A stretch of 64,000 nucleotides of DNA from a virus (Duplodnaviria > Caudoviricetes). The stretch is from positions 68,933 to 132,932 of IMG/VR virus record IMGVR_UViG_3300028048_000071; one strand, given 5' to 3'. The notes beneath the pieces were generated by a model. The model was not told the origin of the DNA. It worked only from the letters and a program-made list of their open reading frames with translations, and ran no database searches. The position numbers and the translations under genes were made by a program. Positions 1-64,000 of this stretch are shown in pieces. The number at the start of each line of letters is the position of its first letter. Within the stretch, counting starts at the first letter, position 1.

Positions 1-1
1 T

Positions 2-778
2 TTAACTATAGATACTGGAGCAGGTTATCCATTAGATTTAAAACCTATCATATATGACCACAATTTTGATGGAATAGTTACTCCATATACATTAACAAAA
101 GACCCTGGTTCTAATTTTGGTGAAATGATATTAGAACTTGCGGATATGTTAGGGGCAGAATGCTTTTATAACGATTTAGGAAATCTATGTTTTATTGATA
201 TTAATGAAACAATACAAGACCCTAATAAACCTGTTATATGGCATTATAGTGACCAAAAGAAAGAATTTTTAGATTCTTCAACAAGTTATGATTTTAATAA
301 CATAATTAACGAAGTTCACGTTGTTGGAGACAATGTTAATGGAAAAATATTTAGTGCTATGGCAAGAAATGATGACCCAGCATCTCCAATATGTGTGAAA
401 AGAATAGGAAGACATATTGATTATATAAGTGATGCTGCAATATATAGTGATAAATTAGCACAAGATAGAGCTGACTATGAATTAAGATGTAAAAGTATAG
501 TAAATACAAGTGTCTCAATTTCTGCGACATTTAATCCTTTAATATTTGTTGACAATATAATTACAATAGAAGACGAATTTTATAATTTCAAGAGAGAAAA
601 ATTTATTATTCAATCAATTAGTTACAACATAGGTGTTGATAATAAAATGACAATTACTGTATCTAATTTAACTAACGCTAATGCTGTAGATGATGAAGAG
701 AATAGATATTTATCTGATAATGCTCACAATTTCATTACAACAGCATATGGAGAGTTTATGTTAGTAGGAAGGAGGTAA
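2..778 (+). CDS. Tail/baseplate hub-like protein, 5'-truncated by the window edge
   Basis: Frame of ORF 125-778 is open back to position 2; lies directly upstream of tail and lysis genes. Confidence 0.55.
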   Translation, partial: LTIDTGAGYPLDLKPIIYDHNFDGIVTPYTLTKDPGSNFGEMILELADMLGAECFYNDLGNLCFIDINETIQDPNKPVIWHYSDQKKEFLDSSTSYDFNNIINEVHVVGDNVNGKIFSAMARNDDPASPICVKRIGRHIDYISDAAIYSDKLAQDRADYELRCKSIVNTSVSISATFNPLIFVDNIITIEDEFYNFKREKFIIQSISYNIGVDNKMTITVSNLTNANAVDDEENRYLSDNAHNFITTAYGEFMLVGRR

Positions 779-783
779 AATAA

Positions 784-2697
784 ATGTCTGCTAGTAAATA
801 TAAAAATGGAAAAAATAATAGTAATGGAAATAAAGACGATTTATTATCTATAAAGAATGTAATACAAGAAATTGCTCAAGCAGAAATTCAAAAATATGGA
901 CTTCCAACATACAAGGCTGCTATTGTTCAAAAGATAAATGAAGATGGAACTGTTGATGTTTATTTACCTCCAAATCAAGAAAATTTAGTTACTGGCATTT
1001 TAAATAAATGTGGAGAATTATTATTTGTTGGCGATAGTGTAGAATTAGCAACAAAGAACGGTAGTTTAACAAATTGTTGGGTTGCTATTAAACACGGAAC
1101 TATCGTTCAAGGTCAAGCAGAAGAAGTAGAAAATCTTAGTGGAGAAGTTGTAATGAAAGTTAAAAATGGAAGACTTTCAGTTACAGAATTACAAAGAGAC
1201 CCTTCTCTTGGAAGTGCATTTACTATTATTGCTGAAGATATAAATCTTGATGGTATGAATATTGTTTTAAATGGTAGTAGGGGAATTACAATTAGTTCTC
1301 CTTATTTTAATGTGACAAGTCAAGGATATATAACTGCTACCGGAGGTAAAATCGGTGGTTGGGAAATGGGAGATACTAGATTATATAGTGGCTCTGGTTC
1401 AAATTATGTAGCATTAGATAGTGGAACACAAGGAACAAATTATCCTATTTGGGCTGGAAATGAAAATCCAGCAAATGCTCCTTTTAGTGTAACTAGGGGA
1501 GGAACTATAAAAGCTACTAATGGTACTATTGGAAGTTTTACATTAAATACTAATAGATTATATAGTGGTTCTGGAAACACAACTGCTGGTATTGGAGTAT
1601 ATGGAAGCGACCACGCATTTTGGGCTGGAAGTGAAACATCTAGTTCTGCACCATTTAGAGTTGGTCACGGAGGAGGATTAGTTGCTACAAATGCAACCAT
1701 AGAAGGTACTATTAGTGCCTCTACAATAACAGGTTCTACAATTTCAGGTAATACCATATCAGGTGGTTCTATATCTGGTACTACAATAACAGGTACAACC
1801 ATTTCAGGTAATACTATTAGTGGAGGTACAATTTCAGGTACAACTATATCAGGTGGTTCCATTAATATAGGAAATGGAGTATTTAGTGTTAATTCATCTG
1901 GTAGAATGGTTTGTTATAATTCTGGTGGAGGATATTTATCAATGAACGCTGGAACAACCCATCCTTACGCAAGTGGTTTAAATGTTGGTTCGGCTGTTGT
2001 AATAAATGGTACAGAATTATCTAAATCAGATGGAAGATTGCGTTGTTATGGAGATTTTCAGGCTGCAAATTTTTATACTTTAGGACACGTTCAGTGTAAC
2101 GATTATATTGCTGGAAGTGCTATTAATTTATTATCTGGTAATTCAAGTGGTAGTGCATCTGGAGGAGGAATACTGATAAAAACAGGTAATGGACATATAA
2201 CTTTAAACGCCGCAAATGGTGGAGGTAATGTTTATGCTTCAGGTACTGGTGTTTCTAATGCAAAAGTTGTAACGGATAATGGTAGTGCATCTAGTAAGAA
2301 TACAAAAACAAATATTGAAAAATTTGCAAGTAGCGATTATAAAAAAGCTTTAAATTTATTAAGTAATATTGATATTTATTCATATGACTATAAATATGAT
2401 TTATATCAAAATAGACATCAATATGGATTTATTATAGATGAAATAGAAAAAATTGAAGGATATGAAAAATATTTTGATTTTCATTCAGAAAAAGCTGGAG
2501 TATTTGGAGACCACTTAGATTTTTCTATGGGAGAAAAAGATTCTAATCCAGATGATGTTATAGAAGTTAAAGAATATAACAGAGATACATTAGATAAATT
2601 TATGTTAACTTGTATGAAGGCTATGCAAGATAAAATAGATAAACAAGAAGAAGAAATAAAAGAATTAAAAGAAATAATTAAAAATATAATTGTTTAG
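784..2697 (+). CDS. Tail spike/fibre protein with C-terminal intramolecular chaperone (peptidase S74-like)
   Basis: Gly/Ser/Thr-rich beta repeats; SSKNTKTNI...YGFIIDEI motif followed by a terminal coiled coil. Confidence 0.7.
   Translation: MSASKYKNGKNNSNGNKDDLLSIKNVIQEIAQAEIQKYGLPTYKAAIVQKINEDGTVDVYLPPNQENLVTGILNKCGELLFVGDSVELATKNGSLTNCWVAIKHGTIVQGQAEEVENLSGEVVMKVKNGRLSVTELQRDPSLGSAFTIIAEDINLDGMNIVLNGSRGITISSPYFNVTSQGYITATGGKIGGWEMGDTRLYSGSGSNYVALDSGTQGTNYPIWAGNENPANAPFSVTRGGTIKATNGTIGSFTLNTNRLYSGSGNTTAGIGVYGSDHAFWAGSETSSSAPFRVGHGGGLVATNATIEGTISASTITGSTISGNTISGGSISGTTITGTTISGNTISGGTISGTTISGGSINIGNGVFSVNSSGRMVCYNSGGGYLSMNAGTTHPYASGLNVGSAVVINGTELSKSDGRLRCYGDFQAANFYTLGHVQCNDYIAGSAINLLSGNSSGSASGGGILIKTGNGHITLNAANGGGNVYASGTGVSNAKVVTDNGSASSKNTKTNIEKFASSDYKKALNLLSNIDIYSYDYKYDLYQNRHQYGFIIDEIEKIEGYEKYFDFHSEKAGVFGDHLDFSMGEKDSNPDDVIEVKEYNRDTLDKFMLTCMKAMQDKIDKQEEEIKELKEIIKNIIV
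1705..1866 (+). repeat. Coding pentapeptide repeat (G[GTN]TI[ST])n
   Basis: GTISASTITGSTISGNTISGGSISGTTITGTTISGNTISGGTISGTTISGGSI; 15-nt periodicity. Confidence 0.85.
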
Positions 2698-2709
2698 GGA
2701 GGTTTTAGT

Positions 2710-2973
2710 ATGGAATTAGCTCAAATTATAACTTTAGTAACATTTATCGTTACTTTAATTTTAGGTTTTGTATCAAAAAAATCTAAATTTATTTCAAACA
2801 ATTTAATACCTGTTCAAAATTTATTAATAGGATTAATTGTTGCTGTTGTTGAATGGATTATAACAAAAGACTTTAATACAGCTATCGCCTTAAGTGGTAT
2901 TATGGCTGGTGGAGCTTATGATATAGTTCATAATATACAAAAAATGAAAATAGAAAATAAGGAGGAAAACTAA
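2710..2973 (+). CDS. Holin
   Basis: 87 aa with 2-3 hydrophobic segments and charged C-terminus, upstream of endolysin. Confidence 0.8.
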   Translation: MELAQIITLVTFIVTLILGFVSKKSKFISNNLIPVQNLLIGLIVAVVEWIITKDFNTAIALSGIMAGGAYDIVHNIQKMKIENKEEN

Positions 2974-2975
2974 TT

Positions 2976-3107
2976 ATGATAGATGAAATCAATGAAACTG
3001 TATTAGTTGAACAAGAAGGAGATAAAGCTCCTGAAAGAGATAAAGATTTTGGTCTTTATGATGAAAACGGAGAAATTATAAAAGAAGAAGAAAATACCGA
3101 AGAATAA
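2976..3107 (+). CDS. Small acidic protein (43 aa, not in the ORF track)
   Basis: AAGGAGG SD then [43 protein letters not shown]; fills the holin-endolysin gap. Confidence 0.6.
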
Positions 3108-3120
3108 GGAGGAATGTAAA

Positions 3121-4245
3121 ATGGCAAAAGTATTTGGTATTGACATAAGCACTTGGCAAAGAGGTTATCCTTACGCTGGAGCTACCATAGAAGGAGTTAA
3201 ATTTGCTATTTTAAGAGCTGGTTATAGTCAAACAAAAGACAACCAATTTGAAACTCATTATGCAAATGCAAAAGCTCAAGGTTGGGGCGTTGGAGCATAT
3301 TGGTATATGTATGCTACATCAGTTGCTGGAGCACAAGCAGAAGCAAGAGCATTTTTAAGAGCTATTGCTGGAAAACAATTTGAATATCCTATTTATCTTG
3401 ATATAGAAGATTCGAGCGTTTCAAATAATACATCTAAAGCAACTAGAGATGCAATGATAAGAGCATTTGGAGAAATAATTGAATCTGCAGGATATTATTT
3501 TGGTGTTTATACTAATAAATATTGGTATTCAAGTTTAATTAGTGGTTCTGAATTAAATAAAAAATATGATTGGTGGATTGCTCAATGGTCAACTGGAGCT
3601 CCAACTGGAGTTAATTATGGATTATGGCAATTTGGTGGAGAAACAAATTATCAAAGAAGCAATAAAGTTGCAGGAGTAACTACAGACCAAAACTGGGCTG
3701 TTAAAGATTATCCAGCAATTATGAAACAATTAGGATTAAATGGATTCCCTAAATCAGGAGGAAATACACCTGCACCACAACCAACACCATCAACTAAATC
3801 AGTAGATGAATTAGCACGTGAAGTAATTTCTGGTAAATGGGGTAATGGTTCTGATAGAAAGAATAGATTAACTGCTGCTGGATATGATTATAATGCAGTA
3901 CAAAATAGGGTTAATGAAATTTTAGGAACAGGTTCAGCTCCTGCTAAAAAATCTAATGATGAGATAGCTAATGAGGTTATAGCAGGTAAATGGGGTAATG
4001 GAAATGAAAGAAAAGCTCGTTTAACTGCTGCAGGATATGATTATAATACTATTCAAGGTTTAGTTAATCAAAAACTTAATGGTGGTTCAAGTTCTAATGT
4101 TATAAAATATACTGTAAAATCTGGAGATACATTATCTGGAATTGCAGCAAAATATGGAACTACATATCAAAAAATAGCTGCTGATAATGGAATTGCTAAC
4201 CCTAATAAAATCTATCCAGGACAAGTTTTAACAATAAAAAAGTAA
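3121..4245 (+). CDS. Endolysin: GH25 muramidase + 2 Cpl-7 (CW_7) repeats + LysM
   Basis: GIDISTWQ and YLDIED; twice [20 protein letters not shown]; [13 protein letters not shown]. Confidence 0.95.
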
Positions 4246-4251
4246 TTTTTA

Positions 4252-4285
4252 TAAAGAGATGGCTAAATAAGGTCATCTCTTTAAT
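4252..4285 (+). terminator. Hairpin after endolysin, possible terminator
   Basis: taaagagatggct-aaata-aggtcatctcttta. Confidence 0.5.
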
Positions 4286-4308
4286 AAAGAAAATAAGGAG
4301 GATAATAT

Positions 4309-4674
4309 ATGGCTATTTTAAGAAAGAAAAAAGATAAAAATAAAAAAATAGAAATAGAAAAAGTAGAGATTAAAGAGAATGAAGAAATTAAAGAAGAAAA
4401 GAAAATGTTGGTTGATGATAGCACAACAAATGGAGAAAAAACAAAGGTCGAAGAAATTAAGACAACAGGGGAAGAAGAAATTAAACCTAGAAAAGTATCT
4501 TTAAAGAAAGGTTCAAAAGTTATAGTAAATGGTAGATGTTTTGGGGCATCATCATTAGAATGTCCTTTGAAAACTGTAAGAAATCACGAGACAAAGATAC
4601 TTGATGTAGATAAGGATAATAATTCAATTTTAATAGATGAAGGTTGGATTAGTATAGATAATTTAGTTAAATAA
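4309..4674 (+). CDS. Hypothetical protein
   Basis: ORF with AGGAGG SD. Confidence 0.7.
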   Translation: MAILRKKKDKNKKIEIEKVEIKENEEIKEEKKMLVDDSTTNGEKTKVEEIKTTGEEEIKPRKVSLKKGSKVIVNGRCFGASSLECPLKTVRNHETKILDVDKDNNSILIDEGWISIDNLVK

Positions 4675-4722
4675 AAAAAGGGAGTTTGGTTTTTAATATA
4701 GATTAAGAAAAGGAGGGAAAAT

Positions 4723-5382
4723 ATGGCTAAGCAAACAATAAATAATCTTGAATCTGCGGCAACTGTTAGAAGCAAGATTAATAGTAACTTTACAGAACTA
4801 TATGACCAAAAAGCTGATAAAAATCACGCATATACAGATTCAAGTTATGGTGCTGCATCAAACGAATTATTTGGTCACGTAAAAATAAATGTTGCTAATG
4901 GCTTAAATGTTAGCGATGGTGTAGTAAGTTTAGCTCTTGCAACGACTACCGGTGCTGGTGCGGTGCAATTAGCTGATTCTCTTACTTCAAATGACCCAAC
5001 AAAAGCATTAAGTGCTGCACAAGGGAAAATTTTAAATGATACTTTAACATCGTTAGACGAAAATACTCCTCCAAAAAATCACGCAGTTGACAATGGTGAT
5101 TATGGACTTGCAACAAGTTCTTTATATGGACATTTAAGAGTTACATCTGGAAATGGATTAACTTTAAACGACGGGACTTTATCACTAAATGCCGCAACTA
5201 CAAGTGCTGCCGGTGCAGTACAATTGGAGGATTCATTAGAATCTCAATCTACTACTAAAGCATTAACTGCTAATATGGGATATTATTTGAATAAACATAA
5301 AGCAGAAGCTTTTAGTGGAACAACAGTGCCAAGTAATAATCTTGGTAGTGATGGAGATATATACTTTTTATTAGAAAATTAA
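4723..5382 (+). CDS. Tail fibre protein with duplicated fibre repeat
   Basis: Two copies of NHA...YG.A....GH...ATT..AGAVQL.DSL.S...KAL. Confidence 0.75.
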   Translation: MAKQTINNLESAATVRSKINSNFTELYDQKADKNHAYTDSSYGAASNELFGHVKINVANGLNVSDGVVSLALATTTGAGAVQLADSLTSNDPTKALSAAQGKILNDTLTSLDENTPPKNHAVDNGDYGLATSSLYGHLRVTSGNGLTLNDGTLSLNAATTSAAGAVQLEDSLESQSTTKALTANMGYYLNKHKAEAFSGTTVPSNNLGSDGDIYFLLEN

Positions 5383-5397
5383 GGGGAGGTGTAAAAT

Positions 5398-6318
5398 ATG
5401 GCAGTAATATCAGAATATCCATTACATAACACAGGTCAAGAAGTTCAAACAGCAATTGACGATGCGTTAGATACATTACCTTATCAAATAGGTTTAAAGG
5501 CTAATACGGCGGATGTTTTAACAAAAACAAATACTGATGCTTACACTCCTACGTCTGACTATCATCCAGCAACAAAACTCTACTGCGATACAGTAAGACC
5601 TACTGTAACAATAGGGCAAACAACAACTGGAGCTGAAGGAACTGAAGCTCTTGTTACAAATACAGGAACAGAAAGAGATGCTATACTTAATTTTACAATT
5701 CCAAGAGGAAATACTGGTGATGCTGCAGGATTTGCAACACCAACTGCTGTTGCTAATACTTTAGCACCAGGTTCACAAGCAACCGCATCTGTAGTTGCTA
5801 GTGGTGCTGCAACAAGTAAGTTATTTGAATTTACTTTTGGTATTCCACAAGGTATTCAAGGTATTCAAGGTATTCAAGGATTTTATGTAGATAATATAGT
5901 AAAAACATCTGGAACTGGAGCTGCTGGAACAGTAGACACTTATACAATGTATTTAAACGATGAGAATGAAACAGTTGCCGGAACATTTAATGTTTATAAT
6001 GGGGCTGATGGTCAAGGTGCTGGTACCGTTACAAGTATTGGAATAACCAATTCAGACAATTCATTATTAATAACTGGTTCACCAATTACTTCAAATGGTA
6101 ATATAGCTGTTGAGCATACTAATTCTATAACAGCACAAAGTAATTTAGCTGTTCGTGCATTATCTTTTGATGCAAGTGGACATATAACTGGATATAGTAC
6201 AGTTGAAGAAACAGGTTTGATGTTTAAAAATGTATATGATACCGATGATAATGGAATAGTTGATGGAGCAGAATCCTTACACGATGAAGATAGCCAAATA
6301 TGGTTTGAATTATCATAA
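5398..6318 (+). CDS. Tail fibre protein with short collagen-like stretch
   Basis: LNFTIPRG, FTFGIPQGIQGIQGIQG (caaggtatt tandem at about 5848-5880). Confidence 0.7.
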   Translation: MAVISEYPLHNTGQEVQTAIDDALDTLPYQIGLKANTADVLTKTNTDAYTPTSDYHPATKLYCDTVRPTVTIGQTTTGAEGTEALVTNTGTERDAILNFTIPRGNTGDAAGFATPTAVANTLAPGSQATASVVASGAATSKLFEFTFGIPQGIQGIQGIQGFYVDNIVKTSGTGAAGTVDTYTMYLNDENETVAGTFNVYNGADGQGAGTVTSIGITNSDNSLLITGSPITSNGNIAVEHTNSITAQSNLAVRALSFDASGHITGYSTVEETGLMFKNVYDTDDNGIVDGAESLHDEDSQIWFELS

Positions 6319-6334
6319 TAGAAGGTGAAATTTA

Positions 6335-7447
6335 ATGGCAAGTACGTCTGGAACTTTATGGAATGAATCGGTAATAGTACCTAATAAATGGTCTGGAGGA
6401 CAATTAGTTACTCCAGAAGTTAAATCTACTGCAACTTATCAATGTGAAAGAAACGGTAGTCAATTAAAAATAAAAATAGATACATCAAATCATTGTACCA
6501 GTAGGGGTGCATATTGGGACTGGAGATGGGCTTTCTCAGTTTCAGTAAATGGAGTTGATATAGCTTCAAATATTCAAATAAAGCCTAGAACTTATTTAAA
6601 TACAATTGGTACTAGAGTATTTAGTGCTTCTACAGGATGGGCTACTGTTAATATAGGTTCAGCAAATTCTGTAGTTGTGTCTGTTAGATATTATGACACT
6701 CAAGCCTATAATAATTCTATAGAGAGACATTCTATGGGAGGAGGTTCTCTTACTTTAGGGAATATACCTCAATTACCAAGCGTATCAATAAGTCAAAATA
6801 GTAAAACTCATAATTCAATTAGAGTAAATTACTCTACAAGTGGTTCTTATGACTATGTAAGAATCTTTTTAAATAATAATAAATATGGAGATTTTACAGG
6901 GAGTCCTGTAACAATTTCAAATTTAAGTCCTAATACAACATATAAAATATTTGCAAAGGCACACGGTAATGGGGGTTTTGGTGGTCAAAGTAATACTCTT
7001 ACTATAAAAACATATTTAACGCCTTCAACTGTAAGTTCTAATAAAATAGAAAATTTAGAGCCTTTTAGTTGTTCAGCATCTATGACTTCTAGTAATGCAA
7101 ATAATACAAGTAAATATGAATTTGCTTTGTGTGATATAAATAAAAATGTTGTTCAGGGAGCATATCAAACAAATAATTCTTATTATAATTTTACTGGAAT
7201 GCAAGAAGAAACTTCATACTACATAAGATATAGAGTTCAATCAAAAGATTCTGGTTCTTGGTCTAATTATGTCTATAGTCCATTATTTAAAACTCCAGCC
7301 GACCAAGTTAGAGCTTGGGGTAAAATAAATGGTTCTTGGAATAAAGGTAAAGTTTTCTTAAAGAAAGATGGACAATGGGTTAAGGCAAAGAAGGCTTATG
7401 TAAAAATAAATGGAGAATGGATTTTATCAATTAATAAATATGATTAG
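6335..7447 (+). CDS. Fibronectin type III domain virion protein
   Basis: TISNLSPNTTYKIFAKA and ETSYYIRYRVQ...WS FN3-like motifs; C-terminal VKINGEW repeats. Confidence 0.7.
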   Translation: MASTSGTLWNESVIVPNKWSGGQLVTPEVKSTATYQCERNGSQLKIKIDTSNHCTSRGAYWDWRWAFSVSVNGVDIASNIQIKPRTYLNTIGTRVFSASTGWATVNIGSANSVVVSVRYYDTQAYNNSIERHSMGGGSLTLGNIPQLPSVSISQNSKTHNSIRVNYSTSGSYDYVRIFLNNNKYGDFTGSPVTISNLSPNTTYKIFAKAHGNGGFGGQSNTLTIKTYLTPSTVSSNKIENLEPFSCSASMTSSNANNTSKYEFALCDINKNVVQGAYQTNNSYYNFTGMQEETSYYIRYRVQSKDSGSWSNYVYSPLFKTPADQVRAWGKINGSWNKGKVFLKKDGQWVKAKKAYVKINGEWILSINKYD

Positions 7448-7462
7448 AAAGGGGGAAAATGA

Positions 7463-7792
7463 ATGAATAGTAAAAGATTTAGAAAAAATTTTTCTATATT
7501 TAAAGGGACAAATAAAAATATTGAAATTTTATTTGCTTTTGGAAAATATTGTCCTTATGAATTATCAGAAGGCGATAAATTAATTTTGACGGTTCTTGAT
7601 TATAGAAACAATGATGAAATAGTAATTCAAAAAGAAGTTACTGGTGATAATATTTTTTCATTTATTCCCTCTGATACTGAAGAACTAGACGTAGGATTTT
7701 ATAGATATAATGTTAAATTTATACCAGAAGACACAGAAGATATTTATGAAGTTATTGCACCTAGCACATTTCATATAGAGGCGGGTGAATAA
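7463..7792 (+). CDS. Putative baseplate/fibre adaptor protein
   Basis: PSDTEELDVGFYRYNV resembles BppU-N-like adaptors; tail context. Confidence 0.5.
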   Translation: MNSKRFRKNFSIFKGTNKNIEILFAFGKYCPYELSEGDKLILTVLDYRNNDEIVIQKEVTGDNIFSFIPSDTEELDVGFYRYNVKFIPEDTEDIYEVIAPSTFHIEAGE

Positions 7793-7794
7793 TA

Positions 7795-8202
7795 ATGGAT
7801 GAAAGAACAATATGGGAAGATTTAGGAAAAACAAATCCAAGTATAGAATCTGAAGTTATTGAAGTAGGGAATATTAGTGATGTTGAAATAAGATGTCCAA
7901 GACCAAATGTTTCAGATAATTATAATAAATTAACTAATAAACCAAAAATTAACGGTGTTACTTTAGAAGGAAATAAGACAGCGGAAGATTTAGGAATAGA
8001 TGTTGCTGATTTAAATTATGTTCACAATCAAACCGAAGCTTCTGATGAATGGGTTATAGTTCATAATCTAAATAAATATCCTGCTGTTTCAATAATAGAT
8101 AGTGCTGGAGACGAGGTTGAAGGTAATGTTCACTATGACACATTAAATCAAGTAACAATAACTTTTATAGGTTCTTTTAAAGGAACCGCAACATTAAATT
8201 AA
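7795..8202 (+). CDS. Tail fibre-associated protein
   Basis: YNKLTNKPKINGVTLEGNKT and WVIVHNLNKYPAVSIID motifs. Confidence 0.6.
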   Translation: MDERTIWEDLGKTNPSIESEVIEVGNISDVEIRCPRPNVSDNYNKLTNKPKINGVTLEGNKTAEDLGIDVADLNYVHNQTEASDEWVIVHNLNKYPAVSIIDSAGDEVEGNVHYDTLNQVTITFIGSFKGTATLN

Positions 8203-8222
8203 AACGAAAGGGGTAATATAAT

Positions 8223-9716
8223 ATGGCAAAAAGTTTTTTAGTTGATATTAACTTAAACAAAAATGAATTGCAAAATGCTATTGTTCAAAATTTAGCAACT
8301 AACCCAAGCAATCCAAAGCCAGGTCAAGTATATTTTAATACTACAACAAATAGATTTAGAGTATATACTGGAACTGAATGGGATGAAATGGGTACTGGTG
8401 GTGGAACAGTAACTAGCGTTGATGCTGCTAATACAGATGGGTCATTAACTATTTCTGGTAATCCAATTACTTCATCTGGAACAATAACTGTTGACCACAC
8501 AAATACAATTAGTGCCGTTACAACTTCTGGAATATATCCAATAAAAGTTGATGCAAACGGACATATCACTGAGACTGGAACTGCTTTAGGTAATGTTTCA
8601 ACTACTGCGGCAGGTTTACTTCCAGCATTTAGTTCTGCAAACCAATCATCTACAGCTGTAGCAACAAATGATTATGTTTGGGATGCAACTACAAATAAAT
8701 ATTCAAAATTACCAGCAAACGCATTTAAAGATACTACTTATACAGATGGAACTGCTGGTTATACTTTAAAAGCAAAACAAGATAGTGAAGGAAATCAAAT
8801 TAATACAACTTATGCACCATTAGCAAGTCCAGCATTTACTGGAACTCCAACTGCACCAAAAGCAACTGCTGGTGATAGTAGCGACCAAATCGCAACTACA
8901 TCATTTGTTAGTGAGGCTTTAGGGGCTGTATCTGGTGCAATGCACTTTAAAGGTACTGTTGGTACTGGTGGAACTGCCGGAACTTCTTTACCAACTAGCG
9001 GAGTAACTATTGGAGACACATATAAAGTTGTAACTAAAGGAACTTATGCTGGTCAAGCTGCTGGTGTAGGAGACTTATTTATAGCAACTGCTACTACTCC
9101 AACTTGGGCTTATGTACCATCTGGAGATGACGCTGCTGTAACAAGTATTACTGCTGGTACTGGTTTAACTGGTGGAACAATAACTACTACTGGTACTATT
9201 GCTTTAGCTACAAGTGGTGTTTCTGCTGGTACATATCAAGGTATAACTGTTGATACTTATGGTAGAGTAACATCTGCTCAAGATATGGGTTATACAACAA
9301 ACGAAGGTACTGTAACTTCAGTAGGAATAACTGCGGGTAGCGGTATTTCTGTATCTGGTAGTCCAATAACTACAAGTGGTTCTATTACAGTAGGACATAC
9401 AAATTCAATAACTGCACAATCTACATCTGGAGTATATCCAATCAAAATAGATGCAAATGGACATATCACAGAATATGGTAGTGCTGTAACTATTTTAAAG
9501 AAATATGCTGCTACTATAACAGGAGATGCAAGTAAAACAAGTTTTACTATAACTCATAATTTAGGAAGCAGAGATGTAACAGTTCAAGTATATGATGGTA
9601 CAAGCTATGAAGAAGTAATTGTTGATGTAACAAGAACTAGTACTTCAGTTGTAACTATCGGATTCGCTAGTGCACCTGCAACAGGAGCTACTTATAGAGT
9701 TGTAGTAATCGGCTAA
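8223..9716 (+). CDS. Tail fibre protein
   Basis: Thr/Gly-rich; APLASPAFTGTPTAP; repeated GTVTSV...PIT.SG.I.V.HTN; ITHNLG C-terminus. Confidence 0.8.
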   Translation: MAKSFLVDINLNKNELQNAIVQNLATNPSNPKPGQVYFNTTTNRFRVYTGTEWDEMGTGGGTVTSVDAANTDGSLTISGNPITSSGTITVDHTNTISAVTTSGIYPIKVDANGHITETGTALGNVSTTAAGLLPAFSSANQSSTAVATNDYVWDATTNKYSKLPANAFKDTTYTDGTAGYTLKAKQDSEGNQINTTYAPLASPAFTGTPTAPKATAGDSSDQIATTSFVSEALGAVSGAMHFKGTVGTGGTAGTSLPTSGVTIGDTYKVVTKGTYAGQAAGVGDLFIATATTPTWAYVPSGDDAAVTSITAGTGLTGGTITTTGTIALATSGVSAGTYQGITVDTYGRVTSAQDMGYTTNEGTVTSVGITAGSGISVSGSPITTSGSITVGHTNSITAQSTSGVYPIKIDANGHITEYGSAVTILKKYAATITGDASKTSFTITHNLGSRDVTVQVYDGTSYEEVIVDVTRTSTSVVTIGFASAPATGATYRVVVIG

Positions 9717-9732
9717 TTAAGGAGGTGGCTAA

Positions 9733-10836
9733 ATGCAACTATTAAGTACATTAAATAGTCTTGATAATGTTGCTGATGGTTCTACAAGAAAGCTTCTTAA
9801 AACCGCCACTTCAAGCGGTTCTGGGAATGCAGTAACCGCAGTTAGCATATCAGGCGACACTTTAACTTATACATTAGGTTCATCGTTTTCATTGAGTAAT
9901 CATACTCACGATGCAGCCACAACGTCTGCAGCTGGTTTTTTATCAGCCGCAGACAAAAAGAAATTAGATGCAACTTCAGGTTATTATGGAACTTGTAGTA
10001 CAGCAAAAGGGACTGCCGCAAAAGTTGTTGATTGTAGTAATTATGTTTTAGCAACTGGTGCAGTTATTTATGTCAAATTTACCAACGCCAATGAGTATAA
10101 TGGTACTGCGACATTAAATGTTAATGGTACTGGAGCAAAAGATATTGCTAGAGTAGGTACAACAAAAACAACCAGATATTATTGGAGTGCAGGAGAAGTA
10201 GTCGGTTTTGTATATGATGGTACAAATTATATAATAATTGAAAGAGGAACTGCCTCAACTACTTATTATGGTGTTACAAAATTAATAACAACCGCAACAA
10301 ATACATCTGAGGCTTTGGCGTTAACTCCAAAAGCATTAAATAATTTTGCACAAAATATGATTGCTAATTATGCAGTATATTCATCTTCTTCTACCTATAA
10401 TGTAGGAGATAGAGTTAGATATAGTTATAATACATATGAATGTATAGTGGCTATTTCAACAGCAGAAGCGTGGACTGCAGCTCATTGGAAGGCTTTAGAC
10501 CCTTTACAAACACAGATAGATGAAAAATCTGAGGTTTCTATAAGTAGGAATTTAACTTCTGGAGAAAAAATAGGTACTATAACTATAGATGGAACAGCAA
10601 CTGATTTATATGCTCCTGCTACAGGTAGTGTTAATACGTCTTTGGCTAGTCCACAACAAACATATTATTTAACAGGAGTTCAAACAACTGCTGCTGGGCA
10701 AGGTAATTTATATAATAGTTATTTGTCTAGTACATATACAGGAATAAAATATGTAACTTCTACTTCTCAAGAAGGTGGAAGTTTATATGTAGACGACAGA
10801 GAAGTCGTTACAGGATTATATTATGAAATTTCATAA
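9733..10836 (+). CDS. Tail fibre protein
   Basis: ATLNVNGTGAK, YDGTNY and a CBM5/12-like YNVGDRV motif. Confidence 0.75.
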   Translation: MQLLSTLNSLDNVADGSTRKLLKTATSSGSGNAVTAVSISGDTLTYTLGSSFSLSNHTHDAATTSAAGFLSAADKKKLDATSGYYGTCSTAKGTAAKVVDCSNYVLATGAVIYVKFTNANEYNGTATLNVNGTGAKDIARVGTTKTTRYYWSAGEVVGFVYDGTNYIIIERGTASTTYYGVTKLITTATNTSEALALTPKALNNFAQNMIANYAVYSSSSTYNVGDRVRYSYNTYECIVAISTAEAWTAAHWKALDPLQTQIDEKSEVSISRNLTSGEKIGTITIDGTATDLYAPATGSVNTSLASPQQTYYLTGVQTTAAGQGNLYNSYLSSTYTGIKYVTSTSQEGGSLYVDDREVVTGLYYEIS

Positions 10837-10860
10837 AATAAAAGAAAGGAGAGATAATTA

Positions 10861-13095
10861 ATGGCTACAGTTAAGTTTTATAATGATAAAGAAAAAACTC
10901 AACAAGTATATCCAGAAATTGACCCAGATGGAAATTATCCTGGTGTCACAGTTGGACTTGCCAATAACCTTGTTTCACCAGACGGTATAAATGATATAGA
11001 TACTTGGCAATATCGTTCAACTGGTGGAGAACTTGATATTACTGATGGATATGCAACATTAAAGAAACTTATTGGTACAACTGAATCTTCAACTATAGAA
11101 GAAAGTCTAACACATAACTTAATTACAACTGGTGTAACTTCTGTAACTGTTGATACAAGTACATTTAAAAGTCAAATAAGTACAAGTGGAACATATAATT
11201 TTATATATACTCCAACAATTACTTATTCATCTGCTTTAGTATATTCATTAAATAAAAGCACTTTTGCTAATTATGTAAGTCAAGCAACTGGAACATATAC
11301 ATTTACTTATACTGCTGTTGTTTCACCAGTAGATACATCTAGTGTTATACAAACTTTTACACAATCAACATTTGTTAACAAAGTAAATGAAACACCAGAT
11401 ACTTATACATTTACATATAATGGTTCAAATTGGCAATTAGATGGAACAAACGTAACAATGAGTCAATATGGTATTACAACAAAAGGAACTGAAACAAGTG
11501 GAACAACAATTACTGTTTATTATACAAGTAATTCTTGGTATTACAATAATGCCTCAATTTCTATGAGTAATTATGGTATTTCAACAACTGGCTCTGAATC
11601 TGTTGGAGACACAATTGCTATATCTTATACATCTAATGACTGGATGTTAAATAACACTGCAATAACACTTGCTGATTACGGAATTGTAATTACAGGAGGA
11701 ACTGCAGCAATTGACGATAATATTCAAATAATATTTATTGCTGAACAAGTAGGTGTAATTCAAACTGCAAATCCAACTGGATTATATAGTGTTGGAATGA
11801 ACCAATTTAATAAAGATGGTTCTCAAATATTTAGAAATTATACATTAAATTCATCTGGTGGAATAAGTGCGGCAACTGGATATTATGTAATTTATTTTAA
11901 ATGTATAGGAGGAGAAACTTATACTATTTATAATGAAACACCTTCATCTACTGTTAGAGTTGGTTATAGTGCAACTATCCCAACTACATCAAGCACTGTT
12001 ACATTATTAAGTACAGTTTCATCATCTGAATGGGCTGATGTTCTAGTTAATGACTCATATAAATCACACTATTATCCAAATAATCCTGGATATTTAGTTG
12101 TTGCGACAAGTGACATTGAAAATTTATGTTGTCATTTAACTTGGGAAGCAGTAAAGGATGATGTATATGAATCTTATTTTAATTATACATTACCTATTCC
12201 ATACACTGATAAAAATGGAGATGTAATAACAACTTATGGTTTAGTAAACTTAGATGATGGTACTCAATATTATGATGAAATAAATTTTGAAGACCTTAAA
12301 TGGTATAAGAGAACAACTAGAATTGAATATAGTGCTGAAAACTTGGCAACTGTTCAAGCATTAGGTGTTCCATATTTATATGATGCAAATTGGATTTATT
12401 ATGGTGTTAATACAGTTGAATATAACTTAGAAGACGTTTCTTATTCATATGAAATATCAAACTATGGTACTGAAGAGTTTATTAACTCTGCATTGCCATT
12501 AACTGCAACAATATTCTATCAAGAAAACTTAAGAGATAAAATAAGATTCTCTATGGAAGTTATTGATAATAAAGTTGAGAAAATTGATAGTGCTTCTACT
12601 TATACAAAATATTCAAGTGCAAAAGCATCTTATAACCTAGATAAAGCATTAAGACATATACTTGGTCTTGATGTAGATACATTCTCAACAAGCAGCACTT
12701 ATGCTGTTGGTGATTATGTTGTATACGATGGTAAATTGTGGAAATGTACCACTGCCGTAACAAGTGCAGGAGCTTGGACTGGTAATGGATTATCTGTTAG
12801 AAGTAATAATAATGGAATATTACTTGATATGGACACAACTAAATTTTTAAAATTCTTAGATTCAGATAGACCTGGAAGTCCTTGTGGAATTCCTGAACTT
12901 TATGCAAATGATGGCGGTACATACCAAATTCATTTAACATATGCAACAACATCAAACGATTATCACTTCGCTAATGCTGCTGAATTAGAAGAACAAACTG
13001 GTCTTGTAGTAAGTAGTGCAACTGGTGGAGTATCATTTAGTTATAATAGTTCTTCTGCAAATTGGGAAGAATCATATTTATTTAAAGCAAATTAA
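10861..13095 (+). CDS. Large tail/receptor-binding protein
   Basis: 744 aa, Thr/Ser/Tyr-rich internal repeats; YAVGDYVVYDGKLWKC (CBM5/12-like). Confidence 0.7.
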   Translation: MATVKFYNDKEKTQQVYPEIDPDGNYPGVTVGLANNLVSPDGINDIDTWQYRSTGGELDITDGYATLKKLIGTTESSTIEESLTHNLITTGVTSVTVDTSTFKSQISTSGTYNFIYTPTITYSSALVYSLNKSTFANYVSQATGTYTFTYTAVVSPVDTSSVIQTFTQSTFVNKVNETPDTYTFTYNGSNWQLDGTNVTMSQYGITTKGTETSGTTITVYYTSNSWYYNNASISMSNYGISTTGSESVGDTIAISYTSNDWMLNNTAITLADYGIVITGGTAAIDDNIQIIFIAEQVGVIQTANPTGLYSVGMNQFNKDGSQIFRNYTLNSSGGISAATGYYVIYFKCIGGETYTIYNETPSSTVRVGYSATIPTTSSTVTLLSTVSSSEWADVLVNDSYKSHYYPNNPGYLVVATSDIENLCCHLTWEAVKDDVYESYFNYTLPIPYTDKNGDVITTYGLVNLDDGTQYYDEINFEDLKWYKRTTRIEYSAENLATVQALGVPYLYDANWIYYGVNTVEYNLEDVSYSYEISNYGTEEFINSALPLTATIFYQENLRDKIRFSMEVIDNKVEKIDSASTYTKYSSAKASYNLDKALRHILGLDVDTFSTSSTYAVGDYVVYDGKLWKCTTAVTSAGAWTGNGLSVRSNNNGILLDMDTTKFLKFLDSDRPGSPCGIPELYANDGGTYQIHLTYATTSNDYHFANAAELEEQTGLVVSSATGGVSFSYNSSSANWEESYLFKAN

Positions 13096-13117
13096 TGAAT
13101 GAAAGGAGAATAATTTT

Positions 13118-13279
13118 ATGTTAGAAATAATTAAATCATTCTTCTCCCCTGTAGGGGGGGGCGAACAAGCTTCGCTTCACAGAATGGAAATATACAAAGG
13201 AAGGAGGATTTGCGTCAAGAGTATAGTAACTCTTCAAGCAATTCCGACTTCAATAGAAAGAGAGGTGAAGAGTATCTAA
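13118..13279 (+). CDS. Leader peptide 1 (53 aa in the present G8 state); phase-variable
   Basis: AAAGGAG SD at 13102, ATG 13118, MLEIIKSFFSPVGGGEQ...VKSI, TAA 13277; crosses the G8 tract. Confidence 0.8.
   Translation: MLEIIKSFFSPVGGGEQASLHRMEIYKGRRICVKSIVTLQAIPTSIEREVKSI
13154..13161 (+). repeat. Poly-G tract 1 (G8)
   Basis: G homopolymer in an AT-rich genome, inside the leader ORF. Confidence 0.95.
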
Positions 13280-13359
13280 AATCTTCTTATGGAAGATTTG
13301 CAGATGGAAGCAACGCTTCTGTCTTAATCTCTTCATCTTTCGCAAGTGAAAATATCGTA

Positions 13360-13368
13360 GGGGGGGGG
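13360..13368 (+). repeat. Poly-G tract 2 (G9)
   Basis: Direct reading. Confidence 0.95.
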
Positions 13369-13494
13369 CAGCTACGCTCGAATAATTATTCAGCAAGCAG
13401 TCGCTCTTATAAAGGAGGTGAAGGCAATTACGCTAGCTTAATGTCTAGTGATTTTGCCGGAACCGAGACAATGTTAAACCCTGACCGCATAGTC

Positions 13495-13503
13495 GGGGGG
13501 GGG
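13495..13503 (+). repeat. Poly-G tract 3 (G9)
   Basis: Direct reading. Confidence 0.95.
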
Positions 13504-13650
13504 CGAAATCCATTTGGATTCGTCTTCAAAGAAAGGGGGCAAGCCACTATTTAGACTTGCCTCTTATACACGAAATGATTTCTCTTTCAAGAAGGGAGGT
13601 GCAGGCTTAACAGTCTGTACTCCTTTTTATTATGAAGGAGGTGTGTGTTA

Positions 13651-14034
13651 ATGCAAATTAATAAAGACCTTATTATTAGTGGAACTAATATGACTTTAGG
13701 CGATACAGCCTATAAAGATATATATTCAACAACTGAAACCAAGACTAATAAGGTTTGGATTGATGGTCGTACTATATATAGAAAGGTTATTACTGGAAAT
13801 TTATCTCAGGCACAATGGAATCACGGAATAACTTTTGATACTATTGTTTCTATAGAAGGTGTTTTTATAAATACTAATTCTGGTAATACATTTAATATAC
13901 CTAGTACAAGACCTGATTTTCCTGATTATCAAGTTGGTGTATTTGTGAATAATACATTTATAACTTTAGAACGTGCTACTGGTGCTCAACGTGCGGATAT
14001 GAGTTTTTATGTAGTTTTAGAATATGTGAAATAA
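13651..14034 (+). CDS. Variable fibre-tip/receptor-binding cassette 1
   Basis: MQINKDL start; YSTTETKTNKVWIDGRTIYRK fibre C-terminal motif. Confidence 0.75.
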   Translation: MQINKDLIISGTNMTLGDTAYKDIYSTTETKTNKVWIDGRTIYRKVITGNLSQAQWNHGITFDTIVSIEGVFINTNSGNTFNIPSTRPDFPDYQVGVFVNNTFITLERATGAQRADMSFYVVLEYVK

Positions 14035-14063
14035 CACACACAACAGGCTAACAGCCTAACATT

Positions 14064-14471
14064 ATGGCTAAATTTACAATTAATAAAGACTTCTTTGTAG
14101 GTGATACAAATTATTCTTTAGAGGATATTCCTTTTGGAGTAGAACCCGAAGTCCCATCTAATCAAAATTATTTTAAATTTGGGAATATGATGATTTGTTG
14201 GGGTTGGAGAAACGTAACTTTAAACTGGAATGGGAATGGAGCTTATGCTGATTTTAATTTAGCAAACGATGGAACTCCATATAAAGATACTGCATATAGA
14301 ATTGTTGGGAGTTATGCTGGAAGCACAGCTTATTATGCAGGAAACTGGTGCTGGTTTGAAAGCAAAGGGACGACAAGTGCAAGAGTAAATTGCTGGTGTG
14401 AACAAGCTAATAAACCAACATCTATTATTATAGGTTTTATAGCCATTGGAAGATGGCGTGATGCTGAATAA
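14064..14471 (+). CDS. Cassette 2 (gp53-like fibre C-terminal domain)
   Basis: MAKFTINKDF start; YFKFGNMMICWG...FIAIGRW. Confidence 0.75.
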   Translation: MAKFTINKDFFVGDTNYSLEDIPFGVEPEVPSNQNYFKFGNMMICWGWRNVTLNWNGNGAYADFNLANDGTPYKDTAYRIVGSYAGSTAYYAGNWCWFESKGTTSARVNCWCEQANKPTSIIIGFIAIGRWRDAE

Positions 14472-14507
14472 AAACATTTCGTGATGAGCAAGCCTTTTGG
14501 CGAACTT

Positions 14508-14918
14508 ATGAAGATTAATAAAGATTTAATCGTAGAGGGTACAAATCATACATTAGAAGATATACCTTTTGATATTGATTTATCTGATGTGTATTCTACA
14601 AATGAAACAAAAACAAATAAGGTTTGGATAGATAACAGACCTATATATAGAAGAGTCGTTACCGGTACAGTTACCGCTGCAGGTCAAGGACAAACTGTAA
14701 CCACTATAAGTAATATAAGACAAATCTTGACTATAAGAGGAGTTATGTATTCTAATTATGGTCAATGGTGGAATATTCCTAATTATCACGGAGAAGCAGG
14801 ATATGTAAATTCCATATACTGCGATGCAAATGGAAGAGTCAATTTAGGAGTTGGGAACTTTTATAGTGCCGGTAAACCTTTTATAATTATTTTAGAGTAT
14901 ACAAAATCTACTGACTAA
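14508..14918 (+). CDS. Cassette 3 (paralogue of cassette 1)
   Basis: MKINKDL start chosen by paralogy; YSTNETKTNKVWIDNRPIYRR...LEYTK. Confidence 0.75.
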   Translation: MKINKDLIVEGTNHTLEDIPFDIDLSDVYSTNETKTNKVWIDNRPIYRRVVTGTVTAAGQGQTVTTISNIRQILTIRGVMYSNYGQWWNIPNYHGEAGYVNSIYCDANGRVNLGVGNFYSAGKPFIIILEYTKSTD

Positions 14919-14954
14919 CATTGTCTGAACGGCAAAAAAAATAATGCCGATTCT

Positions 14955-15377
14955 ATGAAAATAAACAAAGACTTAATTATTAGTGATACAAATTATACTT
15001 TAGGAGATGTTGCTGATTTTATATCAAATAAAATAGAAATTAAAGAGCTTGCTTCTACAACAGGAAGTGGCGAAAACATTACAATAGATTTGACCGATAG
15101 TTATAAAAATTATGACTTTTTATTAGTTCAATGGAGTCCATATTCTTTATATGGGAATATTGATTTTTATATTATAGATACTGCTACAATTTTATCTACA
15201 CAATATGGAAATTATCCTTATGAAACCGGACACCTTCAAACAACATCAGTATGGTCAAATGTCGTATTTGGCTTTTCATCAACAACTAGATTTATAGCTA
15301 AATGTGCAAATACAGGAACTTGGGGAAAAGGTTCTTTTAAAATAATTTCTATTAAAGGAATAAAATTACCTCACTAA
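14955..15377 (+). CDS. Cassette 4
   Basis: MKINKDL start; IDLTDSYKNYDFL...IKGIK. Confidence 0.7.
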   Translation: MKINKDLIISDTNYTLGDVADFISNKIEIKELASTTGSGENITIDLTDSYKNYDFLLVQWSPYSLYGNIDFYIIDTATILSTQYGNYPYETGHLQTTSVWSNVVFGFSSTTRFIAKCANTGTWGKGSFKIISIKGIKLPH

Positions 15378-15422
15378 TCACATAATAGAGCGACCGCTCG
15401 TAAATGAGCAAAAGCGAATTAA

Positions 15423-15800
15423 ATGATTATAAACACAGATTTAATCTACCCTATCGGTAGTATATATTTAAGCGTCAACGCAACCAATCCGTCAAAGTAT
15501 TTTGGCGGAGCTTGGGAGCAAATTACATCAGACGCATATTTAAAGATAGTAACTCAAAATGCTGGTTCTTTAGGTGGAACCAGTGTAGACCACAAGATAC
15601 CTATTGAAAGTATGCCTAGTCACGACCACGGTGTGTACGGAGCATTAACTGGAGAAAATAAACCTATTACCAATACTGGTAATGATTGGGGAGTTAATAC
15701 AACACACGGATGGACTACAAATGCCATTTCAAAGACTGGCGGTGGACAGGCTTACTATCCTTATTACTATGGCGTTTATGTTTGGAAAAGAACTGCTTAA
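15423..15800 (+). CDS. Cassette 5 (YPxGSIY...WKRTA family)
   Basis: YPIGSIYLSVNATNPS...MPSHDH...VYVWKRTA. Confidence 0.8.
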   Translation: MIINTDLIYPIGSIYLSVNATNPSKYFGGAWEQITSDAYLKIVTQNAGSLGGTSVDHKIPIESMPSHDHGVYGALTGENKPITNTGNDWGVNTTHGWTTNAISKTGGGQAYYPYYYGVYVWKRTA

Positions 15801-15843
15801 ATATACTCTCTTATGATGTTTTGAAGATTTAGATACAAATCTT

Positions 15844-16233
15844 ATGATTATAAATACAAATATGTTGTTAGCAGCCTATCCTGTAGGTTCGCTATATTTA
15901 ACAACAAATGAAATAAACCCAGGAACCTTATTTGGTGGAACCTGGGAAAAATTGACTGGGGATGCTTATCTTAAAATAGTGACAAGTAATCCTGGTCAAT
16001 ATGATGGTACGTCAGACCAACATAAAATACCTATCAATAGTATGCCTTCTCACAGACACGGTAATAGAGTTACTTTAAATATGTCTCAAGGTGCTGGTCA
16101 AGATAGAAGCCTTGTAGTTGGTGGAGGTCAAGTATGGAATACTGCGGACAATTATCAAAATCAATTTGTTGGTGGTGGACAACCTTATTATCCATATTAT
16201 TATGGTATTTATGTTTGGAGACGTACAGCATAA
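15844..16233 (+). CDS. Cassette 6 (YPxGS...WRRTA family); predicted ON in this genotype
   Basis: YPVGSLYL...MPSHRH...IYVWRRTA. Confidence 0.8.
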   Translation: MIINTNMLLAAYPVGSLYLTTNEINPGTLFGGTWEKLTGDAYLKIVTSNPGQYDGTSDQHKIPINSMPSHRHGNRVTLNMSQGAGQDRSLVVGGGQVWNTADNYQNQFVGGGQPYYPYYYGIYVWRRTA

Positions 16234-16261
16234 TCGGAATTGCTTAATGCAATAAAACTTT

Positions 16262-16435
16262 ATGAAAAATATTTTATTAAATAAAATCCTTCACATCGGG
16301 GGGGGGCAGAAATGTCTGCTCTTCACAAGAAAGGAGGGTTGGCTATTATTTTGTAACGTCAACTCTTCAAGGAATGGAGGTGGCAGACATTTAATATCTG
16401 CTATCTCTTGTGGAGGTGTAATCTTATGCAAATAA
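16262..16435 (+). CDS. Leader peptide 2 (57 aa in the present G9 state); phase-variable
   Basis: ATG 16262, MKNILLNKILHIGGGQK..., TAA 16433 overlapping the start of cassette 7; no SD of its own. Confidence 0.75.
   Translation: MKNILLNKILHIGGGQKCLLFTRKEGWLLFCNVNSSRNGGGRHLISAISCGGVILCK
16298..16306 (+). repeat. Poly-G tract 4 (G9)
   Basis: Direct reading. Confidence 0.95.
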
Positions 16436-16818
16436 ACGTAGATTTAATATATCCTATAGGTTCTTTATATTTAACAACGTCTACTGTATCACCAGCAGTT
16501 TTGTTTGGTGGTACTTGGGAACGCATTAAAGGTAGATGTATTGTAGGTGTAGACGAAAATGACACCGACTTTAATACTGTTAGTAAAACCGGCGGTGAAA
16601 AAACACATACATTGACTGTGGATGAAATGCCAGCACACAATCACAATATTCAAGGTGCGATGAATGGTGCTTCTGGAAGTAGTTGGTGTGTTGCTTTAAA
16701 TAGTGATAGAAGCGTAAACTGGTCTATCACTAATGGGTCACAAAATAAAGGTGGTGGACAAGCACATAACAATCTACAACCTTATTACACTGCTTATATA
16801 TGGCGAAGAACCGCATAA
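16426..16818 (+). CDS. Cassette 7
   Basis: GGAGG SD, MQINVDLIYPIGSLY...WRRTA. Confidence 0.8.
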   Translation: MQINVDLIYPIGSLYLTTSTVSPAVLFGGTWERIKGRCIVGVDENDTDFNTVSKTGGEKTHTLTVDEMPAHNHNIQGAMNGASGSSWCVALNSDRSVNWSITNGSQNKGGGQAHNNLQPYYTAYIWRRTA

Positions 16819-16849
16819 GATTACTTAGATATTAAATTGTCGAATAATT

Positions 16850-17227
16850 ATGAAAATAAACTTAGATTTTATATATCCTGTTGGAAGTATTTATATGAGT
16901 GTTAATGCTACAAATCCAGGAATTTTATTTGGAGGAACTTGGACTCAATTAAAAGATAGGTTCTTACTTGGTGCTGGAAATACATATTCCGCTGGAGATA
17001 CTGGTGGAGAGGCAACTCATACGTTAACTTATAATGAAATGCCTCAACATAGTCACACATTGTATAATGAAAATGCAAGTGGATGGACTTTAAGTAAAGC
17101 ATCTTTAAAAACAGGAACAAATAAAGGATATTCTGGTAATATCCAAATTGGAGATGCTGGAGGTAATCAAGCACATAATAATATGCCTCCATATCTAGTA
17201 GTCTATATGTGGAAAAGAACTGCATAA
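16850..17227 (+). CDS. Cassette 8
   Basis: MKINLDFIYPVGSIY...PPYLVVYMWKRTA. Confidence 0.8.
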   Translation: MKINLDFIYPVGSIYMSVNATNPGILFGGTWTQLKDRFLLGAGNTYSAGDTGGEATHTLTYNEMPQHSHTLYNENASGWTLSKASLKTGTNKGYSGNIQIGDAGGNQAHNNMPPYLVVYMWKRTA

Positions 17228-17273
17228 ATTATTTTGACAAAAAGAGTTGACACTAAAATAATAGTGTTATAAT

Positions 17274-17702
17274 ATGAAAATAAATGAAGATTTAATAATT
17301 AATGGAACGGATTTAAATTTAAATGATATAGTACAAAAAATATCGGCACTTGAAAAATATCAAGTAGAATATAATGCTGATTCAATTACTTTGACATTTA
17401 CAAATAAATATCCTTGTATAGCAATTACATATATGTCTCACGCAGGATGGGGATTTGGAGGAAATGAATGGATTTGGAATGCTGATTTAACTAATTCTGT
17501 TCATTTAGGTTATACTAAAGCCTATGTTAATGGTAATGACTTATTATCAAGATTTATGAGTTCTGTGTCAATTAACTATTGTCCAACTGCGGGAGTAGAA
17601 CATACAACTGTAAGAACTACAACCAAGGGTAACTCTGGTAATAGCAATGGACAATCAGTATGTGTTATTTGTTTACCATTAATAACTAATTCAAAAGAAT
17701 AA
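17274..17702 (+). CDS. Cassette 9
   Basis: MKINEDL start; unrelated C-terminal domain. Confidence 0.7.
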   Translation: MKINEDLIINGTDLNLNDIVQKISALEKYQVEYNADSITLTFTNKYPCIAITYMSHAGWGFGGNEWIWNADLTNSVHLGYTKAYVNGNDLLSRFMSSVSINYCPTAGVEHTTVRTTTKGNSGNSNGQSVCVICLPLITNSKE

Positions 17703-17723
17703 TTATAAGAAATAGAGTAAAAT

Positions 17724-17769
17724 GAAAGGGGAATAACTTAACTAAAATTTTTGTTATTTCCTTTTTTTT
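17724..17769 (+). terminator. Intrinsic terminator closing the tail operon
   Basis: aaggggaataac...gttatttccttt followed by a T run. Confidence 0.7.
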
Positions 17770-17774
17770 ACCGC

Positions 17775-17803
17775 TTGACATTATCTTCTTTTTGTGCTAT
17801 AAT
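17775..17803 (+). promoter_or_regulatory. SigmaA-type promoter
   Basis: TTGACA-N17-TATAAT with extended TG. Confidence 0.85.
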
Positions 17804-17862
17804 GCAATTACAATAGAAGGGAGATAATGTGAGGAGACAATACAAGAAGGGGTGAAACAACA

Positions 17863-18033
17863 ATGAAGAAATATTTATTGTATTTATTACGATGGCAATT
17901 GTCTACTCCAATTTTAGCTATTGTTTTATATATATTCAAAACAAATGAAATTTTAGAAACCATAATAGCCAATTTAATTGGTGGTCTAATTTTCTTTTGG
18001 GTTGATAAATGGATATTTAAAGAAAAGAGGTGA
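17863..18033 (+). CDS. Small membrane protein (56 aa, not in the ORF track)
   Basis: SD, MKKYLLYLLRWQLSTPILAIVL...IFFWVDKWIFK. Confidence 0.65.
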   Translation: MKKYLLYLLRWQLSTPILAIVLYIFKTNEILETIIANLIGGLIFFWVDKWIFKEKR

Positions 18034-18039
18034 GTTGGA

Positions 18040-18240
18040 ATGAATAATGATTTTCTAAACGATGATATTAAAGATGCTCTTATTGAAAGAGATGGATTTA
18101 GACAGCAAGTTGAAGATTTAACTAAAATATTAAAAGAAATTCATCTTTATTTGGTGGGGAGATTTAATGAGACTCAAGATACAAAATATTTAGATGACTT
18201 AATTAAATTCCAAGAAATGTGTGGTGACTATTATGGATGA
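18040..18240 (+). CDS. Hypothetical protein
   Basis: ORF with GAGGTG SD. Confidence 0.6.
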   Translation: MNNDFLNDDIKDALIERDGFRQQVEDLTKILKEIHLYLVGRFNETQDTKYLDDLIKFQEMCGDYYG

Positions 18241-19213
18241 TAGTCAATATATTATACAGATAATTAAATCTGACAGAGAGTACCCTTATGGGCAATGTAT
18301 AACACCTAAAGAAATTATTCATAAAGATAGTATTACATCGGAGGATATTATTATTGTAAATGATAAACTTAATAAACTTGATGATATTGACTTATATTTA
18401 GTAGATTTAAAAGTTAAATTTGCACAAATAAATCCTGAAAAATATTATTTAAGTTACTCTGGAGGAAAAGATAGTCACTTGCTTTATTGGTTCATTAAAA
18501 ATTATCTAAAATGCAATGATATTAAAATTATAGGGATAAATACTTATATGGAAAATCCTCAAATCCTAAAAAGAATTATTAAAAATAGTGATAAGGTTTT
18601 ACTGCCTACTCTTAAACCATTTGAGATAAAAGAAAAATACGGAATTCCTTGTTTTAGTAAAGAACAAGATTTCTATATATATTATTATCAGAATGCACTT
18701 AGAAAAGGTAAAAAACCTAGCAAAACAATACAACAGAAAATTGATGGGACTTATGATAAAGGATTTAGTGGTATTTCTAAAAAGGCAAGAGAATATGTAA
18801 AAAGTGGTAATGCTCACAATATAACTCACTTGTGTTGCTATTATTTAAAGAAAAAACCAGCACACGACTTTGAAAAAGAAACTGGTTTAAAGCCTATATT
18901 GGGAATTAGAAGTGAAGAATCTGCTTTAAGAAAAAGACAGTATACAACTTGCTTTTCTAAAAATGGTAAATTCACGCCAATACATAATTTAACAGATGAC
19001 ATTTTAGAAGGAATCATATCTAAATATAATATAGAAGTTCCAGAAATATATAATCATATAAAGAGGACTGGATGTGAAGGTTGTCCTTATGGTAGTTATT
19101 ATCACGAAACAGAAAAAGAACTTGAATTAATGACTCCAGCCAAAAAGAAGTTTGTTTGTGAGTTGTTTAAAGAAAGTTATGAAGTTTTAGGAATTGAGGT
19201 GAAGGAAGAATGA
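18233..19213 (+). CDS. PAPS reductase family (PP-loop) protein
   Basis: SYSGGKDS, CCYYLKKKP, GIRSEES..R, RTGCEGCP. Confidence 0.85.
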   Translation: MDDSQYIIQIIKSDREYPYGQCITPKEIIHKDSITSEDIIIVNDKLNKLDDIDLYLVDLKVKFAQINPEKYYLSYSGGKDSHLLYWFIKNYLKCNDIKIIGINTYMENPQILKRIIKNSDKVLLPTLKPFEIKEKYGIPCFSKEQDFYIYYYQNALRKGKKPSKTIQQKIDGTYDKGFSGISKKAREYVKSGNAHNITHLCCYYLKKKPAHDFEKETGLKPILGIRSEESALRKRQYTTCFSKNGKFTPIHNLTDDILEGIISKYNIEVPEIYNHIKRTGCEGCPYGSYYHETEKELELMTPAKKKFVCELFKESYEVLGIEVKEE

Positions 19214-20280
19214 GTCGTAAAAATATTAACTTTGATGTCAATGCAACAGAGAAGCCCGATAAACACGTTTTAAGGACGATGTGGCGACTTTATCGTCACG
19301 GGTATGCAAACCCTAATGCAACATATAAAGACGCTAGAATGACCGCAGAATTGATTGAGACGGCACGTGAGAAGGTTGCAAAAGCTTTAGGTTGTTATCC
19401 GGATGAAATATTCTTTACAAGTGGAGCATCGGAATCAAATAGTTGGATTCAAGCAAATTTTATTTTGACTGTTGATGATAGGTCGCATCACTCTTTTGAA
19501 AGAATGGTTGGAATTAATCAATATGGTAAAGTAAAGACAATACCTTTAGTTGTTAGTGAAACTGGTGAATGGCTCATTAATGAAGTAAAGGCTAATCCAA
19601 AACAAGAATACTTCCTTGATATGACACAAGGAATTGGTAAAATGAAAATAAATTTACACGATATGCCAAATGTAATTTATGCTAGTGCTTCAGGGCATAA
19701 ATTTGGTGGAATTTTAGGTTGTGGAATACTCTATATAAGACACGATAAACAATCTAAAGTAAGACCATTAATTGTTGGAAGTCAAGAAAAAGGAATTAGA
19801 GGAGGAACTCAAAATGTTCCGGCGATAGTTTGTTTTGGAGAAGCAATAGAAAAAGCGATGAAAGATATTGATAAGAATCAAGATAAAATTAGAAAAGTTA
19901 CAAATTACATATATACTAAAATAAAAACAGGAGATGCTATCCCGGTGGATGACACGCCGTTATTTATATATAAGAGCATACCTGTAGATGTGCGTATGGC
20001 TGAGCCATATACAAATGTTATTAATATTACGTTCAATTATCTTACTGCAACGGCTGCGGTACAGATTTTTGATAAATTAGGTTTCAATATTAGTGCTGGT
20101 AGTGCCTGCAATTCGGAATCAGAAAGACCGTCAGAGGCTTATTTAGCAAGTGGGTACACGGAAGATGAGGCTATGAGGACTATTAGGATTTCAGTAGGTA
20201 AAAACAACACTATAAAAGAAGCCAAGAAATTCATAAAGGCTTTAAAAAAGGTTGTCGCACTTTATGATGAAGAAGATTAG
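19210..20280 (+). CDS. iscS: Cysteine desulfurase (IscS/NifS family)
   Basis: FFTSGASES, SGHKFGG, RGGTQNV, SAGSAC, IRISVG. Confidence 0.85.
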   Translation: MSRKNINFDVNATEKPDKHVLRTMWRLYRHGYANPNATYKDARMTAELIETAREKVAKALGCYPDEIFFTSGASESNSWIQANFILTVDDRSHHSFERMVGINQYGKVKTIPLVVSETGEWLINEVKANPKQEYFLDMTQGIGKMKINLHDMPNVIYASASGHKFGGILGCGILYIRHDKQSKVRPLIVGSQEKGIRGGTQNVPAIVCFGEAIEKAMKDIDKNQDKIRKVTNYIYTKIKTGDAIPVDDTPLFIYKSIPVDVRMAEPYTNVINITFNYLTATAAVQIFDKLGFNISAGSACNSESERPSEAYLASGYTEDEAMRTIRISVGKNNTIKEAKKFIKALKKVVALYDEED

Positions 20281-20310
20281 GAAATTCTGAAAGGAGGAAA
20301 CGAGAGAGTT

Positions 20311-21201
20311 ATGGCAGGATTTCAAAAAGCAAAAAAGGAAAAAGTTTGGACAAAAGTATTATTGGGAGGAGCAAGTGGTAGTGGTAAGTCTTACTCGGCA
20401 TTAAGACTAGCGACAGGATTGGCTAATAAAACTGGGTCAAGAATTGCAGCTATCGACACAGAAGCAGGACGTATAAGATATTATGCTAATGAATTTGATT
20501 TTGATGATATGCAATTAGAAGAGCCTTATACTCCACAAAAGTATATTGATGCTATTGATGAGGCAATTAAAGGTGGTTACCAAATATTGATAATTGATAG
20601 TATCTCACACGAATGGAATTATTGTGTTGAAACACACGATAAAATGCCAGGAAATTCTTATACAAATTGGGCAAAAATTACACCAATGCACGACCGTTTT
20701 ATGGAAAAAGTATTACAATCACCTTTACATATTATTGCGACAGTACGTGGTAAAGATGAATATGTACTTGAAGAAAAAAACGGAAAACAAGCACCAAAGA
20801 AAGTTGGTCTTGGTTATAAACAAAGAGACGGTGTTGAATATAATTATACAGTTACATTCAACATAGACCAAGAAACACATATTAGTAGTGTTTCAAAAGA
20901 TAATACTCATATCTTTGAAGGAAAATTTGAAGTTTTAACAGAAAAAGATGGAGAAGCATTATATGATTGGGCTAATTCAGGTGAGACACCAGTTGAAAAA
21001 ACTTACGATTTACCTAAATTAAGAGAAGATATTATCACAAGAGCAAAAGAATTAGGAGGAAGTAAAAATCCAAGTGTTAAAGAATCTTGTGAAAGATTAA
21101 TTGGAACATTAAATCCAAATAAGTCTGAAGATGGAAAAGCTTTGACTCAATTGTTAGATGAGCTTAAGGCTATTGAAGTAAGTAAAGAAGGAGATAAATA
21201 A
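20311..21201 (+). CDS. AAA_24-type ATPase (Sak4-like recombination protein)
   Basis: GASGSGKS, IDTEAG, LIIDSISHEW. Confidence 0.75.
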   Translation: MAGFQKAKKEKVWTKVLLGGASGSGKSYSALRLATGLANKTGSRIAAIDTEAGRIRYYANEFDFDDMQLEEPYTPQKYIDAIDEAIKGGYQILIIDSISHEWNYCVETHDKMPGNSYTNWAKITPMHDRFMEKVLQSPLHIIATVRGKDEYVLEEKNGKQAPKKVGLGYKQRDGVEYNYTVTFNIDQETHISSVSKDNTHIFEGKFEVLTEKDGEALYDWANSGETPVEKTYDLPKLREDIITRAKELGGSKNPSVKESCERLIGTLNPNKSEDGKALTQLLDELKAIEVSKEGDK

Positions 21202-21203
21202 TT

Positions 21204-21686
21204 ATGGCAAAAAGATATTATACTGTTTGGTCAGTAGAGTTTGAAAATGATAATAGAGCTAAAGTTTCTTTATCAAGAAGTCGTAAAGTTAGAGATAATG
21301 ATTACGATAAATCACTAGAAAATGCTGGTATAGCAAATAATGGTTATATTACAGATTTTAGTGATTCTTATGTTAATTTTGTTGGAAAGGCAGTAAATCA
21401 ACTTAAGAAATATGAAATAAAAGAAAGAGACAGAATTTATTGCGATATTGATATTTCAAATGAACCTTATGTTGATAAAGATGGTAATAAAGCATATCCA
21501 AAAGGATATAAACATACAGTTTATGAATTTGAATTACCAGGAAGTTCAGAAGATGATACAACTCCAGCTCAAACACCAAAAAATATTGATAGAGAACCAA
21601 GAGTAGGAGCAGATGTTCCTGCACCACAAAGTGCACCTGTATCAACTATAGATGATGCTGAGGATGATTCAGAATTACCATTCTAG
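21204..21686 (+). CDS. Single-stranded DNA-binding protein (putative)
   Basis: Acidic tail ending DDSELPF; sits between the ATPase and primase genes. Confidence 0.65.
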   Translation: MAKRYYTVWSVEFENDNRAKVSLSRSRKVRDNDYDKSLENAGIANNGYITDFSDSYVNFVGKAVNQLKKYEIKERDRIYCDIDISNEPYVDKDGNKAYPKGYKHTVYEFELPGSSEDDTTPAQTPKNIDREPRVGADVPAPQSAPVSTIDDAEDDSELPF

Positions 21687-21806
21687 GACACAACTAATAA
21701 GAGAGAATGTGTAAAAGGATGGTGATTGATATGCTTAATGAAGCGATAGCGAATTTGGCATTGAAATTCGCCAACGAAAGTTATTTTATAAAGGAGGTGG
21801 ATTTCA

Positions 21807-23765
21807 GTGCTAGTTCCTCAAGAAAAAATTGATGAAGCTAAAAGAATATATGATGGACAGGCAATGGAAGAGATAGTGGAGTATTTAGGAGTTGCTAAAT
21901 GGGATGAAAGAACAAAAAAAGGTTCTTGTCCTTGGCACTCCGACTCCAACCCATCCTTTATCTGGAATGAGAAAAATAATTCTTTTCATTGTTTTAGTTG
22001 TAATCGTAATTATGGAATTATAGATTTATATCTCGACCAAGGATTAAGTTATATTGATGCAGTTAAAAAATTATTTGAGAATACTGGAATAGAATATAAC
22101 TTTAGTATGCAAGGAGTCCATTCTAAACCTTCATATAGATACCCAAAACACGTAGATAGCGAAGATAGAAATATTGTAAATACCTATTGGGAGAAAAGAA
22201 AGATTAGCCAAAAGACACTTGATTATTTAGATGTTCAACAGGATGAAAATGGAAATACTGTATATCATTTTTACGACGAAAATGATGTGCTAACTTCTGT
22301 TAAATACAGACCATCTCATAAACCAAAGGCAGGAGAGAATAAATGTTGGTTTCAAAAAGATACTGATTTTTCTCCTATATTATTTAATATGAACAGATGT
22401 GACCCTTCTAAGCCTTTATATATAACTGAGGGAGAACCTGATTGTATGTCTTTGATAGAGGTAGGAATAACAAATGCTGTTTCTGTTCCTAATGGTTGTA
22501 TGAATCAAAAGTGGATTGAACAATGTTGGGATTGGTTAGAACAATTTCCTAAAATTATTATATGGGGAGATAACGACGAACCCGGAATTAAAGCACGCAA
22601 TGAAATTTGTAATAGATTAGGAACTTGGAGAACTTATTATATTGAGCCAAATCCAAATGATTTGATAAATGCTTTTGGAACAGACAGAGATGGAAAATCT
22701 CCTAAAGATGCAAATGAGGTTTTATACTTTTTTGGAAGAGAAAAGGTTTTAGAATATGCTAACAGTCCAATAGAGCTACCCATTGAAGGAGTTTTCGATT
22801 TAGCTAGTGCTGAAGAATTTGATATACAAAATGCAGAGGGATTATATACCGGAATAAAAGAATTAGACGACAAAATATATAAACTTGTTTTCGGAACATT
22901 AAATATAATTACTGGTAAGTCTGGAGAAGGTAAATCTGTATTTGTTAATCAGGTTGCCATATGTCAAGCTTTAGACCAAGGTTATGATGTGTTTGTATAT
23001 AGCGGTGAATTACCAGCACCTGTATTAAAAAATTGGGTAGAAACAAATATGATAGGAAGAGAAAATATTGAGATGAGTGATGGCGGTCACGTTAGACATT
23101 TCAATGGAGAAGCCAGAAAAAAAATGGAAGATTGGTATTCTGGTAGAGTAATGACATACGACGATAGTTCTGATGCTACGGCGACAACACTACTTCATAA
23201 AATGGAAGAAATGGCTCGTAAATTTGGAACGAAAGTTTTTCTTATTGATAACTTAATGATGGTAGATTTAGAATGTGATGAACAAAGTAGATTACAAGCT
23301 GAAAAAGATTTTATAAAAGACCTTATTAATTTCGCTAAAAAATTTAATGTATTAGTATTTTTGGTTGCTCATCCTAGAAAAACTGGAGAAATAAGAGTTA
23401 CAAAGGATGATATTTCTGGAAGCTCTAATATAGTTAATTTGGCACATATGGTGTTTAGCGTTCATAGATATACTGATTCTGAAAGAGCAGGTGAAATGAA
23501 CGAAAGAGGTAACTATAGAAGAGGCAAAGAACCTATAAAATATGAAAGTGTAATTGAAGTATTAAAGAATCGTATTACTGGATTAGTTCCAAAAGTAGAT
23601 GTTTTCTTTGATTATCCGTCTTATAGATTTTATAGAACTCCAGCAGAAATTTGGCATAGATATAAATGGGATGATAATATTTCACCTTTAAGAACAGATG
23701 ACCCTAATCCACACGAAATTCCTGGGGAGGAGGATAATCCTTTAAATGATAGAGACGAAGATTAA
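21807..23765 (+). CDS. Primase-helicase (zinc finger + TOPRIM + SF4 helicase)
   Basis: CPWH...CFSC, ITEGEPD, GDNDEPG, GKSGEGKS, LIDNL, LVAHPRK. Confidence 0.9.
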   Translation: MLVPQEKIDEAKRIYDGQAMEEIVEYLGVAKWDERTKKGSCPWHSDSNPSFIWNEKNNSFHCFSCNRNYGIIDLYLDQGLSYIDAVKKLFENTGIEYNFSMQGVHSKPSYRYPKHVDSEDRNIVNTYWEKRKISQKTLDYLDVQQDENGNTVYHFYDENDVLTSVKYRPSHKPKAGENKCWFQKDTDFSPILFNMNRCDPSKPLYITEGEPDCMSLIEVGITNAVSVPNGCMNQKWIEQCWDWLEQFPKIIIWGDNDEPGIKARNEICNRLGTWRTYYIEPNPNDLINAFGTDRDGKSPKDANEVLYFFGREKVLEYANSPIELPIEGVFDLASAEEFDIQNAEGLYTGIKELDDKIYKLVFGTLNIITGKSGEGKSVFVNQVAICQALDQGYDVFVYSGELPAPVLKNWVETNMIGRENIEMSDGGHVRHFNGEARKKMEDWYSGRVMTYDDSSDATATTLLHKMEEMARKFGTKVFLIDNLMMVDLECDEQSRLQAEKDFIKDLINFAKKFNVLVFLVAHPRKTGEIRVTKDDISGSSNIVNLAHMVFSVHRYTDSERAGEMNERGNYRRGKEPIKYESVIEVLKNRITGLVPKVDVFFDYPSYRFYRTPAEIWHRYKWDDNISPLRTDDPNPHEIPGEEDNPLNDRDED

Positions 23766-24567
23766 AAATATAAAAAAAGAGTTAGAAAAATTTAATAGGT
23801 ATAAATTCTATGAAGAACCCCATATATATACTTATATAGAAGATGATGGTTCTGAAACTAAAGTAGGCATTTCTGTTACAACTCTTGTTGGTCAATATGA
23901 ACAAGAATTTGATGAAGATAGAGTTGCTACATTTAAATCAAAGAAAGATGGTATTCCAAAAGAAGATTTAATTGCTATGTGGCATTTTGATAGAGATTTT
24001 GCTTGTTGTAAAGGAACTCATACTCACGCATATAATGAATTTTTATGGCGTGATGGAGAATTATATGACTATAACAAAGAAGCTGTAATTGATGAATTTG
24101 GTTATGATGTTATTGCACCTGTATGGGATAAATTAAAAAAAATATGTGAGAGTTTTTATAAAAAATTCAAAGATAGACTTATCCCAATTGGGTTAGAACA
24201 AATTGTTGGAAGCAGAGATTATGATGTAGCCGGAGCAATAGATTTCTTAGCTTATTCAAAAAAGTTAGATGCAATAATTATTATAGATTATAAAACCAAT
24301 AAAAAAATAGAATTTGAATCTTATAAAGATAAAAAAATGCTTTATCCTCTAAATCATATTCCTGATTGTAATTATTATCATTATTGTTTACAGTTGGCTA
24401 TATATAAATTTATTTTAGAATATGAAACTAAATTAAAAATATATAATAAAAAATGGCTAATTTGGATGAATGAAGCTAATGATGATTTTGTACTATATGA
24501 ATGTGAAAATTTAGATGATGAAGCTAAAAAAATATTGGAAGCAAGGAGAAAAGAAATATATGTTTGA
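23746..24567 (+). CDS. PD-(D/E)XK exonuclease
   Basis: GTHTH, AGAIDF, IIDYKT, QLAIY. Confidence 0.8.
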   Translation: MIETKIKNIKKELEKFNRYKFYEEPHIYTYIEDDGSETKVGISVTTLVGQYEQEFDEDRVATFKSKKDGIPKEDLIAMWHFDRDFACCKGTHTHAYNEFLWRDGELYDYNKEAVIDEFGYDVIAPVWDKLKKICESFYKKFKDRLIPIGLEQIVGSRDYDVAGAIDFLAYSKKLDAIIIIDYKTNKKIEFESYKDKKMLYPLNHIPDCNYYHYCLQLAIYKFILEYETKLKIYNKKWLIWMNEANDDFVLYECENLDDEAKKILEARRKEIYV

Positions 24568-24775
24568 AAATAATATTGTTCAAAAAAGATTATTAAAAAG
24601 AAAACAAATTATGGATGACCTTGAAAAAGCTAAAAATGATGGCATAGATTGGAAGGTTAGACAACTAGAAAGTAAATTATATATGTTTAATAGAAAACAT
24701 TATCCAAATGTATTTTGGAATAGTGCAGAAAAAGGAACATATAGGAAACCAAAAGAAAAGAAGGTGCTTGTATAA
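24560..24775 (+). CDS. Hypothetical protein
   Basis: MFENNIVQ start after AGGAG. Confidence 0.55.
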   Translation: MFENNIVQKRLLKRKQIMDDLEKAKNDGIDWKVRQLESKLYMFNRKHYPNVFWNSAEKGTYRKPKEKKVLV

Positions 24776-25317
24776 TGGATATTAATGAATTAAGTGGTTG
24801 GGGAATATCTCAACAAATAGCAGAAATAGTAGAAAATGGTTTTACTTTTGATGAAGAAACTGGAGAGGTATTTTTTACAACTGATGATTTAGAGGCATTA
24901 CAAGAAGCACTAGATAATAAATTAGAATCATTGGCTGGTATTTATCAAATGTATGTATCAAAAGGAGATGCTCTTAAAATTAGAAGTAAAGATATTGCTG
25001 ATAGAGCTAAATCATTTGAAAAGAAAGCTGATAGAATTAAAGAATATATAGATGCTTTAATGAAAGCAAATGGTAAAGATGATAAACCATTAGAAATTGG
25101 AGATAAAAAATTATCATATAGAAAAAGTAAGGCTACGAATATATTTGATGAAGATAAATTAAAAGAATGGATAAATTCTAGTGATGAAAATAAACAAAAA
25201 TATTTCAAATATAAAGAGCCAGAAATTGCAAAAAAAGAATTAGGGGACGCTTTAAAACAAGGTGAAGAAATCCCTGGAATTGAATTAGTAGAAAATAAAA
25301 ATCTACAAATAAAATAA
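24775..25317 (+). CDS. Siphovirus Gp157-like protein
   Basis: Coiled coil, LSYRKS, ALKQGEEIPGIELVE. Confidence 0.8.
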   Translation: MDINELSGWGISQQIAEIVENGFTFDEETGEVFFTTDDLEALQEALDNKLESLAGIYQMYVSKGDALKIRSKDIADRAKSFEKKADRIKEYIDALMKANGKDDKPLEIGDKKLSYRKSKATNIFDEDKLKEWINSSDENKQKYFKYKEPEIAKKELGDALKQGEEIPGIELVENKNLQIK

Positions 25318-25337
25318 GGAAGAAAAGGAGAAAAAAT

Positions 25338-25553
25338 ATGGAACCAAATTTAGTTTTAACATTATCTGTGGAGGAAGTAAATAAAATTCTTGTTGGATTA
25401 GATTATTATCAAAAGGATATTAAAGGATTATCTGAAAAGATAGTTGCTATATCTGAAGGACAAATAGCAGAATTTAATAAGAAATTACAAGAAGAACAAG
25501 AAAAGGCTGCTCAAAGTGAAGAAGAAAAGAATAAGAAAGGAAAAGAAAAATAA
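25338..25553 (+). CDS. Hypothetical protein
   Basis: ORF with SD. Confidence 0.6.
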   Translation: MEPNLVLTLSVEEVNKILVGLDYYQKDIKGLSEKIVAISEGQIAEFNKKLQEEQEKAAQSEEEKNKKGKEK

Positions 25554-25556
25554 TTT

Positions 25557-25826
25557 ATGAGTGAGAAACAAGAAAAGAAAATAATCTGTAGAGATTGTGG
25601 AAAAGAATTTACACTTACTGTTGGTGAACAAAATTTTTATGAAGAAAAAGGTTTTGCAGAACCAGTTAGATGTAAAGAATGTAGAGATAGAAGAAAAGCA
25701 GAGAGAGAAAATCAAAACACTTCTCAAGAAGAAACACCTAAAAATGATTTAGAAGAAATGCTTGAAAAATTTAAAGCAAATACAGTTCTTTTTGAAAATG
25801 AAAAAAGAAACAAAAAAAGAAGATAA
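25557..25826 (+). CDS. Zinc-ribbon protein
   Basis: CRDCGKEF...EQNFY...PVRCKECR. Confidence 0.8.
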   Translation: MSEKQEKKIICRDCGKEFTLTVGEQNFYEEKGFAEPVRCKECRDRRKAERENQNTSQEETPKNDLEEMLEKFKANTVLFENEKRNKKRR

Positions 25827-25840
25827 AAAGTCAATTACAC

Positions 25841-25869
25841 TTGACTTTTTTTATATTTTGTGATACTAT
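25841..25869 (+). promoter_or_regulatory. SigmaA-type promoter overlapping a terminator hairpin
   Basis: TTGACT-N17-TACTAT with TG; aaaaagtcaa/ttgacttttt inverted repeat. Confidence 0.65.
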
Positions 25870-25900
25870 CTATATATAAGATAGGAGAGGGTGATAAGGA

Positions 25901-28900
25901 ATGAAATATTACAATTATCACTGTCATAATATGTATGGAAATCCTATTTCTATGGATGTTATTGTCAGTATGGAAGATTATTGTAAAAGAGCTATAGAAT
26001 TAGGACACGACGCATTTTTCACCACTTGTCACGGTTTGCAGGGAGATATATTTCAGGCAACAACTTTAGCACATCAATATAATCTTAAAATGATTGTTGG
26101 TGCTGAATTATATTATGTTAAAGACAGATTTGAAAAAGACCGTAGTAATAGACATATAATAATAATAGCTTTAAATCACGACGGAATTAGAGATTTAAAT
26201 AGAGTAATATCAGAATCTTTTACAACCGGAATGTATTATAGACCACGTATAGATGAAGAATTATTATTTTCTTTAAATCCTAATAATGTAATAATAACGA
26301 CTGCTTGTGTTGCTGGTTTATGGAACGATGAAGAACTAATAGTTAAAATGAAAAATTATTTTGGAGGTCATTTATTTTTAGAAGTACAAGACCATAATGA
26401 AGAAATTCAAAAAGAAGTTAATAAGACGGTCATAAGATTATCTCAAAAATATAATATAAGAATTATACACGCAAATGATAGTCATTATATTTATCCAGAA
26501 GACGCAAAATATAGAGATTTATTTTTAAAAGCTAAAGGTATTGTATATGAACAAGAGGCTAATTTTATATTAGATTATCCAGATTATGATGAAATTGTAA
26601 AAAGATATGAAATACAAGGAATCTTAAATAAAAATCAAATCAATGAAGCACTTCAAAGTACAAATGTTTTTCAAGAAGTTGATTGTAGTGATTATATAAA
26701 TGATGAAATAAAATTGCCTTCTGTTTCTGAAAATCCCAATGGAGAATTAAAAAGAATTATAAATGAATCTTGGACTCAGGACAGAGAAAGAATCCCGAAG
26801 GAAAAATGGAAAGAATATCTTGATGCAATTCGATATGAAGTTGATATTATAGAGAAAACAAATATGGCTAATTATTTTTTAATTGATTATAATATTGCTA
26901 AGATAGCTAAAGAGAAATATAATGGTGTATTAACTAATACTGGAAGAGGAAGTGCTCCATCTTTCTACGTTACACGACTATTGCATCTTACTAATATAGA
27001 TAGATTGGAATCTCCTATTACGTTATTCCCTACTAGATTTATGTCTATTGAGAGAATTTTAGGGGCTCGTTCATTACCAGATATAGATTTAAATACAGCT
27101 GATGCAGAGCCTTTTATTCAAGCAAGTAAAGATTTACTTGGAGAAAATAATTGTGGCTGGATGATTAGTTGGAAACCATTACAAGAATCTTCTGGTTTTA
27201 GACTTTATTGCAAAGCTTTAGATATTGATTATGATACCGTTAATGAAATAGCAAAAGATTTAGATAAATATAGGGAAGACCCAAAATGGAAAGATATAAT
27301 AGAAGAAAGTAGAAGATTCATAGGAGTTGTTGAGGGAGTAGCAGAATCTCCTTGCTCTATGGTTCTTTATGATAAAGATGTTCGTAGTGAAATAGGAATG
27401 ATAAAAACTCCGAATGGTAAAATATGTTGTTTATTAGATGGATATAATTGCGACAAATATAAATATCTTAAAAATGACTATTTAACAGTTACTGTTTGGG
27501 CTATTATTAGAGACGTTTGTAAATTAGCTGAAATACCTATTCCTACTATTAATGAATTAGACAATCTTTTAGATGATAAAACATTTGATGTTTACAGAAA
27601 AGGATTAACTTGCTCTATAAATCAAGCAGATTCTGATTATGCAACTGGTTTAGTTATGAGATATAAGCCAAAATCTTTGGCGGAAATGTCTTCTTTTGTT
27701 GCCATTATTAGACCTGGTTGTGCAAGTTTACTTGATGATTTTATAGAAAGAAAGCCTTATACAACTGGAGTTAAAGCACTTGATAATATATTAGAAGACA
27801 GTGAACATAGATTAATATATCAAGAATCAATAATGAAATATTTAATTTGGTTAGGAATTTCGGAACCTCAATCTTATGATGTTATTAAAAAAATTGCTAA
27901 AAAGAAATTTAAAGAACCAGAATTAAAAGCTTTAAAAGAACAACTTTTAGAAGGATGGCACAAACAAGTTGGAGAAGAGAAAGGTTTTGAAGAAACTTGG
28001 CAAGTTGTTGAAGATGCAGCAAAATATTCTTTTAACGCATCACATTCATTATCTTATGCTTATGATAGTCTTTATGGGGCTTATTTAAAATCTCATTATC
28101 CATTAGAATATTATACCGTTGCATTAAATTATTATAGTAATGATGCTACTAGAACAGGTAAATTAACTAAGGAATTAAAAAGTTATGGCATATCCTTAGA
28201 AAAACCAAGTTTTAGATATTCTATTGATAAATATTTTATGGATAAGGAAAACAACAAGATATATAAAGGCACTGAAGCTATAAAATTCTTAAACAAAGAT
28301 TGTTCTTTATATTTATATAGTTTGAGAGAAAATAAATATGAAACTTTTGTAGATTTATTAGCGGAAATAACAGACGCTAAAGATGAAAACAATAGGTCTT
28401 ATGTTAATTCACGACAAATAGATATATTAATTAAGTCTCAATATTTTCAAGAATTTGGGAATAATAAAAAACTTTTAACTATATATAATTATTTTAAAGT
28501 TTTATATGGAAGAAAAGTTCTATCTAAAGACAAAGCTCAAGAGTTAAATCTTCCTTCCTATATTTTTGAACAAGATGGAGTAACTCAAACAGAAAAACAA
28601 TATAAATTTGAAGATATATGTGATATACTTAAATTAATAGAGCATAATACCCCAAACGAATCATTTGGAATAAAAGAACAAGTAGAGTTTGAAAACGACG
28701 CATTGGGTTATATTAATATGACTTATGATGTTGATAAAAGAGTTTGTTATGTATTAGATATAGATACTAAATATACTCCAAAAGTAACTTTATATTGTTT
28801 AAGAAACGGCAAAACTGTTTTATGTAAAGTAAATAAAGCTTTATTTAAAAAACAACCTTTAAAGGTAGGAATGATAATTCGTGCTTCAAGATTTGAAGAA

Positions 28901-29014
28901 AGATATAAGCAAGCCTATGTTAATGGTGATTGGCAGAGAACCAATGATAAAGAGTGGTGGTGTAGTGCCTATAATGAAACGACAATAGAGGAGGAAACAA
29001 ATAATGAAAATTGA
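25901..29014 (+). CDS. dnaE: DNA polymerase III alpha subunit (family C)
   Basis: PHP domain YHCH...ANDSHY, GRGSA, PDIDL, YSFNASHS.SYA. Confidence 0.92.
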   Translation: MKYYNYHCHNMYGNPISMDVIVSMEDYCKRAIELGHDAFFTTCHGLQGDIFQATTLAHQYNLKMIVGAELYYVKDRFEKDRSNRHIIIIALNHDGIRDLNRVISESFTTGMYYRPRIDEELLFSLNPNNVIITTACVAGLWNDEELIVKMKNYFGGHLFLEVQDHNEEIQKEVNKTVIRLSQKYNIRIIHANDSHYIYPEDAKYRDLFLKAKGIVYEQEANFILDYPDYDEIVKRYEIQGILNKNQINEALQSTNVFQEVDCSDYINDEIKLPSVSENPNGELKRIINESWTQDRERIPKEKWKEYLDAIRYEVDIIEKTNMANYFLIDYNIAKIAKEKYNGVLTNTGRGSAPSFYVTRLLHLTNIDRLESPITLFPTRFMSIERILGARSLPDIDLNTADAEPFIQASKDLLGENNCGWMISWKPLQESSGFRLYCKALDIDYDTVNEIAKDLDKYREDPKWKDIIEESRRFIGVVEGVAESPCSMVLYDKDVRSEIGMIKTPNGKICCLLDGYNCDKYKYLKNDYLTVTVWAIIRDVCKLAEIPIPTINELDNLLDDKTFDVYRKGLTCSINQADSDYATGLVMRYKPKSLAEMSSFVAIIRPGCASLLDDFIERKPYTTGVKALDNILEDSEHRLIYQESIMKYLIWLGISEPQSYDVIKKIAKKKFKEPELKALKEQLLEGWHKQVGEEKGFEETWQVVEDAAKYSFNASHSLSYAYDSLYGAYLKSHYPLEYYTVALNYYSNDATRTGKLTKELKSYGISLEKPSFRYSIDKYFMDKENNKIYKGTEAIKFLNKDCSLYLYSLRENKYETFVDLLAEITDAKDENNRSYVNSRQIDILIKSQYFQEFGNNKKLLTIYNYFKVLYGRKVLSKDKAQELNLPSYIFEQDGVTQTEKQYKFEDICDILKLIEHNTPNESFGIKEQVEFENDALGYINMTYDVDKRVCYVLDIDTKYTPKVTLYCLRNGKTVLCKVNKALFKKQPLKVGMIIRASRFEERYKQAYVNGDWQRTNDKEWWCSAYNETTIEEETNNEN

Positions 29015-29195
29015 TTATTTAGGAGTTGAGAATGAGTCTAAAGAAGTAAAAGATAAAAAGAAAGAAGAATTTATCAAAAGACTTAAAGAAGCTATAAAAA
29101 AACGTGAAAATAAAGAAAAGAAGGAGAAAGAAAAAAGTGGAAAGGGAACAAAGAAAGGAACTAGAAGTTCTAAAACTAATAAATCAAAATCGTAA
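29004..29195 (+). CDS. Small basic protein
   Basis: GAGGAGG SD; overlaps the 5' part of the next ORF. Confidence 0.45.
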   Translation: MKIDYLGVENESKEVKDKKKEEFIKRLKEAIKKRENKEKKEKEKSGKGTKKGTRSSKTNKSKS

Positions 29196-30342
29196 TTGGG
29201 AGGAGATTTTATCTTCTTCTCCTTATAATATAATTATAAAAAAAAAGGGTGATTTTGTATTATTAAAGTATAGTTCAATTGAACCTAAAAGCGATATGTC
29301 TAATCCTATTGTGCAAGAATGCAGAGGATTAATATTAAAAAAAGATTTTTTTGAATTAACAAGCAATCCTTCTATTCCACAATATAAAGTAGCATCTATG
29401 AGATTTACAAAATTTTTTAATTATGGTCAAGAGGAAGCTGCAATACTAGAATTTCCTTGTGAAGCGTCTGAAAAGATAGATGGAAGTCTAATTGGTGTTT
29501 GGTACGATAATCATACGGGATGGCATATTTCAACATCGGGTAATATAGATGCGGAAGATGCACCAATAGATACTGGAGAATATAAATCTTATAGGGATGT
29601 ATTTAATTTGGCGTGGGATGATATTTTTTTTGATATGCTAAGTAAAGACTGTACTTATATGTTTGAATTAGTAAGTCCTTTTACAAAATTAGTAGTTCCT
29701 TATAAAGAAACAAAGTTATATTTATTGGCGATAAGAAATAATATTACGCTAGAAGAATTTGATAGAAGTTATCTATCTATAATAGCAGAACAATTATTTG
29801 GAGATAAAATATCTGTGCCAAAATCATATATGTGCAACAATATCGAAGAAATTCAAAATGCAGTAAATCAATTAACTGATGACGATGAAAATTTTGAAGG
29901 ATTTGTTTTATGTGATAAAAATTTTAATAGAATTAAATTAAAATCAGCAATATATACAAATTTATTTTTTATTAGAGGAGAAGGCGTATTTAGTAATAAA
30001 AAGATTTTAAAATTAATTATGGATGAACAAGATGATGATGTTATTGCATATTTTCCTGAATATAAAGAACAATTTGACAGAATTAGAAGAGGTTTAAGTT
30101 TATTTATCACTCATTTAAAGAGTTTACTGTCAGATGGAGAAAAACTGTATAAACTAGACAAAAAAGAATTTGCCGACAATATTAAACTATATAAACATAA
30201 AGATATATTGTTCAAAGCTTATGGGTGTGATTATTGGAATTTAAAAGAGGAATTTCAAGCAGACTTTTTAAAAAACTATGTAGAAAATATAGCAATATCA
30301 AAATTATTGGATTATGTTGAGGAGCAATTAGAAGATGAGTAA
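29104..30342 (+). CDS. T4 Rnl1-like RNA ligase (start uncertain)
   Basis: ECRGLIL, KFFNYG, EKIDGS, FELVSP, EGFVL, RIKLKS. Confidence 0.85.
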   Translation: MKIKKRRRKKKVEREQRKELEVLKLINQNRNWEEILSSSPYNIIIKKKGDFVLLKYSSIEPKSDMSNPIVQECRGLILKKDFFELTSNPSIPQYKVASMRFTKFFNYGQEEAAILEFPCEASEKIDGSLIGVWYDNHTGWHISTSGNIDAEDAPIDTGEYKSYRDVFNLAWDDIFFDMLSKDCTYMFELVSPFTKLVVPYKETKLYLLAIRNNITLEEFDRSYLSIIAEQLFGDKISVPKSYMCNNIEEIQNAVNQLTDDDENFEGFVLCDKNFNRIKLKSAIYTNLFFIRGEGVFSNKKILKLIMDEQDDDVIAYFPEYKEQFDRIRRGLSLFITHLKSLLSDGEKLYKLDKKEFADNIKLYKHKDILFKAYGCDYWNLKEEFQADFLKNYVENIAISKLLDYVEEQLEDE

Positions 30343-30913
30343 GTTATATTTCCATTATGGTGCTATGAATAGTGGTAAAACGACAGCTTTATTACAAGTG
30401 GCACATAATTATGAAGAAAAAGAAATGAAAATTGTATTAATTAAACCAAAGACCGATACTAAAGGTTTGAATAAGGTTGTCAGTAGATTAGGAGTAGAGA
30501 GAGAAGTAGACATTCTTTTAGATAGTGATAAAACAATAATGGAATATATGAAACCAGAAAAACCAAATGCTATTATTGTTGATGAAGCTCAATTTTTAAC
30601 TCCTAAACAAGTTGATGAATTATATTTTATTACAAAAGAGTATGACATTCCAGTATTGTGTTATGGATTAAGATGCGATTTTCAAATGAAAGGATTCCCT
30701 GGCTCTACGAGATTACTTGAAATAGCAGATGACATTAAAGAATTAAAAACAATCTGTAAGTGTGGGCAAAAGGCAACTCAAAATTTAAGAACATTAAATG
30801 GTGTTGCTGTTTTTGAAGGAAATCAAGTTTTAATAGATGGAGAATCAGATATTAAATATGAAGGGGTTTGTGGTAAGTGTTATATAAAATATAAAAAGAG
30901 GAGATTATTATGA
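30335..30913 (+). CDS. tdk: Thymidine kinase
   Basis: GAMNSGKTT, VDEAQFL, YGLRCDF, C-terminal Zn cysteines. Confidence 0.95.
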   Translation: MSKLYFHYGAMNSGKTTALLQVAHNYEEKEMKIVLIKPKTDTKGLNKVVSRLGVEREVDILLDSDKTIMEYMKPEKPNAIIVDEAQFLTPKQVDELYFITKEYDIPVLCYGLRCDFQMKGFPGSTRLLEIADDIKELKTICKCGQKATQNLRTLNGVAVFEGNQVLIDGESDIKYEGVCGKCYIKYKKRRLL

Positions 30914-31737
30914 AGAAAAAGATATTTGCCGTGTCAGATATTCACGGGCATTATGACCAATTAATAGATGCTTTAAATGAAGCTGGTTATGATGAAAATG
31001 ATAAAAATAATTTATTGTTAGTATTGGGAGACCATTTTGATAGAGGTTCTCAATCTTTACAAGTGTATGATTATTTAAAAAGATTAACCGACGAAGGAAA
31101 AGCAATTACTATAATGGGGAATCACGACCTTATGCTTATTGATTATTTAGAAGGAACTGTATTAGACCCCTTTAACTATTTCAGAAATGGAGAAAGCGAA
31201 ACTTTTGCAGAATTTCTACACGAAACAAGACCTTTTGAGAGTTGGTGTTTAATAGAACAAAATATAGAACAGCCAACAGTCGGAGATTTTGTTAGATGGT
31301 TAGATATTGCAAAGAAACAAATAAACGAAGAATTTCCGGAATTATTGCCTTGGTTAAAAAGCCAACCTTATTATTATGAAACAGAAAATTATATTTTTAC
31401 TCACGGGGCAATAGATACTAAAGTTGAAGACTGGCATAATCCTCATTGTTTTAGATATGGATATAATGACTGGGATGCTTTAACTTGGGATGACGGAACT
31501 TTCTTTGGAAGTAATATAAAAAACACAGACAAAAGTGTTGTAATAGGTCATTTTGGAACAGACCATTTAAGAAATAAATATGGTTTAAAAAAAGATGATG
31601 TAGAAGATTTCTCTATTTTAAAAAGAAAAGATGGAAAGGTAATTGCAATAGATGCAACAACCGCTTATTCAAAAAAGGTTAATGTTTTGGTAATAGAAAG
31701 CGAGGAGATATTAGATGATGTGGAAGAAAGAAGATGA
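30910..31737 (+). CDS. Metallophosphoesterase (calcineurin-like)
   Basis: DIHG, GDHFDRG, GNHD, THG. Confidence 0.9.
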   Translation: MKKKIFAVSDIHGHYDQLIDALNEAGYDENDKNNLLLVLGDHFDRGSQSLQVYDYLKRLTDEGKAITIMGNHDLMLIDYLEGTVLDPFNYFRNGESETFAEFLHETRPFESWCLIEQNIEQPTVGDFVRWLDIAKKQINEEFPELLPWLKSQPYYYETENYIFTHGAIDTKVEDWHNPHCFRYGYNDWDALTWDDGTFFGSNIKNTDKSVVIGHFGTDHLRNKYGLKKDDVEDFSILKRKDGKVIAIDATTAYSKKVNVLVIESEEILDDVEERR

Positions 31738-31921
31738 AGAATGGTTAGAAAAATGTATTAATAACCCAGACAAATATCAGATTTTAGTTGATAATGATGA
31801 TGTATTTGTTGTAGATGTTCAAAATGAAGAGTGCGAATCCTTATATACATTTTCGGCATTTGGTTATGATATGTTATTTCACGTTCTTAAATTTTTAAAA
31901 TGTAATGTAGAATATGTTTAA
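31715..31921 (+). CDS. Hypothetical protein
   Basis: ORF with GAGGAG SD. Confidence 0.55.
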   Translation: MMWKKEDEEWLEKCINNPDKYQILVDNDDVFVVDVQNEECESLYTFSAFGYDMLFHVLKFLKCNVEYV

Positions 31922-31945
31922 AATTTAAAGAAAGGGGAATATAAA

Positions 31946-34900
31946 ATGGAAAAAGTTATTAAAAGAGACGGAAGAAAAGAATTATTTAATAAAGAAAAGA
32001 TAGTTAGGGCTGTAGAACTTTCTTTCGAGGATGTAGAAAAAGAAATATCTGAAAAGGCTCATCAGAAGGCTTTAGAAATAGCCAATTATATAAGTGCTTT
32101 TGAAGAAGATATGTCTGTTGAACAGATTCAAGACATCGTTGAAGAAAAATTAATGGCTAGTAATAGAAAAGATATAGCAAAAAATTTTATTACTTATAGA
32201 TATGAAAGAACAAAAGTTAGAGAAAGAAATTCTCAATTTATGAAAGATATTTCGGAAAAATTAGAAGCTTCTAATGTTCAAAATCAAAATGCAAATGTAG
32301 ATGAATATTCTTTTGGTGGAAGAATGGGAGAAGCAAAAAATTCCCTTATGAAAAAATTTGCTCTTGATTATATTTTATCTGATATGTCAAGAGAAAATCA
32401 TTTAAATAATGAAATATATATACACGATTTAGATAGTTATGCAGTAGGTATGCACAATTGTTTGACAATTCCTTTTGATAAATTATTAAAAGAAGGTTTT
32501 AATACCAGACAAACAGATGTTCGCCCTGCTCGTTCTATTAATACAGCATTTCAATTAGTTGCAGTATTATTCCAATTACAATCACTTCAACAATTTGGAG
32601 GAGTAAGTGCTAGTCATTTAGACTGGACTATGGTTCCTTATGTTAGAATATCATTCAGAAAACATTTTAATGAAGGAATGGAATTTATTGAAGAAAGTGA
32701 TTTAAGACAAGAATCAGATGAACTATCTATAGAAGATGAATTTTATAAACAATTCCCAAAGGTTTACAAATATGCAATGGCTAAAACAGAAAAAGAATTA
32801 ATGCAAGCCGTTCAAGGTATGTATCATAATTTAAATACTCTTCAAAGTCGTTCTGGCAATCAATTACCATTTACAAGTATAAATTATGGTACTTGTACTT
32901 TACCAGAGGGTAGAATGGTTATTAAAGCATTATTAGAGGGTTCTATTGAAGGTGTAGGAAAAGTAAGAAAAACTCCTATATTCCCTTGTGGTATATTTCA
33001 ATGTATGAATGGGGTTAATAGAAAACCTGGTGACCCTAATTATGATTTGTTTAAATTAGCATTAAAATCAACTTCAAAAAGATTATATCCTAATTATGTA
33101 AATGTAGACTGGTCAGTTAATGCAGGATATGATAAAAATGACCCTAAAACATATGTATCAACGATGGGTAAGTGTAAACTACAGCTCATCTAAAACCTTT
33201 TGAACCGTGCTTAACGGGTGTGGCGAAAGCTGCTAACGGTTAGGACTCTATGAGTTGAGACCGTGCTAAGATTCATCACAATATAGAAAGGAGTTTCTAT
33301 ATGTGGATTTATAAAATAACAAATATTCAAAATAATAAAGTTTATATTGGTCAAAGTATTAGACCGGTAAATCAAAGATTTCGAAGACATATAAATGATG
33401 CAATAAATAATAAATTAGATACTTATTTTGCTAGAGCAATTAGAAAATATGGAAAAGATAATTTCTATATTAAAATAATTGATAAAGCAGATAATCAAGA
33501 AGAACTAAATTTAAAAGAAATTTATTGGATTAAATATTATAAAGCAACAAATGAAAAATATGGTTATAATGAAACAGAAGCATTAAATAAATGTGGAGGG
33601 AATACATATAAACATAAAAATAATCAAGAAATGGAACAAATAAAAAAGAAAATTAGTAAAACAAAATTAGAAGGACTTAATCCTATGGCGAGAAAAATTA
33701 AAAGAATTAATATTATAGATAATTCAATAGAATATTTTGATAGCATTATAGGATGTGCCAGAGATTTAGGAATCAAAGGAGGTAAAACTTCTATTACTGA
33801 AAGACTAAATGGCACAATTAAGAGACCTTATAAAAATAAATATATATTTGAATATTGCGATGAATAAAGTGTATCGACTATCCCTGATGAATGTAAGGGA
33901 GTAGGGTTGGAGATAAGCACCAGCTCGAAGCGGAAGGCTATCGAAAGATAGAAGATATAGTCAGTGCTTATGGCGACATAAGATAAAATGTGTAGAACAT
34001 ACAATGGTTTAGACATTAATGCTGATGAAGGAACAAATGCTCAAACAAAAGACGGAAGAGGAAATATTTGTCCTGTTACAATTATAATGCCAACATTAGC
34101 AATGGAAGCAGATAAAGATGTAGATAAATTTATGGAATTATTGGATAAAAAAATAGGAGAAGCTAAAGATATGCTTATAGAAAGATATAATTATATTTGC
34201 TCTCAAAGTCCAGAGTCTGCTAAATTTATGTATGAAAATGGTTTAATGTTAGGTTATGATGGTAAAACAGTTGAAAGTGCAATGAAGCACGGCACATTAG
34301 CTTTAGGACAAATTGGTTTAGCTGAGACATTACAAATTTTAATAGGCAAAGACCATACAACTGATGAGGGTATGGAGTTGGCTAAAAGAATAGAACAATT
34401 ATTTAAAACTAGATGTGCAGAATTTAAAAAAGAATATAAATTAAATATAGGTGTTTATTATACTCCTGCTGAAAATTTATGCTATACTGCAATGAAAAAA
34501 TTCAAAGCCCAATATGGAGAAATAGAAAATGTTTCTGATAGAGAATATTTTACTAATTCAATTCACGTTCCTGTTTGGAAGAAAGTATCACCTTTTGAGA
34601 AAATAGATATTGAAAGTCAATTAACAGGATATAGTAATGCTGGATGTATCACTTATGTCGAATTAGATAGTGGAGTTCAAAATAATTTAGAAGCACTTGA
34701 AGAATTAGTTAATTATGCTATGGATAAAGATATACCTTACTTTGCTTTAAATGTTCCAAATGATACTTGTTTAGACTGTGGATATACAGATGAATTTAAT
34801 GATGAATGTCCAATGTGTCATAGTGAACATATACAACAATTAAGAAGAGTTACGGGCTATCTAACCGGAGATTATAAAACTGCTTTTAATTGGGGAAAGC

Positions 34901-34971
34901 AAAAAGAAACCGAAGATAGATATAAACATAGTAATAAAATGAAAAATTGGAAGCGAAATAATGAAATATAA
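31946..34971 (+). CDS. nrdD: Anaerobic ribonucleotide reductase, exons 31946-33169 and 33991-34971 (about 734 aa)
   Basis: ATP cone, IHDLD, junction restores STMG|CRT, TPAENL, RRVTGYL. Confidence 0.93.
33170..33990 (+). mobile_element. Group I intron in nrdD
   Basis: Exon ends in U (atgggt, can pair with gctcat as P1), intron ends in G, GTATCGACTA and AAGATATAGTC core elements, in-frame junction. Confidence 0.9.
33301..33867 (+). CDS. Intron-encoded GIY-YIG homing endonuclease
   Basis: WIYKITN...VYIGQS...RFRRH...E...GYN. Confidence 0.9.
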   Translation: MWIYKITNIQNNKVYIGQSIRPVNQRFRRHINDAINNKLDTYFARAIRKYGKDNFYIKIIDKADNQEELNLKEIYWIKYYKATNEKYGYNETEALNKCGGNTYKHKNNQEMEQIKKKISKTKLEGLNPMARKIKRINIIDNSIEYFDSIIGCARDLGIKGGKTSITERLNGTIKRPYKNKYIFEYCDE

Positions 34972-35458
34972 TTTAATAGATGAATGTGAGGCTGTTAATG
35001 GGAAAGGATTTGGGGTATCTTTATATACTCAAGGATGCCCCTATCATTGTCCTGGATGTTTTAATCCTGATACTTGGGATTTTGACAAAGGAAAAACTTG
35101 GACTCAAGAAACAGAAGATTACATAATAGAGTTATTAAAACCAAAATATATTAAAAGATTAACTATATTAGGTGGAGAGCCTCTCATAGAACGCAATATT
35201 AAGCCTCTCACAGCACTTTTAAGGAGAGTTAAAGCAATTTATCCAGAAAAGAGCATTTGGCTCTATACGGGCGGTAATTTTGAGTCTGAGAGCGTAAGAT
35301 GTAATAATTTAATTGAACAAGTAGATGTTTTAATAGATGGGCAATTCAAAATTGATTTAAGAGATATAACATTAAAATGGAAAGGTTCATCTAATCAACG
35401 AGTTATAGATGTTCAAAAAAGTTTAGAAAGCAAGGAGACTATATTATATTTACAATAA
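34961..35458 (+). CDS. nrdG: Anaerobic RNR activase
   Basis: GCPYHCPGCFN, LGGEP, GSSNQRVID. Confidence 0.95.
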   Translation: MKYNLIDECEAVNGKGFGVSLYTQGCPYHCPGCFNPDTWDFDKGKTWTQETEDYIIELLKPKYIKRLTILGGEPLIERNIKPLTALLRRVKAIYPEKSIWLYTGGNFESESVRCNNLIEQVDVLIDGQFKIDLRDITLKWKGSSNQRVIDVQKSLESKETILYLQ

Positions 35459-35470
35459 GGAGACTTGCAT

Positions 35471-35890
35471 ATGAAGACTGTTAAATCAGAGATGATTAGA
35501 GATTATAAACTTAAAAAATTAGGATTTGATTTTATGGGATATACATTTAATAATCCTGATGAATTGAGTTTTCATCATTTGATAGTTCCTAAGAAAGATT
35601 CTGAAGCAATGGGAATAGGAGACGGATATTTAAAGTGGAATGGAGCAATATTAAAACAATTAACTTCTCACGATTATCTGCATCTTATTCAGAGAATAGA
35701 TGAAGAAATATTCTTAAGAATAACTTATCAAATGATTGAACAAAATTATAATGGTCATTTAGATTTAGAAAATTTAAAAAAAATTAGAGATGCTTTATTA
35801 TATTTTGAAAAAGAACACCAATATGATAAAGATAAAAAAGGAAAAATATTGATAAAAAGAGAGTATATTCATAATAGAATAGATTTGTAA
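35471..35890 (+). CDS. Hypothetical protein (His-rich FHHL..H.YLH motif)
   Basis: ORF with SD. Confidence 0.6.
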   Translation: MKTVKSEMIRDYKLKKLGFDFMGYTFNNPDELSFHHLIVPKKDSEAMGIGDGYLKWNGAILKQLTSHDYLHLIQRIDEEIFLRITYQMIEQNYNGHLDLENLKKIRDALLYFEKEHQYDKDKKGKILIKREYIHNRIDL

Positions 35891-35910
35891 AAAAGGAGTA
35901 TAAATAATTA

Positions 35911-36171
35911 TTGAAAGAGGATGATTATATGTACCCTTGGGAAATTAAGAAATTTATAGAAGAAAGAAATTATTATATTGGAGGAGATGACTTACTTAAA
36001 GTTATCTCTCCAGTAGAAAATCCCCAATTAAAAGGAATAGAATATAAACCTTTTGAAAATAGATATTATATGTGGGATGGAGAAGGAAATAATTATAGTT
36101 TTACTCCAATGCCTTATGAAGAAGCAAAGGCAAAGGGTTTAGTAAAAAAAATTGGAAGAAAGGAGAGATAA
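35911..36171 (+). CDS. Hypothetical protein
   Basis: ORF with SD. Confidence 0.6.
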   Translation: MKEDDYMYPWEIKKFIEERNYYIGGDDLLKVISPVENPQLKGIEYKPFENRYYMWDGEGNNYSFTPMPYEEAKAKGLVKKIGRKER

Positions 36172-36173
36172 AT

Positions 36174-36461
36174 ATGAAAGTAATGATAAGTCAACCTATG
36201 ATGGGAAAATCAACTAAACAAATTAAAGAAGAAAGAGAAAATCTTATTCAAATGTTAGAATCTGAAGGTCATCAAGTTATAGATACAGTTTTAGATATAA
36301 GTGAAGGTTTAAGCCCAGTTTATTATTTGGGAGAATCTATAAAGAAAATGTCTGAAGCTGATGCAGTTGTTTTTATGCCAGGTTGGGAAAATGCAAGAGG
36401 TTGTAGAATAGAACACGAAATAGCATTGGAATATGGAAAATATATTAGAGAGGTGAAATAA
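36174..36461 (+). CDS. DUF4406 / nucleoside deoxyribosyltransferase-like protein
   Basis: ISQPM, ADAVVFMPGWENARGCRIE. Confidence 0.75.
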   Translation: MKVMISQPMMGKSTKQIKEERENLIQMLESEGHQVIDTVLDISEGLSPVYYLGESIKKMSEADAVVFMPGWENARGCRIEHEIALEYGKYIREVK

Positions 36462-36977
36462 ATGACTCAAGATATTTATATACCAGAAGAAAGATTAAGG
36501 GGTTTTGAACAAATTAGTCAAAAACAATGGGATGATGATTTTAATAATATCTTAGAAATGCACCAAGTAGATTATAAAAAACATCAATTACCTAAAAGAG
36601 GTTCTAAAACAAGTGCGGGATATGACTTTTTTAGTCCAATTAATGAAATTATTCCAGCACACGGAACCGCAAAAATACCAACTGGAGTAAAAGTATTTAT
36701 GCAACCAGACGAGGTATTAATGATATATCCTAGAAGTTCAATGGGATTTAAAACAAATATAAGACTTTCTAACACAACTGGAGTAATTGACAGTGATTAT
36801 TATAATAATCCAGACAATGAAGGACATATGTGGATTAAATTTTATAATCCAACAGATGAAGATTATACAATAACAATTGGAGATAAAATTGCACAAGGAA
36901 TATTCACTAAATTTCTTACTTGTGGAGATAATCCAGAAGAAGAAAGAAATGGTGGTTTAGGAAGTACAGGAAAATAA
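36462..36977 (+). CDS. dut: dUTPase
   Basis: SAGYDF, PRSSMG, GVIDSDY, AQGIF, RNGGLGSTG. Confidence 0.95.
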   Translation: MTQDIYIPEERLRGFEQISQKQWDDDFNNILEMHQVDYKKHQLPKRGSKTSAGYDFFSPINEIIPAHGTAKIPTGVKVFMQPDEVLMIYPRSSMGFKTNIRLSNTTGVIDSDYYNNPDNEGHMWIKFYNPTDEDYTITIGDKIAQGIFTKFLTCGDNPEEERNGGLGSTGK

Positions 36978-36988
36978 GGAGAGATAAT

Positions 36989-37357
36989 ATGAATATTAAA
37001 GAAGATTTATTAAATCAAGAAATAGAACATTGGAAAAATTTTTATAACAATTATGATACTTTAGCAGATAGTATGCTAGTTACAGCATTAGCTTTTTATA
37101 AAAAAGATGAAAGAGAAGAAAAATTTAAATCTGCAATAGAATTATTAGAAAGTTTAAAAGAACCTTTAAATGGTGCTCAAATGTTTGATTCGATTAAAGC
37201 TGATGTTGATTCTTATGAAAGAATTAATAATGAAGCTAAAATTGCAATAAGAACATTAACTTGGGTTAAAGAAATTGAAGATAAAGATATTGAAGGAGAA
37301 CCTGAAGAAAATATTTCCTCAAAAGATATTGACAAAGAAAAAGACAGTGATGTATAA
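36989..37357 (+). CDS. Hypothetical protein
   Basis: ORF with SD. Confidence 0.65.
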   Translation: MNIKEDLLNQEIEHWKNFYNNYDTLADSMLVTALAFYKKDEREEKFKSAIELLESLKEPLNGAQMFDSIKADVDSYERINNEAKIAIRTLTWVKEIEDKDIEGEPEENISSKDIDKEKDSDV

Positions 37358-37380
37358 TTTAAATACGAGGAGGAGATAGA

Positions 37381-37749
37381 GTGAGTGCTGAAAAGATAGT
37401 ATTAATTATTGAAGTTGTGCTGTTAAGTCTTATGACTGTAGTTGTTTTATATCATCTAATTGAAATTATAAGAAGAGATATACAAATTAGAAAAACATCA
37501 AAAATAATAGATGAAGCCGCAGATAAATTTATGAAAAAGATAGATGAAGCTGTAATAGAATGTATAACTAAAGATGATAAAACAAAAAAAGTAAATAAAG
37601 CGACAACACAAGAAAACAATAATTATAATGATATGAGTGTTATAGAATTAAAAAAAATAGCACAAAAGAAAAAGATTAAAGGTTACTACAATCTTCATAA
37701 AGAAGAATTAGTAAAAGCACTAAAAGAGGCTGAAACTTTACAAAAGTAA
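37381..37749 (+). CDS. Membrane-anchored protein with Rho-N/HeH-like C-terminus
   Basis: N-terminal TM segment; MSVIELKKIAQKKKIKGYYNLHKEELV. Confidence 0.65.
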   Translation: MSAEKIVLIIEVVLLSLMTVVVLYHLIEIIRRDIQIRKTSKIIDEAADKFMKKIDEAVIECITKDDKTKKVNKATTQENNNYNDMSVIELKKIAQKKKIKGYYNLHKEELVKALKEAETLQK

Positions 37750-37774
37750 AGGAGTAAGCCTCTTTTTTTTAGGC

Positions 37775-37803
37775 TTGACATTATATGGTGGATATGTTAC
37801 AAT
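37775..37803 (+). promoter_or_regulatory. SigmaA-type promoter
   Basis: TTGACA-N17-TACAAT with TG. Confidence 0.75.
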
Positions 37804-37821
37804 AACATTAAGAGAGGTGAT

Positions 37822-37992
37822 ATGATGAAAGAAAAACACATTTGTTGTATTTGTGGATGTGAATTTGAAGGATATGGAAATAATCCTTCTCCATTGGTTA
37901 ATGATGAAGAGGCAAGATGTTGTGATGAGTGCAATTGGAAAGTAATAGAAGCAAGAATAAATCAAATAAAAGATAATAAAGAGGAGAAATAA
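37822..37992 (+). CDS. Small Cys-rich protein (56 aa, not in the ORF track)
   Basis: GAGGTG SD; CCICG..FEGYGNNP.P....RCCDECN. Confidence 0.7.
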   Translation: MMKEKHICCICGCEFEGYGNNPSPLVNDEEARCCDECNWKVIEARINQIKDNKEEK

Positions 37993-37993
37993 G

Positions 37994-38200
37994 ATGAAAG
38001 ATTTTAGAAAGTTATTAGAAGATTTTTATGATGATAAGGCTGAACCAGGTATATTTACTACGACTAATGAAAACGGAGAAACTGTTATATTAGAAATAAC
38101 ACCAGGATTTTTAAAGACATCAACTTATCAAAATAATGATTGGATAAGAATTAATATTTATCATAAAGATAGGACAGTTGAAGAAACTTATGAAAAATAA
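37994..38200 (+). CDS. Hypothetical protein
   Basis: ORF with SD. Confidence 0.6.
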   Translation: MKDFRKLLEDFYDDKAEPGIFTTTNENGETVILEITPGFLKTSTYQNNDWIRINIYHKDRTVEETYEK

Positions 38201-38636
38201 AATCTGTGATATGTGTGGCAATGAAAACACTACTACTGGGAAGCATTGTAATAGTTGTTACGCATACTTAAGGAGACACCCAGAGGGAGCATATGACTTA
38301 CCAAAACCAGGTGAAATAAAATATGCTCCTAATGGAGACCCTATATGTCATATTTGTGGTCAAGCTCATAGAAAGTTAGGAAATCATATTAGATTTAAGC
38401 ATCAAATGTCTCAAATAGAATATAGAGAAAAATATAAATTATATAGAAATACAAGATTATCCAATTATGAATATCAAGAAAAAATGTCAAAATATAATAA
38501 TAAATATAGAAATATTGTGGTAGAACAAAACTTAATTAAAGGTGGAGAAAAGACCAGAATAACTTCTACAAGAAAGTTTGAAGTAAGAAGAAAATATGGA
38601 AAACCAATTCCTGAAATATTTATAAAAGAGTCTTAA
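38190..38636 (+). CDS. Zinc-finger protein (Ros/MucR-like)
   Basis: ICHICG....LGNHI...H.MS..EYREKY.L. Confidence 0.6.
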   Translation: MKNKICDMCGNENTTTGKHCNSCYAYLRRHPEGAYDLPKPGEIKYAPNGDPICHICGQAHRKLGNHIRFKHQMSQIEYREKYKLYRNTRLSNYEYQEKMSKYNNKYRNIVVEQNLIKGGEKTRITSTRKFEVRRKYGKPIPEIFIKES

Positions 38637-38757
38637 CTCTTTTTTTTAATACAAAAAAAAATTGACTATAAGCCACGACAATACTTATAGTCAGAAAACA
38701 AATAATTATGTTGTCACTCCTACGTTGCAACTAATTTATAGAAGCGACTTGATTACC

Positions 38758-38786
38758 ATAATACTACAAAATTTAAAATTTGTCAA
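38758..38786 (-). promoter_or_regulatory. SigmaA-type promoter with no downstream ORF
   Basis: TTGACA-N17-TATTAT on the minus strand. Confidence 0.55.
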
Positions 38787-38971
38787 CTTTTTTTTACAAA
38801 AATGCTATATTTTCGCCATAAAATATCATAAAATAGTATTTTCTGGTGAGAATCTGATAAAAAAAGAGAAGAGCGGTGCTCTTCAGATAGATTTTCTTTT
38901 TGTTTAAAAAAAGAAATTTTAAAAGATGCAATTGAAGAGACTAATACTGCTCATCTCTTAATTGCACCTTA

Positions 38972-39000
38972 ATTATAGCATATTTCAGTTTAGTTGTCAA
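38972..39000 (-). promoter_or_regulatory. SigmaA-type promoter with no downstream ORF
   Basis: TTGACA-N17-TATAAT with TG on the minus strand. Confidence 0.75.
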
Positions 39001-39272
39001 TAGTCTTTTCTATTTTTATCAAAATAATTTAATTCACAACTTAAATCATCTGGATTATAATTTCCAACAACTTCATCAAATACATTCACTATATCTCCAT
39101 TTTTTAAATAAGTTGGGCTTTGTTTCTTATTTAGTGCATTATTTGCTATATATACTAATTCATCTATTAATGATTTACATCCACTAAGGGAATTTTCATA
39201 ACCGTCATAATCATATCCTATATCTATAATGTTTTGAAGAGCATCTCTTAATACAACTATTTCTCTATTCAT
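38997..39272 (-). CDS. Hypothetical protein
   Basis: ORF in minus-strand operon. Confidence 0.6.
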   Translation of the reverse strand: MNREIVVLRDALQNIIDIGYDYDGYENSLSGCKSLIDELVYIANNALNKKQSPTYLKNGDIVNVFDEVVGNYNPDDLSCELNYFDKNRKDY

Positions 39273-39273
39273 C

Positions 39274-39507
39274 TTATTTATTACCTACTGTGAAATAAGA
39301 AATTAATTCATCATCTTTATTTAAAGTAAATTTTAAATCAGAATATTTATATTCATCATCACTATCATAGTAATCGTTTTTGTGCATCATAGCATCTTGT
39401 TTTAACAAACCAAAATATTTTACAGCCTTTTCTTCATTTTTTCTAAAATTTCTCATATAAATAACTTTTTCTTCAGTTTCTCTATCAATTACTTTTATTG
39501 TAAACAT
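39274..39507 (-). CDS. Hypothetical protein
   Basis: AGGAGG SD. Confidence 0.65.
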   Translation of the reverse strand: MFTIKVIDRETEEKVIYMRNFRKNEEKAVKYFGLLKQDAMMHKNDYYDSDDEYKYSDLKFTLNKDDELISYFTVGNK

Positions 39508-39643
39508 TTTTTCTCCTCCTTAATATTATTTTAAAGACTAGGTGCTAATGCCCCATCCTAGCATCTCATCGGAAGTTACTTTAAACAACCTACACTTAAG
39601 CATCTCTGCCGTGACAGTTGGGGTCTTTCTGCCCTACCTAGTT

Positions 39644-40009
39644 CTACCAGTCTAAATCATAAAAATAGTTTTTAAATAGCATTAAAGCTTTTCTTTGTCT
39701 TTTTCTTGCATTGTGAGATTCTTCTTCTTTTATCATTGAGGCAAATCCTCTTATCATTTCATCCAATATAGATTCCCATTTTTCTGAGGTTAATCTTGCT
39801 GGATATGCACATCTTTTTGTGTCTTTATATGTTCTTAAATAAGTATATATTATCATAGCTAATGCTCCATCCATAGCCCAAGTATGTGATGATGGTATTC
39901 CAGTATCTTCATCAGGAATATATCTAGGGTCATTATTTGCCCCTTTGCTAAAATAAAAATTTTTTTCATCTATACCTAATTCTCTTAAATATCTATTTAA
40001 CTTTATCAT
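39644..40009 (-). CDS. Hypothetical phage protein
   Basis: WESILDEMI...LFKNYFYDL motif. Confidence 0.65.
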   Translation of the reverse strand: MIKLNRYLRELGIDEKNFYFSKGANNDPRYIPDEDTGIPSSHTWAMDGALAMIIYTYLRTYKDTKRCAYPARLTSEKWESILDEMIRGFASMIKEEESHNARKRQRKALMLFKNYFYDLDW

Positions 40010-40460
40010 TATTCTCACCTCTTAATATTTCTTCATATTTACAAATAATTTGTTGTGGATATAAAGAAATTATATTATGATTATCACACTCTTGTAAAGT
40101 CTTTTTATTATCATCAATTATAATACAATCTGAAGGACTTAATCTATTTAAAAAGGCATATCCTATAATGTAATCACATTTTGTTTTAGATTCCTCTGCT
40201 TTTATTAAAAATGGAGAATTTTGTTTTATTTTATCAGGTAAATATTTTTTAATCCATTCTATTTTTTCTTGTTTGCCATCTTCACCACCAACGTATCTAC
40301 TCATAATTATTATATTATCATTTTTATACAAATTACAAATAGCATCTATGACAATTTGAATAGGTTTTTTATTTAAATATAAACCTTTTGTAAATTCAAC
40401 ATTTTGGCAAGTTTCATTTGCAGCCAAAGTATTATCTAAATCAACGAATATTGTTTTCAT
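39993..40460 (-). CDS. HAD-family phosphatase (5'-nucleotidase-like)
   Basis: IFVDLDNTLA, K.EWI...L, IIIDDN. Confidence 0.75.
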   Translation of the reverse strand: MKTIFVDLDNTLAANETCQNVEFTKGLYLNKKPIQIVIDAICNLYKNDNIIIMSRYVGGEDGKQEKIEWIKKYLPDKIKQNSPFLIKAEESKTKCDYIIGYAFLNRLSPSDCIIIDDNKKTLQECDNHNIISLYPQQIICKYEEILRGENNDKVK

Positions 40461-40474
40461 AAATACACCTCTTC

Positions 40475-40960
40475 TTATTTTGATACTATTCTTAAAATAC
40501 ATTGATGAGTAACATTAAATTTTCTTGCAAGAGCTCTTGCTCCAAATATTTTATCATTCTTTATATAATGTTCCTTAATCCAAATCCTATCATAATTAGA
40601 TAATTTGCTGTTTGGATTATTTTCTCCATATAATTGTAATAAACTATTGTTCATTGCGTGTTTAATATTTTGCTTTGCCGTACACCATTCAAGGTTCAAA
40701 TAAGAGTTATCTCCTTTATTACCGCTTATATGATTAATTTGTGGATAATTATTTGGATTTGGTATAAAACATTCTGCAACCGCTCTATGAACAATTATCA
40801 TTTTTTTGTTGTTTTTATTTCCTAATGTTACAACACAACCTAAATAGCCGTGTTTATTAATAGGTCTTAATTTTAAAATATGGTTAGTAATTTTATTTTT
40901 AATTCTACCTAAATTACTAACTTGATAATTATAAATATAATCTTTCCATATTTCTTCCAT
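40475..40960 (-). CDS. NUMOD4/HNH homing endonuclease
   Basis: EIWKD..YQVSNLGRIK, VHRAVA..FIPN, INH..GNK..N...NLEW; start trimmed to avoid the tRNA. Confidence 0.85.
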   Translation of the reverse strand: MEEIWKDYIYNYQVSNLGRIKNKITNHILKLRPINKHGYLGCVVTLGNKNNKKMIIVHRAVAECFIPNPNNYPQINHISGNKGDNSYLNLEWCTAKQNIKHAMNNSLLQLYGENNPNSKLSNYDRIWIKEHYIKNDKIFGARALARKFNVTHQCILRIVSK

Positions 40961-40979
40961 ACTTGACACCACCTTAGAA

Positions 40980-41056
40980 TGGCTGCCGGGGTAAGTCTCG
41001 AACTTACAAATTCTGGTGTCAAAGACCAGTGGCTTTACCAATTTGCCTACCCGGCA
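40980..41056 (-). tRNA. tRNA-Gln(UUG)
   Basis: Cloverleaf, CTGGT-CTTTGAC-ACCAG, CCA end. Confidence 0.9.
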
Positions 41057-41070
41057 ATTTATTTTTATTT

Positions 41071-41145
41071 TGGTAGAGGAACAGGGATTTGAACCCTGAA
41101 TAATGCCGTATCAGAGCATCGTGATAACCATTTCACCATTCCTCT
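41071..41145 (-). tRNA. tRNA-Ile(GAU)
   Basis: ATGCT-CTGATAC-GGCAT, CCA end. Confidence 0.75.
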
Positions 41146-41303
41146 ATATAAAATAGGATAACATTTGTATAGTAAAGGGTCGACCAAACATTCTATACGC
41201 ACCTATAGTTTTCTAAAACTGATTATTAATCCACGTTGTGCCATTGTGGTTAGCAGTTGCTCCTACGTTTCTGCTTCACAGTTTAAACCTATATAATTCA
41301 ATT

Positions 41304-41377
41304 TGGAGTGGGTAGACGGAATCGAACCGACATTATCAGCTTGGAAGGCTGAAGTCCTACCTTTAAACGATACCCAC
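41304..41377 (-). tRNA. tRNA-Gly(UCC)
   Basis: TCAGC-CTTCCAA-GCTGA. Confidence 0.92.
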
Positions 41378-41381
41378 ATAA

Positions 41382-41457
41382 TGGTGGTCAGAGGTGGGAT
41401 TGAACCACCGACACCAAGATTTTCAGTCTTGTGCTCTACCGACTGAGCTATCCGACC
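41382..41457 (-). tRNA. tRNA-Phe(GAA)
   Basis: CAAGA-CTGAAAA-TCTTG. Confidence 0.92.
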
Positions 41458-41611
41458 ACTTTTTAAGGTATTTATTATGATAATATTTAGCTAATTTTTT
41501 ATAAAACCAATATCTTATTTTATGATTATAATACCAATGAACACTGGCTTTTCTTTCAGCATATATTTCCTTTTCTATTAAATTCATAAAACACCTTCTA
41601 ATTCTTTATTT

Positions 41612-41687
41612 TGGTACCCTGTAAGGGACTCGAACCCTTGAATGTCTGATAGAAAGTCAGATGTGTTAGCCACTTCACCAACAGGGC
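41612..41687 (-). tRNA. tRNA-Glu(UUC)
   Basis: TCTGA-CTTTCTA-TCAGA. Confidence 0.88.
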
Positions 41688-41776
41688 ATATCGGGTGTCG
41701 GGCGGATTTACAACCATAACTTAAGCTCTCTTTTGCTTTTGAAAAGACCAGTATTTTAAGGTCGACTTCTTAAAAC

Positions 41777-42316
41777 TTAATCTTTATCGCAGGTTGACCC
41801 AACATTTAGTATTTCTTTAGCACGAACATATGTATTATATGTCATTCCTATATTTGTGTCTGTTACGACAAAATTGTTCATTTGTTTTGTTAACATATCT
41901 AAATCGTCATCTATAATAACATAGTTATCTATTTCTGGATGTTGATTTAAATATTCTTCTATTTCATATCCTCTAATATTATTATAATTATATTTTCTAG
42001 GAGTTTCTCCTATTATTTCTATTTCTTTTAATAAACCACTATTATAAAGTGCTTTTTTAGTTTTTTCTAAACCACCATTTCCAAATCTCCAAGTTGATGT
42101 TATAACAATTTTTGCATTTGTTTCTTTACATAATTTATTTAGCCACATTACAGCTTGTCTATTAGAGACTTCTCCGTCATCCGGCATATTTAATTTATAA
42201 TAAAATCCATCTCGTGAAATTTGACCTCTATCTGTTTTAAAAGGTTTAGTGTCTATTATAAGAGTATTAACAACTCCATCTATATCTAAAAAGACAACTT
42301 TATTTTGATAATCCAT
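41777..42316 (-). CDS. HAD-domain protein (RNA-repair-associated type)
   Basis: VFLDIDGVVN, IVITSTWR, RGYEI..YL, YVIIDD. Confidence 0.75.
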   Translation of the reverse strand: MDYQNKVVFLDIDGVVNTLIIDTKPFKTDRGQISRDGFYYKLNMPDDGEVSNRQAVMWLNKLCKETNAKIVITSTWRFGNGGLEKTKKALYNSGLLKEIEIIGETPRKYNYNNIRGYEIEEYLNQHPEIDNYVIIDDDLDMLTKQMNNFVVTDTNIGMTYNTYVRAKEILNVGSTCDKD

Positions 42317-42515
42317 TTGATTTTTCCTCTATTCTTTTATAACCAAATTCTTTTAGCATATCAGTAAATGAAGTTTCTTTATTAGGAACCCATATTCTTG
42401 TAGTTAATTCATAGGCATAAATATTAACTAATCCTTGTTCTTCATTTTTATATGCTTCGGATAAAAGATTAATTAGAACACAAGTTGGTGTCGTTCTTAA
42501 TTCTTTTAAATTCAT
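42300..42515 (-). CDS. Hypothetical protein
   Basis: AGGGGG SD then MNLKELR; start trimmed to avoid the tRNA. Confidence 0.6.
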   Translation of the reverse strand: MNLKELRTTPTCVLINLLSEAYKNEEQGLVNIYAYELTTRIWVPNKETSFTDMLKEFGYKRIEEKSNGLSK

Positions 42516-42541
42516 ATTTATCCCCCTTTTTATTATTTTAA

Positions 42542-42618
42542 TGGTAGCTCCAATTGGACTCGAACCAATGACCTTTCGGGTATGAACCGAATGCACTAGC
42601 CAACTGTGCTATGGAGCT
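42542..42618 (-). tRNA. tRNA(CAU), elongator Met or Ile2
   Basis: TTCGG-TTCATAC-CCGAA. Confidence 0.85.
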
Positions 42619-42674
42619 ATATTGGTGCTCGTGAGAGGACTTGAACCTCCACGGAGTTACCTCCAACGGATTTT

Positions 42675-43270
42675 CTTACCACATTATGTCGCCATAACCA
42701 TATACTAATATATGTTGTAGTCTGGACTATCCCTTAACCATAGATTAAATCCTTAGGTTGCCACCGTCTAGTCTCTACACCTTCCTAATTTTATTAGGCT
42801 TGGCTCGGGATTGTCTCAATGAGAGTTTCCCCGAATTTGATGACATTCAGTCAGAAAGTTTCCTATTCTGCTGCTCTTTTTGACCAAATATTCCGGAACA
42901 ATGTTTAGAGCAGAACCATTTATCTGGATTTTTATTTTTTGAGCGATAATGATTTGCTCTTCTTCTACTATCAACAATGATTTCTTTTTTGCATATATAG
43001 CAATGTTCTATTGTTGAAACCTTTTTAAAATGTTCTTTTCTATGAACAGTTTTATCTTTAACTTCTAAATTTTCAATTACATCATTAGTTTTATTGTGGT
43101 CTTTATGGTGTACTTCTTCTCTATCAGTTAATTCTCTACCTAAATATTGTTCCATTAAATATCTAGCATAAGATTTAGAATGATATTTATTATCAGAACC
43201 TTTATAAACAATAAATCGTCTACCATCTTTTTGTTTATAAATATTCATCATATCACCCTCATTCTTTTTA
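42675..43270 (-). mobile_element. Group I intron in the tRNA-Leu anticodon
   Basis: P AAATTCGGGGAAAC, Q AATCCCGAGC, R GTAGAGACTA, S AAGGGATAGTCC; ends in G; follows U34. Confidence 0.9.
42847..43251 (-). CDS. Intron-encoded HNH homing endonuclease
   Basis: GAGGGTG SD; LMEQYLGREL..EEVHHKDHNKTND.IENL; CxxC...FCSxxC. Confidence 0.85.
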   Translation of the reverse strand: MMNIYKQKDGRRFIVYKGSDNKYHSKSYARYLMEQYLGRELTDREEVHHKDHNKTNDVIENLEVKDKTVHRKEHFKKVSTIEHCYICKKEIIVDSRRRANHYRSKNKNPDKWFCSKHCSGIFGQKEQQNRKLSD

Positions 43271-43326
43271 AAGTCCGTTGCGTCTACCGATTCCGCCACA
43301 CGAGCATATAAGGAAGGCATAAAGCC

Positions 43327-45330
43327 TTAACTTAATAAATCTATTAATGTTTCTTTTGTAATAGCACTTGTTGATAAATCTATGTCTGCTGAAACTTCTT
43401 TTTCTTCTTGAGAAACTTCATTTCCTTCTTCGTCAATAGTTACTATTAATTTTTTATAAGTAGGTTCATTTATTATTTTAGCTCCAGAATCTTTTAGTAA
43501 ATCATTTAATTTTAATTGAACTTTACTATAAGCTTGTAAATAATCAAATGCTCCAAGTGTTATATCATCTTGTCTTGATGTTCTTACACTAGCTCCAGCA
43601 CTAAAATCATTGAAATAAAATTTAATTGTTTCTCCTATAGAAATGAATCCTACAACCATTTGTCTTTCTGACTTTTTAATTACCATATCTATTTTTTCTA
43701 ATATATTATTTGGGTTGATAACATAATTTTTTCTTATGTCAGTTCCATCGCCTTTTGCTATAACAAATTCAAATGGAACATCTTGAGAATTACCTGTAAA
43801 CATATTCAATGTTATTAAGAAAGCACCATATCCATAATTTTTATCAACATAGAATAATTCAGTTGCTCCATTTGGATTTGGGGCATCGGTTACATCACCA
43901 CTAAATAAGATATTTCCTGATTTACTTCTATAAGAAGCATCCCAACCAAATATTTCTGACTTATTCATTTGTTTTAAATCTAAGTCTACTCTTTCTTCTG
44001 AACCTCTTCTTGGCATTTCTCCATAATAAGAACTTTCTTGATTAACACCATTTAAAATATTAGTCCAATGAACACCATAAACTAAATCTTCTCCTCTTGG
44101 AATTTCTAAATAAGAACCTTCTGGAATATTGCCATTAAATTGTTTTTCGCTTGTTGGTGCTGCATATGTTATATTATCTGGTATATAAATTATTTTGTCT
44201 TTAACCTTTAGAGATATTCTATTTCTTAAATGATTATAAATAATTTTATATAAATATTCTAATCTTTCAGTATATTTTGTTTTAGGGTCATTTAACTTTT
44301 TAACATAGCTTTTACCATTTCTTATTTTATAAACAATATTTTCAGTTCCTTTTAGTCTATATAAAATACCATTTATTATTCTTATTTCTCTGAAAATAGT
44401 TATATTATTCAACTCTTCTTGTAATGAAGTTAAATTAATATCTACATTTTCATCAGTTAAACAATCTAATATATTCTTTTTTAATGGTTTATGATTTTTA
44501 ATAGCAAGTTTTCTTAACTTATTAATTATAGTGTTAATTTCCTTATTATCATCTTTATTTTTAAATGCGAGAAATAAATTTTTATTTCTTAAGAATATTG
44601 AAGATAATTTTGAATAACCGTTAGGAGTATTATCTATATAAGATTTTAACATTTTAAATGCCATTTTTTTATCACAATCTTTTATGGAGTTTATAGTATT
44701 ATCATCTTGTATTTTTAATGTATTTCCAGTAGCTTTAAATATTAAAAATCTTAAAAATTCTTCTGGGTTTCTTGGCATAATATTATATTTATCATATAAT
44801 GCTGTTTTTATTTCTCTATTAGATATTTCATCAAATCTATCTTTATCAATATAATCAGATAAAACCATAATATCTTTTATTGTTTGTTCTGATAATGCAA
44901 TACCACTTGTTAATAATACCATTAACTTTTCTGTTAATTCATTTTCAGTTATTGGTTTGATTGTAATAAATTCAACGCCACTATCTTTATCAAGTCCTGG
45001 TATTTCTAGCTTTTCATTAGGTATATAAACTAAATCTGAATCATAAAGTCCTAAACTTTCAAATCCATAAGTTGTAATATAATGAATAATTTGTTGTGCA
45101 ATTAAATCTTCAATAGGGGCATTTTTTACAATTTCAAAATCTTTATGAAATGTTTCATTCCATTTTTTGCCATCTTTACCATATTGTTTAATTGCTTCAT
45201 CAACTATCTCTTTATCGGCGGTATCTGGAATTAATAATCCATATTTTAAACCATCTTCCCATAAAGATTCTGATTTTTCTCCTAAATAACTCTTAAATAA
45301 TCTTAAAACCTCTTTCTTCATCTCTCTCAT
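43327..45330 (-). CDS. Large helical protein with TerD-like C-terminus (candidate Ro/TROVE-like RNA scaffold)
   Basis: HYITTYG, VDLDL, WDASYR, FSGDVTDAP.PNGATE; directly downstream of the Y-RNA-like array. Confidence 0.55.
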   Translation of the reverse strand: MREMKKEVLRLFKSYLGEKSESLWEDGLKYGLLIPDTADKEIVDEAIKQYGKDGKKWNETFHKDFEIVKNAPIEDLIAQQIIHYITTYGFESLGLYDSDLVYIPNEKLEIPGLDKDSGVEFITIKPITENELTEKLMVLLTSGIALSEQTIKDIMVLSDYIDKDRFDEISNREIKTALYDKYNIMPRNPEEFLRFLIFKATGNTLKIQDDNTINSIKDCDKKMAFKMLKSYIDNTPNGYSKLSSIFLRNKNLFLAFKNKDDNKEINTIINKLRKLAIKNHKPLKKNILDCLTDENVDINLTSLQEELNNITIFREIRIINGILYRLKGTENIVYKIRNGKSYVKKLNDPKTKYTERLEYLYKIIYNHLRNRISLKVKDKIIYIPDNITYAAPTSEKQFNGNIPEGSYLEIPRGEDLVYGVHWTNILNGVNQESSYYGEMPRRGSEERVDLDLKQMNKSEIFGWDASYRSKSGNILFSGDVTDAPNPNGATELFYVDKNYGYGAFLITLNMFTGNSQDVPFEFVIAKGDGTDIRKNYVINPNNILEKIDMVIKKSERQMVVGFISIGETIKFYFNDFSAGASVRTSRQDDITLGAFDYLQAYSKVQLKLNDLLKDSGAKIINEPTYKKLIVTIDEEGNEVSQEEKEVSADIDLSTSAITKETLIDLLS

Positions 45331-45355
45331 CTCTCCTTATTTTCATATATATTAA

Positions 45356-45903
45356 TAGGCGAAAAGTAATAAAATACTGTTGCTCTACCAATTGAGCTAC
45401 TCCCCAATATAAATAATAAATTGGCTGGGGAGGTAGGACTTGAACCTACAACACACAGTTCCCTGGCTTTTAAAAGGAACTTTTTATGCCTAATAATAAC
45501 TTTTTAAATTGGCGAGAAGTATTTTCGGTGCTCAGCCACTGAGCTACATACCCCATTATGGGATATGGTGGGAATCGAACCCACGTCCACCGGGTTAACA
45601 GCCCTGTAATAAAGGAACTTCTTTTGCCAATATTTTTCTTATATAATAGGCGAGGACTAATTGGCTGGAATTGAACCAGCAAAACCATTTCTTTCTTCTG
45701 TTAATAAGAGGAAGCCCTTATGCCTTTATAATTAATGTTTAAGGCGGGAAGTAAAACTCCTAAATCCCTGCATTAGTGCGAAAACCGCAAATAAAGGAAC
45801 TTTCTATGCCTTATAAATTTTAAAGGCGGAAGGTAATCTTTTTTCATTTATCAGTATGGAACGGGTCTCTCCCCGTAGTCTTTAAGGAACCTTCTATGTC
45901 TTT
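45356..45903 (-). ncRNA. Five tandem Y-RNA (YrlA)-like units
   Basis: Shared closing bulged stem; two units enclose circularly permuted tRNA halves. Confidence 0.65.
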
Positions 45904-45913
45904 TATTTTTATT

Positions 45914-45992
45914 TGGTTGCGGTGGGTTGGATTTGAACCAACGACCTCTTGGTTATGAGCCAAGCGAGCTAACCAGACTGCTCCACCCCGCT
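45914..45992 (-). tRNA. tRNA-Met(CAU), initiator-like
   Basis: GCGGGGTGGAGCAG...CTTGG-CTCATAA-CCAAG; unpaired 1:72. Confidence 0.85.
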
Positions 45993-46026
45993 ATATAGGA
46001 AGGGGACATCCCCTTCAATTTATGGT

Positions 46027-46998
46027 TTAATACCAACCAACACTTTGAGAATGACTCCAAGCGTTTAATGGAGACCCATATCTTTGAGCTATATATTTAA
46101 GCCCCCAACGGATTTGGGTTTCTCCGTTAGTATAATAGTCTCCTCCTTCACTAGCCATTTTAGAAGCAGGTAATGCCTGAGGTATACCGTGTGCTCCTGA
46201 TGAACTATTATGTGAATTAGGATTCCAGCCAGATTCTCTATTCCATAAATTTACCAAAGCGTTGAAATCTTCTTCTGACCAACCATAGCTATTTATTACT
46301 AAGTCATAAGCATATGATTGTAAAGCTGATAAGCTATAAGAACTAGAGCTATAAGTCGTTGTGGATTTAGTTTGCTCTGCTTGTCTTCTAGCTTCTTCCT
46401 CGGCTTTTCTTTTGGCTTCAGCTTCAGCTGCTGCTTTAGCTTGAGCCTCTTCATATTCTTTTTTCTTAATCTCTATTGTATCATTTATTTCATTTTGTTC
46501 TGTTTCGTTTTCTACTATTTTTGTAGTTGTTTTAATTGTATATTCTTGACCATCATATTTATTAATTGTTTGTATAAAGTTATTAGCTTCATTCTCACTC
46601 TTAAATAAATAATCTTTCTCTCCTATTTGAACTGAGTAATAAGTTGCATAATAATCATACATCTTAATAAAGCTCTCTTCTATGCTAATCCCATTAGAAA
46701 TAGATGGTCTAAGAGGTAAATTATTTTCTTTAGCAAATTTTACTAAATAAGATAATTCATAATTTACATTTTCATATCCTCTTTCTTCTAAATTTTTAGC
46801 ATAAGTTTGAACTACATCAGTTTCAAAACTCCTGTTCTCTTGTGCAGAAACTTCTAGTTCACTGCTACTATGAACTATTATATTGGTGCCAAATATTATA
46901 AATATACTTATTAAAAAAGTTATTAATAATCCAATGACTTTTCTGCAAAATTTTCTCCTATTTCCCTTTCGGGAGGGGAAACTTTCTTTCTTTGTCAT
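46027..46998 (-). CDS. Membrane-anchored lytic transglycosylase (SLT-like)
   Basis: TM segment, coiled coil, LWNRESGWNP..SSGAHGIPQALP..QIRWGLKYI..RYG. Confidence 0.88.
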   Translation of the reverse strand: MTKKESFPSRKGNRRKFCRKVIGLLITFLISIFIIFGTNIIVHSSSELEVSAQENRSFETDVVQTYAKNLEERGYENVNYELSYLVKFAKENNLPLRPSISNGISIEESFIKMYDYYATYYSVQIGEKDYLFKSENEANNFIQTINKYDGQEYTIKTTTKIVENETEQNEINDTIEIKKKEYEEAQAKAAAEAEAKRKAEEEARRQAEQTKSTTTYSSSSYSLSALQSYAYDLVINSYGWSEEDFNALVNLWNRESGWNPNSHNSSSGAHGIPQALPASKMASEGGDYYTNGETQIRWGLKYIAQRYGSPLNAWSHSQSVGWY

Positions 46999-47036
46999 AT
47001 CTTATCCTTTCACCACAACTATAAAATAATAAAATC

Positions 47037-47112
47037 TGGCATCCCCTCTAGGATTTGAACCTAGGACACTCGCCTTAGAAGGGCGATGCTCTATCCACTG
47101 AGCTAAGGGGAT
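47037..47112 (-). tRNA. tRNA-Arg(UCU)
   Basis: TCGCC-CTTCTAA-GGCGA. Confidence 0.92.
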
Positions 47113-47118
47113 ATATAA

Positions 47119-47203
47119 TGGCGGAGCACACAGGATTCGAACCTGCAAGTCGTTTCCGACCAACGGTTTTCAAGACCGCTTCCTCACCACCCGGACATAC
47201 TCC
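47119..47203 (-). tRNA. tRNA-Ser(UGA)
   Basis: GCGGT-CTTGAAA-ACCGT, long variable arm. Confidence 0.85.
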
Positions 47204-47311
47204 ATATTAAGCCCATAACACCATTGCGAGCGGTCTTATGGGATGGACTTACACATAGGCTTATTAGATACCATATCTCGCTCTACTCTCTCTAATCGTT
47301 TCTATGATGCC

Positions 47312-47542
47312 TTATTCGTTATAATTTCCTTGTTCTTCACGAGCCATCATTTCTCTAAATTGTTCAACTAACCATTTATCTTCAATTGAACGTGAGACAC
47401 ATTCTGTATAATTTCTATGTTGTATTTCGACTTGTTCTTTTAGGTCTCTGTTCTCTTTAGTTAGTTTTAAATTATTATAACCTAAAATCATTAATGAAAT
47501 CAACAGAATTAAACTCAAAGTGAATAAAATTCTTTTCTTCAT
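47312..47542 (-). CDS. Small membrane/coiled-coil protein
   Basis: GAGG SD then MKKRILFTL; start trimmed to avoid tRNAs. Confidence 0.6.
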   Translation of the reverse strand: MKKRILFTLSLILLISLMILGYNNLKLTKENRDLKEQVEIQHRNYTECVSRSIEDKWLVEQFREMMAREEQGNYNE

Positions 47543-47561
47543 ATTTTTCCTCTTTCTTAAA

Positions 47562-47638
47562 TGGTGCTCGTTGAAAGACTCGAACTTCCGACCCCTTGCT
47601 TGTAAGGCAAGTGCTCTAACCAACTGAGCTAAACGAGC
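47562..47638 (-). tRNA. tRNA-Val(UAC)
   Basis: CTTGC-CTTACAA-GCAAG. Confidence 0.92.
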
Positions 47639-47660
47639 ATAAAAAATTATTAATTCCAAT

Positions 47661-47738
47661 TGGAGTGCCCGGAGGGATTTGAACCCACGCATACTGGAGT
47701 TGCAATCCAGCTCCTTCAACCAGCTTGGATACGGACAC
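47661..47738 (-). tRNA. tRNA-Cys(GCA)
   Basis: CTGGA-TTGCAAC-TCCAG. Confidence 0.9.
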
Positions 47739-47744
47739 AAATAA

Positions 47745-47835
47745 TGGCGTTTGGTACTGGATTCGAACCAGTGAATCGAATTAACGATTGACGGTTTAGC
47801 AAACCGTTGGTTTAAGCCATCTCACCCAACCAAAC
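47745..47835 (-). tRNA. tRNA-Ser(GCU)
   Basis: ACGGT-TTGCTAA-ACCGT, long variable arm. Confidence 0.9.
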
Positions 47836-47848
47836 ATACCGAATATAC

Positions 47849-47935
47849 TGGTGGGCAGAGGTGGAGTCGAACCACCGGTGTATCTTACGTCCCAGATTTA
47901 CAGTCTGGTGCCATCGCCTCTAGGCATACCTACCC
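47849..47935 (-). tRNA. tRNA-Tyr(GUA)
   Basis: CCAGA-CTGTAAA-TCTGG. Confidence 0.9.
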
Positions 47936-47943
47936 AAATATTA

Positions 47944-48019
47944 TGGTGGAGCGTAAGGGGTTCGAACCCTTGACCTTCACGGTGCAAGCGTGACGTTCTC
48001 CCAACTGAACTAACGCCCC
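47944..48019 (-). tRNA. tRNA-Ala(UGC)
   Basis: TCACG-CTTGCAC-CGTGA; G3:U70. Confidence 0.92.
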
Positions 48020-48189
48020 ATAAAATGTGATTAGGCTTACGTTTATGTAGTTTTATCTCTTTAATTTCAAGTCTAACTTTTACCATTTGCATACTTTGGT
48101 GTAGACCTACCTAATCTGGAGCCCTTCTTCTAATGCAATTTAACTACGAGGGGCGGAGTGTAAAAAATGAATAAACATAAAAATCAAAC

Positions 48190-48267
48190 TGGTCGGGAAG
48201 ACCCGATTTGAACAGGCGACCTCTAGTTCCCAAAACTAGCGTTCTAACCAAACTGAACTACTTCCCG
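48190..48267 (-). tRNA. tRNA-Pro(UGG)
   Basis: CTAGT-TTTGGGA-ACTAG. Confidence 0.92.
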
Positions 48268-48270
48268 AAA

Positions 48271-48694
48271 TGGTGGAGCTGACGAGACTCGAACTCGTGT
48301 CCAAAAATATTTACTAATCACAAATCTCATTCTTACCTTACAAGTTTTGTCTAGTTCCTATAACATTCCTTATTTCAGTTCCTAGCAATCATAAATAAGA
48401 GAATTGCGTTCCAAGTAATTCTATATTAAGACCACGCAATTTATAATCTTTAATATAGTCCATCTTTGTATCGTTAATCGACTATACTTTCTCTGATGGC
48501 TTCTGATACTCATATAGAAGTCTCTTTTGCTCTCGACTAGGCGAAAGCCACACTATTTAAAGTGAATAAAGATTTAACTTTATTAGAGAATTGTTTTAAA
48601 ATGTTTCCATTTATTTTTAGTTTTGTATTTTACGTTTACCAACGACTTGTATTGTGACTTTTCAACTATTCCTGTCGAAACCAGAAACAGCCCC
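48271..48694 (-). ncRNA. ssrA: tmRNA
   Basis: 5' GGGGCTGTTTCTGGTTTCGAC; 3' GTTCGAGTCTCGTCAGCTCCACCA; tag frame GNILKQFSNKVKSLFTLNSVAFA*. Confidence 0.92.
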
Positions 48695-48697
48695 AAA

Positions 48698-48797
48698 TGG
48701 AGCGGAAGTCAAGGTATTGCCTCATCTTCATTCATACTCATTTTATAAGTTAAGTCGCAATACAACCTTATAAAACCCCTTTGAATTACTCTTCCGC
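48698..48797 (-). ncRNA. tRNA-like RNA with non-cloverleaf core
   Basis: GCGGAAG/CTTCCGC acceptor stem plus TCCA; no D, T or anticodon consensus. Confidence 0.5.
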
Positions 48798-48802
48798 ATA
48801 TA

Positions 48803-48878
48803 TGGTGCCGACTGTAGGACTTGAACCCACAACCTATTGATTACAAATCAATTGCACTACCAATTGTGCTAAGTCGGC
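48803..48878 (-). tRNA. tRNA-Thr(UGU)
   Basis: ATTGA-TTTGTAA-TCAAT. Confidence 0.92.
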
Positions 48879-48884
48879 ATATAA

Positions 48885-48961
48885 TGGCTCCTCAGGAAGG
48901 ACTTGAACCTCCGACCTAGTGGTTAACAGCCACCCGCTCGTACCAACTGAGCTACTGAGGA
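48885..48961 (-). tRNA. tRNA-Asn(GUU)
   Basis: GTGG-CTGTTAA-CCAC. Confidence 0.92.
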
Positions 48962-49021
48962 ATAAAAAAGAGAGAATGCTTTATAAATGTTCTTTTAGGT
49001 GGTATCTCTCTGCCATTCACC

Positions 49022-49351
49022 TTATTGACTAATCATTTCATTAACTTTTTCATCAATATTGTTCAATGCTTTTGTATAGTTATTAAGTTCTTTGATAACC
49101 CTTTGTTCATAATCATCAAAGCTTGCTTTACTTGCTTTATATAAATTCTTTTGTTCTTTTTCATATACTTTAAGCATTTTCTTTTTGGCTCTTAAATACG
49201 CAAGTTTTTCACCAAAATCAAAATCATATTTATCATCTGAAGCACATTTAGCTTTACCTTTAAACACTCTTTGATATTCATCTTTGATGAAAACTTCAAC
49301 AACACCATATTTTTCATTAACCTTGTTTGTTATTTCTTCGATTTTTACCAT
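49022..49351 (-). CDS. Hypothetical phage protein
   Basis: GKAKC..DD.YD...GEKLA..RA motif. Confidence 0.65.
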   Translation of the reverse strand: MVKIEEITNKVNEKYGVVEVFIKDEYQRVFKGKAKCASDDKYDFDFGEKLAYLRAKKKMLKVYEKEQKNLYKASKASFDDYEQRVIKELNNYTKALNNIDEKVNEMISQ

Positions 49352-49525
49352 ATCTTTCACCTTTCTTTCTTCACCCTTATTAACTCTTTAATAGAGACAA
49401 CAGGGGTTAATTATCTCTATTAAACAGCCAATAAAGGCTGTATATATATTCATACGTTGAACTTCAATATCAGAGATATTTACTTTTAACCACTAAAGTT
49501 AATCTTCCGTATAAATCAAACTTAA

Positions 49526-49601
49526 TGGCGGGACGTAGGGGTAACGCTCCCCTCATCTTCTGCGTGACAGGCAGACGTGTTAACTTCTCCACCAACGACC
49601 C
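49526..49601 (-). tRNA. tRNA-Asp(GUC) with atypical T loop
   Basis: TCTGC-CTGTCAC-GCAGA; T loop AGCGTTA. Confidence 0.8.
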
Positions 49602-49602
49602 G

Positions 49603-49676
49603 TGGCAGGGGCTGAGAGAATCGAACTCCCATTAATGGTTTTGGAGACCATTGTGCGACCATTACACCAAGCCCCT
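49603..49676 (-). tRNA. tRNA-Trp(CCA)
   Basis: ATGGT-CTCCAAA-ACCAT. Confidence 0.92.
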
Positions 49677-49922
49677 AGGAAGAGGTACCTCTTGCAAAGT
49701 GTAAAGAGGTGATTGAATGATTAAGAGCAATAAGCAGCTTAAAATTTATTCCTACTAAAATTCCTCGCTTAATCCATCTTTTGTGTCTCAAATTGTATGA
49801 TGGAACTTACCTATTGAATGAGCGTATTCTTGTGCTATACCTGCTTAAGCCAGTAATTGTATAGACCACACGGTAGGACTCTTTTGCCTGACTACGCTTC
49901 CTATCTTTATCATTGTATACCA

Positions 49923-49951
49923 ATTATATCATAGTTTCTTTAATTTGTCAA
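49923..49951 (-). promoter_or_regulatory. SigmaA-type promoter heading the tRNA cluster
   Basis: TTGACA-N17-TATAAT with TG. Confidence 0.85.
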
Positions 49952-49958
49952 GAATATT

Positions 49959-51260
49959 TTACCAATTTTTAAGTGTTTCTGCTATTTTTTTAGCGGTTTC
50001 ATCGTCTAAAAGACCATTTTCTAGTTTAATATTAATATTGATAGCCTCTAATCCAGTAATTAAATGCTCTAAAGTTTCAATTGTTGTATTATGTTTTGCA
50101 TATTTTAAGACGTCTATAAATTGGTCAATACAATTAGTAACATCTTCATAATTATCAAATCCAAAATCAAATAATGAATTTTCTAATTCTTCTTTCAATT
50201 TAAATTGTTCTTTACCTAAATTATTTAAACAATCTTCACAAGCCCATTTTTCATTTTGTAATTCTTTATAATTGGTTTCTTTACCACATTGACAACAATG
50301 ATGAACTTCTGGAAATAAATCATCTTCGTCTATATCCATTTTTATAATTGATTCTAAGCACTCATCCAGCATTTGAGCACATTCTTCTGGAGAAATAAAT
50401 CTATTAGCTTCTGGGTCTCTTCTGCTATGTTTATACCATCTAACTTTATAATCTCTCCATTTAAAATTATATTTTTGGTCATATTCTTCATCCCAGCTAT
50501 ATGCTTCTACTTCAAATACATCATTTTTAAATTCATTACCAGTATTATCAAATGGACTATCAAATTCTTCTTGGTTTATATTCCACATAACCCTAGATAA
50601 TTCTTCATCTATTTGTCTAAAAGCTGCTTGAACATAATTAGGAACTTCTTCTCCAAAAGATTCTTCATCCTCATCATCAATAGTAAGAATTTCAATGTTA
50701 TCAAAATTACCATTTTTTATTGATTCAGAAAAATCAATTTTTGGTTCAAAAGTTTCAAAATCATATAAATCATTATTTTCTTGTTTAAATTCTTCTTCAT
50801 TTATATCTTTTGAAATATCTATAAAAGTAAATTTTTCTTTGACATCAGTATGTTGATATTTATTCTCCCATTCCGAAGCACCATCTTCCCAAGGTACTCC
50901 TATATATAAATGAGTATTATCTGTAAAATTTAAATCAAAATGAGTAATATCTTGTCCTTTAATTCTATCCTTTAGTAATTGACAATCATTAAACATTTCT
51001 TCCCAGCAACTATGTGTATTCATTCCTTTTTCATTTAACATTAATGATATATAATCTGTATAAAACCAATCTGATAATGCTCCTGGCTCTTCCCATTTAG
51101 ATAATCCATTAACGTGTATTGTTAAAGAACTTGAAATTTCTCCTATAGACATTCTATTTATTCCATCTGCAGGAACAGTATAAACCTCACAATTTTCAAA
51201 TACAATATCTAAACTTTCTAGTTTTTTATCAGCAAAAGGGCTAATACTTTTTCTATCCAT
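49959..51260 (-). CDS. Hypothetical acidic multidomain protein
   Basis: 433 aa ORF with SD; CCQC...CEDC. Confidence 0.7.
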   Translation of the reverse strand: MDRKSISPFADKKLESLDIVFENCEVYTVPADGINRMSIGEISSSLTIHVNGLSKWEEPGALSDWFYTDYISLMLNEKGMNTHSCWEEMFNDCQLLKDRIKGQDITHFDLNFTDNTHLYIGVPWEDGASEWENKYQHTDVKEKFTFIDISKDINEEEFKQENNDLYDFETFEPKIDFSESIKNGNFDNIEILTIDDEDEESFGEEVPNYVQAAFRQIDEELSRVMWNINQEEFDSPFDNTGNEFKNDVFEVEAYSWDEEYDQKYNFKWRDYKVRWYKHSRRDPEANRFISPEECAQMLDECLESIIKMDIDEDDLFPEVHHCCQCGKETNYKELQNEKWACEDCLNNLGKEQFKLKEELENSLFDFGFDNYEDVTNCIDQFIDVLKYAKHNTTIETLEHLITGLEAININIKLENGLLDDETAKKIAETLKNW

Positions 51261-51278
51261 AATTATTTGTCTCCTCCT

Positions 51279-52247
51279 TTATTCTCTATAAGCATCTGCT
51301 TTCATTAAAATTTCTAATTTAGAATATAATTCATCACCAAGTAATTCTTTAGTTTTTTCTAAATTTCCTATAAACTTATCCATATGATGATAAATTAAAG
51401 TAGCAATTTCTAAAACATTGTCTGAAAATTTCTTTAAATTTACCATATTTTTATCTTCTATTCCTCTATAAAGATGAGTCTCTTTATTATAAATATAAAT
51501 GTCAAAGTCATAAGTTGAATATAATAAATATAAATAAGCAGACATTCTATGATGTTCATAATAAGTATACTTTTGTTTATCCTCATTCCACTCTCTTGAA
51601 TAAGGTTTACCTATGTCGTGAAAACGTCCAGCTTCATATAAATTTTCATCTTGACTATATTGAAATGCCATTTGAGCTGTTAATAATAAATGGTCTTGAA
51701 CTGTAGCATTATGATGCTCATTTTGTTGGTCATAATCTTTACCTATTTCTAAAAACCAATCTATCATTTCCCTACCATTATATCTTTTGTCGGTGTTTAT
51801 ATAATAAATATTATTATATCCTTCATATTTCATAGGGATGTCCATAGTTCTAAACATTTGAAATAATTTATCTTCAGGAATATGTCTCTCAAATCTAATA
51901 AAATTTCTCTCAAATATAGTTCCTATTGGACATAAACACAAAATAGCATCAATATTAGCATATTTATTCATTTCATTAATTAAAGCCATACGTCTTTTTT
52001 TACTTAAATTAGTAGCATTATAAATAACATTAAATCCTTTAGATAAATATTCTTTACATCTTTTATTCATTTCTTCAAAGACACGACCATTTTTACTTTG
52101 GTCTTCCCATCCAAATAATTCCATTCTAATATTATCACTACTTAAAATAACATTTCTTCTTAATCTATCTACAGCTTGTATTTGTTTTGCTATAGTGTCT
52201 TTCCCAGAACCTGGTAATCCTATCATTATATATAAGTTAGGTTTCAT
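51279..52247 (-). CDS. Polynucleotide kinase (P-loop) + HD domain
   Basis: IGLPGSGK, LSSDNIR, NATNL..KRR; HH...H, FHDIGKP, HM, AD. Confidence 0.85.
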   Translation of the reverse strand: MKPNLYIMIGLPGSGKDTIAKQIQAVDRLRRNVILSSDNIRMELFGWEDQSKNGRVFEEMNKRCKEYLSKGFNVIYNATNLSKKRRMALINEMNKYANIDAILCLCPIGTIFERNFIRFERHIPEDKLFQMFRTMDIPMKYEGYNNIYYINTDKRYNGREMIDWFLEIGKDYDQQNEHHNATVQDHLLLTAQMAFQYSQDENLYEAGRFHDIGKPYSREWNEDKQKYTYYEHHRMSAYLYLLYSTYDFDIYIYNKETHLYRGIEDKNMVNLKKFSDNVLEIATLIYHHMDKFIGNLEKTKELLGDELYSKLEILMKADAYRE

Positions 52248-52513
52248 TTCTTTTCCTCCTTATATTTCTTTTTAGTAGTAAAATAAAATTCTTCTTCCAT
52301 ATTTAAAGAATCATCTATTATAACTTCAATAGTTCCTCTATAATAATAGTGAATCCCATCTTTTTCATTATTATATAATAAGTTATTAGATGTGTCTAAT
52401 ATCAATTTTGTTTTATTACATACTACCGCTATCGTCTTATCTCCATATTCCTTTATTGCTTTATTTAGCTCTATATCAAATATGGAGAGATAGTCTTTAT
52501 CTGCGATATTCAT
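52244..52513 (-). CDS. Hypothetical protein
   Basis: ORF in operon. Confidence 0.55.
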   Translation of the reverse strand: MNIADKDYLSIFDIELNKAIKEYGDKTIAVVCNKTKLILDTSNNLLYNNEKDGIHYYYRGTIEVIIDDSLNMEEEFYFTTKKKYKEEKK

Positions 52514-52826
52514 TATCATCTACACTCATTTCACAAGTTAATTCACTTTTAACTCTATCTAATTCAATTAAAGCCATAATAGAATAGTTAGCTAAATCTA
52601 ATAATGTATCTTCTATTTTTTCATCTTTAACTTGTTGTTCAGTAGATGATTTTTTTGTTAGAGTAGAAACCCTATTTAATTTATCTTCAATTCTAACAAG
52701 AAATGATACCAATCCATATTCATCAAATGTTTTACCAGCAGAATCACCATAATCACTCTGTTTACGCTGATATAAATCTAACATTTCATCTACAATTTCT
52801 TTAAATTTATCTACTTTATTATACAT
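52497..52826 (-). CDS. DUF1599 / nucleotide-modification-associated protein
   Basis: K.SDYGDS, RIEDKLNR, EDTLLDLANYS. Confidence 0.8.
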   Translation of the reverse strand: MYNKVDKFKEIVDEMLDLYQRKQSDYGDSAGKTFDEYGLVSFLVRIEDKLNRVSTLTKKSSTEQQVKDEKIEDTLLDLANYSIMALIELDRVKSELTCEMSVDDNEYRR

Positions 52827-53353
52827 TATTTTTCCTCCTTATATTTCCATTTATATCCTCCCGATTGACTATATCTGCCGGCACAGCAATTAGAAATTCC
52901 ACTACTACGGATTCCTAATTCTTTAACTGCAGATGTAATACAAGGATATTCCTTAATAAAATTACCTTCTAAATCATATTGAAAAATAGGTCTTAACATC
53001 GCACTATTTTGACTGATTAATTTATTTCTATTTCCATAATTAGAATTATATTTTTTATCACACCATTCAAGATTTAAATAAAAATTATTTCCTTTGTTCT
53101 CATCTATATGGTTGATTTCTGTATAATGATTTGGATTTGGAATAAAAGCTTCTGCGACTAAATCGTGGACATATTTAGAATATTTAATTCCATTTTTAAA
53201 TAAATATGTTCTTATATAACCATTATTATTAGTTAGAGTTAATAATTTAGTTTTGTTAGAATGATTCCATTTTAAACTTTTAATTTTACCATAATTACTA
53301 ACTTGATATAATCCTTCAAAGCCTTTTATATCTTTCCAAATTTCATTAATCAT
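52826..53353 (-). CDS. NUMOD4/HNH/NUMOD1 homing endonuclease
   Basis: EIWKDIKGFEGLYQVSN.G, INHIDENK.NN..NLEW, GGYKWKY. Confidence 0.9.
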   Translation of the reverse strand: MINEIWKDIKGFEGLYQVSNYGKIKSLKWNHSNKTKLLTLTNNNGYIRTYLFKNGIKYSKYVHDLVAEAFIPNPNHYTEINHIDENKGNNFYLNLEWCDKKYNSNYGNRNKLISQNSAMLRPIFQYDLEGNFIKEYPCITSAVKELGIRSSGISNCCAGRYSQSGGYKWKYKEEK

Positions 53354-55944
53354 TATCTATATTCCCTCCAGAAACAGTTTCTATATAGGCTTTGTTTGCC
53401 CAATCATTAAAGTCTTTTCTTGTTGGAGCTTCTTCACATCCCAAATATGCCATTGCGGCATAATGAAACAAAGTATTTACAATAGTATAATAATCTCCAT
53501 CAAAAATTTCCTTTTTTATTAATATTTTCTTTGGATTTCCTTCTTCATTCAGTTTAATTAATCCTTTTATTTTTATAGTAAATTCATCATCATAGTCATT
53601 GTTAAATAAATTAAACATAAAACCTCCTATGATAAAGCATAACTTTTATAGTCAGCCTCTTCTAATTTCCTGCCTTGTTGAACAGATTCTGATGGTAATA
53701 ATTCAGGAAATTTATTTTGAAGTTTTGGTCTAGTTCTTCTTACACTTTCAAAATAAGGTAATCCATATTCTTTGTGATTTAACATAATATCTCTGAAATT
53801 AAAATCATCAATATTAGGTAAAAATTCTTTATAAACTTCATAAACTAATACAAAATCATCTTCTCTAGTATAAGGTTTTTCAGTTAAAACCTTTTTGACT
53901 ATTGGTTCCACTTTTGCACATTTACTCATAATTATTTGTTTCCTCCTTATTATTCATAATATTCGTATTCGCCGTTATATTCAGTCACCATACTATAATA
54001 TAGTTCCCACATATCCTGGTTAATCATATTAATTCTAGCATTTTCTTCCATTAGATACCAATTGTTATATTTAACGTCGTGATTTTCTTTTTCAAGTTGA
54101 GTTATTTGAACTTTTAATTTTTCGTTTTCTTTATTTGTATTTATAACAAGGCATAACATAACTATTGTTGAAATTATTAAAATTAATACTCCTAACCACT
54201 TTAAATTCTTTTTGTTAAAAACCTTTTTCATCTTAATCTCCCATTGTTCTATCAAAATACTCTCTACATTCTTGGTCTTTCCAAGCTTCAGTAATTGAAA
54301 TATGGTCACAATTATATTCTTTTATTTTTTGATTTATAAAATTAATCAATATAGGAATTAAAATCATAAATAGTGCACCACATAAAATAGCAATTATAGT
54401 TCCAGCATTTTCTTTTATTCTATCTCCCATTTTTCCACACCTAAAGTCTTATATAAATATTCAGACTCCTTCTTTATCATATATTTTGTAATATTAAGTT
54501 TTTTACAAACATCTTGTATTCCCTTTAAAGGCAAATCTTTATCCGTAAAATGTATTCTAAGAATGTAATTTAAAAAATCATCAAATGTTTCACATTTTGC
54601 TAAAGATGTGACTGGTTCTTTTGTGAATAACCTACCTACAACAGTGTCGTAATCTTTTAAATCTTTTCTTGCATCGGTTAATTCTTTTCTTGCTTCTTTT
54701 TCATCTGCTTCAGATTCATTTGCTTTATTTTGCCAAAATAAATATTGATTGAATCCTTCTCCTTTTTCTTCAAGAATCGCTATATATTTATCTCTATATA
54801 GGTCTCTATCTGCCGTCATATCTTTTAAACTTTTTTTTGCAGCTTTAAACTTTTTCTTAGTCTGTCTTTTCTCCTCTCTATCATTTTCATTAAGTTCAGA
54901 ATCAATTATTTTTTCATTAATAAAATCCATTAATCCCATTCTATCTCCTCCTATCTTAATTAGATAATAGCATACTTATTTTTCTTTGTCAATATTTTTT
55001 TTAAAATTTTTAAATATTTTTAAATCTTCATCATTCATAATAATTTGCCAAAAAGATTTATCTTTAAACATAACAGTATAAATCATAGCCTTTTTATTAG
55101 TTCCTTGAAAAATAACTTCTTGTAATGGTAAAATATCATCTATATCATACATATCAACATATATTTTATGTCCATCTTTATTTAAAATAATATATTCTGC
55201 TCCTTCATTAATTGCCTTTTCTTCCTTTTTTTTCATAATTATTTATCCTCCTAAATTAAAAGAGACTTAATTGACCTGGGTGAACTTTAGGAGCTCTAGG
55301 CTTATATTCCTTTTTCTTTTTATAAGTAAGTCCATCGTCGGTTTTAAAGCCTCTCTGTGTTACAATTTCATCAATATAATCAAATACATCAACAATATAA
55401 TTAAACTCGTGTGATGCCTCTGTAAGTGCTTCATATTCAGTATATTCTAAATTATAATATTCACAAATAAAATTATCAAATTCACAAGCTTCATATTTAT
55501 CTTTAGACATATCCATATTTATTAAAGCTTCATAAATTTCTTTTTTACCTATCTTCTCCACGGTATTGCTCTCATCTCACTCTCTAAATATTTTTCACAT
55601 TTAGGACATAATAATCTACTAAAATCTTCCCACGGATATTTCTTTTTGCGACCGCATCTCTCACAAAAGCAACCTGGATTATTTTCATATTCCATAAATT
55701 TTCTTCTATTTCCATTTCCTTGAACTAAACCTCCACTTTGTTTATGTTCTATATCTTCATTTATACAATATGGTATATCTAAAATATACTTAGATAAATA
55801 TTTACCTATGCTTTTATTATAACTTGCAGTCCACATAACAGTAGAAATTTCTAAGTTCCTAAATACCCTAGAAGAACTTGAAGTGGAAGCCCTTCTAGGA
55901 ATAGCAAAATCAAAATTTTCTGTTAAATCTATATTAGATTTCAT
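53346..55944 (-). CDS. Run of eight small hypothetical genes (53346-53618, 53627-53929, 53950-54231, 54233-54430, 54415-54939, 54976-55236, 55256-55561, 55549-55944)
   Basis: Tightly packed co-oriented ORFs with SD sites; no recognisable motifs. Confidence 0.6.
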
Positions 55945-56681
55945 TTTCTTCTTAAAACAGATTTTATCTTTTTAAAGAATGATTTTTTAGGAACATTAAC
56001 AATTTTTAAATTGTCATCTAATCTGTTTAATTCCTTTCTTATATCATCTATATTTTTAGGAGTGCCAATTTCTTTAAGTTTATCTTTACCTGATTCCTTT
56101 AAGAACTTATCCATAGTTAAATCACAATATTCATCAACCCAATCTCCTAAAAAATAAAATCTATCACTCATAACAATTTCTTGTCTTGAAAAAGCATTAT
56201 CTTGTTCTGATTTCTTTTGAAAACTTCCAAATAAAATAGGGTCTTTATCTCTACGTTCTTTAGAAACTTGTTTTTCAACTTCTCCAGTATAATCTGTGAA
56301 AACGACATAAAATTGGTCAAAAATATCTTTTGTTTTAGAAATAATATCTACTATTTCATCTGGAATTTCACGAGGATAATTTTCTAATTCTATAATTTTA
56401 ACAACATCTTTAGAAATATTATCTATATATTCTTCTATATCTTCTCTATAAACAAAAGAATTTATTCCTAATTTAACAGCCTCACGTTCTTTTTCTACAC
56501 AATCAACTAGAAATCTTAATTTTTGAATTACTCTTTTTTGACCTGTTATTTTATATTTTTCTACAAGAGTTAAGCATCCTTGATAAAACTCCACTAATTC
56601 TTCATCTGTAATATTTTGGATTTTATCTTTTAAATTATTGAAATATTCAGAAGGATTTAATTCTTCATTCTTTTTAGCCAT
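55941..56681 (-). CDS. Conserved hypothetical phage protein
   Basis: YPREIPDE, DPILFG, FYFLGDWVDEYCDLT. Confidence 0.7.
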   Translation of the reverse strand: MAKKNEELNPSEYFNNLKDKIQNITDEELVEFYQGCLTLVEKYKITGQKRVIQKLRFLVDCVEKEREAVKLGINSFVYREDIEEYIDNISKDVVKIIELENYPREIPDEIVDIISKTKDIFDQFYVVFTDYTGEVEKQVSKERRDKDPILFGSFQKKSEQDNAFSRQEIVMSDRFYFLGDWVDEYCDLTMDKFLKESGKDKLKEIGTPKNIDDIRKELNRLDDNLKIVNVPKKSFFKKIKSVLRRK

Positions 56682-57318
56682 TATAATCACCTTTCTTTTT
56701 TAAAGTTAATTTTTTAACTCTTTGATTATCATAATAATCATATCTCGCCATAACATCACTTTGTTCTTCTATTGGCATATCTTTAAATGTATTATTATAA
56801 TATTGACAATTTCCAAATGGTTCAACACAGCCACCACAACGAACACATTGAGGAACTAAAGACCAAGCAATATCTTCATCATATTTTCTTATTTCTTCTA
56901 CTAATGCCTCCATATATTCTCTTGTTGTAGGGTCTGCACACATACAAAGACGTTTTTCTGCAATATTCATAAGTCCTTGAATATTCCCATCCATTTCCAT
57001 AGGTACATAATTCATTTGACTTCTTTCAGAACGGTCTTTAACTTCTGTTCTATCAGCCCTTTCAGTGCCAACAAACTTTTCTACTCCTTCGTGATGTCTA
57101 GCAAAATGTGTTGAAATGGCATAAGGAATTTTATCCCATTTCCAACTTATTATACCTCTTCTAATAGGAGAGTGTCTACAAATTAATAATTTCCTTTTCC
57201 ATTCTTTGTTAGGTTCTTTGCCAGCTTGTTTAGAAATAGTTGTCATACAAGCAGATTTTATAGCCATCCAATCAACATTAAAATTAGTGATTTTTGTAGT
57301 GGTATCATATTTCTTCAT
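56674..57318 (-). CDS. thyX: FAD-dependent thymidylate synthase-like protein
   Basis: HSPIR, ISTHFARH, KRLC.CA...TRE; start after GAGG SD. Confidence 0.7.
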   Translation of the reverse strand: MKKYDTTTKITNFNVDWMAIKSACMTTISKQAGKEPNKEWKRKLLICRHSPIRRGIISWKWDKIPYAISTHFARHHEGVEKFVGTERADRTEVKDRSERSQMNYVPMEMDGNIQGLMNIAEKRLCMCADPTTREYMEALVEEIRKYDEDIAWSLVPQCVRCGGCVEPFGNCQYYNNTFKDMPIEEQSDVMARYDYYDNQRVKKLTLKKKGDYNG

Positions 57319-57970
57319 TTTTATCATCCTCTTCTTCATAATAATCAAAAAAATTATCTTTAGGTTCAACTTTTAATCTTTCTATTCCTTTTTGTTCAGC
57401 CCTTTGTTCTTCTTCAGTGAAATAAGTCATTTTATCTAAATCCCATATACCTAAGATGGCGGAATTATAAACCCTTTCTCTTTCTTCTAAATCTTCTATT
57501 GATAGTGAATTATTAATCAAATAATCTATATCTAAATCAAACCATTCAGCCAAATCTTTATCATAATATTTTGGTTTATATGTTTTAATATCTTTTATTC
57601 CATTTTTTAAACCTCTAATTTTTCTTTGAGCATATAACCAACTATTATACCAATAGTCATCTCTTCCTTCCCAAAATAAATTTAAATTTGGTTCAGATTT
57701 TTCTTGACTATAACCATATTCTCCTGGCAATGCACATATTTGACTAAATTTTTCTGGGTGCCCATTTTTATCTAAAACATCTAAAAAGCATTTTAATCTA
57801 TAAGAAAGTAATTTATTTGCTTTTATTTCTCCAGCCCAATTATGTTCTAAACATCTAATTTGGTCTATTAAGTCATCTTTAGACATTGATTTTAAAGTAG
57901 TATCTTTATATGGTTTGTAACCTTGAGTTGCTAAAGCATCTTCATTTCCGGCATCATATATAGTTTTCAT
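57305..57970 (-). CDS. Hypothetical protein
   Basis: AGGAGG SD. Confidence 0.65.
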   Translation of the reverse strand: MKTIYDAGNEDALATQGYKPYKDTTLKSMSKDDLIDQIRCLEHNWAGEIKANKLLSYRLKCFLDVLDKNGHPEKFSQICALPGEYGYSQEKSEPNLNLFWEGRDDYWYNSWLYAQRKIRGLKNGIKDIKTYKPKYYDKDLAEWFDLDIDYLINNSLSIEDLEERERVYNSAILGIWDLDKMTYFTEEEQRAEQKGIERLKVEPKDNFFDYYEEEDDKNEEI

Positions 57971-57979
57971 ATTAACCTC

Positions 57980-58522
57980 CTAATCCTTATAATATTCCCA
58001 AGATAATCCTTTAGTTAAACACCCTTTATTGCAAGAACGAGCAATCCACGAATGGTCAATTCCTGTTTGTCTCTCTGCCTCTAAAGCTGATGGATAAATT
58101 TTATTTGTTGTGAGGCATTTAACTGGTCTGGAAGTATGCTTATTTAAACCTAGAACGTCGCATTTATGTTTTTGATTTTCTTGTCTAGTGACCCATTCAA
58201 GATTTAAATAGGAATTATTTTCTTTATTTCCGTCTTTGTGATTGACTTCTGGTTTATTATCTATGTTTGGTATAAAAGCTTCTGCTACCAATCTATGTAT
58301 TCTATAAGTATGCCTATAATTTATATTACTTAATCCTATTACCATATACCCTTTATTTTTATGAGGAGACATTATTAATTCTCTGTAATAATATTTCTCT
58401 TTATTTTGATTTCTAGGTCTTTTTACAAAGTATAAAGATTTAATTCTACCATCCGATGAAACCATATATTGGTCTTTTCTTAGTTCTGGAATAAAGTCTA
58501 TCATTCTCCATATTTCTTTCAT
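57980..58522 (-). CDS. NUMOD4/HNH homing endonuclease
   Basis: IHRLVAEAFIPN, VNHKDGNKENN..NLEWVT..EN. Confidence 0.9.
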   Translation of the reverse strand: MKEIWRMIDFIPELRKDQYMVSSDGRIKSLYFVKRPRNQNKEKYYYRELIMSPHKNKGYMVIGLSNINYRHTYRIHRLVAEAFIPNIDNKPEVNHKDGNKENNSYLNLEWVTRQENQKHKCDVLGLNKHTSRPVKCLTTNKIYPSALEAERQTGIDHSWIARSCNKGCLTKGLSWEYYKD

Positions 58523-58777
58523 TTACGACCAGCCCCAACATCCGCAGTAGTAATGGTCAAATTCTTTATTTGGTCTATATTCAAAAAATGGTAAATCCCA
58601 TCTGCTATCAGTAACTTTTCCACAGTAATCACATTTTGCTTTTCTTCCTTTTAAATTTGGCTTTTCTTCTACTATTTCAAAAGCTTCTATCCTTGGAGCA
58701 CAAATTAAACAACAAGGTTGCCCATCTTTGTACTCTGCATTGGCTGTATGTCCACACTTCATTAAAACATTATTCAT
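58523..58777 (-). CDS. Small Cys-rich protein
   Basis: KCGH, CLIC, CDYCG, YYCGCWGW. Confidence 0.65.
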   Translation of the reverse strand: MNNVLMKCGHTANAEYKDGQPCCLICAPRIEAFEIVEEKPNLKGRKAKCDYCGKVTDSRWDLPFFEYRPNKEFDHYYCGCWGWS

Positions 58778-58961
58778 AAAATCCTCCTTACATTACACTT
58801 ATAGCAGTTAAAAACGCTAAAAATACTACAAATGCTATTGCTCCTCCCATAAATAATAATAAAATAAATACGCCTAAATAATATAACCAATCTTCTTTTA
58901 ATTCTTTAAATAATTCTCTTAATTCTCTCACTCTTAAGCACCCTCTCTATCTTATGTATTA

Positions 58962-58990
58962 ATACTATCATAAAAATGTAAAAATGTCAA
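58962..58990 (-). promoter_or_regulatory. SigmaA-type promoter
   Basis: TTGACA-N17-TAGTAT with TG. Confidence 0.7.
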
Positions 58991-59011
58991 GATTAAACAA
59001 TAAAAAAAGAA

Positions 59012-61258
59012 CTATTTTTTATCATTAAATAGTTCTAATAAAAACGTATCTCTATCAACCGTTTTATGGCGTGTTACAGCCATATTTAAGGCTTTTGTTT
59101 GTGTCACTATGTGACACATCTTTTTAGCCCTTGTGATAGCCGTATATAGCCATTCATTTGATAATAATATATATGAAGAATTGTCAAAGCCTACAATAGT
59201 CACTTTAAATTGAGAACCTTGACTTGAATGGCAGGTTATTGCATAAGCAAGTTCTAATCCTCCATAGTATTCAGAAGGAATAATTATTTCTCCCTCATCA
59301 AAGAAATCAACTATAATATAATTTTTATTAATTTCTTTTACTACTCCCATAGAGCCGTTATAAATACTTGTTTGAATACCATCTGGTGTTTCAACATCAT
59401 AATGATTTTCTCTATTTATAATTTTATCATTAACTCTTAAAACATTTTGATATTTTATTTTTATTTCTGGTTGAGATAATAACAATTTAGGATTTATTCT
59501 ATTTTGTATTTCCCTATTTATTTGGTCTCTACCTAACGCAACTCTTTGATTTTGAGCAACTATTATTTGAACATCTTGAATATTTTTATTATTTTTATTA
59601 TATTCATCCATAAATGTTTCTATCAATAAATTAAAAAGATTATCAGATTCTTGTCTTGCACATAAATGAAGGTCTCTTAATTGTCCATATATTTCATCGC
59701 CTTCATAATCTCCAGAAAGTAAAAATAATTTCTTCCTAATTTTTTGAGATGTCGTAATAATAGCACTTTTTTCTGCTTGTCTATGTATTTTAGTTAGGTT
59801 TACTAAATTTATTTTTTCACTAGCCATTAAATCACTTAACAAATTACCTACACCAATTGGAGGTAACTGACCATTATCTCCAAGCATTATTAATTTTGCT
59901 CCACGAGGTATTGCTTGTATTAAGCTCCAAAATAATTCAAGCCCAACCATAGAAACTTCATCTAAAATAACTACATCTACTGGCAAAGGAAAAGTTTCTC
60001 TGTATGTAAATATTTCTCCTTGCCATCCCAATAATCTATGAATTGTACTACTAGGATAACCAGTCGCTTCATTTATTCTTTTAGCTGCTTGTCCAGAAAA
60101 TGCACATTGCTTGATTATAGTGCTATAAGGGAAAATTTGATATGCACCTTTAATTATAGAAGTTTTACCAGTACCAGCCAAACCAACAACTAAAGATACA
60201 TTATTTTTTAAAATAGATTTTATTCCATTTAATTGTTCATCTGTAAAATCAAAACCTTGTTCTAGTTGTGTTTTATTTATTCCTCTTTCTATTTCTTCTT
60301 CGGTATATTCTTGACATTCGGCAGATTGCAAACTTAATAATTTATTAACGATTTTACATTCTAAATCATAATAATACATTAAAGCTATTTGCTCTTTTTC
60401 TTTATTATAATATACTTCCTTTTCTTTTATCATTTCTGATACACATTTATTGATATTTTCTAATGGTATTTTTAGTAGTTCTACTATTCTGTTTTCAAAA
60501 TCATCTATTTTTAACCAAGTAGAGCCATTATTATTAGCTTCATCTTTAAAAATATATCTTATTCCCGATTTTATTCTAAAAGGGTCATCAGGTTTTATAT
60601 TATATTTTAAGGCAATTTCATCTGCTCTTAAAAATCCAACTCCTTTTATATCATCAACTAAAATATAAGGATTCTTTTTAAATTTCTTTATAGCATTTTC
60701 GGCACTTCCATAAGTATCACATAATTTATTTATTAACAAAGGAGTAACCCCCAATGGTTTAAAGAAATTATATGCTGGAGCTAAATCCATAGTGGCATTA
60801 AATTTGCTTATAATTCTATTTGCCGTATGTTCTCCGATAAATTTAGCCTCCATTAATTTTTCTACATTGCCATTTTTAACATATTCAAAAGGGTCTTCAA
60901 ACGTGTCATATAGACTGTCAACTTGTCTATCTGTTAATATTTGTTCTAAAAATAATCTTTTTTCTTCTGGTGTTGTTAACTTAACATTTTCGTAGCCACC
61001 ATCAATTTTGAATTGCCATCCCCATTTTTCATCTTTTATGAAATCTCCCATAATAACATAATCGCCTTTTGGTTGTGGCTCAAAAGAAATTAATCCAGCA
61101 ACTTTAATTGTTTTCATTCCTTTTACTAAAATATTAGCAGTTTTATCTTCAGATTCCTCTATTATTTCTCTAACTACAGCGATGAAAGAAGCCCAATGAC
61201 TATCTGGGCTATAATACTTTATATCATCTTTATTCCTTATTGTTATTTTGAGTTTCAT
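59012..61258 (-). CDS. recD2: RecD2-like SF1B helicase
   Basis: NPY.L...IKGVGF..AD, GLAGTGKT, DEVSMV, GD.GQLPPIG, LAYAITCHSSQGSQ, YTAITRA. Confidence 0.92.
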   Translation of the reverse strand: MKLKITIRNKDDIKYYSPDSHWASFIAVVREIIEESEDKTANILVKGMKTIKVAGLISFEPQPKGDYVIMGDFIKDEKWGWQFKIDGGYENVKLTTPEEKRLFLEQILTDRQVDSLYDTFEDPFEYVKNGNVEKLMEAKFIGEHTANRIISKFNATMDLAPAYNFFKPLGVTPLLINKLCDTYGSAENAIKKFKKNPYILVDDIKGVGFLRADEIALKYNIKPDDPFRIKSGIRYIFKDEANNNGSTWLKIDDFENRIVELLKIPLENINKCVSEMIKEKEVYYNKEKEQIALMYYYDLECKIVNKLLSLQSAECQEYTEEEIERGINKTQLEQGFDFTDEQLNGIKSILKNNVSLVVGLAGTGKTSIIKGAYQIFPYSTIIKQCAFSGQAAKRINEATGYPSSTIHRLLGWQGEIFTYRETFPLPVDVVILDEVSMVGLELFWSLIQAIPRGAKLIMLGDNGQLPPIGVGNLLSDLMASEKINLVNLTKIHRQAEKSAIITTSQKIRKKLFLLSGDYEGDEIYGQLRDLHLCARQESDNLFNLLIETFMDEYNKNNKNIQDVQIIVAQNQRVALGRDQINREIQNRINPKLLLSQPEIKIKYQNVLRVNDKIINRENHYDVETPDGIQTSIYNGSMGVVKEINKNYIIVDFFDEGEIIIPSEYYGGLELAYAITCHSSQGSQFKVTIVGFDNSSYILLSNEWLYTAITRAKKMCHIVTQTKALNMAVTRHKTVDRDTFLLELFNDKK

Positions 61259-62144
61259 TCTTTATCACCTCAAACATATCATCAATATTATCTTTTAATT
61301 CATATCTGTCTGGGGAAGTAGATGTTTTAGCAAATTGTTGCTTAACTCCATCCACATACATAGTCATAGTTCCATCATCTCCTTGATAAAACTCATTCCA
61401 TTCATCGTTACTTAAGATATTTTTAACATCAAGTTGCTTAATAGCAAGATTATCAAAAGAAACAACTTTAAACTTATCTAAATATTTAGGAAGATTTTCT
61501 TTAAGCCAATTGATTTTATCATCTATATCTTTACCCATTTTAGTATTTTTAATTAATTCGGCACCTCTACCCCAATTTTTATAACCTAAAATTAATATTT
61601 TGCAGTTAAATTGGGCTAAATAATCAAAAACATCTTTTCCGTGGATACCGGCAATTAAATGAACTACGGCATTTTCATTCTCAGCAACAGCCTTCCACAT
61701 CATATCATAAGGTTTTAAATAAGAAACGCCTAATCCATAAATCAAATCTTCTTCTATAAGTTCGTTAATTAAGTTTACTTTATCAACAAATTCATTTTGA
61801 TGAACCGTAATACTAGGTAGAACGCCTTTACTTTTTAATTTTTGTAGGAACTCTTTCAATTGAGGATGGCTTGTAACTTTTCCTCCACCAATTGCCATTT
61901 CAGTTCCAGGTCTTAAACTATCTATGAATTTTAAATTCATAACATCTCCGTGTTCTCCATCTGGATTTGATTTTTCGTGGCACATTGGACACATTTGGTC
62001 ACACCAATTTGTGATTTTAAAATCCATACTAAGAGGGAAATCTAAATTAGGTTTTTCTCCGTCTGGAATATCTATTATACGAGTACCATCATCAAATATT
62101 TGTATTTTTGCATTTCCATTTTTATATTTATTTAATAATTTCAT
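61230..62144 (-). CDS. Radical SAM protein
   Basis: CDQMCPMCHE (CxxxCxxC), AIGGG. Confidence 0.88.
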   Translation of the reverse strand: MKLLNKYKNGNAKIQIFDDGTRIIDIPDGEKPNLDFPLSMDFKITNWCDQMCPMCHEKSNPDGEHGDVMNLKFIDSLRPGTEMAIGGGKVTSHPQLKEFLQKLKSKGVLPSITVHQNEFVDKVNLINELIEEDLIYGLGVSYLKPYDMMWKAVAENENAVVHLIAGIHGKDVFDYLAQFNCKILILGYKNWGRGAELIKNTKMGKDIDDKINWLKENLPKYLDKFKVVSFDNLAIKQLDVKNILSNDEWNEFYQGDDGTMTMYVDGVKQQFAKTSTSPDRYELKDNIDDMFEVIKNETQNNNKE

Positions 62145-62169
62145 TCAATACACCTCTCTATTATTTTAA

Positions 62170-62538
62170 TTAATTATACCCATAATAACCAAATGCTACT
62201 ACGCCTTCATATCTATCTTCAAAGGTTTCATATTCTATATAATCATAGTCATTAAACTCTTCATATGTATAATATTCTTTATCTGAATTTAAATAATCTT
62301 CTAATTCTTCTTCCCAGTCTGCGTCATCTTTATCATAATCTGGATGTTCTGATATAAATTCTTCTTTAAGTTTAGCCATTTCCTTTTCTGCTTCTTCTTT
62401 AGAAACTAATTTTTCATCCCATCTATCCCAATACATTTCTCCGTTTTTCCACTTATCAAAGTCGCTTTCTTTGCACATAGTAATTGAATGTGTACTAGAA
62501 CTATTAGTTTCAAATGTTCCTCTTCTTATTAACTTCAT
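62170..62538 (-). CDS. FETNSSSTH-motif protein 3
   Basis: MKLIRRGTFETNSSSTHSITMC. Confidence 0.75.
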   Translation of the reverse strand: MKLIRRGTFETNSSSTHSITMCKESDFDKWKNGEMYWDRWDEKLVSKEEAEKEMAKLKEEFISEHPDYDKDDADWEEELEDYLNSDKEYYTYEEFNDYDYIEYETFEDRYEGVVAFGYYGYN

Positions 62539-62539
62539 A

Positions 62540-63124
62540 TTATCTCTCCATTCCGTAAGGGCAATTTTCATTTTCAATATAAACCTTACTATTAAATATT
62601 ATATCTTTTATTCTAGCTTTGAACTTATCTTTATTATATTTACCGTTTTCATCCTCTTCTATATCTAGCATATTTTCTATAGAATCATATTCGGTATATG
62701 TTTGTTCAAAATATGGAAACCAATTATTTGAAGGCATTTCCATTTCTATCTCTGTTCCAGTTTCTTCAAAAACAACTTCTTTTAACCAAACAAATAAATC
62801 TTGAGTTATCAATTTTCTGAAATATTCTTTTTTATATATTTCATCATCTCTTCGTTCATATTCCCAATTTTCATAAAGTTCACTATCTTCATAAACAGAA
62901 GCAATCATATTTATTAAGAATCTTAATTTAGAAACTTCAGTGTTATGCGTATCACAAGCATAAGTTTCATCACTTCCACCAACATCTCCAAATTCAGATA
63001 CCATATAAACATCTTTATAATTTCTAGGAATATTATTTTCTTGTGGTTTTTCATATCTACATATACTTATACTATGTGTAGAACTACTATTTGTTTCAAA
63101 AACATTATTTCTTACTAATTTCAT
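62540..63124 (-). CDS. FETNSSSTH-motif protein 2
   Basis: MKLVRNNVFETNSSSTHSISIC. Confidence 0.75.
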   Translation of the reverse strand: MKLVRNNVFETNSSSTHSISICRYEKPQENNIPRNYKDVYMVSEFGDVGGSDETYACDTHNTEVSKLRFLINMIASVYEDSELYENWEYERRDDEIYKKEYFRKLITQDLFVWLKEVVFEETGTEIEMEMPSNNWFPYFEQTYTEYDSIENMLDIEEDENGKYNKDKFKARIKDIIFNSKVYIENENCPYGMER

Positions 63125-63127
63125 ATT

Positions 63128-63910
63128 CTAATTTCCTTTCAAAAATACATCATTTTCTTTTTCATATTCTCTTAATTTATCCCAAAATTCTCCAGTCTCA
63201 AGAGTATATTCATTCCAATATCTATCCCAATATTCATCTTTAATACAACCACGTTCATCTAACCATTCTTTTGGTGGCAATTCCCCTTTCTCATTCATTC
63301 TATGGTCTCCCTCTTTATAGTCATATTCAAATCCTATTGTTTTGATATTATAACCACGATATTCATCTCCACCAATAGTTATATAACTTTCTTTGTTGAA
63401 AATAAATCTTTTAATAAATTCATAATCATTAAAAACTTTATTAAGAAAATCATCTTCATCAGCAAATTGTCCAACGTGGTCAACATAAGGACTCCACCAA
63501 CTATCATTTCTAATGATTATATAATCTTTTACTAAATCATCTTTCCCATCGCTATCAATGTAATTAAATATATCATTAGGCTTTGGGTCTCCTTCATAAG
63601 GTTTATATTTAACTATGTTATAAACCTCATTATAAGCCTTATTAACATTTTCTTTAAATCTTTCTATCATTTCAGATGTTATTTTAAATTTATTTTCAGC
63701 CCACTCATTTAATTCTTTAATAGTTATATATACATAAGCAAGTTTTTCATCCCAGTTATCAACTAAACGGCTTTCTTCTCTCCCATAACTATAATTATGG
63801 TCTAAACTATCTCCTAATTCATAATTTTCATTATCTACTTTATGAGGAATTACAAGGGCGTGTGTAGAAGAAGAATTGGTTTCAAAGGTATTTCTTCTAA
63901 TTAACCTCAT
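63128..63910 (-). CDS. FETNSSSTH-motif protein 1
   Basis: MRLIRRNTFETNSSSTHALVIP. Confidence 0.75.
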   Translation of the reverse strand: MRLIRRNTFETNSSSTHALVIPHKVDNENYELGDSLDHNYSYGREESRLVDNWDEKLAYVYITIKELNEWAENKFKITSEMIERFKENVNKAYNEVYNIVKYKPYEGDPKPNDIFNYIDSDGKDDLVKDYIIIRNDSWWSPYVDHVGQFADEDDFLNKVFNDYEFIKRFIFNKESYITIGGDEYRGYNIKTIGFEYDYKEGDHRMNEKGELPPKEWLDERGCIKDEYWDRYWNEYTLETGEFWDKLREYEKENDVFLKGN

Positions 63911-64000
63911 TCTACCACCTCTCGCCTCTATAAATACTCATTATAATATTATCTCCAAGTTCTTTTTGTTCAACTTCGGCATAATTATCAATATATTCTT

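Follow-up and report, generated by a model that had tools for sequence, protein, structure and literature searches.

Hairpins enclosing frame-specific stop codons in phage leader ORFs as candidate gates of a heritable translational selector

Behind its tail-fibre trunk gene and the leader that directly follows it, a large phage carries nine small tip cassettes (c1 to c9), among which only c1 and c7 have a Shine-Dalgarno (SD) sequence. The locus raises the question of how the remaining cassettes could be translated, and what the hairpins in the leaders ahead of them may do. The window (the whole stretch of 64,000 nucleotides analyzed here) is part of a single 132.9-kb contig with 28.5% GC. Because the contig encodes a GH25/CW_7/LysM endolysin, a DNA polymerase III alpha-type enzyme, and a primase-helicase, because its fibre proteins show faint similarity to streptococcal phage fibres, and because one relative was binned with a Clostridia genome, the source is a large phage of a Gram-positive host. 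Its genes have strong SDs (median anti-SD duplex, -8.5 kcal/mol), whereas the cassettes that have a complement in a leader, here called addressed cassettes, scored 0 to -3; in the window, leader 2 and the cassettes other than c1 and c7 scored 0 to -2.5.

Leader 1 (~530 nt) is followed by six tip cassettes of ~130 amino acids, a shorter leader 2, and three further cassettes, and all cassettes lie on the + strand in the same orientation. The c5 to c8 products match Gp10_C, which elsewhere is the C-terminal end of longer tail proteins; c1 to c4 and c9 showed no family match at threshold. Runs of at least seven G or C occur in the whole 132.9-kb genome only as the four tracts of the leaders. A megablast search of the locus against deposited phages gave no match, and Rfam at a permissive E value gave no relevant family. 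The locus has the following features:

10861..13095, + strand: tail-fibre trunk gene (744 amino acids, CBM_5_12 domain), with homologues in the related contigs L001-L016
13118..13653, + strand: leader 1, with ATG at 13118, its own SD (13103-13108), three G tracts, and six SD-hairpin-stop modules
13154..13161, + strand: G tract 1, G8 in the window and G9 or G11 in relatives
13360..13368, + strand: G tract 2, G9, which doubles as an SD-like element ahead of the stop at 13383
13495..13503, + strand: G tract 3, G9 in the window and G8 or G11 in relatives
13651..16233, + strand: tip cassettes c1 to c6, with ATGs at 13651, 14064, 14508, 14955, 15423, and 15844
14032-14063, 14469-14507, 14916-14954, 15375-15422, and 15798-15843, + strand: spacers before c2 to c6, the putative address partners
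16231..16435, + strand: leader 2, with an SD-less ATG at 16262, a G9 tract (16298-16306), and two stop modules
16231-16261, + strand: leader 2 spacer, predicted to pair with the first module of leader 1
16426..17702, + strand: tip cassettes c7 (own SD), c8, and c9 (both without SD)
16816-16849 and 17225-17273, + strand: spacers ahead of c8 and c9, the putative address partners of leader 2

The leader ORF probably encodes a peptide with no function of its own. The peptide matched no Pfam family, and its identity between lineages was only 31%, anchored on residues that derive from the G tracts and SD motifs; a functional leader protein was rejected on these grounds. Programmed bypassing of the T4 gene 60 type was also rejected, since the cassettes have their own ATG and a conserved N-terminal peptide, and the poor conservation of the leader peptides speaks against a fused polypeptide. 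Promoters belonging to the cassettes themselves were considered and dismissed: the spacer hits at 17234-17262 and 17247-17275 (c9) and at 15821-15848 (c6) were isolated and too near the ATG, and the remaining spacers contained no consistent promoter. The only perfect promoter was found after the array, at 17775-17803.

Frame-specific stop codons in the two leaders

In both leaders, a tract of G8 or G9 lies 12 codons into the translated frame, and its repeat unit is not a multiple of three. We simulated the loss of one base, no change, or the gain of one base at every tract and recorded the first stop codon reached. Leader 1 had frame-specific stops at 13224, 13277, 13383, 13439, 13552, and 13608, in addition to the TAATG junction at c1; leader 2 had stops at 16354 and 16392 and a further stop just inside c7. 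The stop codons that the first-pass annotation had placed in hairpins thus turned out to be the first stops met after a one-base change of a G tract. The window genome state itself (G8/9/9) stops at 13277, in the module for c6. Where the frame stays open, leader 1 ends at TAATG (13649-13653) on c1, with the stop at 13649-13651 and the ATG at 13651, and leader 2 reads to a stop at 16433, just beyond the c7 ATG at 16426. Such stop-start overlap was seen for the read-on outputs only, and relatives were alike in this respect.

The number of outcomes was regular. Across seven contigs, exactly seven termination sites were found per three-tract leader and three per one-tract leader, and each of the two wrong frames after a repeat met one stop codon. 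In the window, the seven outcomes correspond to c1 to c6 plus leader 2, and the three outcomes correspond to c7 to c9. The outcome count equaled the target count in the window, L001, L004 (seven cassettes for seven outcomes), L009 (3 + 3 outcomes, the targets being five cassettes plus a second leader), and L019 (arranged like L009), and L017 was the exception, with five outcomes and four cassettes. The read-on path was one open frame of 142 to 185 codons ending on c1 (L004, L001, and L006), which is improbable in AT-rich sequence unless the path is kept open by selection.

The repeats of the relatives differ in kind. They comprise (CAAT)8, (ATAC)14-15, (AAGC)8, (ATCA)13, and (AC)9. In L009, whose fibre is 55% identical and in which TGA is read as Trp, the first poly-G is replaced by (CAAT)8, and two SD-hairpin-stop modules and their addresses are retained. 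A scan with the tip domain found L017 with (ATCA)13 and (AC)9, L018 with (ATAC)14, and L019 with (AAGC)8 and (ATAC)15; in each of the three, two SD hairpins come after every repeat, their loops containing or bordering the frame-specific stop, and a stop-start junction leads onto the first cassette. The pattern of a stop at the loop of a hairpin held for 9 of the 10 modules of these three contigs, and cognate complements were found where examined, by an exact-match search that is noisy in AT-rich DNA. To judge from these sequences, the common denominator is a repeat with a unit not divisible by three, not poly-G as such. A constant distance from the leader ATG to the tract was rejected, with about 2, 8, 14, and 22 codons in relatives against 12 in both window leaders.

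Tract lengths varied within lineages, with the reservation that homopolymer lengths in metagenome contigs may carry assembly error: lineage A had 8/9/9, 9/9/8, and 9/9/11, and tract 3 of lineage B was 8, 8, 9, or 10, the tracts being the only indels in ~458 nt among four leaders. The states differ in their outcome, L002 and L011 (9/8/8) and L003 (9/8/10) stopping in modules other than that of the window.

Predicted hairpins and SD-like elements at the stops

The sequence alone had suggested that the leader stops sit in local hairpins. All of the hairpins and pairings then claimed were present, and each folded alone, with energies of -4.3 (13217-13234), -13.0 (13423-13458), -10.9 (13536-13563), and -17.6 kcal/mol (13592-13626); the leader 2 hairpins gave -14.1 (16334-16367) and -15.9 kcal/mol (16376-16408). 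The listed hairpins all recurred in both the minimum free energy (MFE) and centroid structures of 13096-13660. Hairpins that start at a G tract and close on a CUUC-type strand were in the leader MFE, and 13262-13272 paired with 13329-13339 over 11 bp including G.U pairs. The predicted modules are as follows:

13200..13251, + strand: module for leader 2; SD 13200-13208 paired with 13237-13251
13217-13234, + strand: inner hairpin of the module for leader 2; loop stop TAG 13224-13226 (the 12-bp address of the module follows at 13236-13247)
13260..13365, + strand: module for c6; the SD strand 13260-13272 pairs with 13329-13341, and the stop is TAA 13277-13279
13272-13286 and 13349-13365, + strand: addresses of the c6 module
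13361..13408, + strand: module for c5; hairpin from G tract 2 to 13408, TAA 13383-13385 at an inner loop, and address 13393-13407
13414..13476, + strand: module for c4; SD 13414-13418, and hairpin 13423-13458 with loop stop TAA 13439-13441
13452-13459 (inside the hairpin) and 13466-13476 (free, 11 bp), + strand: addresses of the c4 module
13532..13577, + strand: module for c3; G-rich SD-like element 13532-13540, hairpin 13534-13565, loop stop TAG 13552-13554, and address 13569-13577
13592..13650, + strand: module for c2; SD 13594-13599 within hairpin 13592-13626, and loop stop TAA 13608-13610
13641-13650, + strand: address of the c2 module, which doubles as the SD-to-ATG spacer of c1
16333-16368, + strand: hairpin of the leader 2 module for c9, stop 16354-16356
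16376-16408, + strand: hairpin of the leader 2 module for c8, stop 16392-16394

All structures described here are thermodynamic predictions, based on sequence and on the comparison of ten metagenome contigs. The MFE of 13096-13660 was -197.2 kcal/mol, in comparison with -145.9 +/- 6.2 for 100 shuffled sequences (z = -8.2). The reverse complement reached only -145.1 kcal/mol; because the antisense strand folds 52 kcal/mol worse than the sense strand, the structure belongs to the sense RNA and not to the DNA. Many stem pairs are G.U, which is consistent with the sense-strand advantage. In addition, seven module hairpins from three lineages shared 12 pairs, 6 of them with compensatory changes. 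Paired cells made up 90.5% of the seven-module alignment, against 54 to 64% when the partners were slid, and its covariation score exceeded that of all 500 shuffles (500/500). The stems also change as stems: the first module of L006 has exchanged its inner hairpin for an unrelated stem that still holds TAA in its loop, in L016, the stem of the c6 module is changed on both strands, and in L001 and L006, the c6 module is without a 50-nt insert and forms a plain hairpin with the stop in its loop. In this comparison, the window, L001, L006, and L016 do not count as independent cases. The folding and covariation results support the view that the hairpins are real, conserved, sense-strand RNA structures.

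The position of the stops within these structures was examined in the leaders of three independent lineages (window, L004, and L009), where hairpin loops hold only 10 to 17% of the bases. An MFE hairpin loop held at least 2 nt of the triplet in 15 of 18 frame-specific stops but in only 6 of the 62 remaining stop triplets (Fisher P = 5e-9). When the stop was kept unpaired, the hairpin around it had a median energy of -18.9 kcal/mol, in comparison with -2.0 for 400 genomic TAA/TAG triplets (P = 6e-13) and with -6.3 for a set of 31 further stops from these leaders (P = 2e-6). Among the exceptions, a long composite hairpin has its 5' strand immediately ahead of 13277, and 16354 is located at a stem edge; in relatives, the stops at L001 5990 and L016 5873 had no enclosing hairpin.

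The paired strands include SD-like elements. An anti-SD duplex of -10 kcal/mol or better was found 6 to 20 nt upstream of 15 of the 18 stops, and only 2.7% of genome positions reach even -9 kcal/mol; in the first module after tracts 2 and 3, the SD-like site is the G tract itself. The spacing from SD to stop is the normal spacing from SD to start, as at the c1 TAATG junction. Because a strong SD stands 6 to 20 nt before the stop, each module resembles a gene start in which a stop codon replaces the start codon. No start codon follows the module SDs, and the matched cassettes, themselves without an SD, lie 0.4 to 3 kb away. The strand that pairs with the SD is of the CUUC type. The proposal that the hairpins hide the SD was borne out, with a mean unpaired probability of the SD core of 0.33 or below in 16 of 18 modules.

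Long-range addresses and candidate roles of the hairpins

We compared each module with the spacers of three phages, using nonoverlapping module boundaries. The cognate spacer was the best of 18 for 17 of the 18 modules; the mean cognate duplex energy was -23.5 kcal/mol against -11.0 +/- 4.0, and none of 100,000 permutations was as good. The order of the addresses is nested, the first module matching the farthest target, and each module-spacer repeat pair has a unique sequence. Some addresses are palindromic and so occur as direct as well as inverted repeats. A cognate duplex consists of two to five helices; its spacer side runs from 0 to 14 nt after the stop of the preceding cassette and ends 1 to 10 nt ahead of the AUG. 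In most modules, its leader side begins at the SD or within a few nucleotides of it, and the terminal pairs are weak G.U pairs. The stop splits the address: its 5' portion pairs beside the AUG, and the strongest helix is found on the 3' side. Pairing on both sides of the stop was found in 17 of 18 modules, and an uninterrupted helix of 8 to 14 bp wholly 3' of the stop was found in 15, to which the window c6 module adds a 17-bp helix in the full-transcript fold. In an unconstrained fold of the 4.2-kb transcript, five of the helices recurred; it contained those of c3, c4, c5, and c6 as well as the c7 mask. The module-spacer comparisons used module-level models; cofolding the whole leader with each spacer gave multisegment solutions that are uninterpretable.

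These observations suggest a mechanism in which a heritable translational selector uses the hairpins as its gates, a reading to which we give slightly better than even chances. Slippage at a repeat would set the frame of the ribosome in the leader ORF. In each hairpin, the 5' strand is an orphan SD-like element (GGAGG or a G tract) and the 3' strand a CUUC-type anti-SD mimic, and the module-specific complement of one spacer extends around the hairpin and beyond it. Modules that are not translated would stay folded, with the SD concealed, and in modules that are read through, ribosomes would sweep both strands and the address, so that nothing stable forms. A ribosome terminating in the loop would melt the SD strand and leave the address helix 3' of the stop untouched; that module alone would swap its local stem for the module-spacer duplex. 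The duplex would set the freed SD beside the cassette AUG, forming a ribosome-binding site that is split across a long RNA loop, and the addressed cassette would then be translated; in this scheme, both the ribosome-driven switching and the initiation or reinitiation are inferred. Activation could mean refolding and then binding of a new 30S subunit, or transfer of the posttermination ribosome over the helix. If the frame stays open, c1 and c7 would be reached by ordinary stop-start overlap, and leader 2 would itself be one output of leader 1.

The first-pass annotation had held that the local hairpin is the default OFF state, hiding the SD or the selector strand, and that only a ribosome terminating in the loop opens its module. 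For the SD, the concealment was consistent; for the selector, it was partial, with 6 to 26 of the 20 to 35 duplex bases also paired locally and a free stretch of 4 to 11 nt kept in the address of 15 of 18 modules. In the model, most modules dock onto the spacer through a helix outside the hairpin even in the absence of a ribosome, and the hairpin thus hides the SD more consistently than the selector. The folding check proposed there, with a ribosome footprint at each stop, was run at the module level with two strands, forcing positions -15 to +11 around the stop open. Pairing with the spacer increased in 4 of 18 modules (window c4 from 11 to 19 bp, window c5 from 2 to 11 bp, L004 c7, and L009 c2), decreased in three, and was unchanged in the others. 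The OFF state, with two local hairpins, a spacer hairpin included, was nearly iso-energetic with the extended module-spacer duplex of the ON state, before the entropy cost of a 0.4- to 3-kb loop. In these models, the near equality fits a switch and proves none, and a partly free address next to a local fold resembles a toehold design. Altogether, the model of an OFF hairpin opened by a ribosome fits the anatomy and is only partly supported by the modelling. Further points count against it: the terminating ribosome itself covers the SD and loop, so that activation must follow its departure, when the local stem should refold fastest; and the geometry is uneven, the G tract being the only SD in the first module after tracts 2 and 3 and the gap between duplex end and AUG ranging from 1 to 10 nt.

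Other roles for the hairpins have to be weighed against the gate model. The resting state could be the long-range duplex, or a docked four-way junction, that buries the AUG region, the local hairpin being mainly the fold adopted before the spacer is transcribed; since the stop lies in mid-module, a terminating ribosome would melt only the AUG-proximal half, leaving the 3' anchor helix intact, and the posttermination ribosome, held by the SD 6 to 20 nt behind the stop, would restart on the tethered AUG. We regard this as unlikely, although it would account for the split pairing in 17 of 18 cognate duplexes (5' part beside the AUG, strongest helix 3'), for docking helices that form without opening, for the equality of SD-to-stop and SD-to-start spacing, and for the long-range helices in the full-length MFE. 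Compared with the long-range segments that they match, the local stems are both longer and better, and they have G.U pairs and compensatory changes of their own, which argues for selection on the hairpin itself, and we know of no precedent for the handing over of a ribosome across an RNA junction, as this explanation demands. The hairpins could also do no more than silence orphan SDs and G tracts, which might otherwise cause spurious initiation, pausing, or trapping, with the stop in the loop for compactness and the cassette chosen by nuclease protection of downstream RNA or by premature transcription termination. No other property of the hairpins is as uniform as SD masking, hairpin 13598-13621 precedes a T run and has a terminator-like score, and pil1, the only proven relative, acts on a terminator. 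A T run follows just one of the eight window modules, and silencing leaves unexplained both why orphan SDs stand 6 to 20 nt before each frame-specific stop and why every module matches a single SD-less cassette through a complement of its own; we consider this explanation improbable.

Two further readings place the repeats outside RNA regulation. Palindromes and inverted repeats might act in DNA, as sites of cassette rearrangement by inversion, deletion, or gene conversion or as structures that modulate slippage at the tracts; the switching of tail fibres by DNA inversion is classic (Mu, P1, and shufflons), and the palindromic addresses would suit it. An inversion switch or shufflon was rejected, as the cassettes are all on the + strand and face one way, the repeat pairs differ in sequence and so offer no single recombinase site, and many stem pairs are G.U pairs that work on one strand only, the antisense being 52 kcal/mol worse. 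Inversion between module and spacer would moreover not join an SD to a cassette, and no rearranged relatives were present among nine contigs, so that a role in DNA is very improbable. That AT-rich loops in a GC-richer stretch merely happen to hold TAA or TAG has a negligible probability: stop triplets are common in AT-rich loops, as the 6 of 62 nonfunctional stops found there illustrate, but chance was refuted by the enrichment tests, by the covariation, and by the return of the pattern in six lineages that differ in sequence and repeat type.

Relation to known systems and implications

The nearest proven parallel is pil1/pil3 phase variation in Streptococcus gallolyticus, where melting of a terminator hairpin by ribosomes depends on a repeat within the leader ORF (Danne et al. 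2014, PMC3894217). As in pil1, a simple-sequence repeat in a leader-peptide ORF sets the reach of the ribosome and the position of leader termination relative to the hairpin; opening of the hairpin is proposed here to switch genes on, and the state is likewise proposed to be heritable and stochastic. The pil1 hairpin terminates transcription and controls a single ON/OFF output immediately behind it, whereas the hairpins described here mask orphan SDs; every repeat has two gates, a leader has as many as seven outputs, and the targets, at distances of up to 3 kb, would be found by long-range complementarity. A stem followed by a U run was seen only at 13598-13621; the other seven window modules have no T run. 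Slippery tracts are carried by other phages as well: receptor-binding genes of Campylobacter phages have hypermutable poly-G tracts (Sorensen et al. 2021, as cited in PMC12823448 and PMC10877375), and slippage is used at contingency loci of T-even phages (Gomez et al. 2025, bioRxiv 10.1101/2025.10.21.683753). The present tracts are similar in being phage-borne and in their link to heritable diversity of host recognition. Those tracts lie inside a protein gene and turn it on or off, whereas the tracts here lie in a leader without evident protein function and would select among cassettes.

The gate has a counterpart in translational attenuation. In the ermC and cat leaders, a drug-stalled ribosome opens a hairpin that sequesters an SD. 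The likeness is that a ribosome positioned in the leader ORF is proposed to open an SD hairpin; the difference is that stalling in ermC and cat is induced by a drug and the SD stands beside its own start, whereas here the position is given by a frame-specific stop, and the sequestered SDs are followed by no start codon. For the split ribosome-binding site, T4 genes 38 and 25 provide a small-scale example, in which a structure between SD and AUG brings both to working distance (review, PMC3014915). That structure is a local hairpin of ~15 to 20 nt, whereas the loop proposed here would span 0.4 to 3 kb with whole genes, and the helix would be conditional. Long-range RNA pairing and translational coupling also operate in MS2. 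Long-distance RNA pairing with translational coupling is likewise described for Qbeta (PMC2978339). Translation of one cistron opening a long-range structure that controls the initiation of another is what is proposed here too, but the coupling in MS2 and Qbeta is single and fixed, with no repeat-driven choice, addresses, or orphan SDs.

The outcome may be compared with that of inversion systems. The Mu G segment, the P1 C segment, and shufflons use site-specific inversion by a recombinase, with cassettes in both orientations. They share with the present proposal the heritable choice of one of several fibre tips; none of their features (recombinase, inversion, or both orientations) is present here. 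In none of the compared systems do gated orphan SDs occur together with two gates at every repeat, long-range addresses that are each unique, and banks in cascade.

Seen alone, the hairpin gate is one more variant of translational attenuation; what is new is the addressed multioutput layout, which occurs in at least six phage lineages with five repeat types, and no description of an addressed one-of-N layout was found in the literature. Tentatively, and with chances that we put slightly under even, the locus could be an addressable one-of-N translational multiplexer, in which repeat length is a heritable base-3 digit that chooses the leader stop, and an SD (possibly with the posttermination ribosome) is handed over a sequence-specific long-range helix to a single gene that lacks an SD and may be as distant as 3 kb. 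Leader 2 counts among the outputs of leader 1, which would allow such banks to be cascaded. The SD would then be supplied in trans along the same mRNA, with RNA addresses routing initiation.

If the model holds, it would represent a new principle in bacterial gene expression, in which repeat length, by way of a short leader with gated orphan ribosome-binding sites and RNA addresses, selects one of up to nine cistrons without a recombinase, a transcription factor, or an altered gene order. It would take the split ribosome-binding site beyond a 20-nt hairpin, to loops of kilobase size, and would offer a compact, programmable routing device for synthetic operons. For the phages themselves, it would explain how those of gut Firmicutes hedge their bets over host receptors through a single-base change.

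Architecture of the leader modules

A typical leader module combines a Shine-Dalgarno (SD)-like element, a hairpin, a frame-specific stop and an address complementary to the spacer of one SD-less tip cassette. A T run lies 3' of the hairpin in the final module of leader 1 (13598-13630), and this element was predicted by score to be an intrinsic terminator. The hairpin could have an additional role, attenuating transcription before cassette 1. The module of cassette 6 contained an insert of approximately 50 nt with two extra hairpins (13280-13328), and the corresponding modules of the related contigs L001 and L006 were found without it, each consisting of a simple SD hairpin whose loop holds the stop.

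The frame-specific stop overlapped an ATG, as TAATG, at 13439-13443 in the window and at 12987-12991 in the related contig L004. The ATG in the window returns to the read-on frame, the open leader path that ends on cassette 1, towards G tract 3, and that in L004 opens a short frame which is closed by the stop of the next module. By chance, roughly one overlap of this kind would be expected in 18 modules.

Pairing at the SD-bearing cassettes and the array ends

In the two SD-bearing cassettes of the window, the spacer between the SD and the ATG was complementary to the cassette's own stop-codon region. The match was a perfect 10 bp in cassette 1 (13641-13650 with 14032-14041) and a perfect 12 bp in cassette 7 (16418-16429 with 16813-16824). 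The cassette 1 helix also constitutes the address of cassette 2, and the spacer and own stop were arranged likewise in the related contig L009.

Folding of the full-length transcript paired the beginning of leader 1, with its ATG region (13114-13143), to the beginning of cassette 9 and its spacer (17215-17279); this predicted pairing would close the entire array as one domain. Directly 3' of cassette 9, two hairpins were followed by a TG-extended promoter that matches TTGACA-17-TATAAT perfectly (17719-17803); together they probably mark where the late fibre operon ends and the next unit begins.

Genetic code and outcome count in the relatives

L009, which is identical in contig to L012, carried in-frame TGA codons inside its tip cassettes (12537-14923). 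These cassettes are intact only with code 4, in which TGA encodes Trp, and the stops in use in the leader modules of L009 were TAA or TAG only. The tip cassettes of L017, another related contig, needed no recoding for intact frames. The sole plus-strand frame there that required TGA as Trp (4592-4744) may correspond to the 3' end of the fibre.

In L017, two repeats gave five termination outcomes, compared with only four tip cassettes downstream (4770-6849). A possible explanation is that one module is vestigial or is addressed to some unrecognised target.

Peptide motifs of the tips and the trunk

Most tip cassettes, in the window (13651-17702) and its relatives, shared an M-x-I-N-x-D-L/F peptide at their start across several unrelated folds. 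The peptide follows four extra residues in cassette 2 and has N-M in its last two positions in cassette 6. The fibre trunk ended in a conserved ESYLF motif. Together, the shared start and the ESYLF end may provide a plug-and-socket joint common to the interchangeable tips.

Follow-up and report, generated by a model that had tools for sequence, protein, structure and literature searches.

The window analysed here, a stretch of 64,000 nucleotides, belongs to a large, uncultured, gut-type phage and holds a fibre operon with nine alternative tip cassettes (c1 to c9) and two small leader ORFs, denoted leader 1 and leader 2. The parts of the operon needed for what follows are:

10861 to 13095, plus strand: tail fibre gene at the operon head, an ORF of 744 aa with a Pfam CBM_5_12 match
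13118 to 13651, plus strand: leader 1 ORF, with its ATG at 13118 and tracts 1 to 3 in register in one ORF
13154 to 13161, plus strand: tract 1, G8, in leader 1
13360 to 13368, plus strand: tract 2, G9, in leader 1
13495 to 13503, plus strand: tract 3, G9, in leader 1
16262 to 16435, plus strand: leader 2 ORF, 57 codons as assembled, carrying tract 4
16298 to 16306, plus strand: tract 4, G9, in leader 2
16426 to 16818, plus strand: c7, a Gp10_C-type tip of 130 aa (Pfam PF21939, E 1.7e-29)
16850 to 17227, plus strand: c8, a Gp10_C-type tip of 125 aa (Pfam PF21939, E 3.1e-24)
17274 to 17702, plus strand: c9, an ORF of 142 aa
17724 to 17769, plus strand: terminator-like hairpin followed by U8, which lies after c9 and closes the fibre/leader/cassette operon

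The tail fibre gene is 74–92% identical in all relatives carrying the system, and its 744-aa product is presumed to be the shaft to which the small tip proteins attach. Cassette 7, also found in the PHROGs tail and tail-fibre families, is a stand-alone fibre tip with its own SD, and c9 has in common with the other cassettes only an N-terminal MKINxDLI... peptide; the head of c9 gave a weak jelly-roll match and a weak BppL_N lead (the protein-atlas look-up returned weak leads only). A 12/12 promoter match is located at 17775–17803, 3′ of the terminator-like hairpin.

Each leader carries long runs of G, and these are unusual for this genome: the four tracts listed above are the only G runs of at least 7 in the window and the only ones of at least 8 in the whole 132,932-base genome. 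They are slip-prone repeats of the kind that characterises contingency loci (about 7 or more, in or beside a coding region). Tract length sets the reading frame, and every frame ends at its own stop codon. The frame tree of leader 1 has seven terminal stops, at 13224, 13277, 13383, 13439, 13552, 13608 and 13649, contributed as 2 + 2 + 3 by its three tracts, and seven outputs, viz. six cassettes and leader 2. The read-through peptide of leader 1 is not conserved, being 53% identical at the DNA level and 22% at the protein level between the window and contig L011. Strong SDs precede leader 1, c1 and c7 only; the other eight starts have none (> −2.6 kcal/mol), and the leaders themselves contain ownerless SDs.

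Leader 2, its address and its three cassettes

Leader 2 had been described from the sequence as lacking an SD and as being paired to leader 1 like a cassette, and both statements were borne out. Its duplex with the anti-SD has an energy of +2.1 kcal/mol, where the median for 59 window genes is −7.7, and helices of 12 + 6 bp join its upstream spacer to the first of the leader-1 output modules, whose stop is reached at tract 1 = G7 or G10:

13199 to 13247, plus strand: first output module of leader 1 (the leader-2 address), with SD, arms, hairpin and stop
16234 to 16261, plus strand: leader-2 spacer, without SD, with inner arm TCGGAATTGCTT at 16234–16245 and outer arm ATGCAA at 16247–16252, the latter 9 nt from ATG 16262

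Within the leader-1 module, the SD GGAAGGAGG (13199–13207) is followed by the outer arm TTGCGT (13210–13215), by a hairpin at 13217–13234 with the stem AAGAGU/ACUCUU and stop TAG 13224–13226 in its loop, and then by the inner arm AAGCAATTCCGA (13236–13247). The two helices are thus 13236–13247/16234–16245 and 13210–13215/16247–16252. In contigs L020 and L021 the hairpin stem is swapped for CAAGG/CCTTG and the stop stays in the loop, and in L008 and L020 the outer arm of the spacer is ACGCAA, which replaces a G·U pair by G-C.

The second tier repeats this arrangement on a smaller scale, with these elements:

16331 to 16368, plus strand: c9 module, with SD AGGAGGG 16332–16338, outer arm 16343–16352, stop 16354–16356 and inner arm 16358–16367
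16376 to 16426, plus strand: c8 module and c7 start region, with SD GGAGGTGG 16376–16383, outer arm 16386–16399 and inner arm 16418–16426
16816 to 16849, plus strand: spacer 8, without SD, with arms 16816–16824 and 16827–16841 and 8 nt to the ATG
17228 to 17273, plus strand: spacer 9, without SD, with arms 17242–17251 and 17255–17264 and 9 nt to the ATG

As the preliminary description had proposed, the design serves three genes. Tract 4 yields three stops according to its length: G9 leads to TAA 16433–16435, tied to c7, G8 or G11 to TAA 16392–16394, tied to c8, and G7 or G10 to TAA 16354–16356, tied to c9. All four inverted pairs on which that proposal was built are present where it had placed them. 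Two connect the c8 module to spacer 8, namely gtaatctta 16418–16426 with taagattac 16816–16824 (9 bp) and gacatttaatatct 16386–16399 with agatattaaattgtc 16827–16841 (14 bp, the spacer strand having a one-base bulge), and two connect the c9 module to spacer 9, namely gtcaactctt 16358–16367 with aagagttgac 17242–17251 and ctattatttt 16343–16352 with aaaataatag 17255–17264 (10 bp each). Both helix pairs are nested and end 8–9 nt 5′ of the ATG of c8 (16850) or c9 (17274).

Each module can also fold locally. In the c9 module the SD strand, 16333–16346, pairs with 16353–16368, and in the c8 module a local hairpin (16376–16387/16397–16408) places stop 16392–16394 in its loop. Anti-SD duplex energies are +0.1 kcal/mol for c8 and +0.7 for c9, compared with −10.6 for c7 (and with the same median of −7.7 among 59 window genes). 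The SD of c7 lies at 16413–16419 and its ATG, at 16426, is 7 nt upstream of the G9-frame stop at 16433. At c1, the leader-1 stop overlaps the start in the sequence TAATG (13649–13653). Stop and start thus adjoin or overlap directly at c1 and c7, and at the other eight outputs they come together only if the long-range helix is counted as a bridge.

A promoter candidate for c9 within spacer 9 (TTGACA-17-AATAAT, 11/12, 17234–17262) was rejected. Its first hexamer is deleted in L020, and transcription from the other match would begin no earlier than the ATG; the spacer-9 match is accordingly read as a by-product of the arm GAGTTGAC.

Pairing statistics and conservation in relatives

Whole-leader RNAduplex predictions gave over-long, noisy pairings and were replaced by a listing of exact helices combined with folding of each module. 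The spacer–leader duplex energies were compared with those of 1000 dinucleotide-preserving shuffles of the spacer, which gave z −3.6 (p 0.001) for spacer 8 against leader 2, z −3.8 (p 0.005) for spacer 9 against leader 2 and z −3.4 (p 0.002) for the leader-2 spacer against leader 1. The longest exact matches, set against random windows of the same length, had p values of 0.007, 0.027 and <0.001, the last for the 12-bp match of the leader-2 spacer. The best complement of every spacer is in the correct leader, in strictly nested order and beside its own stop, and the stop falls inside the paired span in 21/22 outputs. Terminal stops lie at a hairpin apex in 19/22 cases, compared with 108/500 control stop triplets (22%), and an SD-like 5′ hairpin strand occurs at 14/22 terminal stops as opposed to 1/500 controls. 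When 16225–17300 is folded to minimum free energy, the c9 helices form on their own, and at c8 the local hairpin prevails over the long-range helices.

The geometry of the clean cases is regular: SD, 4–6 nt, helix, and on the far side helix, 5–7 nt, ATG (8–9 nt when exact arms only are counted), with 4 nt and 7 nt, respectively, for c9. An SD would in this way be placed at the ~5–11 nt from AUG that a split ribosome-binding site requires of its intervening structure, here a loop of 0.4–3 kb. The outputs to c5 and c3 have no classical SD before the outer arm, only the G run itself.

It had been argued that the independent repetition of the layout in leader 2 speaks against chance. The pairs do beat shuffled controls; the repetition, for its part, is not independent, since leader 2 is paralogous to the module of tract 3 in leader 1, and the repeated layout alone is thus weaker evidence than was first thought. 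On the sequence comparisons, the independent evidence is that in each copy the arms fit the targets of that copy, and that the arms of a second lineage differ throughout in sequence. The further suggestion of a chainable unit of one tract and three outputs holds for the terminal modules only and fails for tracts 1 and 2, which have two outputs each plus ‘read on’. The design is kept in relatives, and the address that points to a second leader would allow modules to be chained.

The two-tier form is found in four contigs (the window, L008, L020 and L025), and the same three tract-4 stops occur in L008, L020 and L025, where tract 4 is G9 in L008 and G10 in L025; in L020 it is also G10, and directly upstream of it 1 nt is deleted. 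The tier-2 arms are conserved across the four contigs although the c7 and c8 proteins differ. L020 carries a compensatory change from U-A to C-G in the outer arm of the c8 module, three one-sided arm changes in relatives keep pairing (G-C or A-U to or from G·U), and a 24-nt deletion in spacer 9 of L020 falls elsewhere in the spacer so that both arms survive; this tier-2 covariation rests on four closely related contigs with few substitutions. The lineage of L011 and L016 has three tracts, seven stops, exactly seven cassettes and no leader 2. Its arms all differ from those of the window, yet they are complementary and perfectly nested, with 10–14 bp perfect helices and p<0.002 for 5/6. Three address sets of different sequence are therefore available, from the window, L020 (in which the c4 and c5 arms differ) and L011 (in which all differ). 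Co-evolved arm sets and the natural compensatory change in L020 give indirect support to the view that initiation at these starts would depend on a split ribosome-binding site structure.

Inverted repeats close to variable receptor-binding genes might also be DNA sites at which inversion or recombination rearranges the cassettes, as in systems of the Gin/Cin or shufflon type. Mu Gin and its G segment, P1 Cin, the R64 shufflon and diversity-generating retroelements need a recombinase or a reverse transcriptase and change the arrangement of the DNA, and their outcome, one of several receptor-binding variants per locus and hence host-range bet-hedging, is the same as that envisaged here. Cassettes do shift between slots among relatives over evolutionary time, and the genome encodes one tyrosine recombinase. 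The addresses stay fixed during these shifts, however, and every cassette is an intact ORF that begins with an ATG of its own; in all eight or more contigs examined the cassettes share one strand and one order of addresses, with neither segments in both orientations nor fusions to a constant N-terminus. If a leader arm and a spacer arm recombined by inversion, the genes between them would merely be turned round, and the leader SD would not come to lie beside the start of the cassette; G·U-compatible substitutions in the arms fit RNA pairing rather than DNA sites. The genome has no Resolvase-family gene, no serine invertase, and no RVT_1 match that would denote a reverse transcriptase; its sole Phage_integrase-family gene lies ~76 kb away, the neighbours are PAPS-reductase-like, aminotransferase, AAA_24 and primase-helicase genes, and the locus has no dedicated recombinase. 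DNA rearrangement is hardly credible as an explanation, and the choice would instead be made on the mRNA.

Searches for further examples returned little. An INPHARED nucleotide search with 10800–17800 gave only short tip-domain matches, a pattern built on the module retrieved no additional IMG/VR copies, and 12 Gp10_C cassettes used as queries led to 80 loci, two with long G or C runs and none with the leader/cassette architecture. Pattern-search matches in L013 (a 178-kb phage whose G8 runs are ordinary and lie within genes), L019 (high-GC) and L026 (Flectobacillus) were dropped as chance. Also left out was L023 (FLNV01000159.1), which has the fibre N-terminus and no tracts and jumps to genes ~27 kb further on in the window, which a deletion variant or a mis-join would probably explain.

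Tract variation and a proposed routing mechanism

Tract length differs between near-identical genomes. L111, an independent assembly of the same phage, matches the window over 3,085 nt except for a single G in tract 2, and it breaks at tract 3; among five related contigs of the L011 lineage tract 3 is G8, G9 or G10. Length differences of this kind between assemblies of homopolymers can be sequencing or assembly errors. As assembled, the tracts would select c6 in the window, c1 in L008, L021 and L011, c2 in L016, c3 in L010, and leader 2 followed by c7 in L020.

Taking these features together, we consider it rather probable that 16234–17274 forms tier two of a selector of alternative tail-fibre tips that acts in translation and needs no recombinase, and in which termination at a given stop leads to remote initiation at the paired start; it is from the arrangement of stops, arms and starts that we infer this link. 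During transcription the local hairpins would form first and keep all leader SDs hidden. A ribosome translating the leader would then melt each hairpin that it crosses and strip away the long-range helices in any module that it reads past, and only in the module where it terminates would the hairpin be opened and the inner arm left untouched. The freed arms could pair with the remote spacer, and an SD 4–6 nt before the helix, together with an AUG 5–9 nt after it, would make up a split ribosome-binding site on which the terminating or a nearby 30S subunit would start on the paired cassette. At tract 1 = G7 or G10, termination at TAG 13224 would allow the 12 + 6 bp helix with 16234–16252 to present the SD-less ATG 16262, making leader 2 the seventh output of leader 1. 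Tract 4 would then pick c7 (G9, by direct stop–start coupling), c8 (G8 or G11) or c9 (G7 or G10), with expression of c7 to c9 confined to the G7 and G10 states of tract 1. Replication slippage at the G tracts would make the choice heritable yet reversible. For the whole locus, the corresponding picture is a hierarchical decision tree on the mRNA, in which four hypermutable G runs act as ternary digits, frame-specific stops at the apices of SD-hiding hairpins are the read-out, and nested helices of 10–25 bp direct the ribosome to one of nine remote SD-less starts; we give this picture an even chance of being correct. Against a selector it must be said that helices closing loops of 0.4–3 kb face competition from local structures and from ribosomes translating the cassettes in between.

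The helices could also be real and serve constitutive split ribosome-binding sites, with every SD-less cassette translated at a set level, leader 2 always translated, the G runs tuning amounts and no hierarchy or choice of one in nine. The geometry of SD, helix and AUG alone could support initiation by free 30S subunits, and c1 and c7, with strong SDs of their own, might be expressed in every state unless masked. Such an account leaves unexplained why two architectures (7 + 3 and 7) have as many terminal stops as outputs, why the stops lie at the apex of SD-hiding hairpins, each inside the span that pairs with one spacer, and why the only long G runs of the genome are in register in a non-conserved ORF. 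We regard constitutive translation as unlikely, if deserving of serious weight.

Another possibility concerns the level at which the tracts slip. Homopolymer runs of 9 or more are known RNA polymerase slippage sites, and G GGG GGG fits the form of a slippery heptamer, so that polymerase slippage or frameshifting could produce a fixed mixture of frames and mixed tips in each cell; with slippage of RNA polymerase or of the ribosome at the G runs, a selector would become a distributor of fixed ratio instead of a heritable switch. The way in which stops are wired to cassettes would suit such a device just as well. Against it, the DNA itself shows different tract lengths, both when assemblies of one phage are compared and among close relatives, and the assembled states are not the same in all genomes. 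As the sole explanation it appears improbable; it can coexist with a selector, and RNA polymerase slippage may add a mixture within one infection.

Relation to known switches and biological meaning

Sorensen and colleagues are reported to have found, in 2021, that receptor-binding genes of Campylobacter Fletchervirus phages carry hypermutable poly-G tracts, and simple-sequence contingency loci have been described in T2/T4 phages (bioRxiv 10.1101/2025.10.21.683753). These loci likewise rely on slippage-prone homopolymers, create reversible heterogeneity in the population and, in the Campylobacter phages, concern host recognition. There, the tract lies inside the switched gene and two of its three lengths cause truncation, giving ON/OFF control. 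Here, in contrast, the tracts lie in non-conserved leaders, and none of the three frames would be unproductive; each runs to a stop tied to a different cassette, and the frames would be routed to different genes in tree-like chains rather than switching the repeat-carrying gene on and off.

The pil1 pilus of Streptococcus gallolyticus offers the closest parallel in a leader peptide, in which GCAGA repeats control one high/low output through a transcription terminator (Danne et al. 2014, PMC3894217). In both cases a repeat in a leader gene sets how far the ribosome reaches, and its position on a structured leader decides, or here would decide, the expression of downstream genes for a surface structure. 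With this precedent established, attenuation might be proposed for the present locus too, the leader frame deciding whether a terminator is disrupted and the tracts gating transcription instead of translation, and leader 1 does contain a terminator-like hairpin with a U run, at 13598–13630, just before c1. In tier 2 no such site is found on the plus strand from leader 2 through c9 (16262–17702), nor does one occur between cassettes. Serial terminators could not pick a distal cassette without transcribing the proximal ones, and the SD-less starts and address helices would be left unexplained. Attenuation is therefore very improbable, and the proposed selector would differ from pil1 in its use of G runs, in having three outputs per terminal module and in addressing translation starts at a distance.

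For the split ribosome-binding site the nearest relatives are T4 genes 38 and 25, where a hairpin brings a distant SD to 5 nt (gene 38) or 11 nt (gene 25) from the AUG (Nivinskas et al. 1999; Malys and Nivinskas 2009; PMC3014915). A far SD is in each case brought to a working distance by the intervening RNA structure. The T4 element is one small, local, constitutive hairpin, whereas the ‘loop’ considered here is 0.4–3 kb long and includes whole genes with competing AUGs, and its use appears to be gated by termination of an upstream ORF.

Termination–reinitiation coupling and the long-distance RNA pairing of MS2 coat and replicase are familiar examples of ribosome movement upstream controlling a downstream start through structure, and c1 and c7 look like textbook translational coupling. 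Known coupling involves neighbouring or single genes, while here it would reach starts at distances of as much as 3 kb, and each frame would have its own partner.

A literature search, with most subscription journals outside it, found no published description of a multi-way poly-G leader selector. If the proposal is correct, a terminating ribosome or 30S subunit would be passed to a start codon kilobases away by a programmed RNA helix, a new form of ribosome routing within a polycistronic mRNA. Phase variation would extend beyond the binary, one repeat choosing among three genes and cascaded repeats among nine. The design is compact and modular, with fixed addresses and swappable cassettes, and could be reused as a synthetic multi-state switch. 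There is also a practical consequence for annotation, in that gene callers will report the nine tips as if all were expressed and will overlook the leaders, and host range would hang on single-base differences in tract length that assemblers treat as noise. For phages of this type, the system would be a means of diversifying receptor-binding proteins without invertases or retroelements, and would represent a new class of host-range bet-hedging.

Tail-fibre operon and leader frames

The window spans bases 68933-132932 of a 132,932-base IMG/VR virus record rated complete by CheckV, and has a G+C content of ~30%. Long G runs number only four in the genome, and every one lies in leader 1 or leader 2 of the tail-fibre operon.

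Features of the fibre operon
10861-13095: tail-fibre gene with a CBM_5_12 domain, heading the array
530-nt stretch after the tail-fibre gene: leader 1
13651-16233: c1-c6, six small ORFs
190 nt between c6 and c7: leader 2
16426-17702: c7-c9, three small ORFs
17724-17769: terminator-like hairpin with U8, after c9 and followed by a perfect promoter match

Each of c5-c8 consists of a stand-alone Gp10_C fibre-tip domain (E as low as 1.7e-29), and the other cassettes have in common an N-terminal peptide of ~20 residues, MKINxDLI..., beyond which they are wholly divergent, so that the array reads as a probable set of nine alternative tips sharing a docking peptide. Leader 1 is a single ORF from ATG 13118 with tracts 1-3 in register, and the leader-2 ORF, from ATG 16262, carries tract 4.

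Leader stops by G tract
Tract 1: stop 13224 (G7/G10), stop 13277 (G8) or read-on (G9)
Tract 2: stop 13383, stop 13439 or read-on
Tract 3: stops 13552, 13608 or 13649
Tract 4 (16298-16306): stops 16354 (G7/G10), 16392 (G8/G11) or 16433 (G9)

Leader 1 has seven terminal stops, and its outputs are six cassettes and leader 2. Stop 13649 overlaps the c1 start as TAATG, and stop 16433 lies 7 nt 3' of the c7 ATG. Between this lineage and a second one, the read-through peptide of the leader is 22% identical versus 53% for the DNA, i.e. the protein is less conserved than the DNA; the ORF probably matters as a ribosome track, and its protein product probably does not.

Several other features of the region were seen. 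A 48-nt insertion in leader 1 (13280-13327), missing in the related contigs L008, L020 and L021, holds GAAGA / TCTTC / GAAGA and makes alternative hairpins possible around stop 13277. Just 5' of c1, at 13598-13640, two overlapping hairpins with a terminator-like score are each followed by a T-rich run, and CTCCTT (13620-13625) has as alternative partners the Shine-Dalgarno sequence (SD) at 13594-13600 or the c1 SD at 13635-13640; these hairpins may attenuate transcription or mask the c1 start. The spacer 9 region (17234-17275) contains two TTGACA hexamers at promoter-like spacing to AATAAT (11/12) and TAATAT (10/12), of which the first is deleted in L020 and the second belongs to the c9 arm GAGTTGAC. 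Right after the array (18221-20280), a PAPS-reductase-like (PP-loop) gene and a class-V aminotransferase gene of the cysteine-desulfurase type recall sulfur-transfer or DNA/RNA-modification modules.

Long-range addresses and the second tier

Strong SDs occur at leader 1, c1 and c7, and the other eight of the 11 array starts have none. The best complement of every SD-less spacer lies in the correct leader, adjoining its own stop, and the order is perfectly nested.

Addresses of the SD-less spacers
13236-13247: leader-2 spacer
13272-13300: c6 spacer
13400-13407: c5 spacer
13452-13476: c4 spacer
13569-13577: c3 spacer
13641-13650: c2 spacer
16343-16367: c9 spacer
16386-16426: c8 spacer

Across three genomes, 21 of 22 outputs have their frame-specific stop within the stretch of leader paired with their own spacer, the geometry in clean cases being SD, 4-6 nt, helix ... 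helix, 5-7 nt, ATG. The preliminary description had proposed four inverted pairs for leader 2, and this observation is confirmed, all four being present (one with a single-base bulge). The c8 and c9 helix pairs are nested, each ending 8-9 nt 5' of its ATG, and spacers 8 and 9 pair with leader 2 at z of -3.6 and -3.8 against dinucleotide-shuffled spacers. That leader 2 has no SD and is paired to leader 1 like a cassette also held: its SD energy is +2.1 kcal/mol, whereas the median of 59 genes is -7.7 (c8, +0.1 and c9, +0.7, have none either), and its spacer scores z -3.4 against leader 1 with the same shuffling. The layout is indeed repeated for three genes, tract 4 giving three stops linked to c7, c8 and c9.

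Inverted repeats could also mark sites of DNA inversion, but this is unlikely, as inversion would not join an SD to a start, all contigs show one orientation, and the genome contains no invertase or reverse transcriptase, its sole integrase-family gene lying ~76 kb off. Attenuation is likewise unlikely in tier 2 (leader 2 with c7-c9), because no terminator-like site is present there.

Related phages and modularity

The full system occurs in L008 (fibre 92% identical) and L020 (81%); L025, a contig of 4 kb from the bin of a Clostridia MAG, has leader 2, c7 and c8, and L021 has leader 1 on a contig that ends early. The tier-2 arms are kept across the window, L008, L020 and L025 despite differing c7 and c8 proteins. 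In L020 the outer c8 helix carries a compensatory U-A to C-G change, plus a C-to-U change giving G.U; the inner c8 helix has G-C or G.U depending on the contig, and the outer leader-2 helix has G.U in the window and L025 and G-C in L008 and L020. A 24-nt deletion in spacer 9 of L020 removes the remainder and retains both c9 arms, and the c4 and c5 arms of L020 are unlike those of the window on both strands.

Two irregular loci were also noted. The slot-8 cassette of L020 (16118-16444) loses its frame after a G6 run (16385-16390), and the conserved C-terminus resumes in another frame; a pseudogene, an error of assembly or one more short slippery run could explain this. In L023 (FLNV01000159.1, 10001-12500) the fibre shows 89% identity for the first 578 residues and then ends, followed by minus-strand genes located ~27 kb further on in the window; the whole selector is missing, and the contig represents either a deletion variant or a mis-join in assembly.

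The second lineage (L009, L010, L011, L015 and L016; fibre 74-75% identical) has three tracts and seven stops, and its cassettes also number exactly seven, with no leader 2 and with normal SDs at the genes after the array. Its address helices are perfect in 6/6 cases, of 10-14 bp and nested (p<0.002 for 5/6), with sequences unrelated to those of the window; arms that are unrelated yet complementary are the strongest evidence of selection on pairing itself. The comparison places leader 2 in the slot used by a seventh cassette in the second lineage, and as leader 2 can be aligned to the tract-3 module of leader 1, it probably arose by duplication of the terminal three-output module. Spacers and addresses stay put while cassettes change slot and even tier: c6 (15844-16233) and the L025 cassette in slot 8 (3587-3976) share 95% identity, and L011 and L016 have identical spacers and shuffled cassettes. 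The conserved 5' MxINxD codons and 3' ...WKRTA ends may provide recombination homology for this exchange.

Tract length varies. The same phage is present in the Logan assembly of run SRR8442993, where the sole difference from the window over 3,085 nt is one extra G in tract 2; that contig ends inside tract 3 and the next starts with it (contigs L110 and L111), a break exactly at tract 3 which would fit an assembly-graph branch from mixed tract lengths in the sample. Among the five second-lineage contigs tract 3 is G8, G9 or G10. The assembled state corresponds to c6 in the window, c1 in L008, L021 and L011, c2 in L016 and c3 in L010; for L020 it is the first stop (leader 2), followed by c7. 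Slippage may instead occur at the RNA level, making the system a distributor and not a switch.

Stop hairpins and the proposed selection mechanism

Folding ±24 nt around each terminal stop, and counting hairpins of at least 6 pairs with the stop at most 3 nt from the apical-loop centre, placed 19/22 terminal stops at a hairpin apex versus 22% of control stop triplets. The 5' strand of the stop hairpin is SD-like in 14/22 (1/500 controls). The stem of the first-stop hairpin is AAGAGT/ACTCTT in the window and L008 and CAAGG/CCTTG in L020 and L021, with the stop in the loop in all four. When leader 2 is folded alone, the SD at 16333-16346 pairs with 16353-16368, stop 16354 on top, and the SD at 16376-16387 pairs with 16397-16408, stop 16392 in the loop. 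The arms that serve as addresses share bases with these hairpins. The RNA can therefore adopt either the local fold, with the SD hidden, or the long-range fold, in which the SD is free and lies beside a remote AUG, but not both at once.

A second, simpler poly-G design is seen in L033 (IMGVR_UViG_3300045988_134186, a 247-kb contig; 2380-4760). There, four successive tip-like genes each follow a ~85-nt unit (ATG, G9/G10, CCTCCC, GGAGG, ATG), a mini-leader ORF with the run at its start, reading into an anti-SD/SD hairpin; a further G9 run lies at 2385 inside the first Gp10_C gene. This looks like a set of independent per-cassette ON/OFF switches. The unrelated large phage L013 (IMGVR_UViG_3300029928_000001, 178 kb; 11150-11600, minus strand) may hold another phase-variable locus, with two G8 runs located where short ORFs end, or close by, in front of a 190-aa gene.

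Full-text literature searches returned nothing resembling the present selector, the nearest being ON/OFF tracts inside phage genes. T4 genes 38 and 25 are precedents for a functional SD that reaches its AUG across a structure (PMC3014915), and in the pil1 locus of S. gallolyticus a repeat within a leader ORF can determine both the reach of ribosomes and the expression of genes (PMC3894217); neither has several outputs or remote addressing.

In the proposed mechanism, local hairpins would form first and lock every module, and leader ribosomes would then strip the helices from any module that they traverse. The hairpin would be open with the inner arm intact at the module of termination alone, so that a split ribosome-binding site could form there and the matching cassette be translated. 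The split sites may, alternatively, be constitutive. Comparative evidence strongly supports the architecture, leader 2 as an addressed output of leader 1 included. The selection mechanism is what we infer within good constraints.
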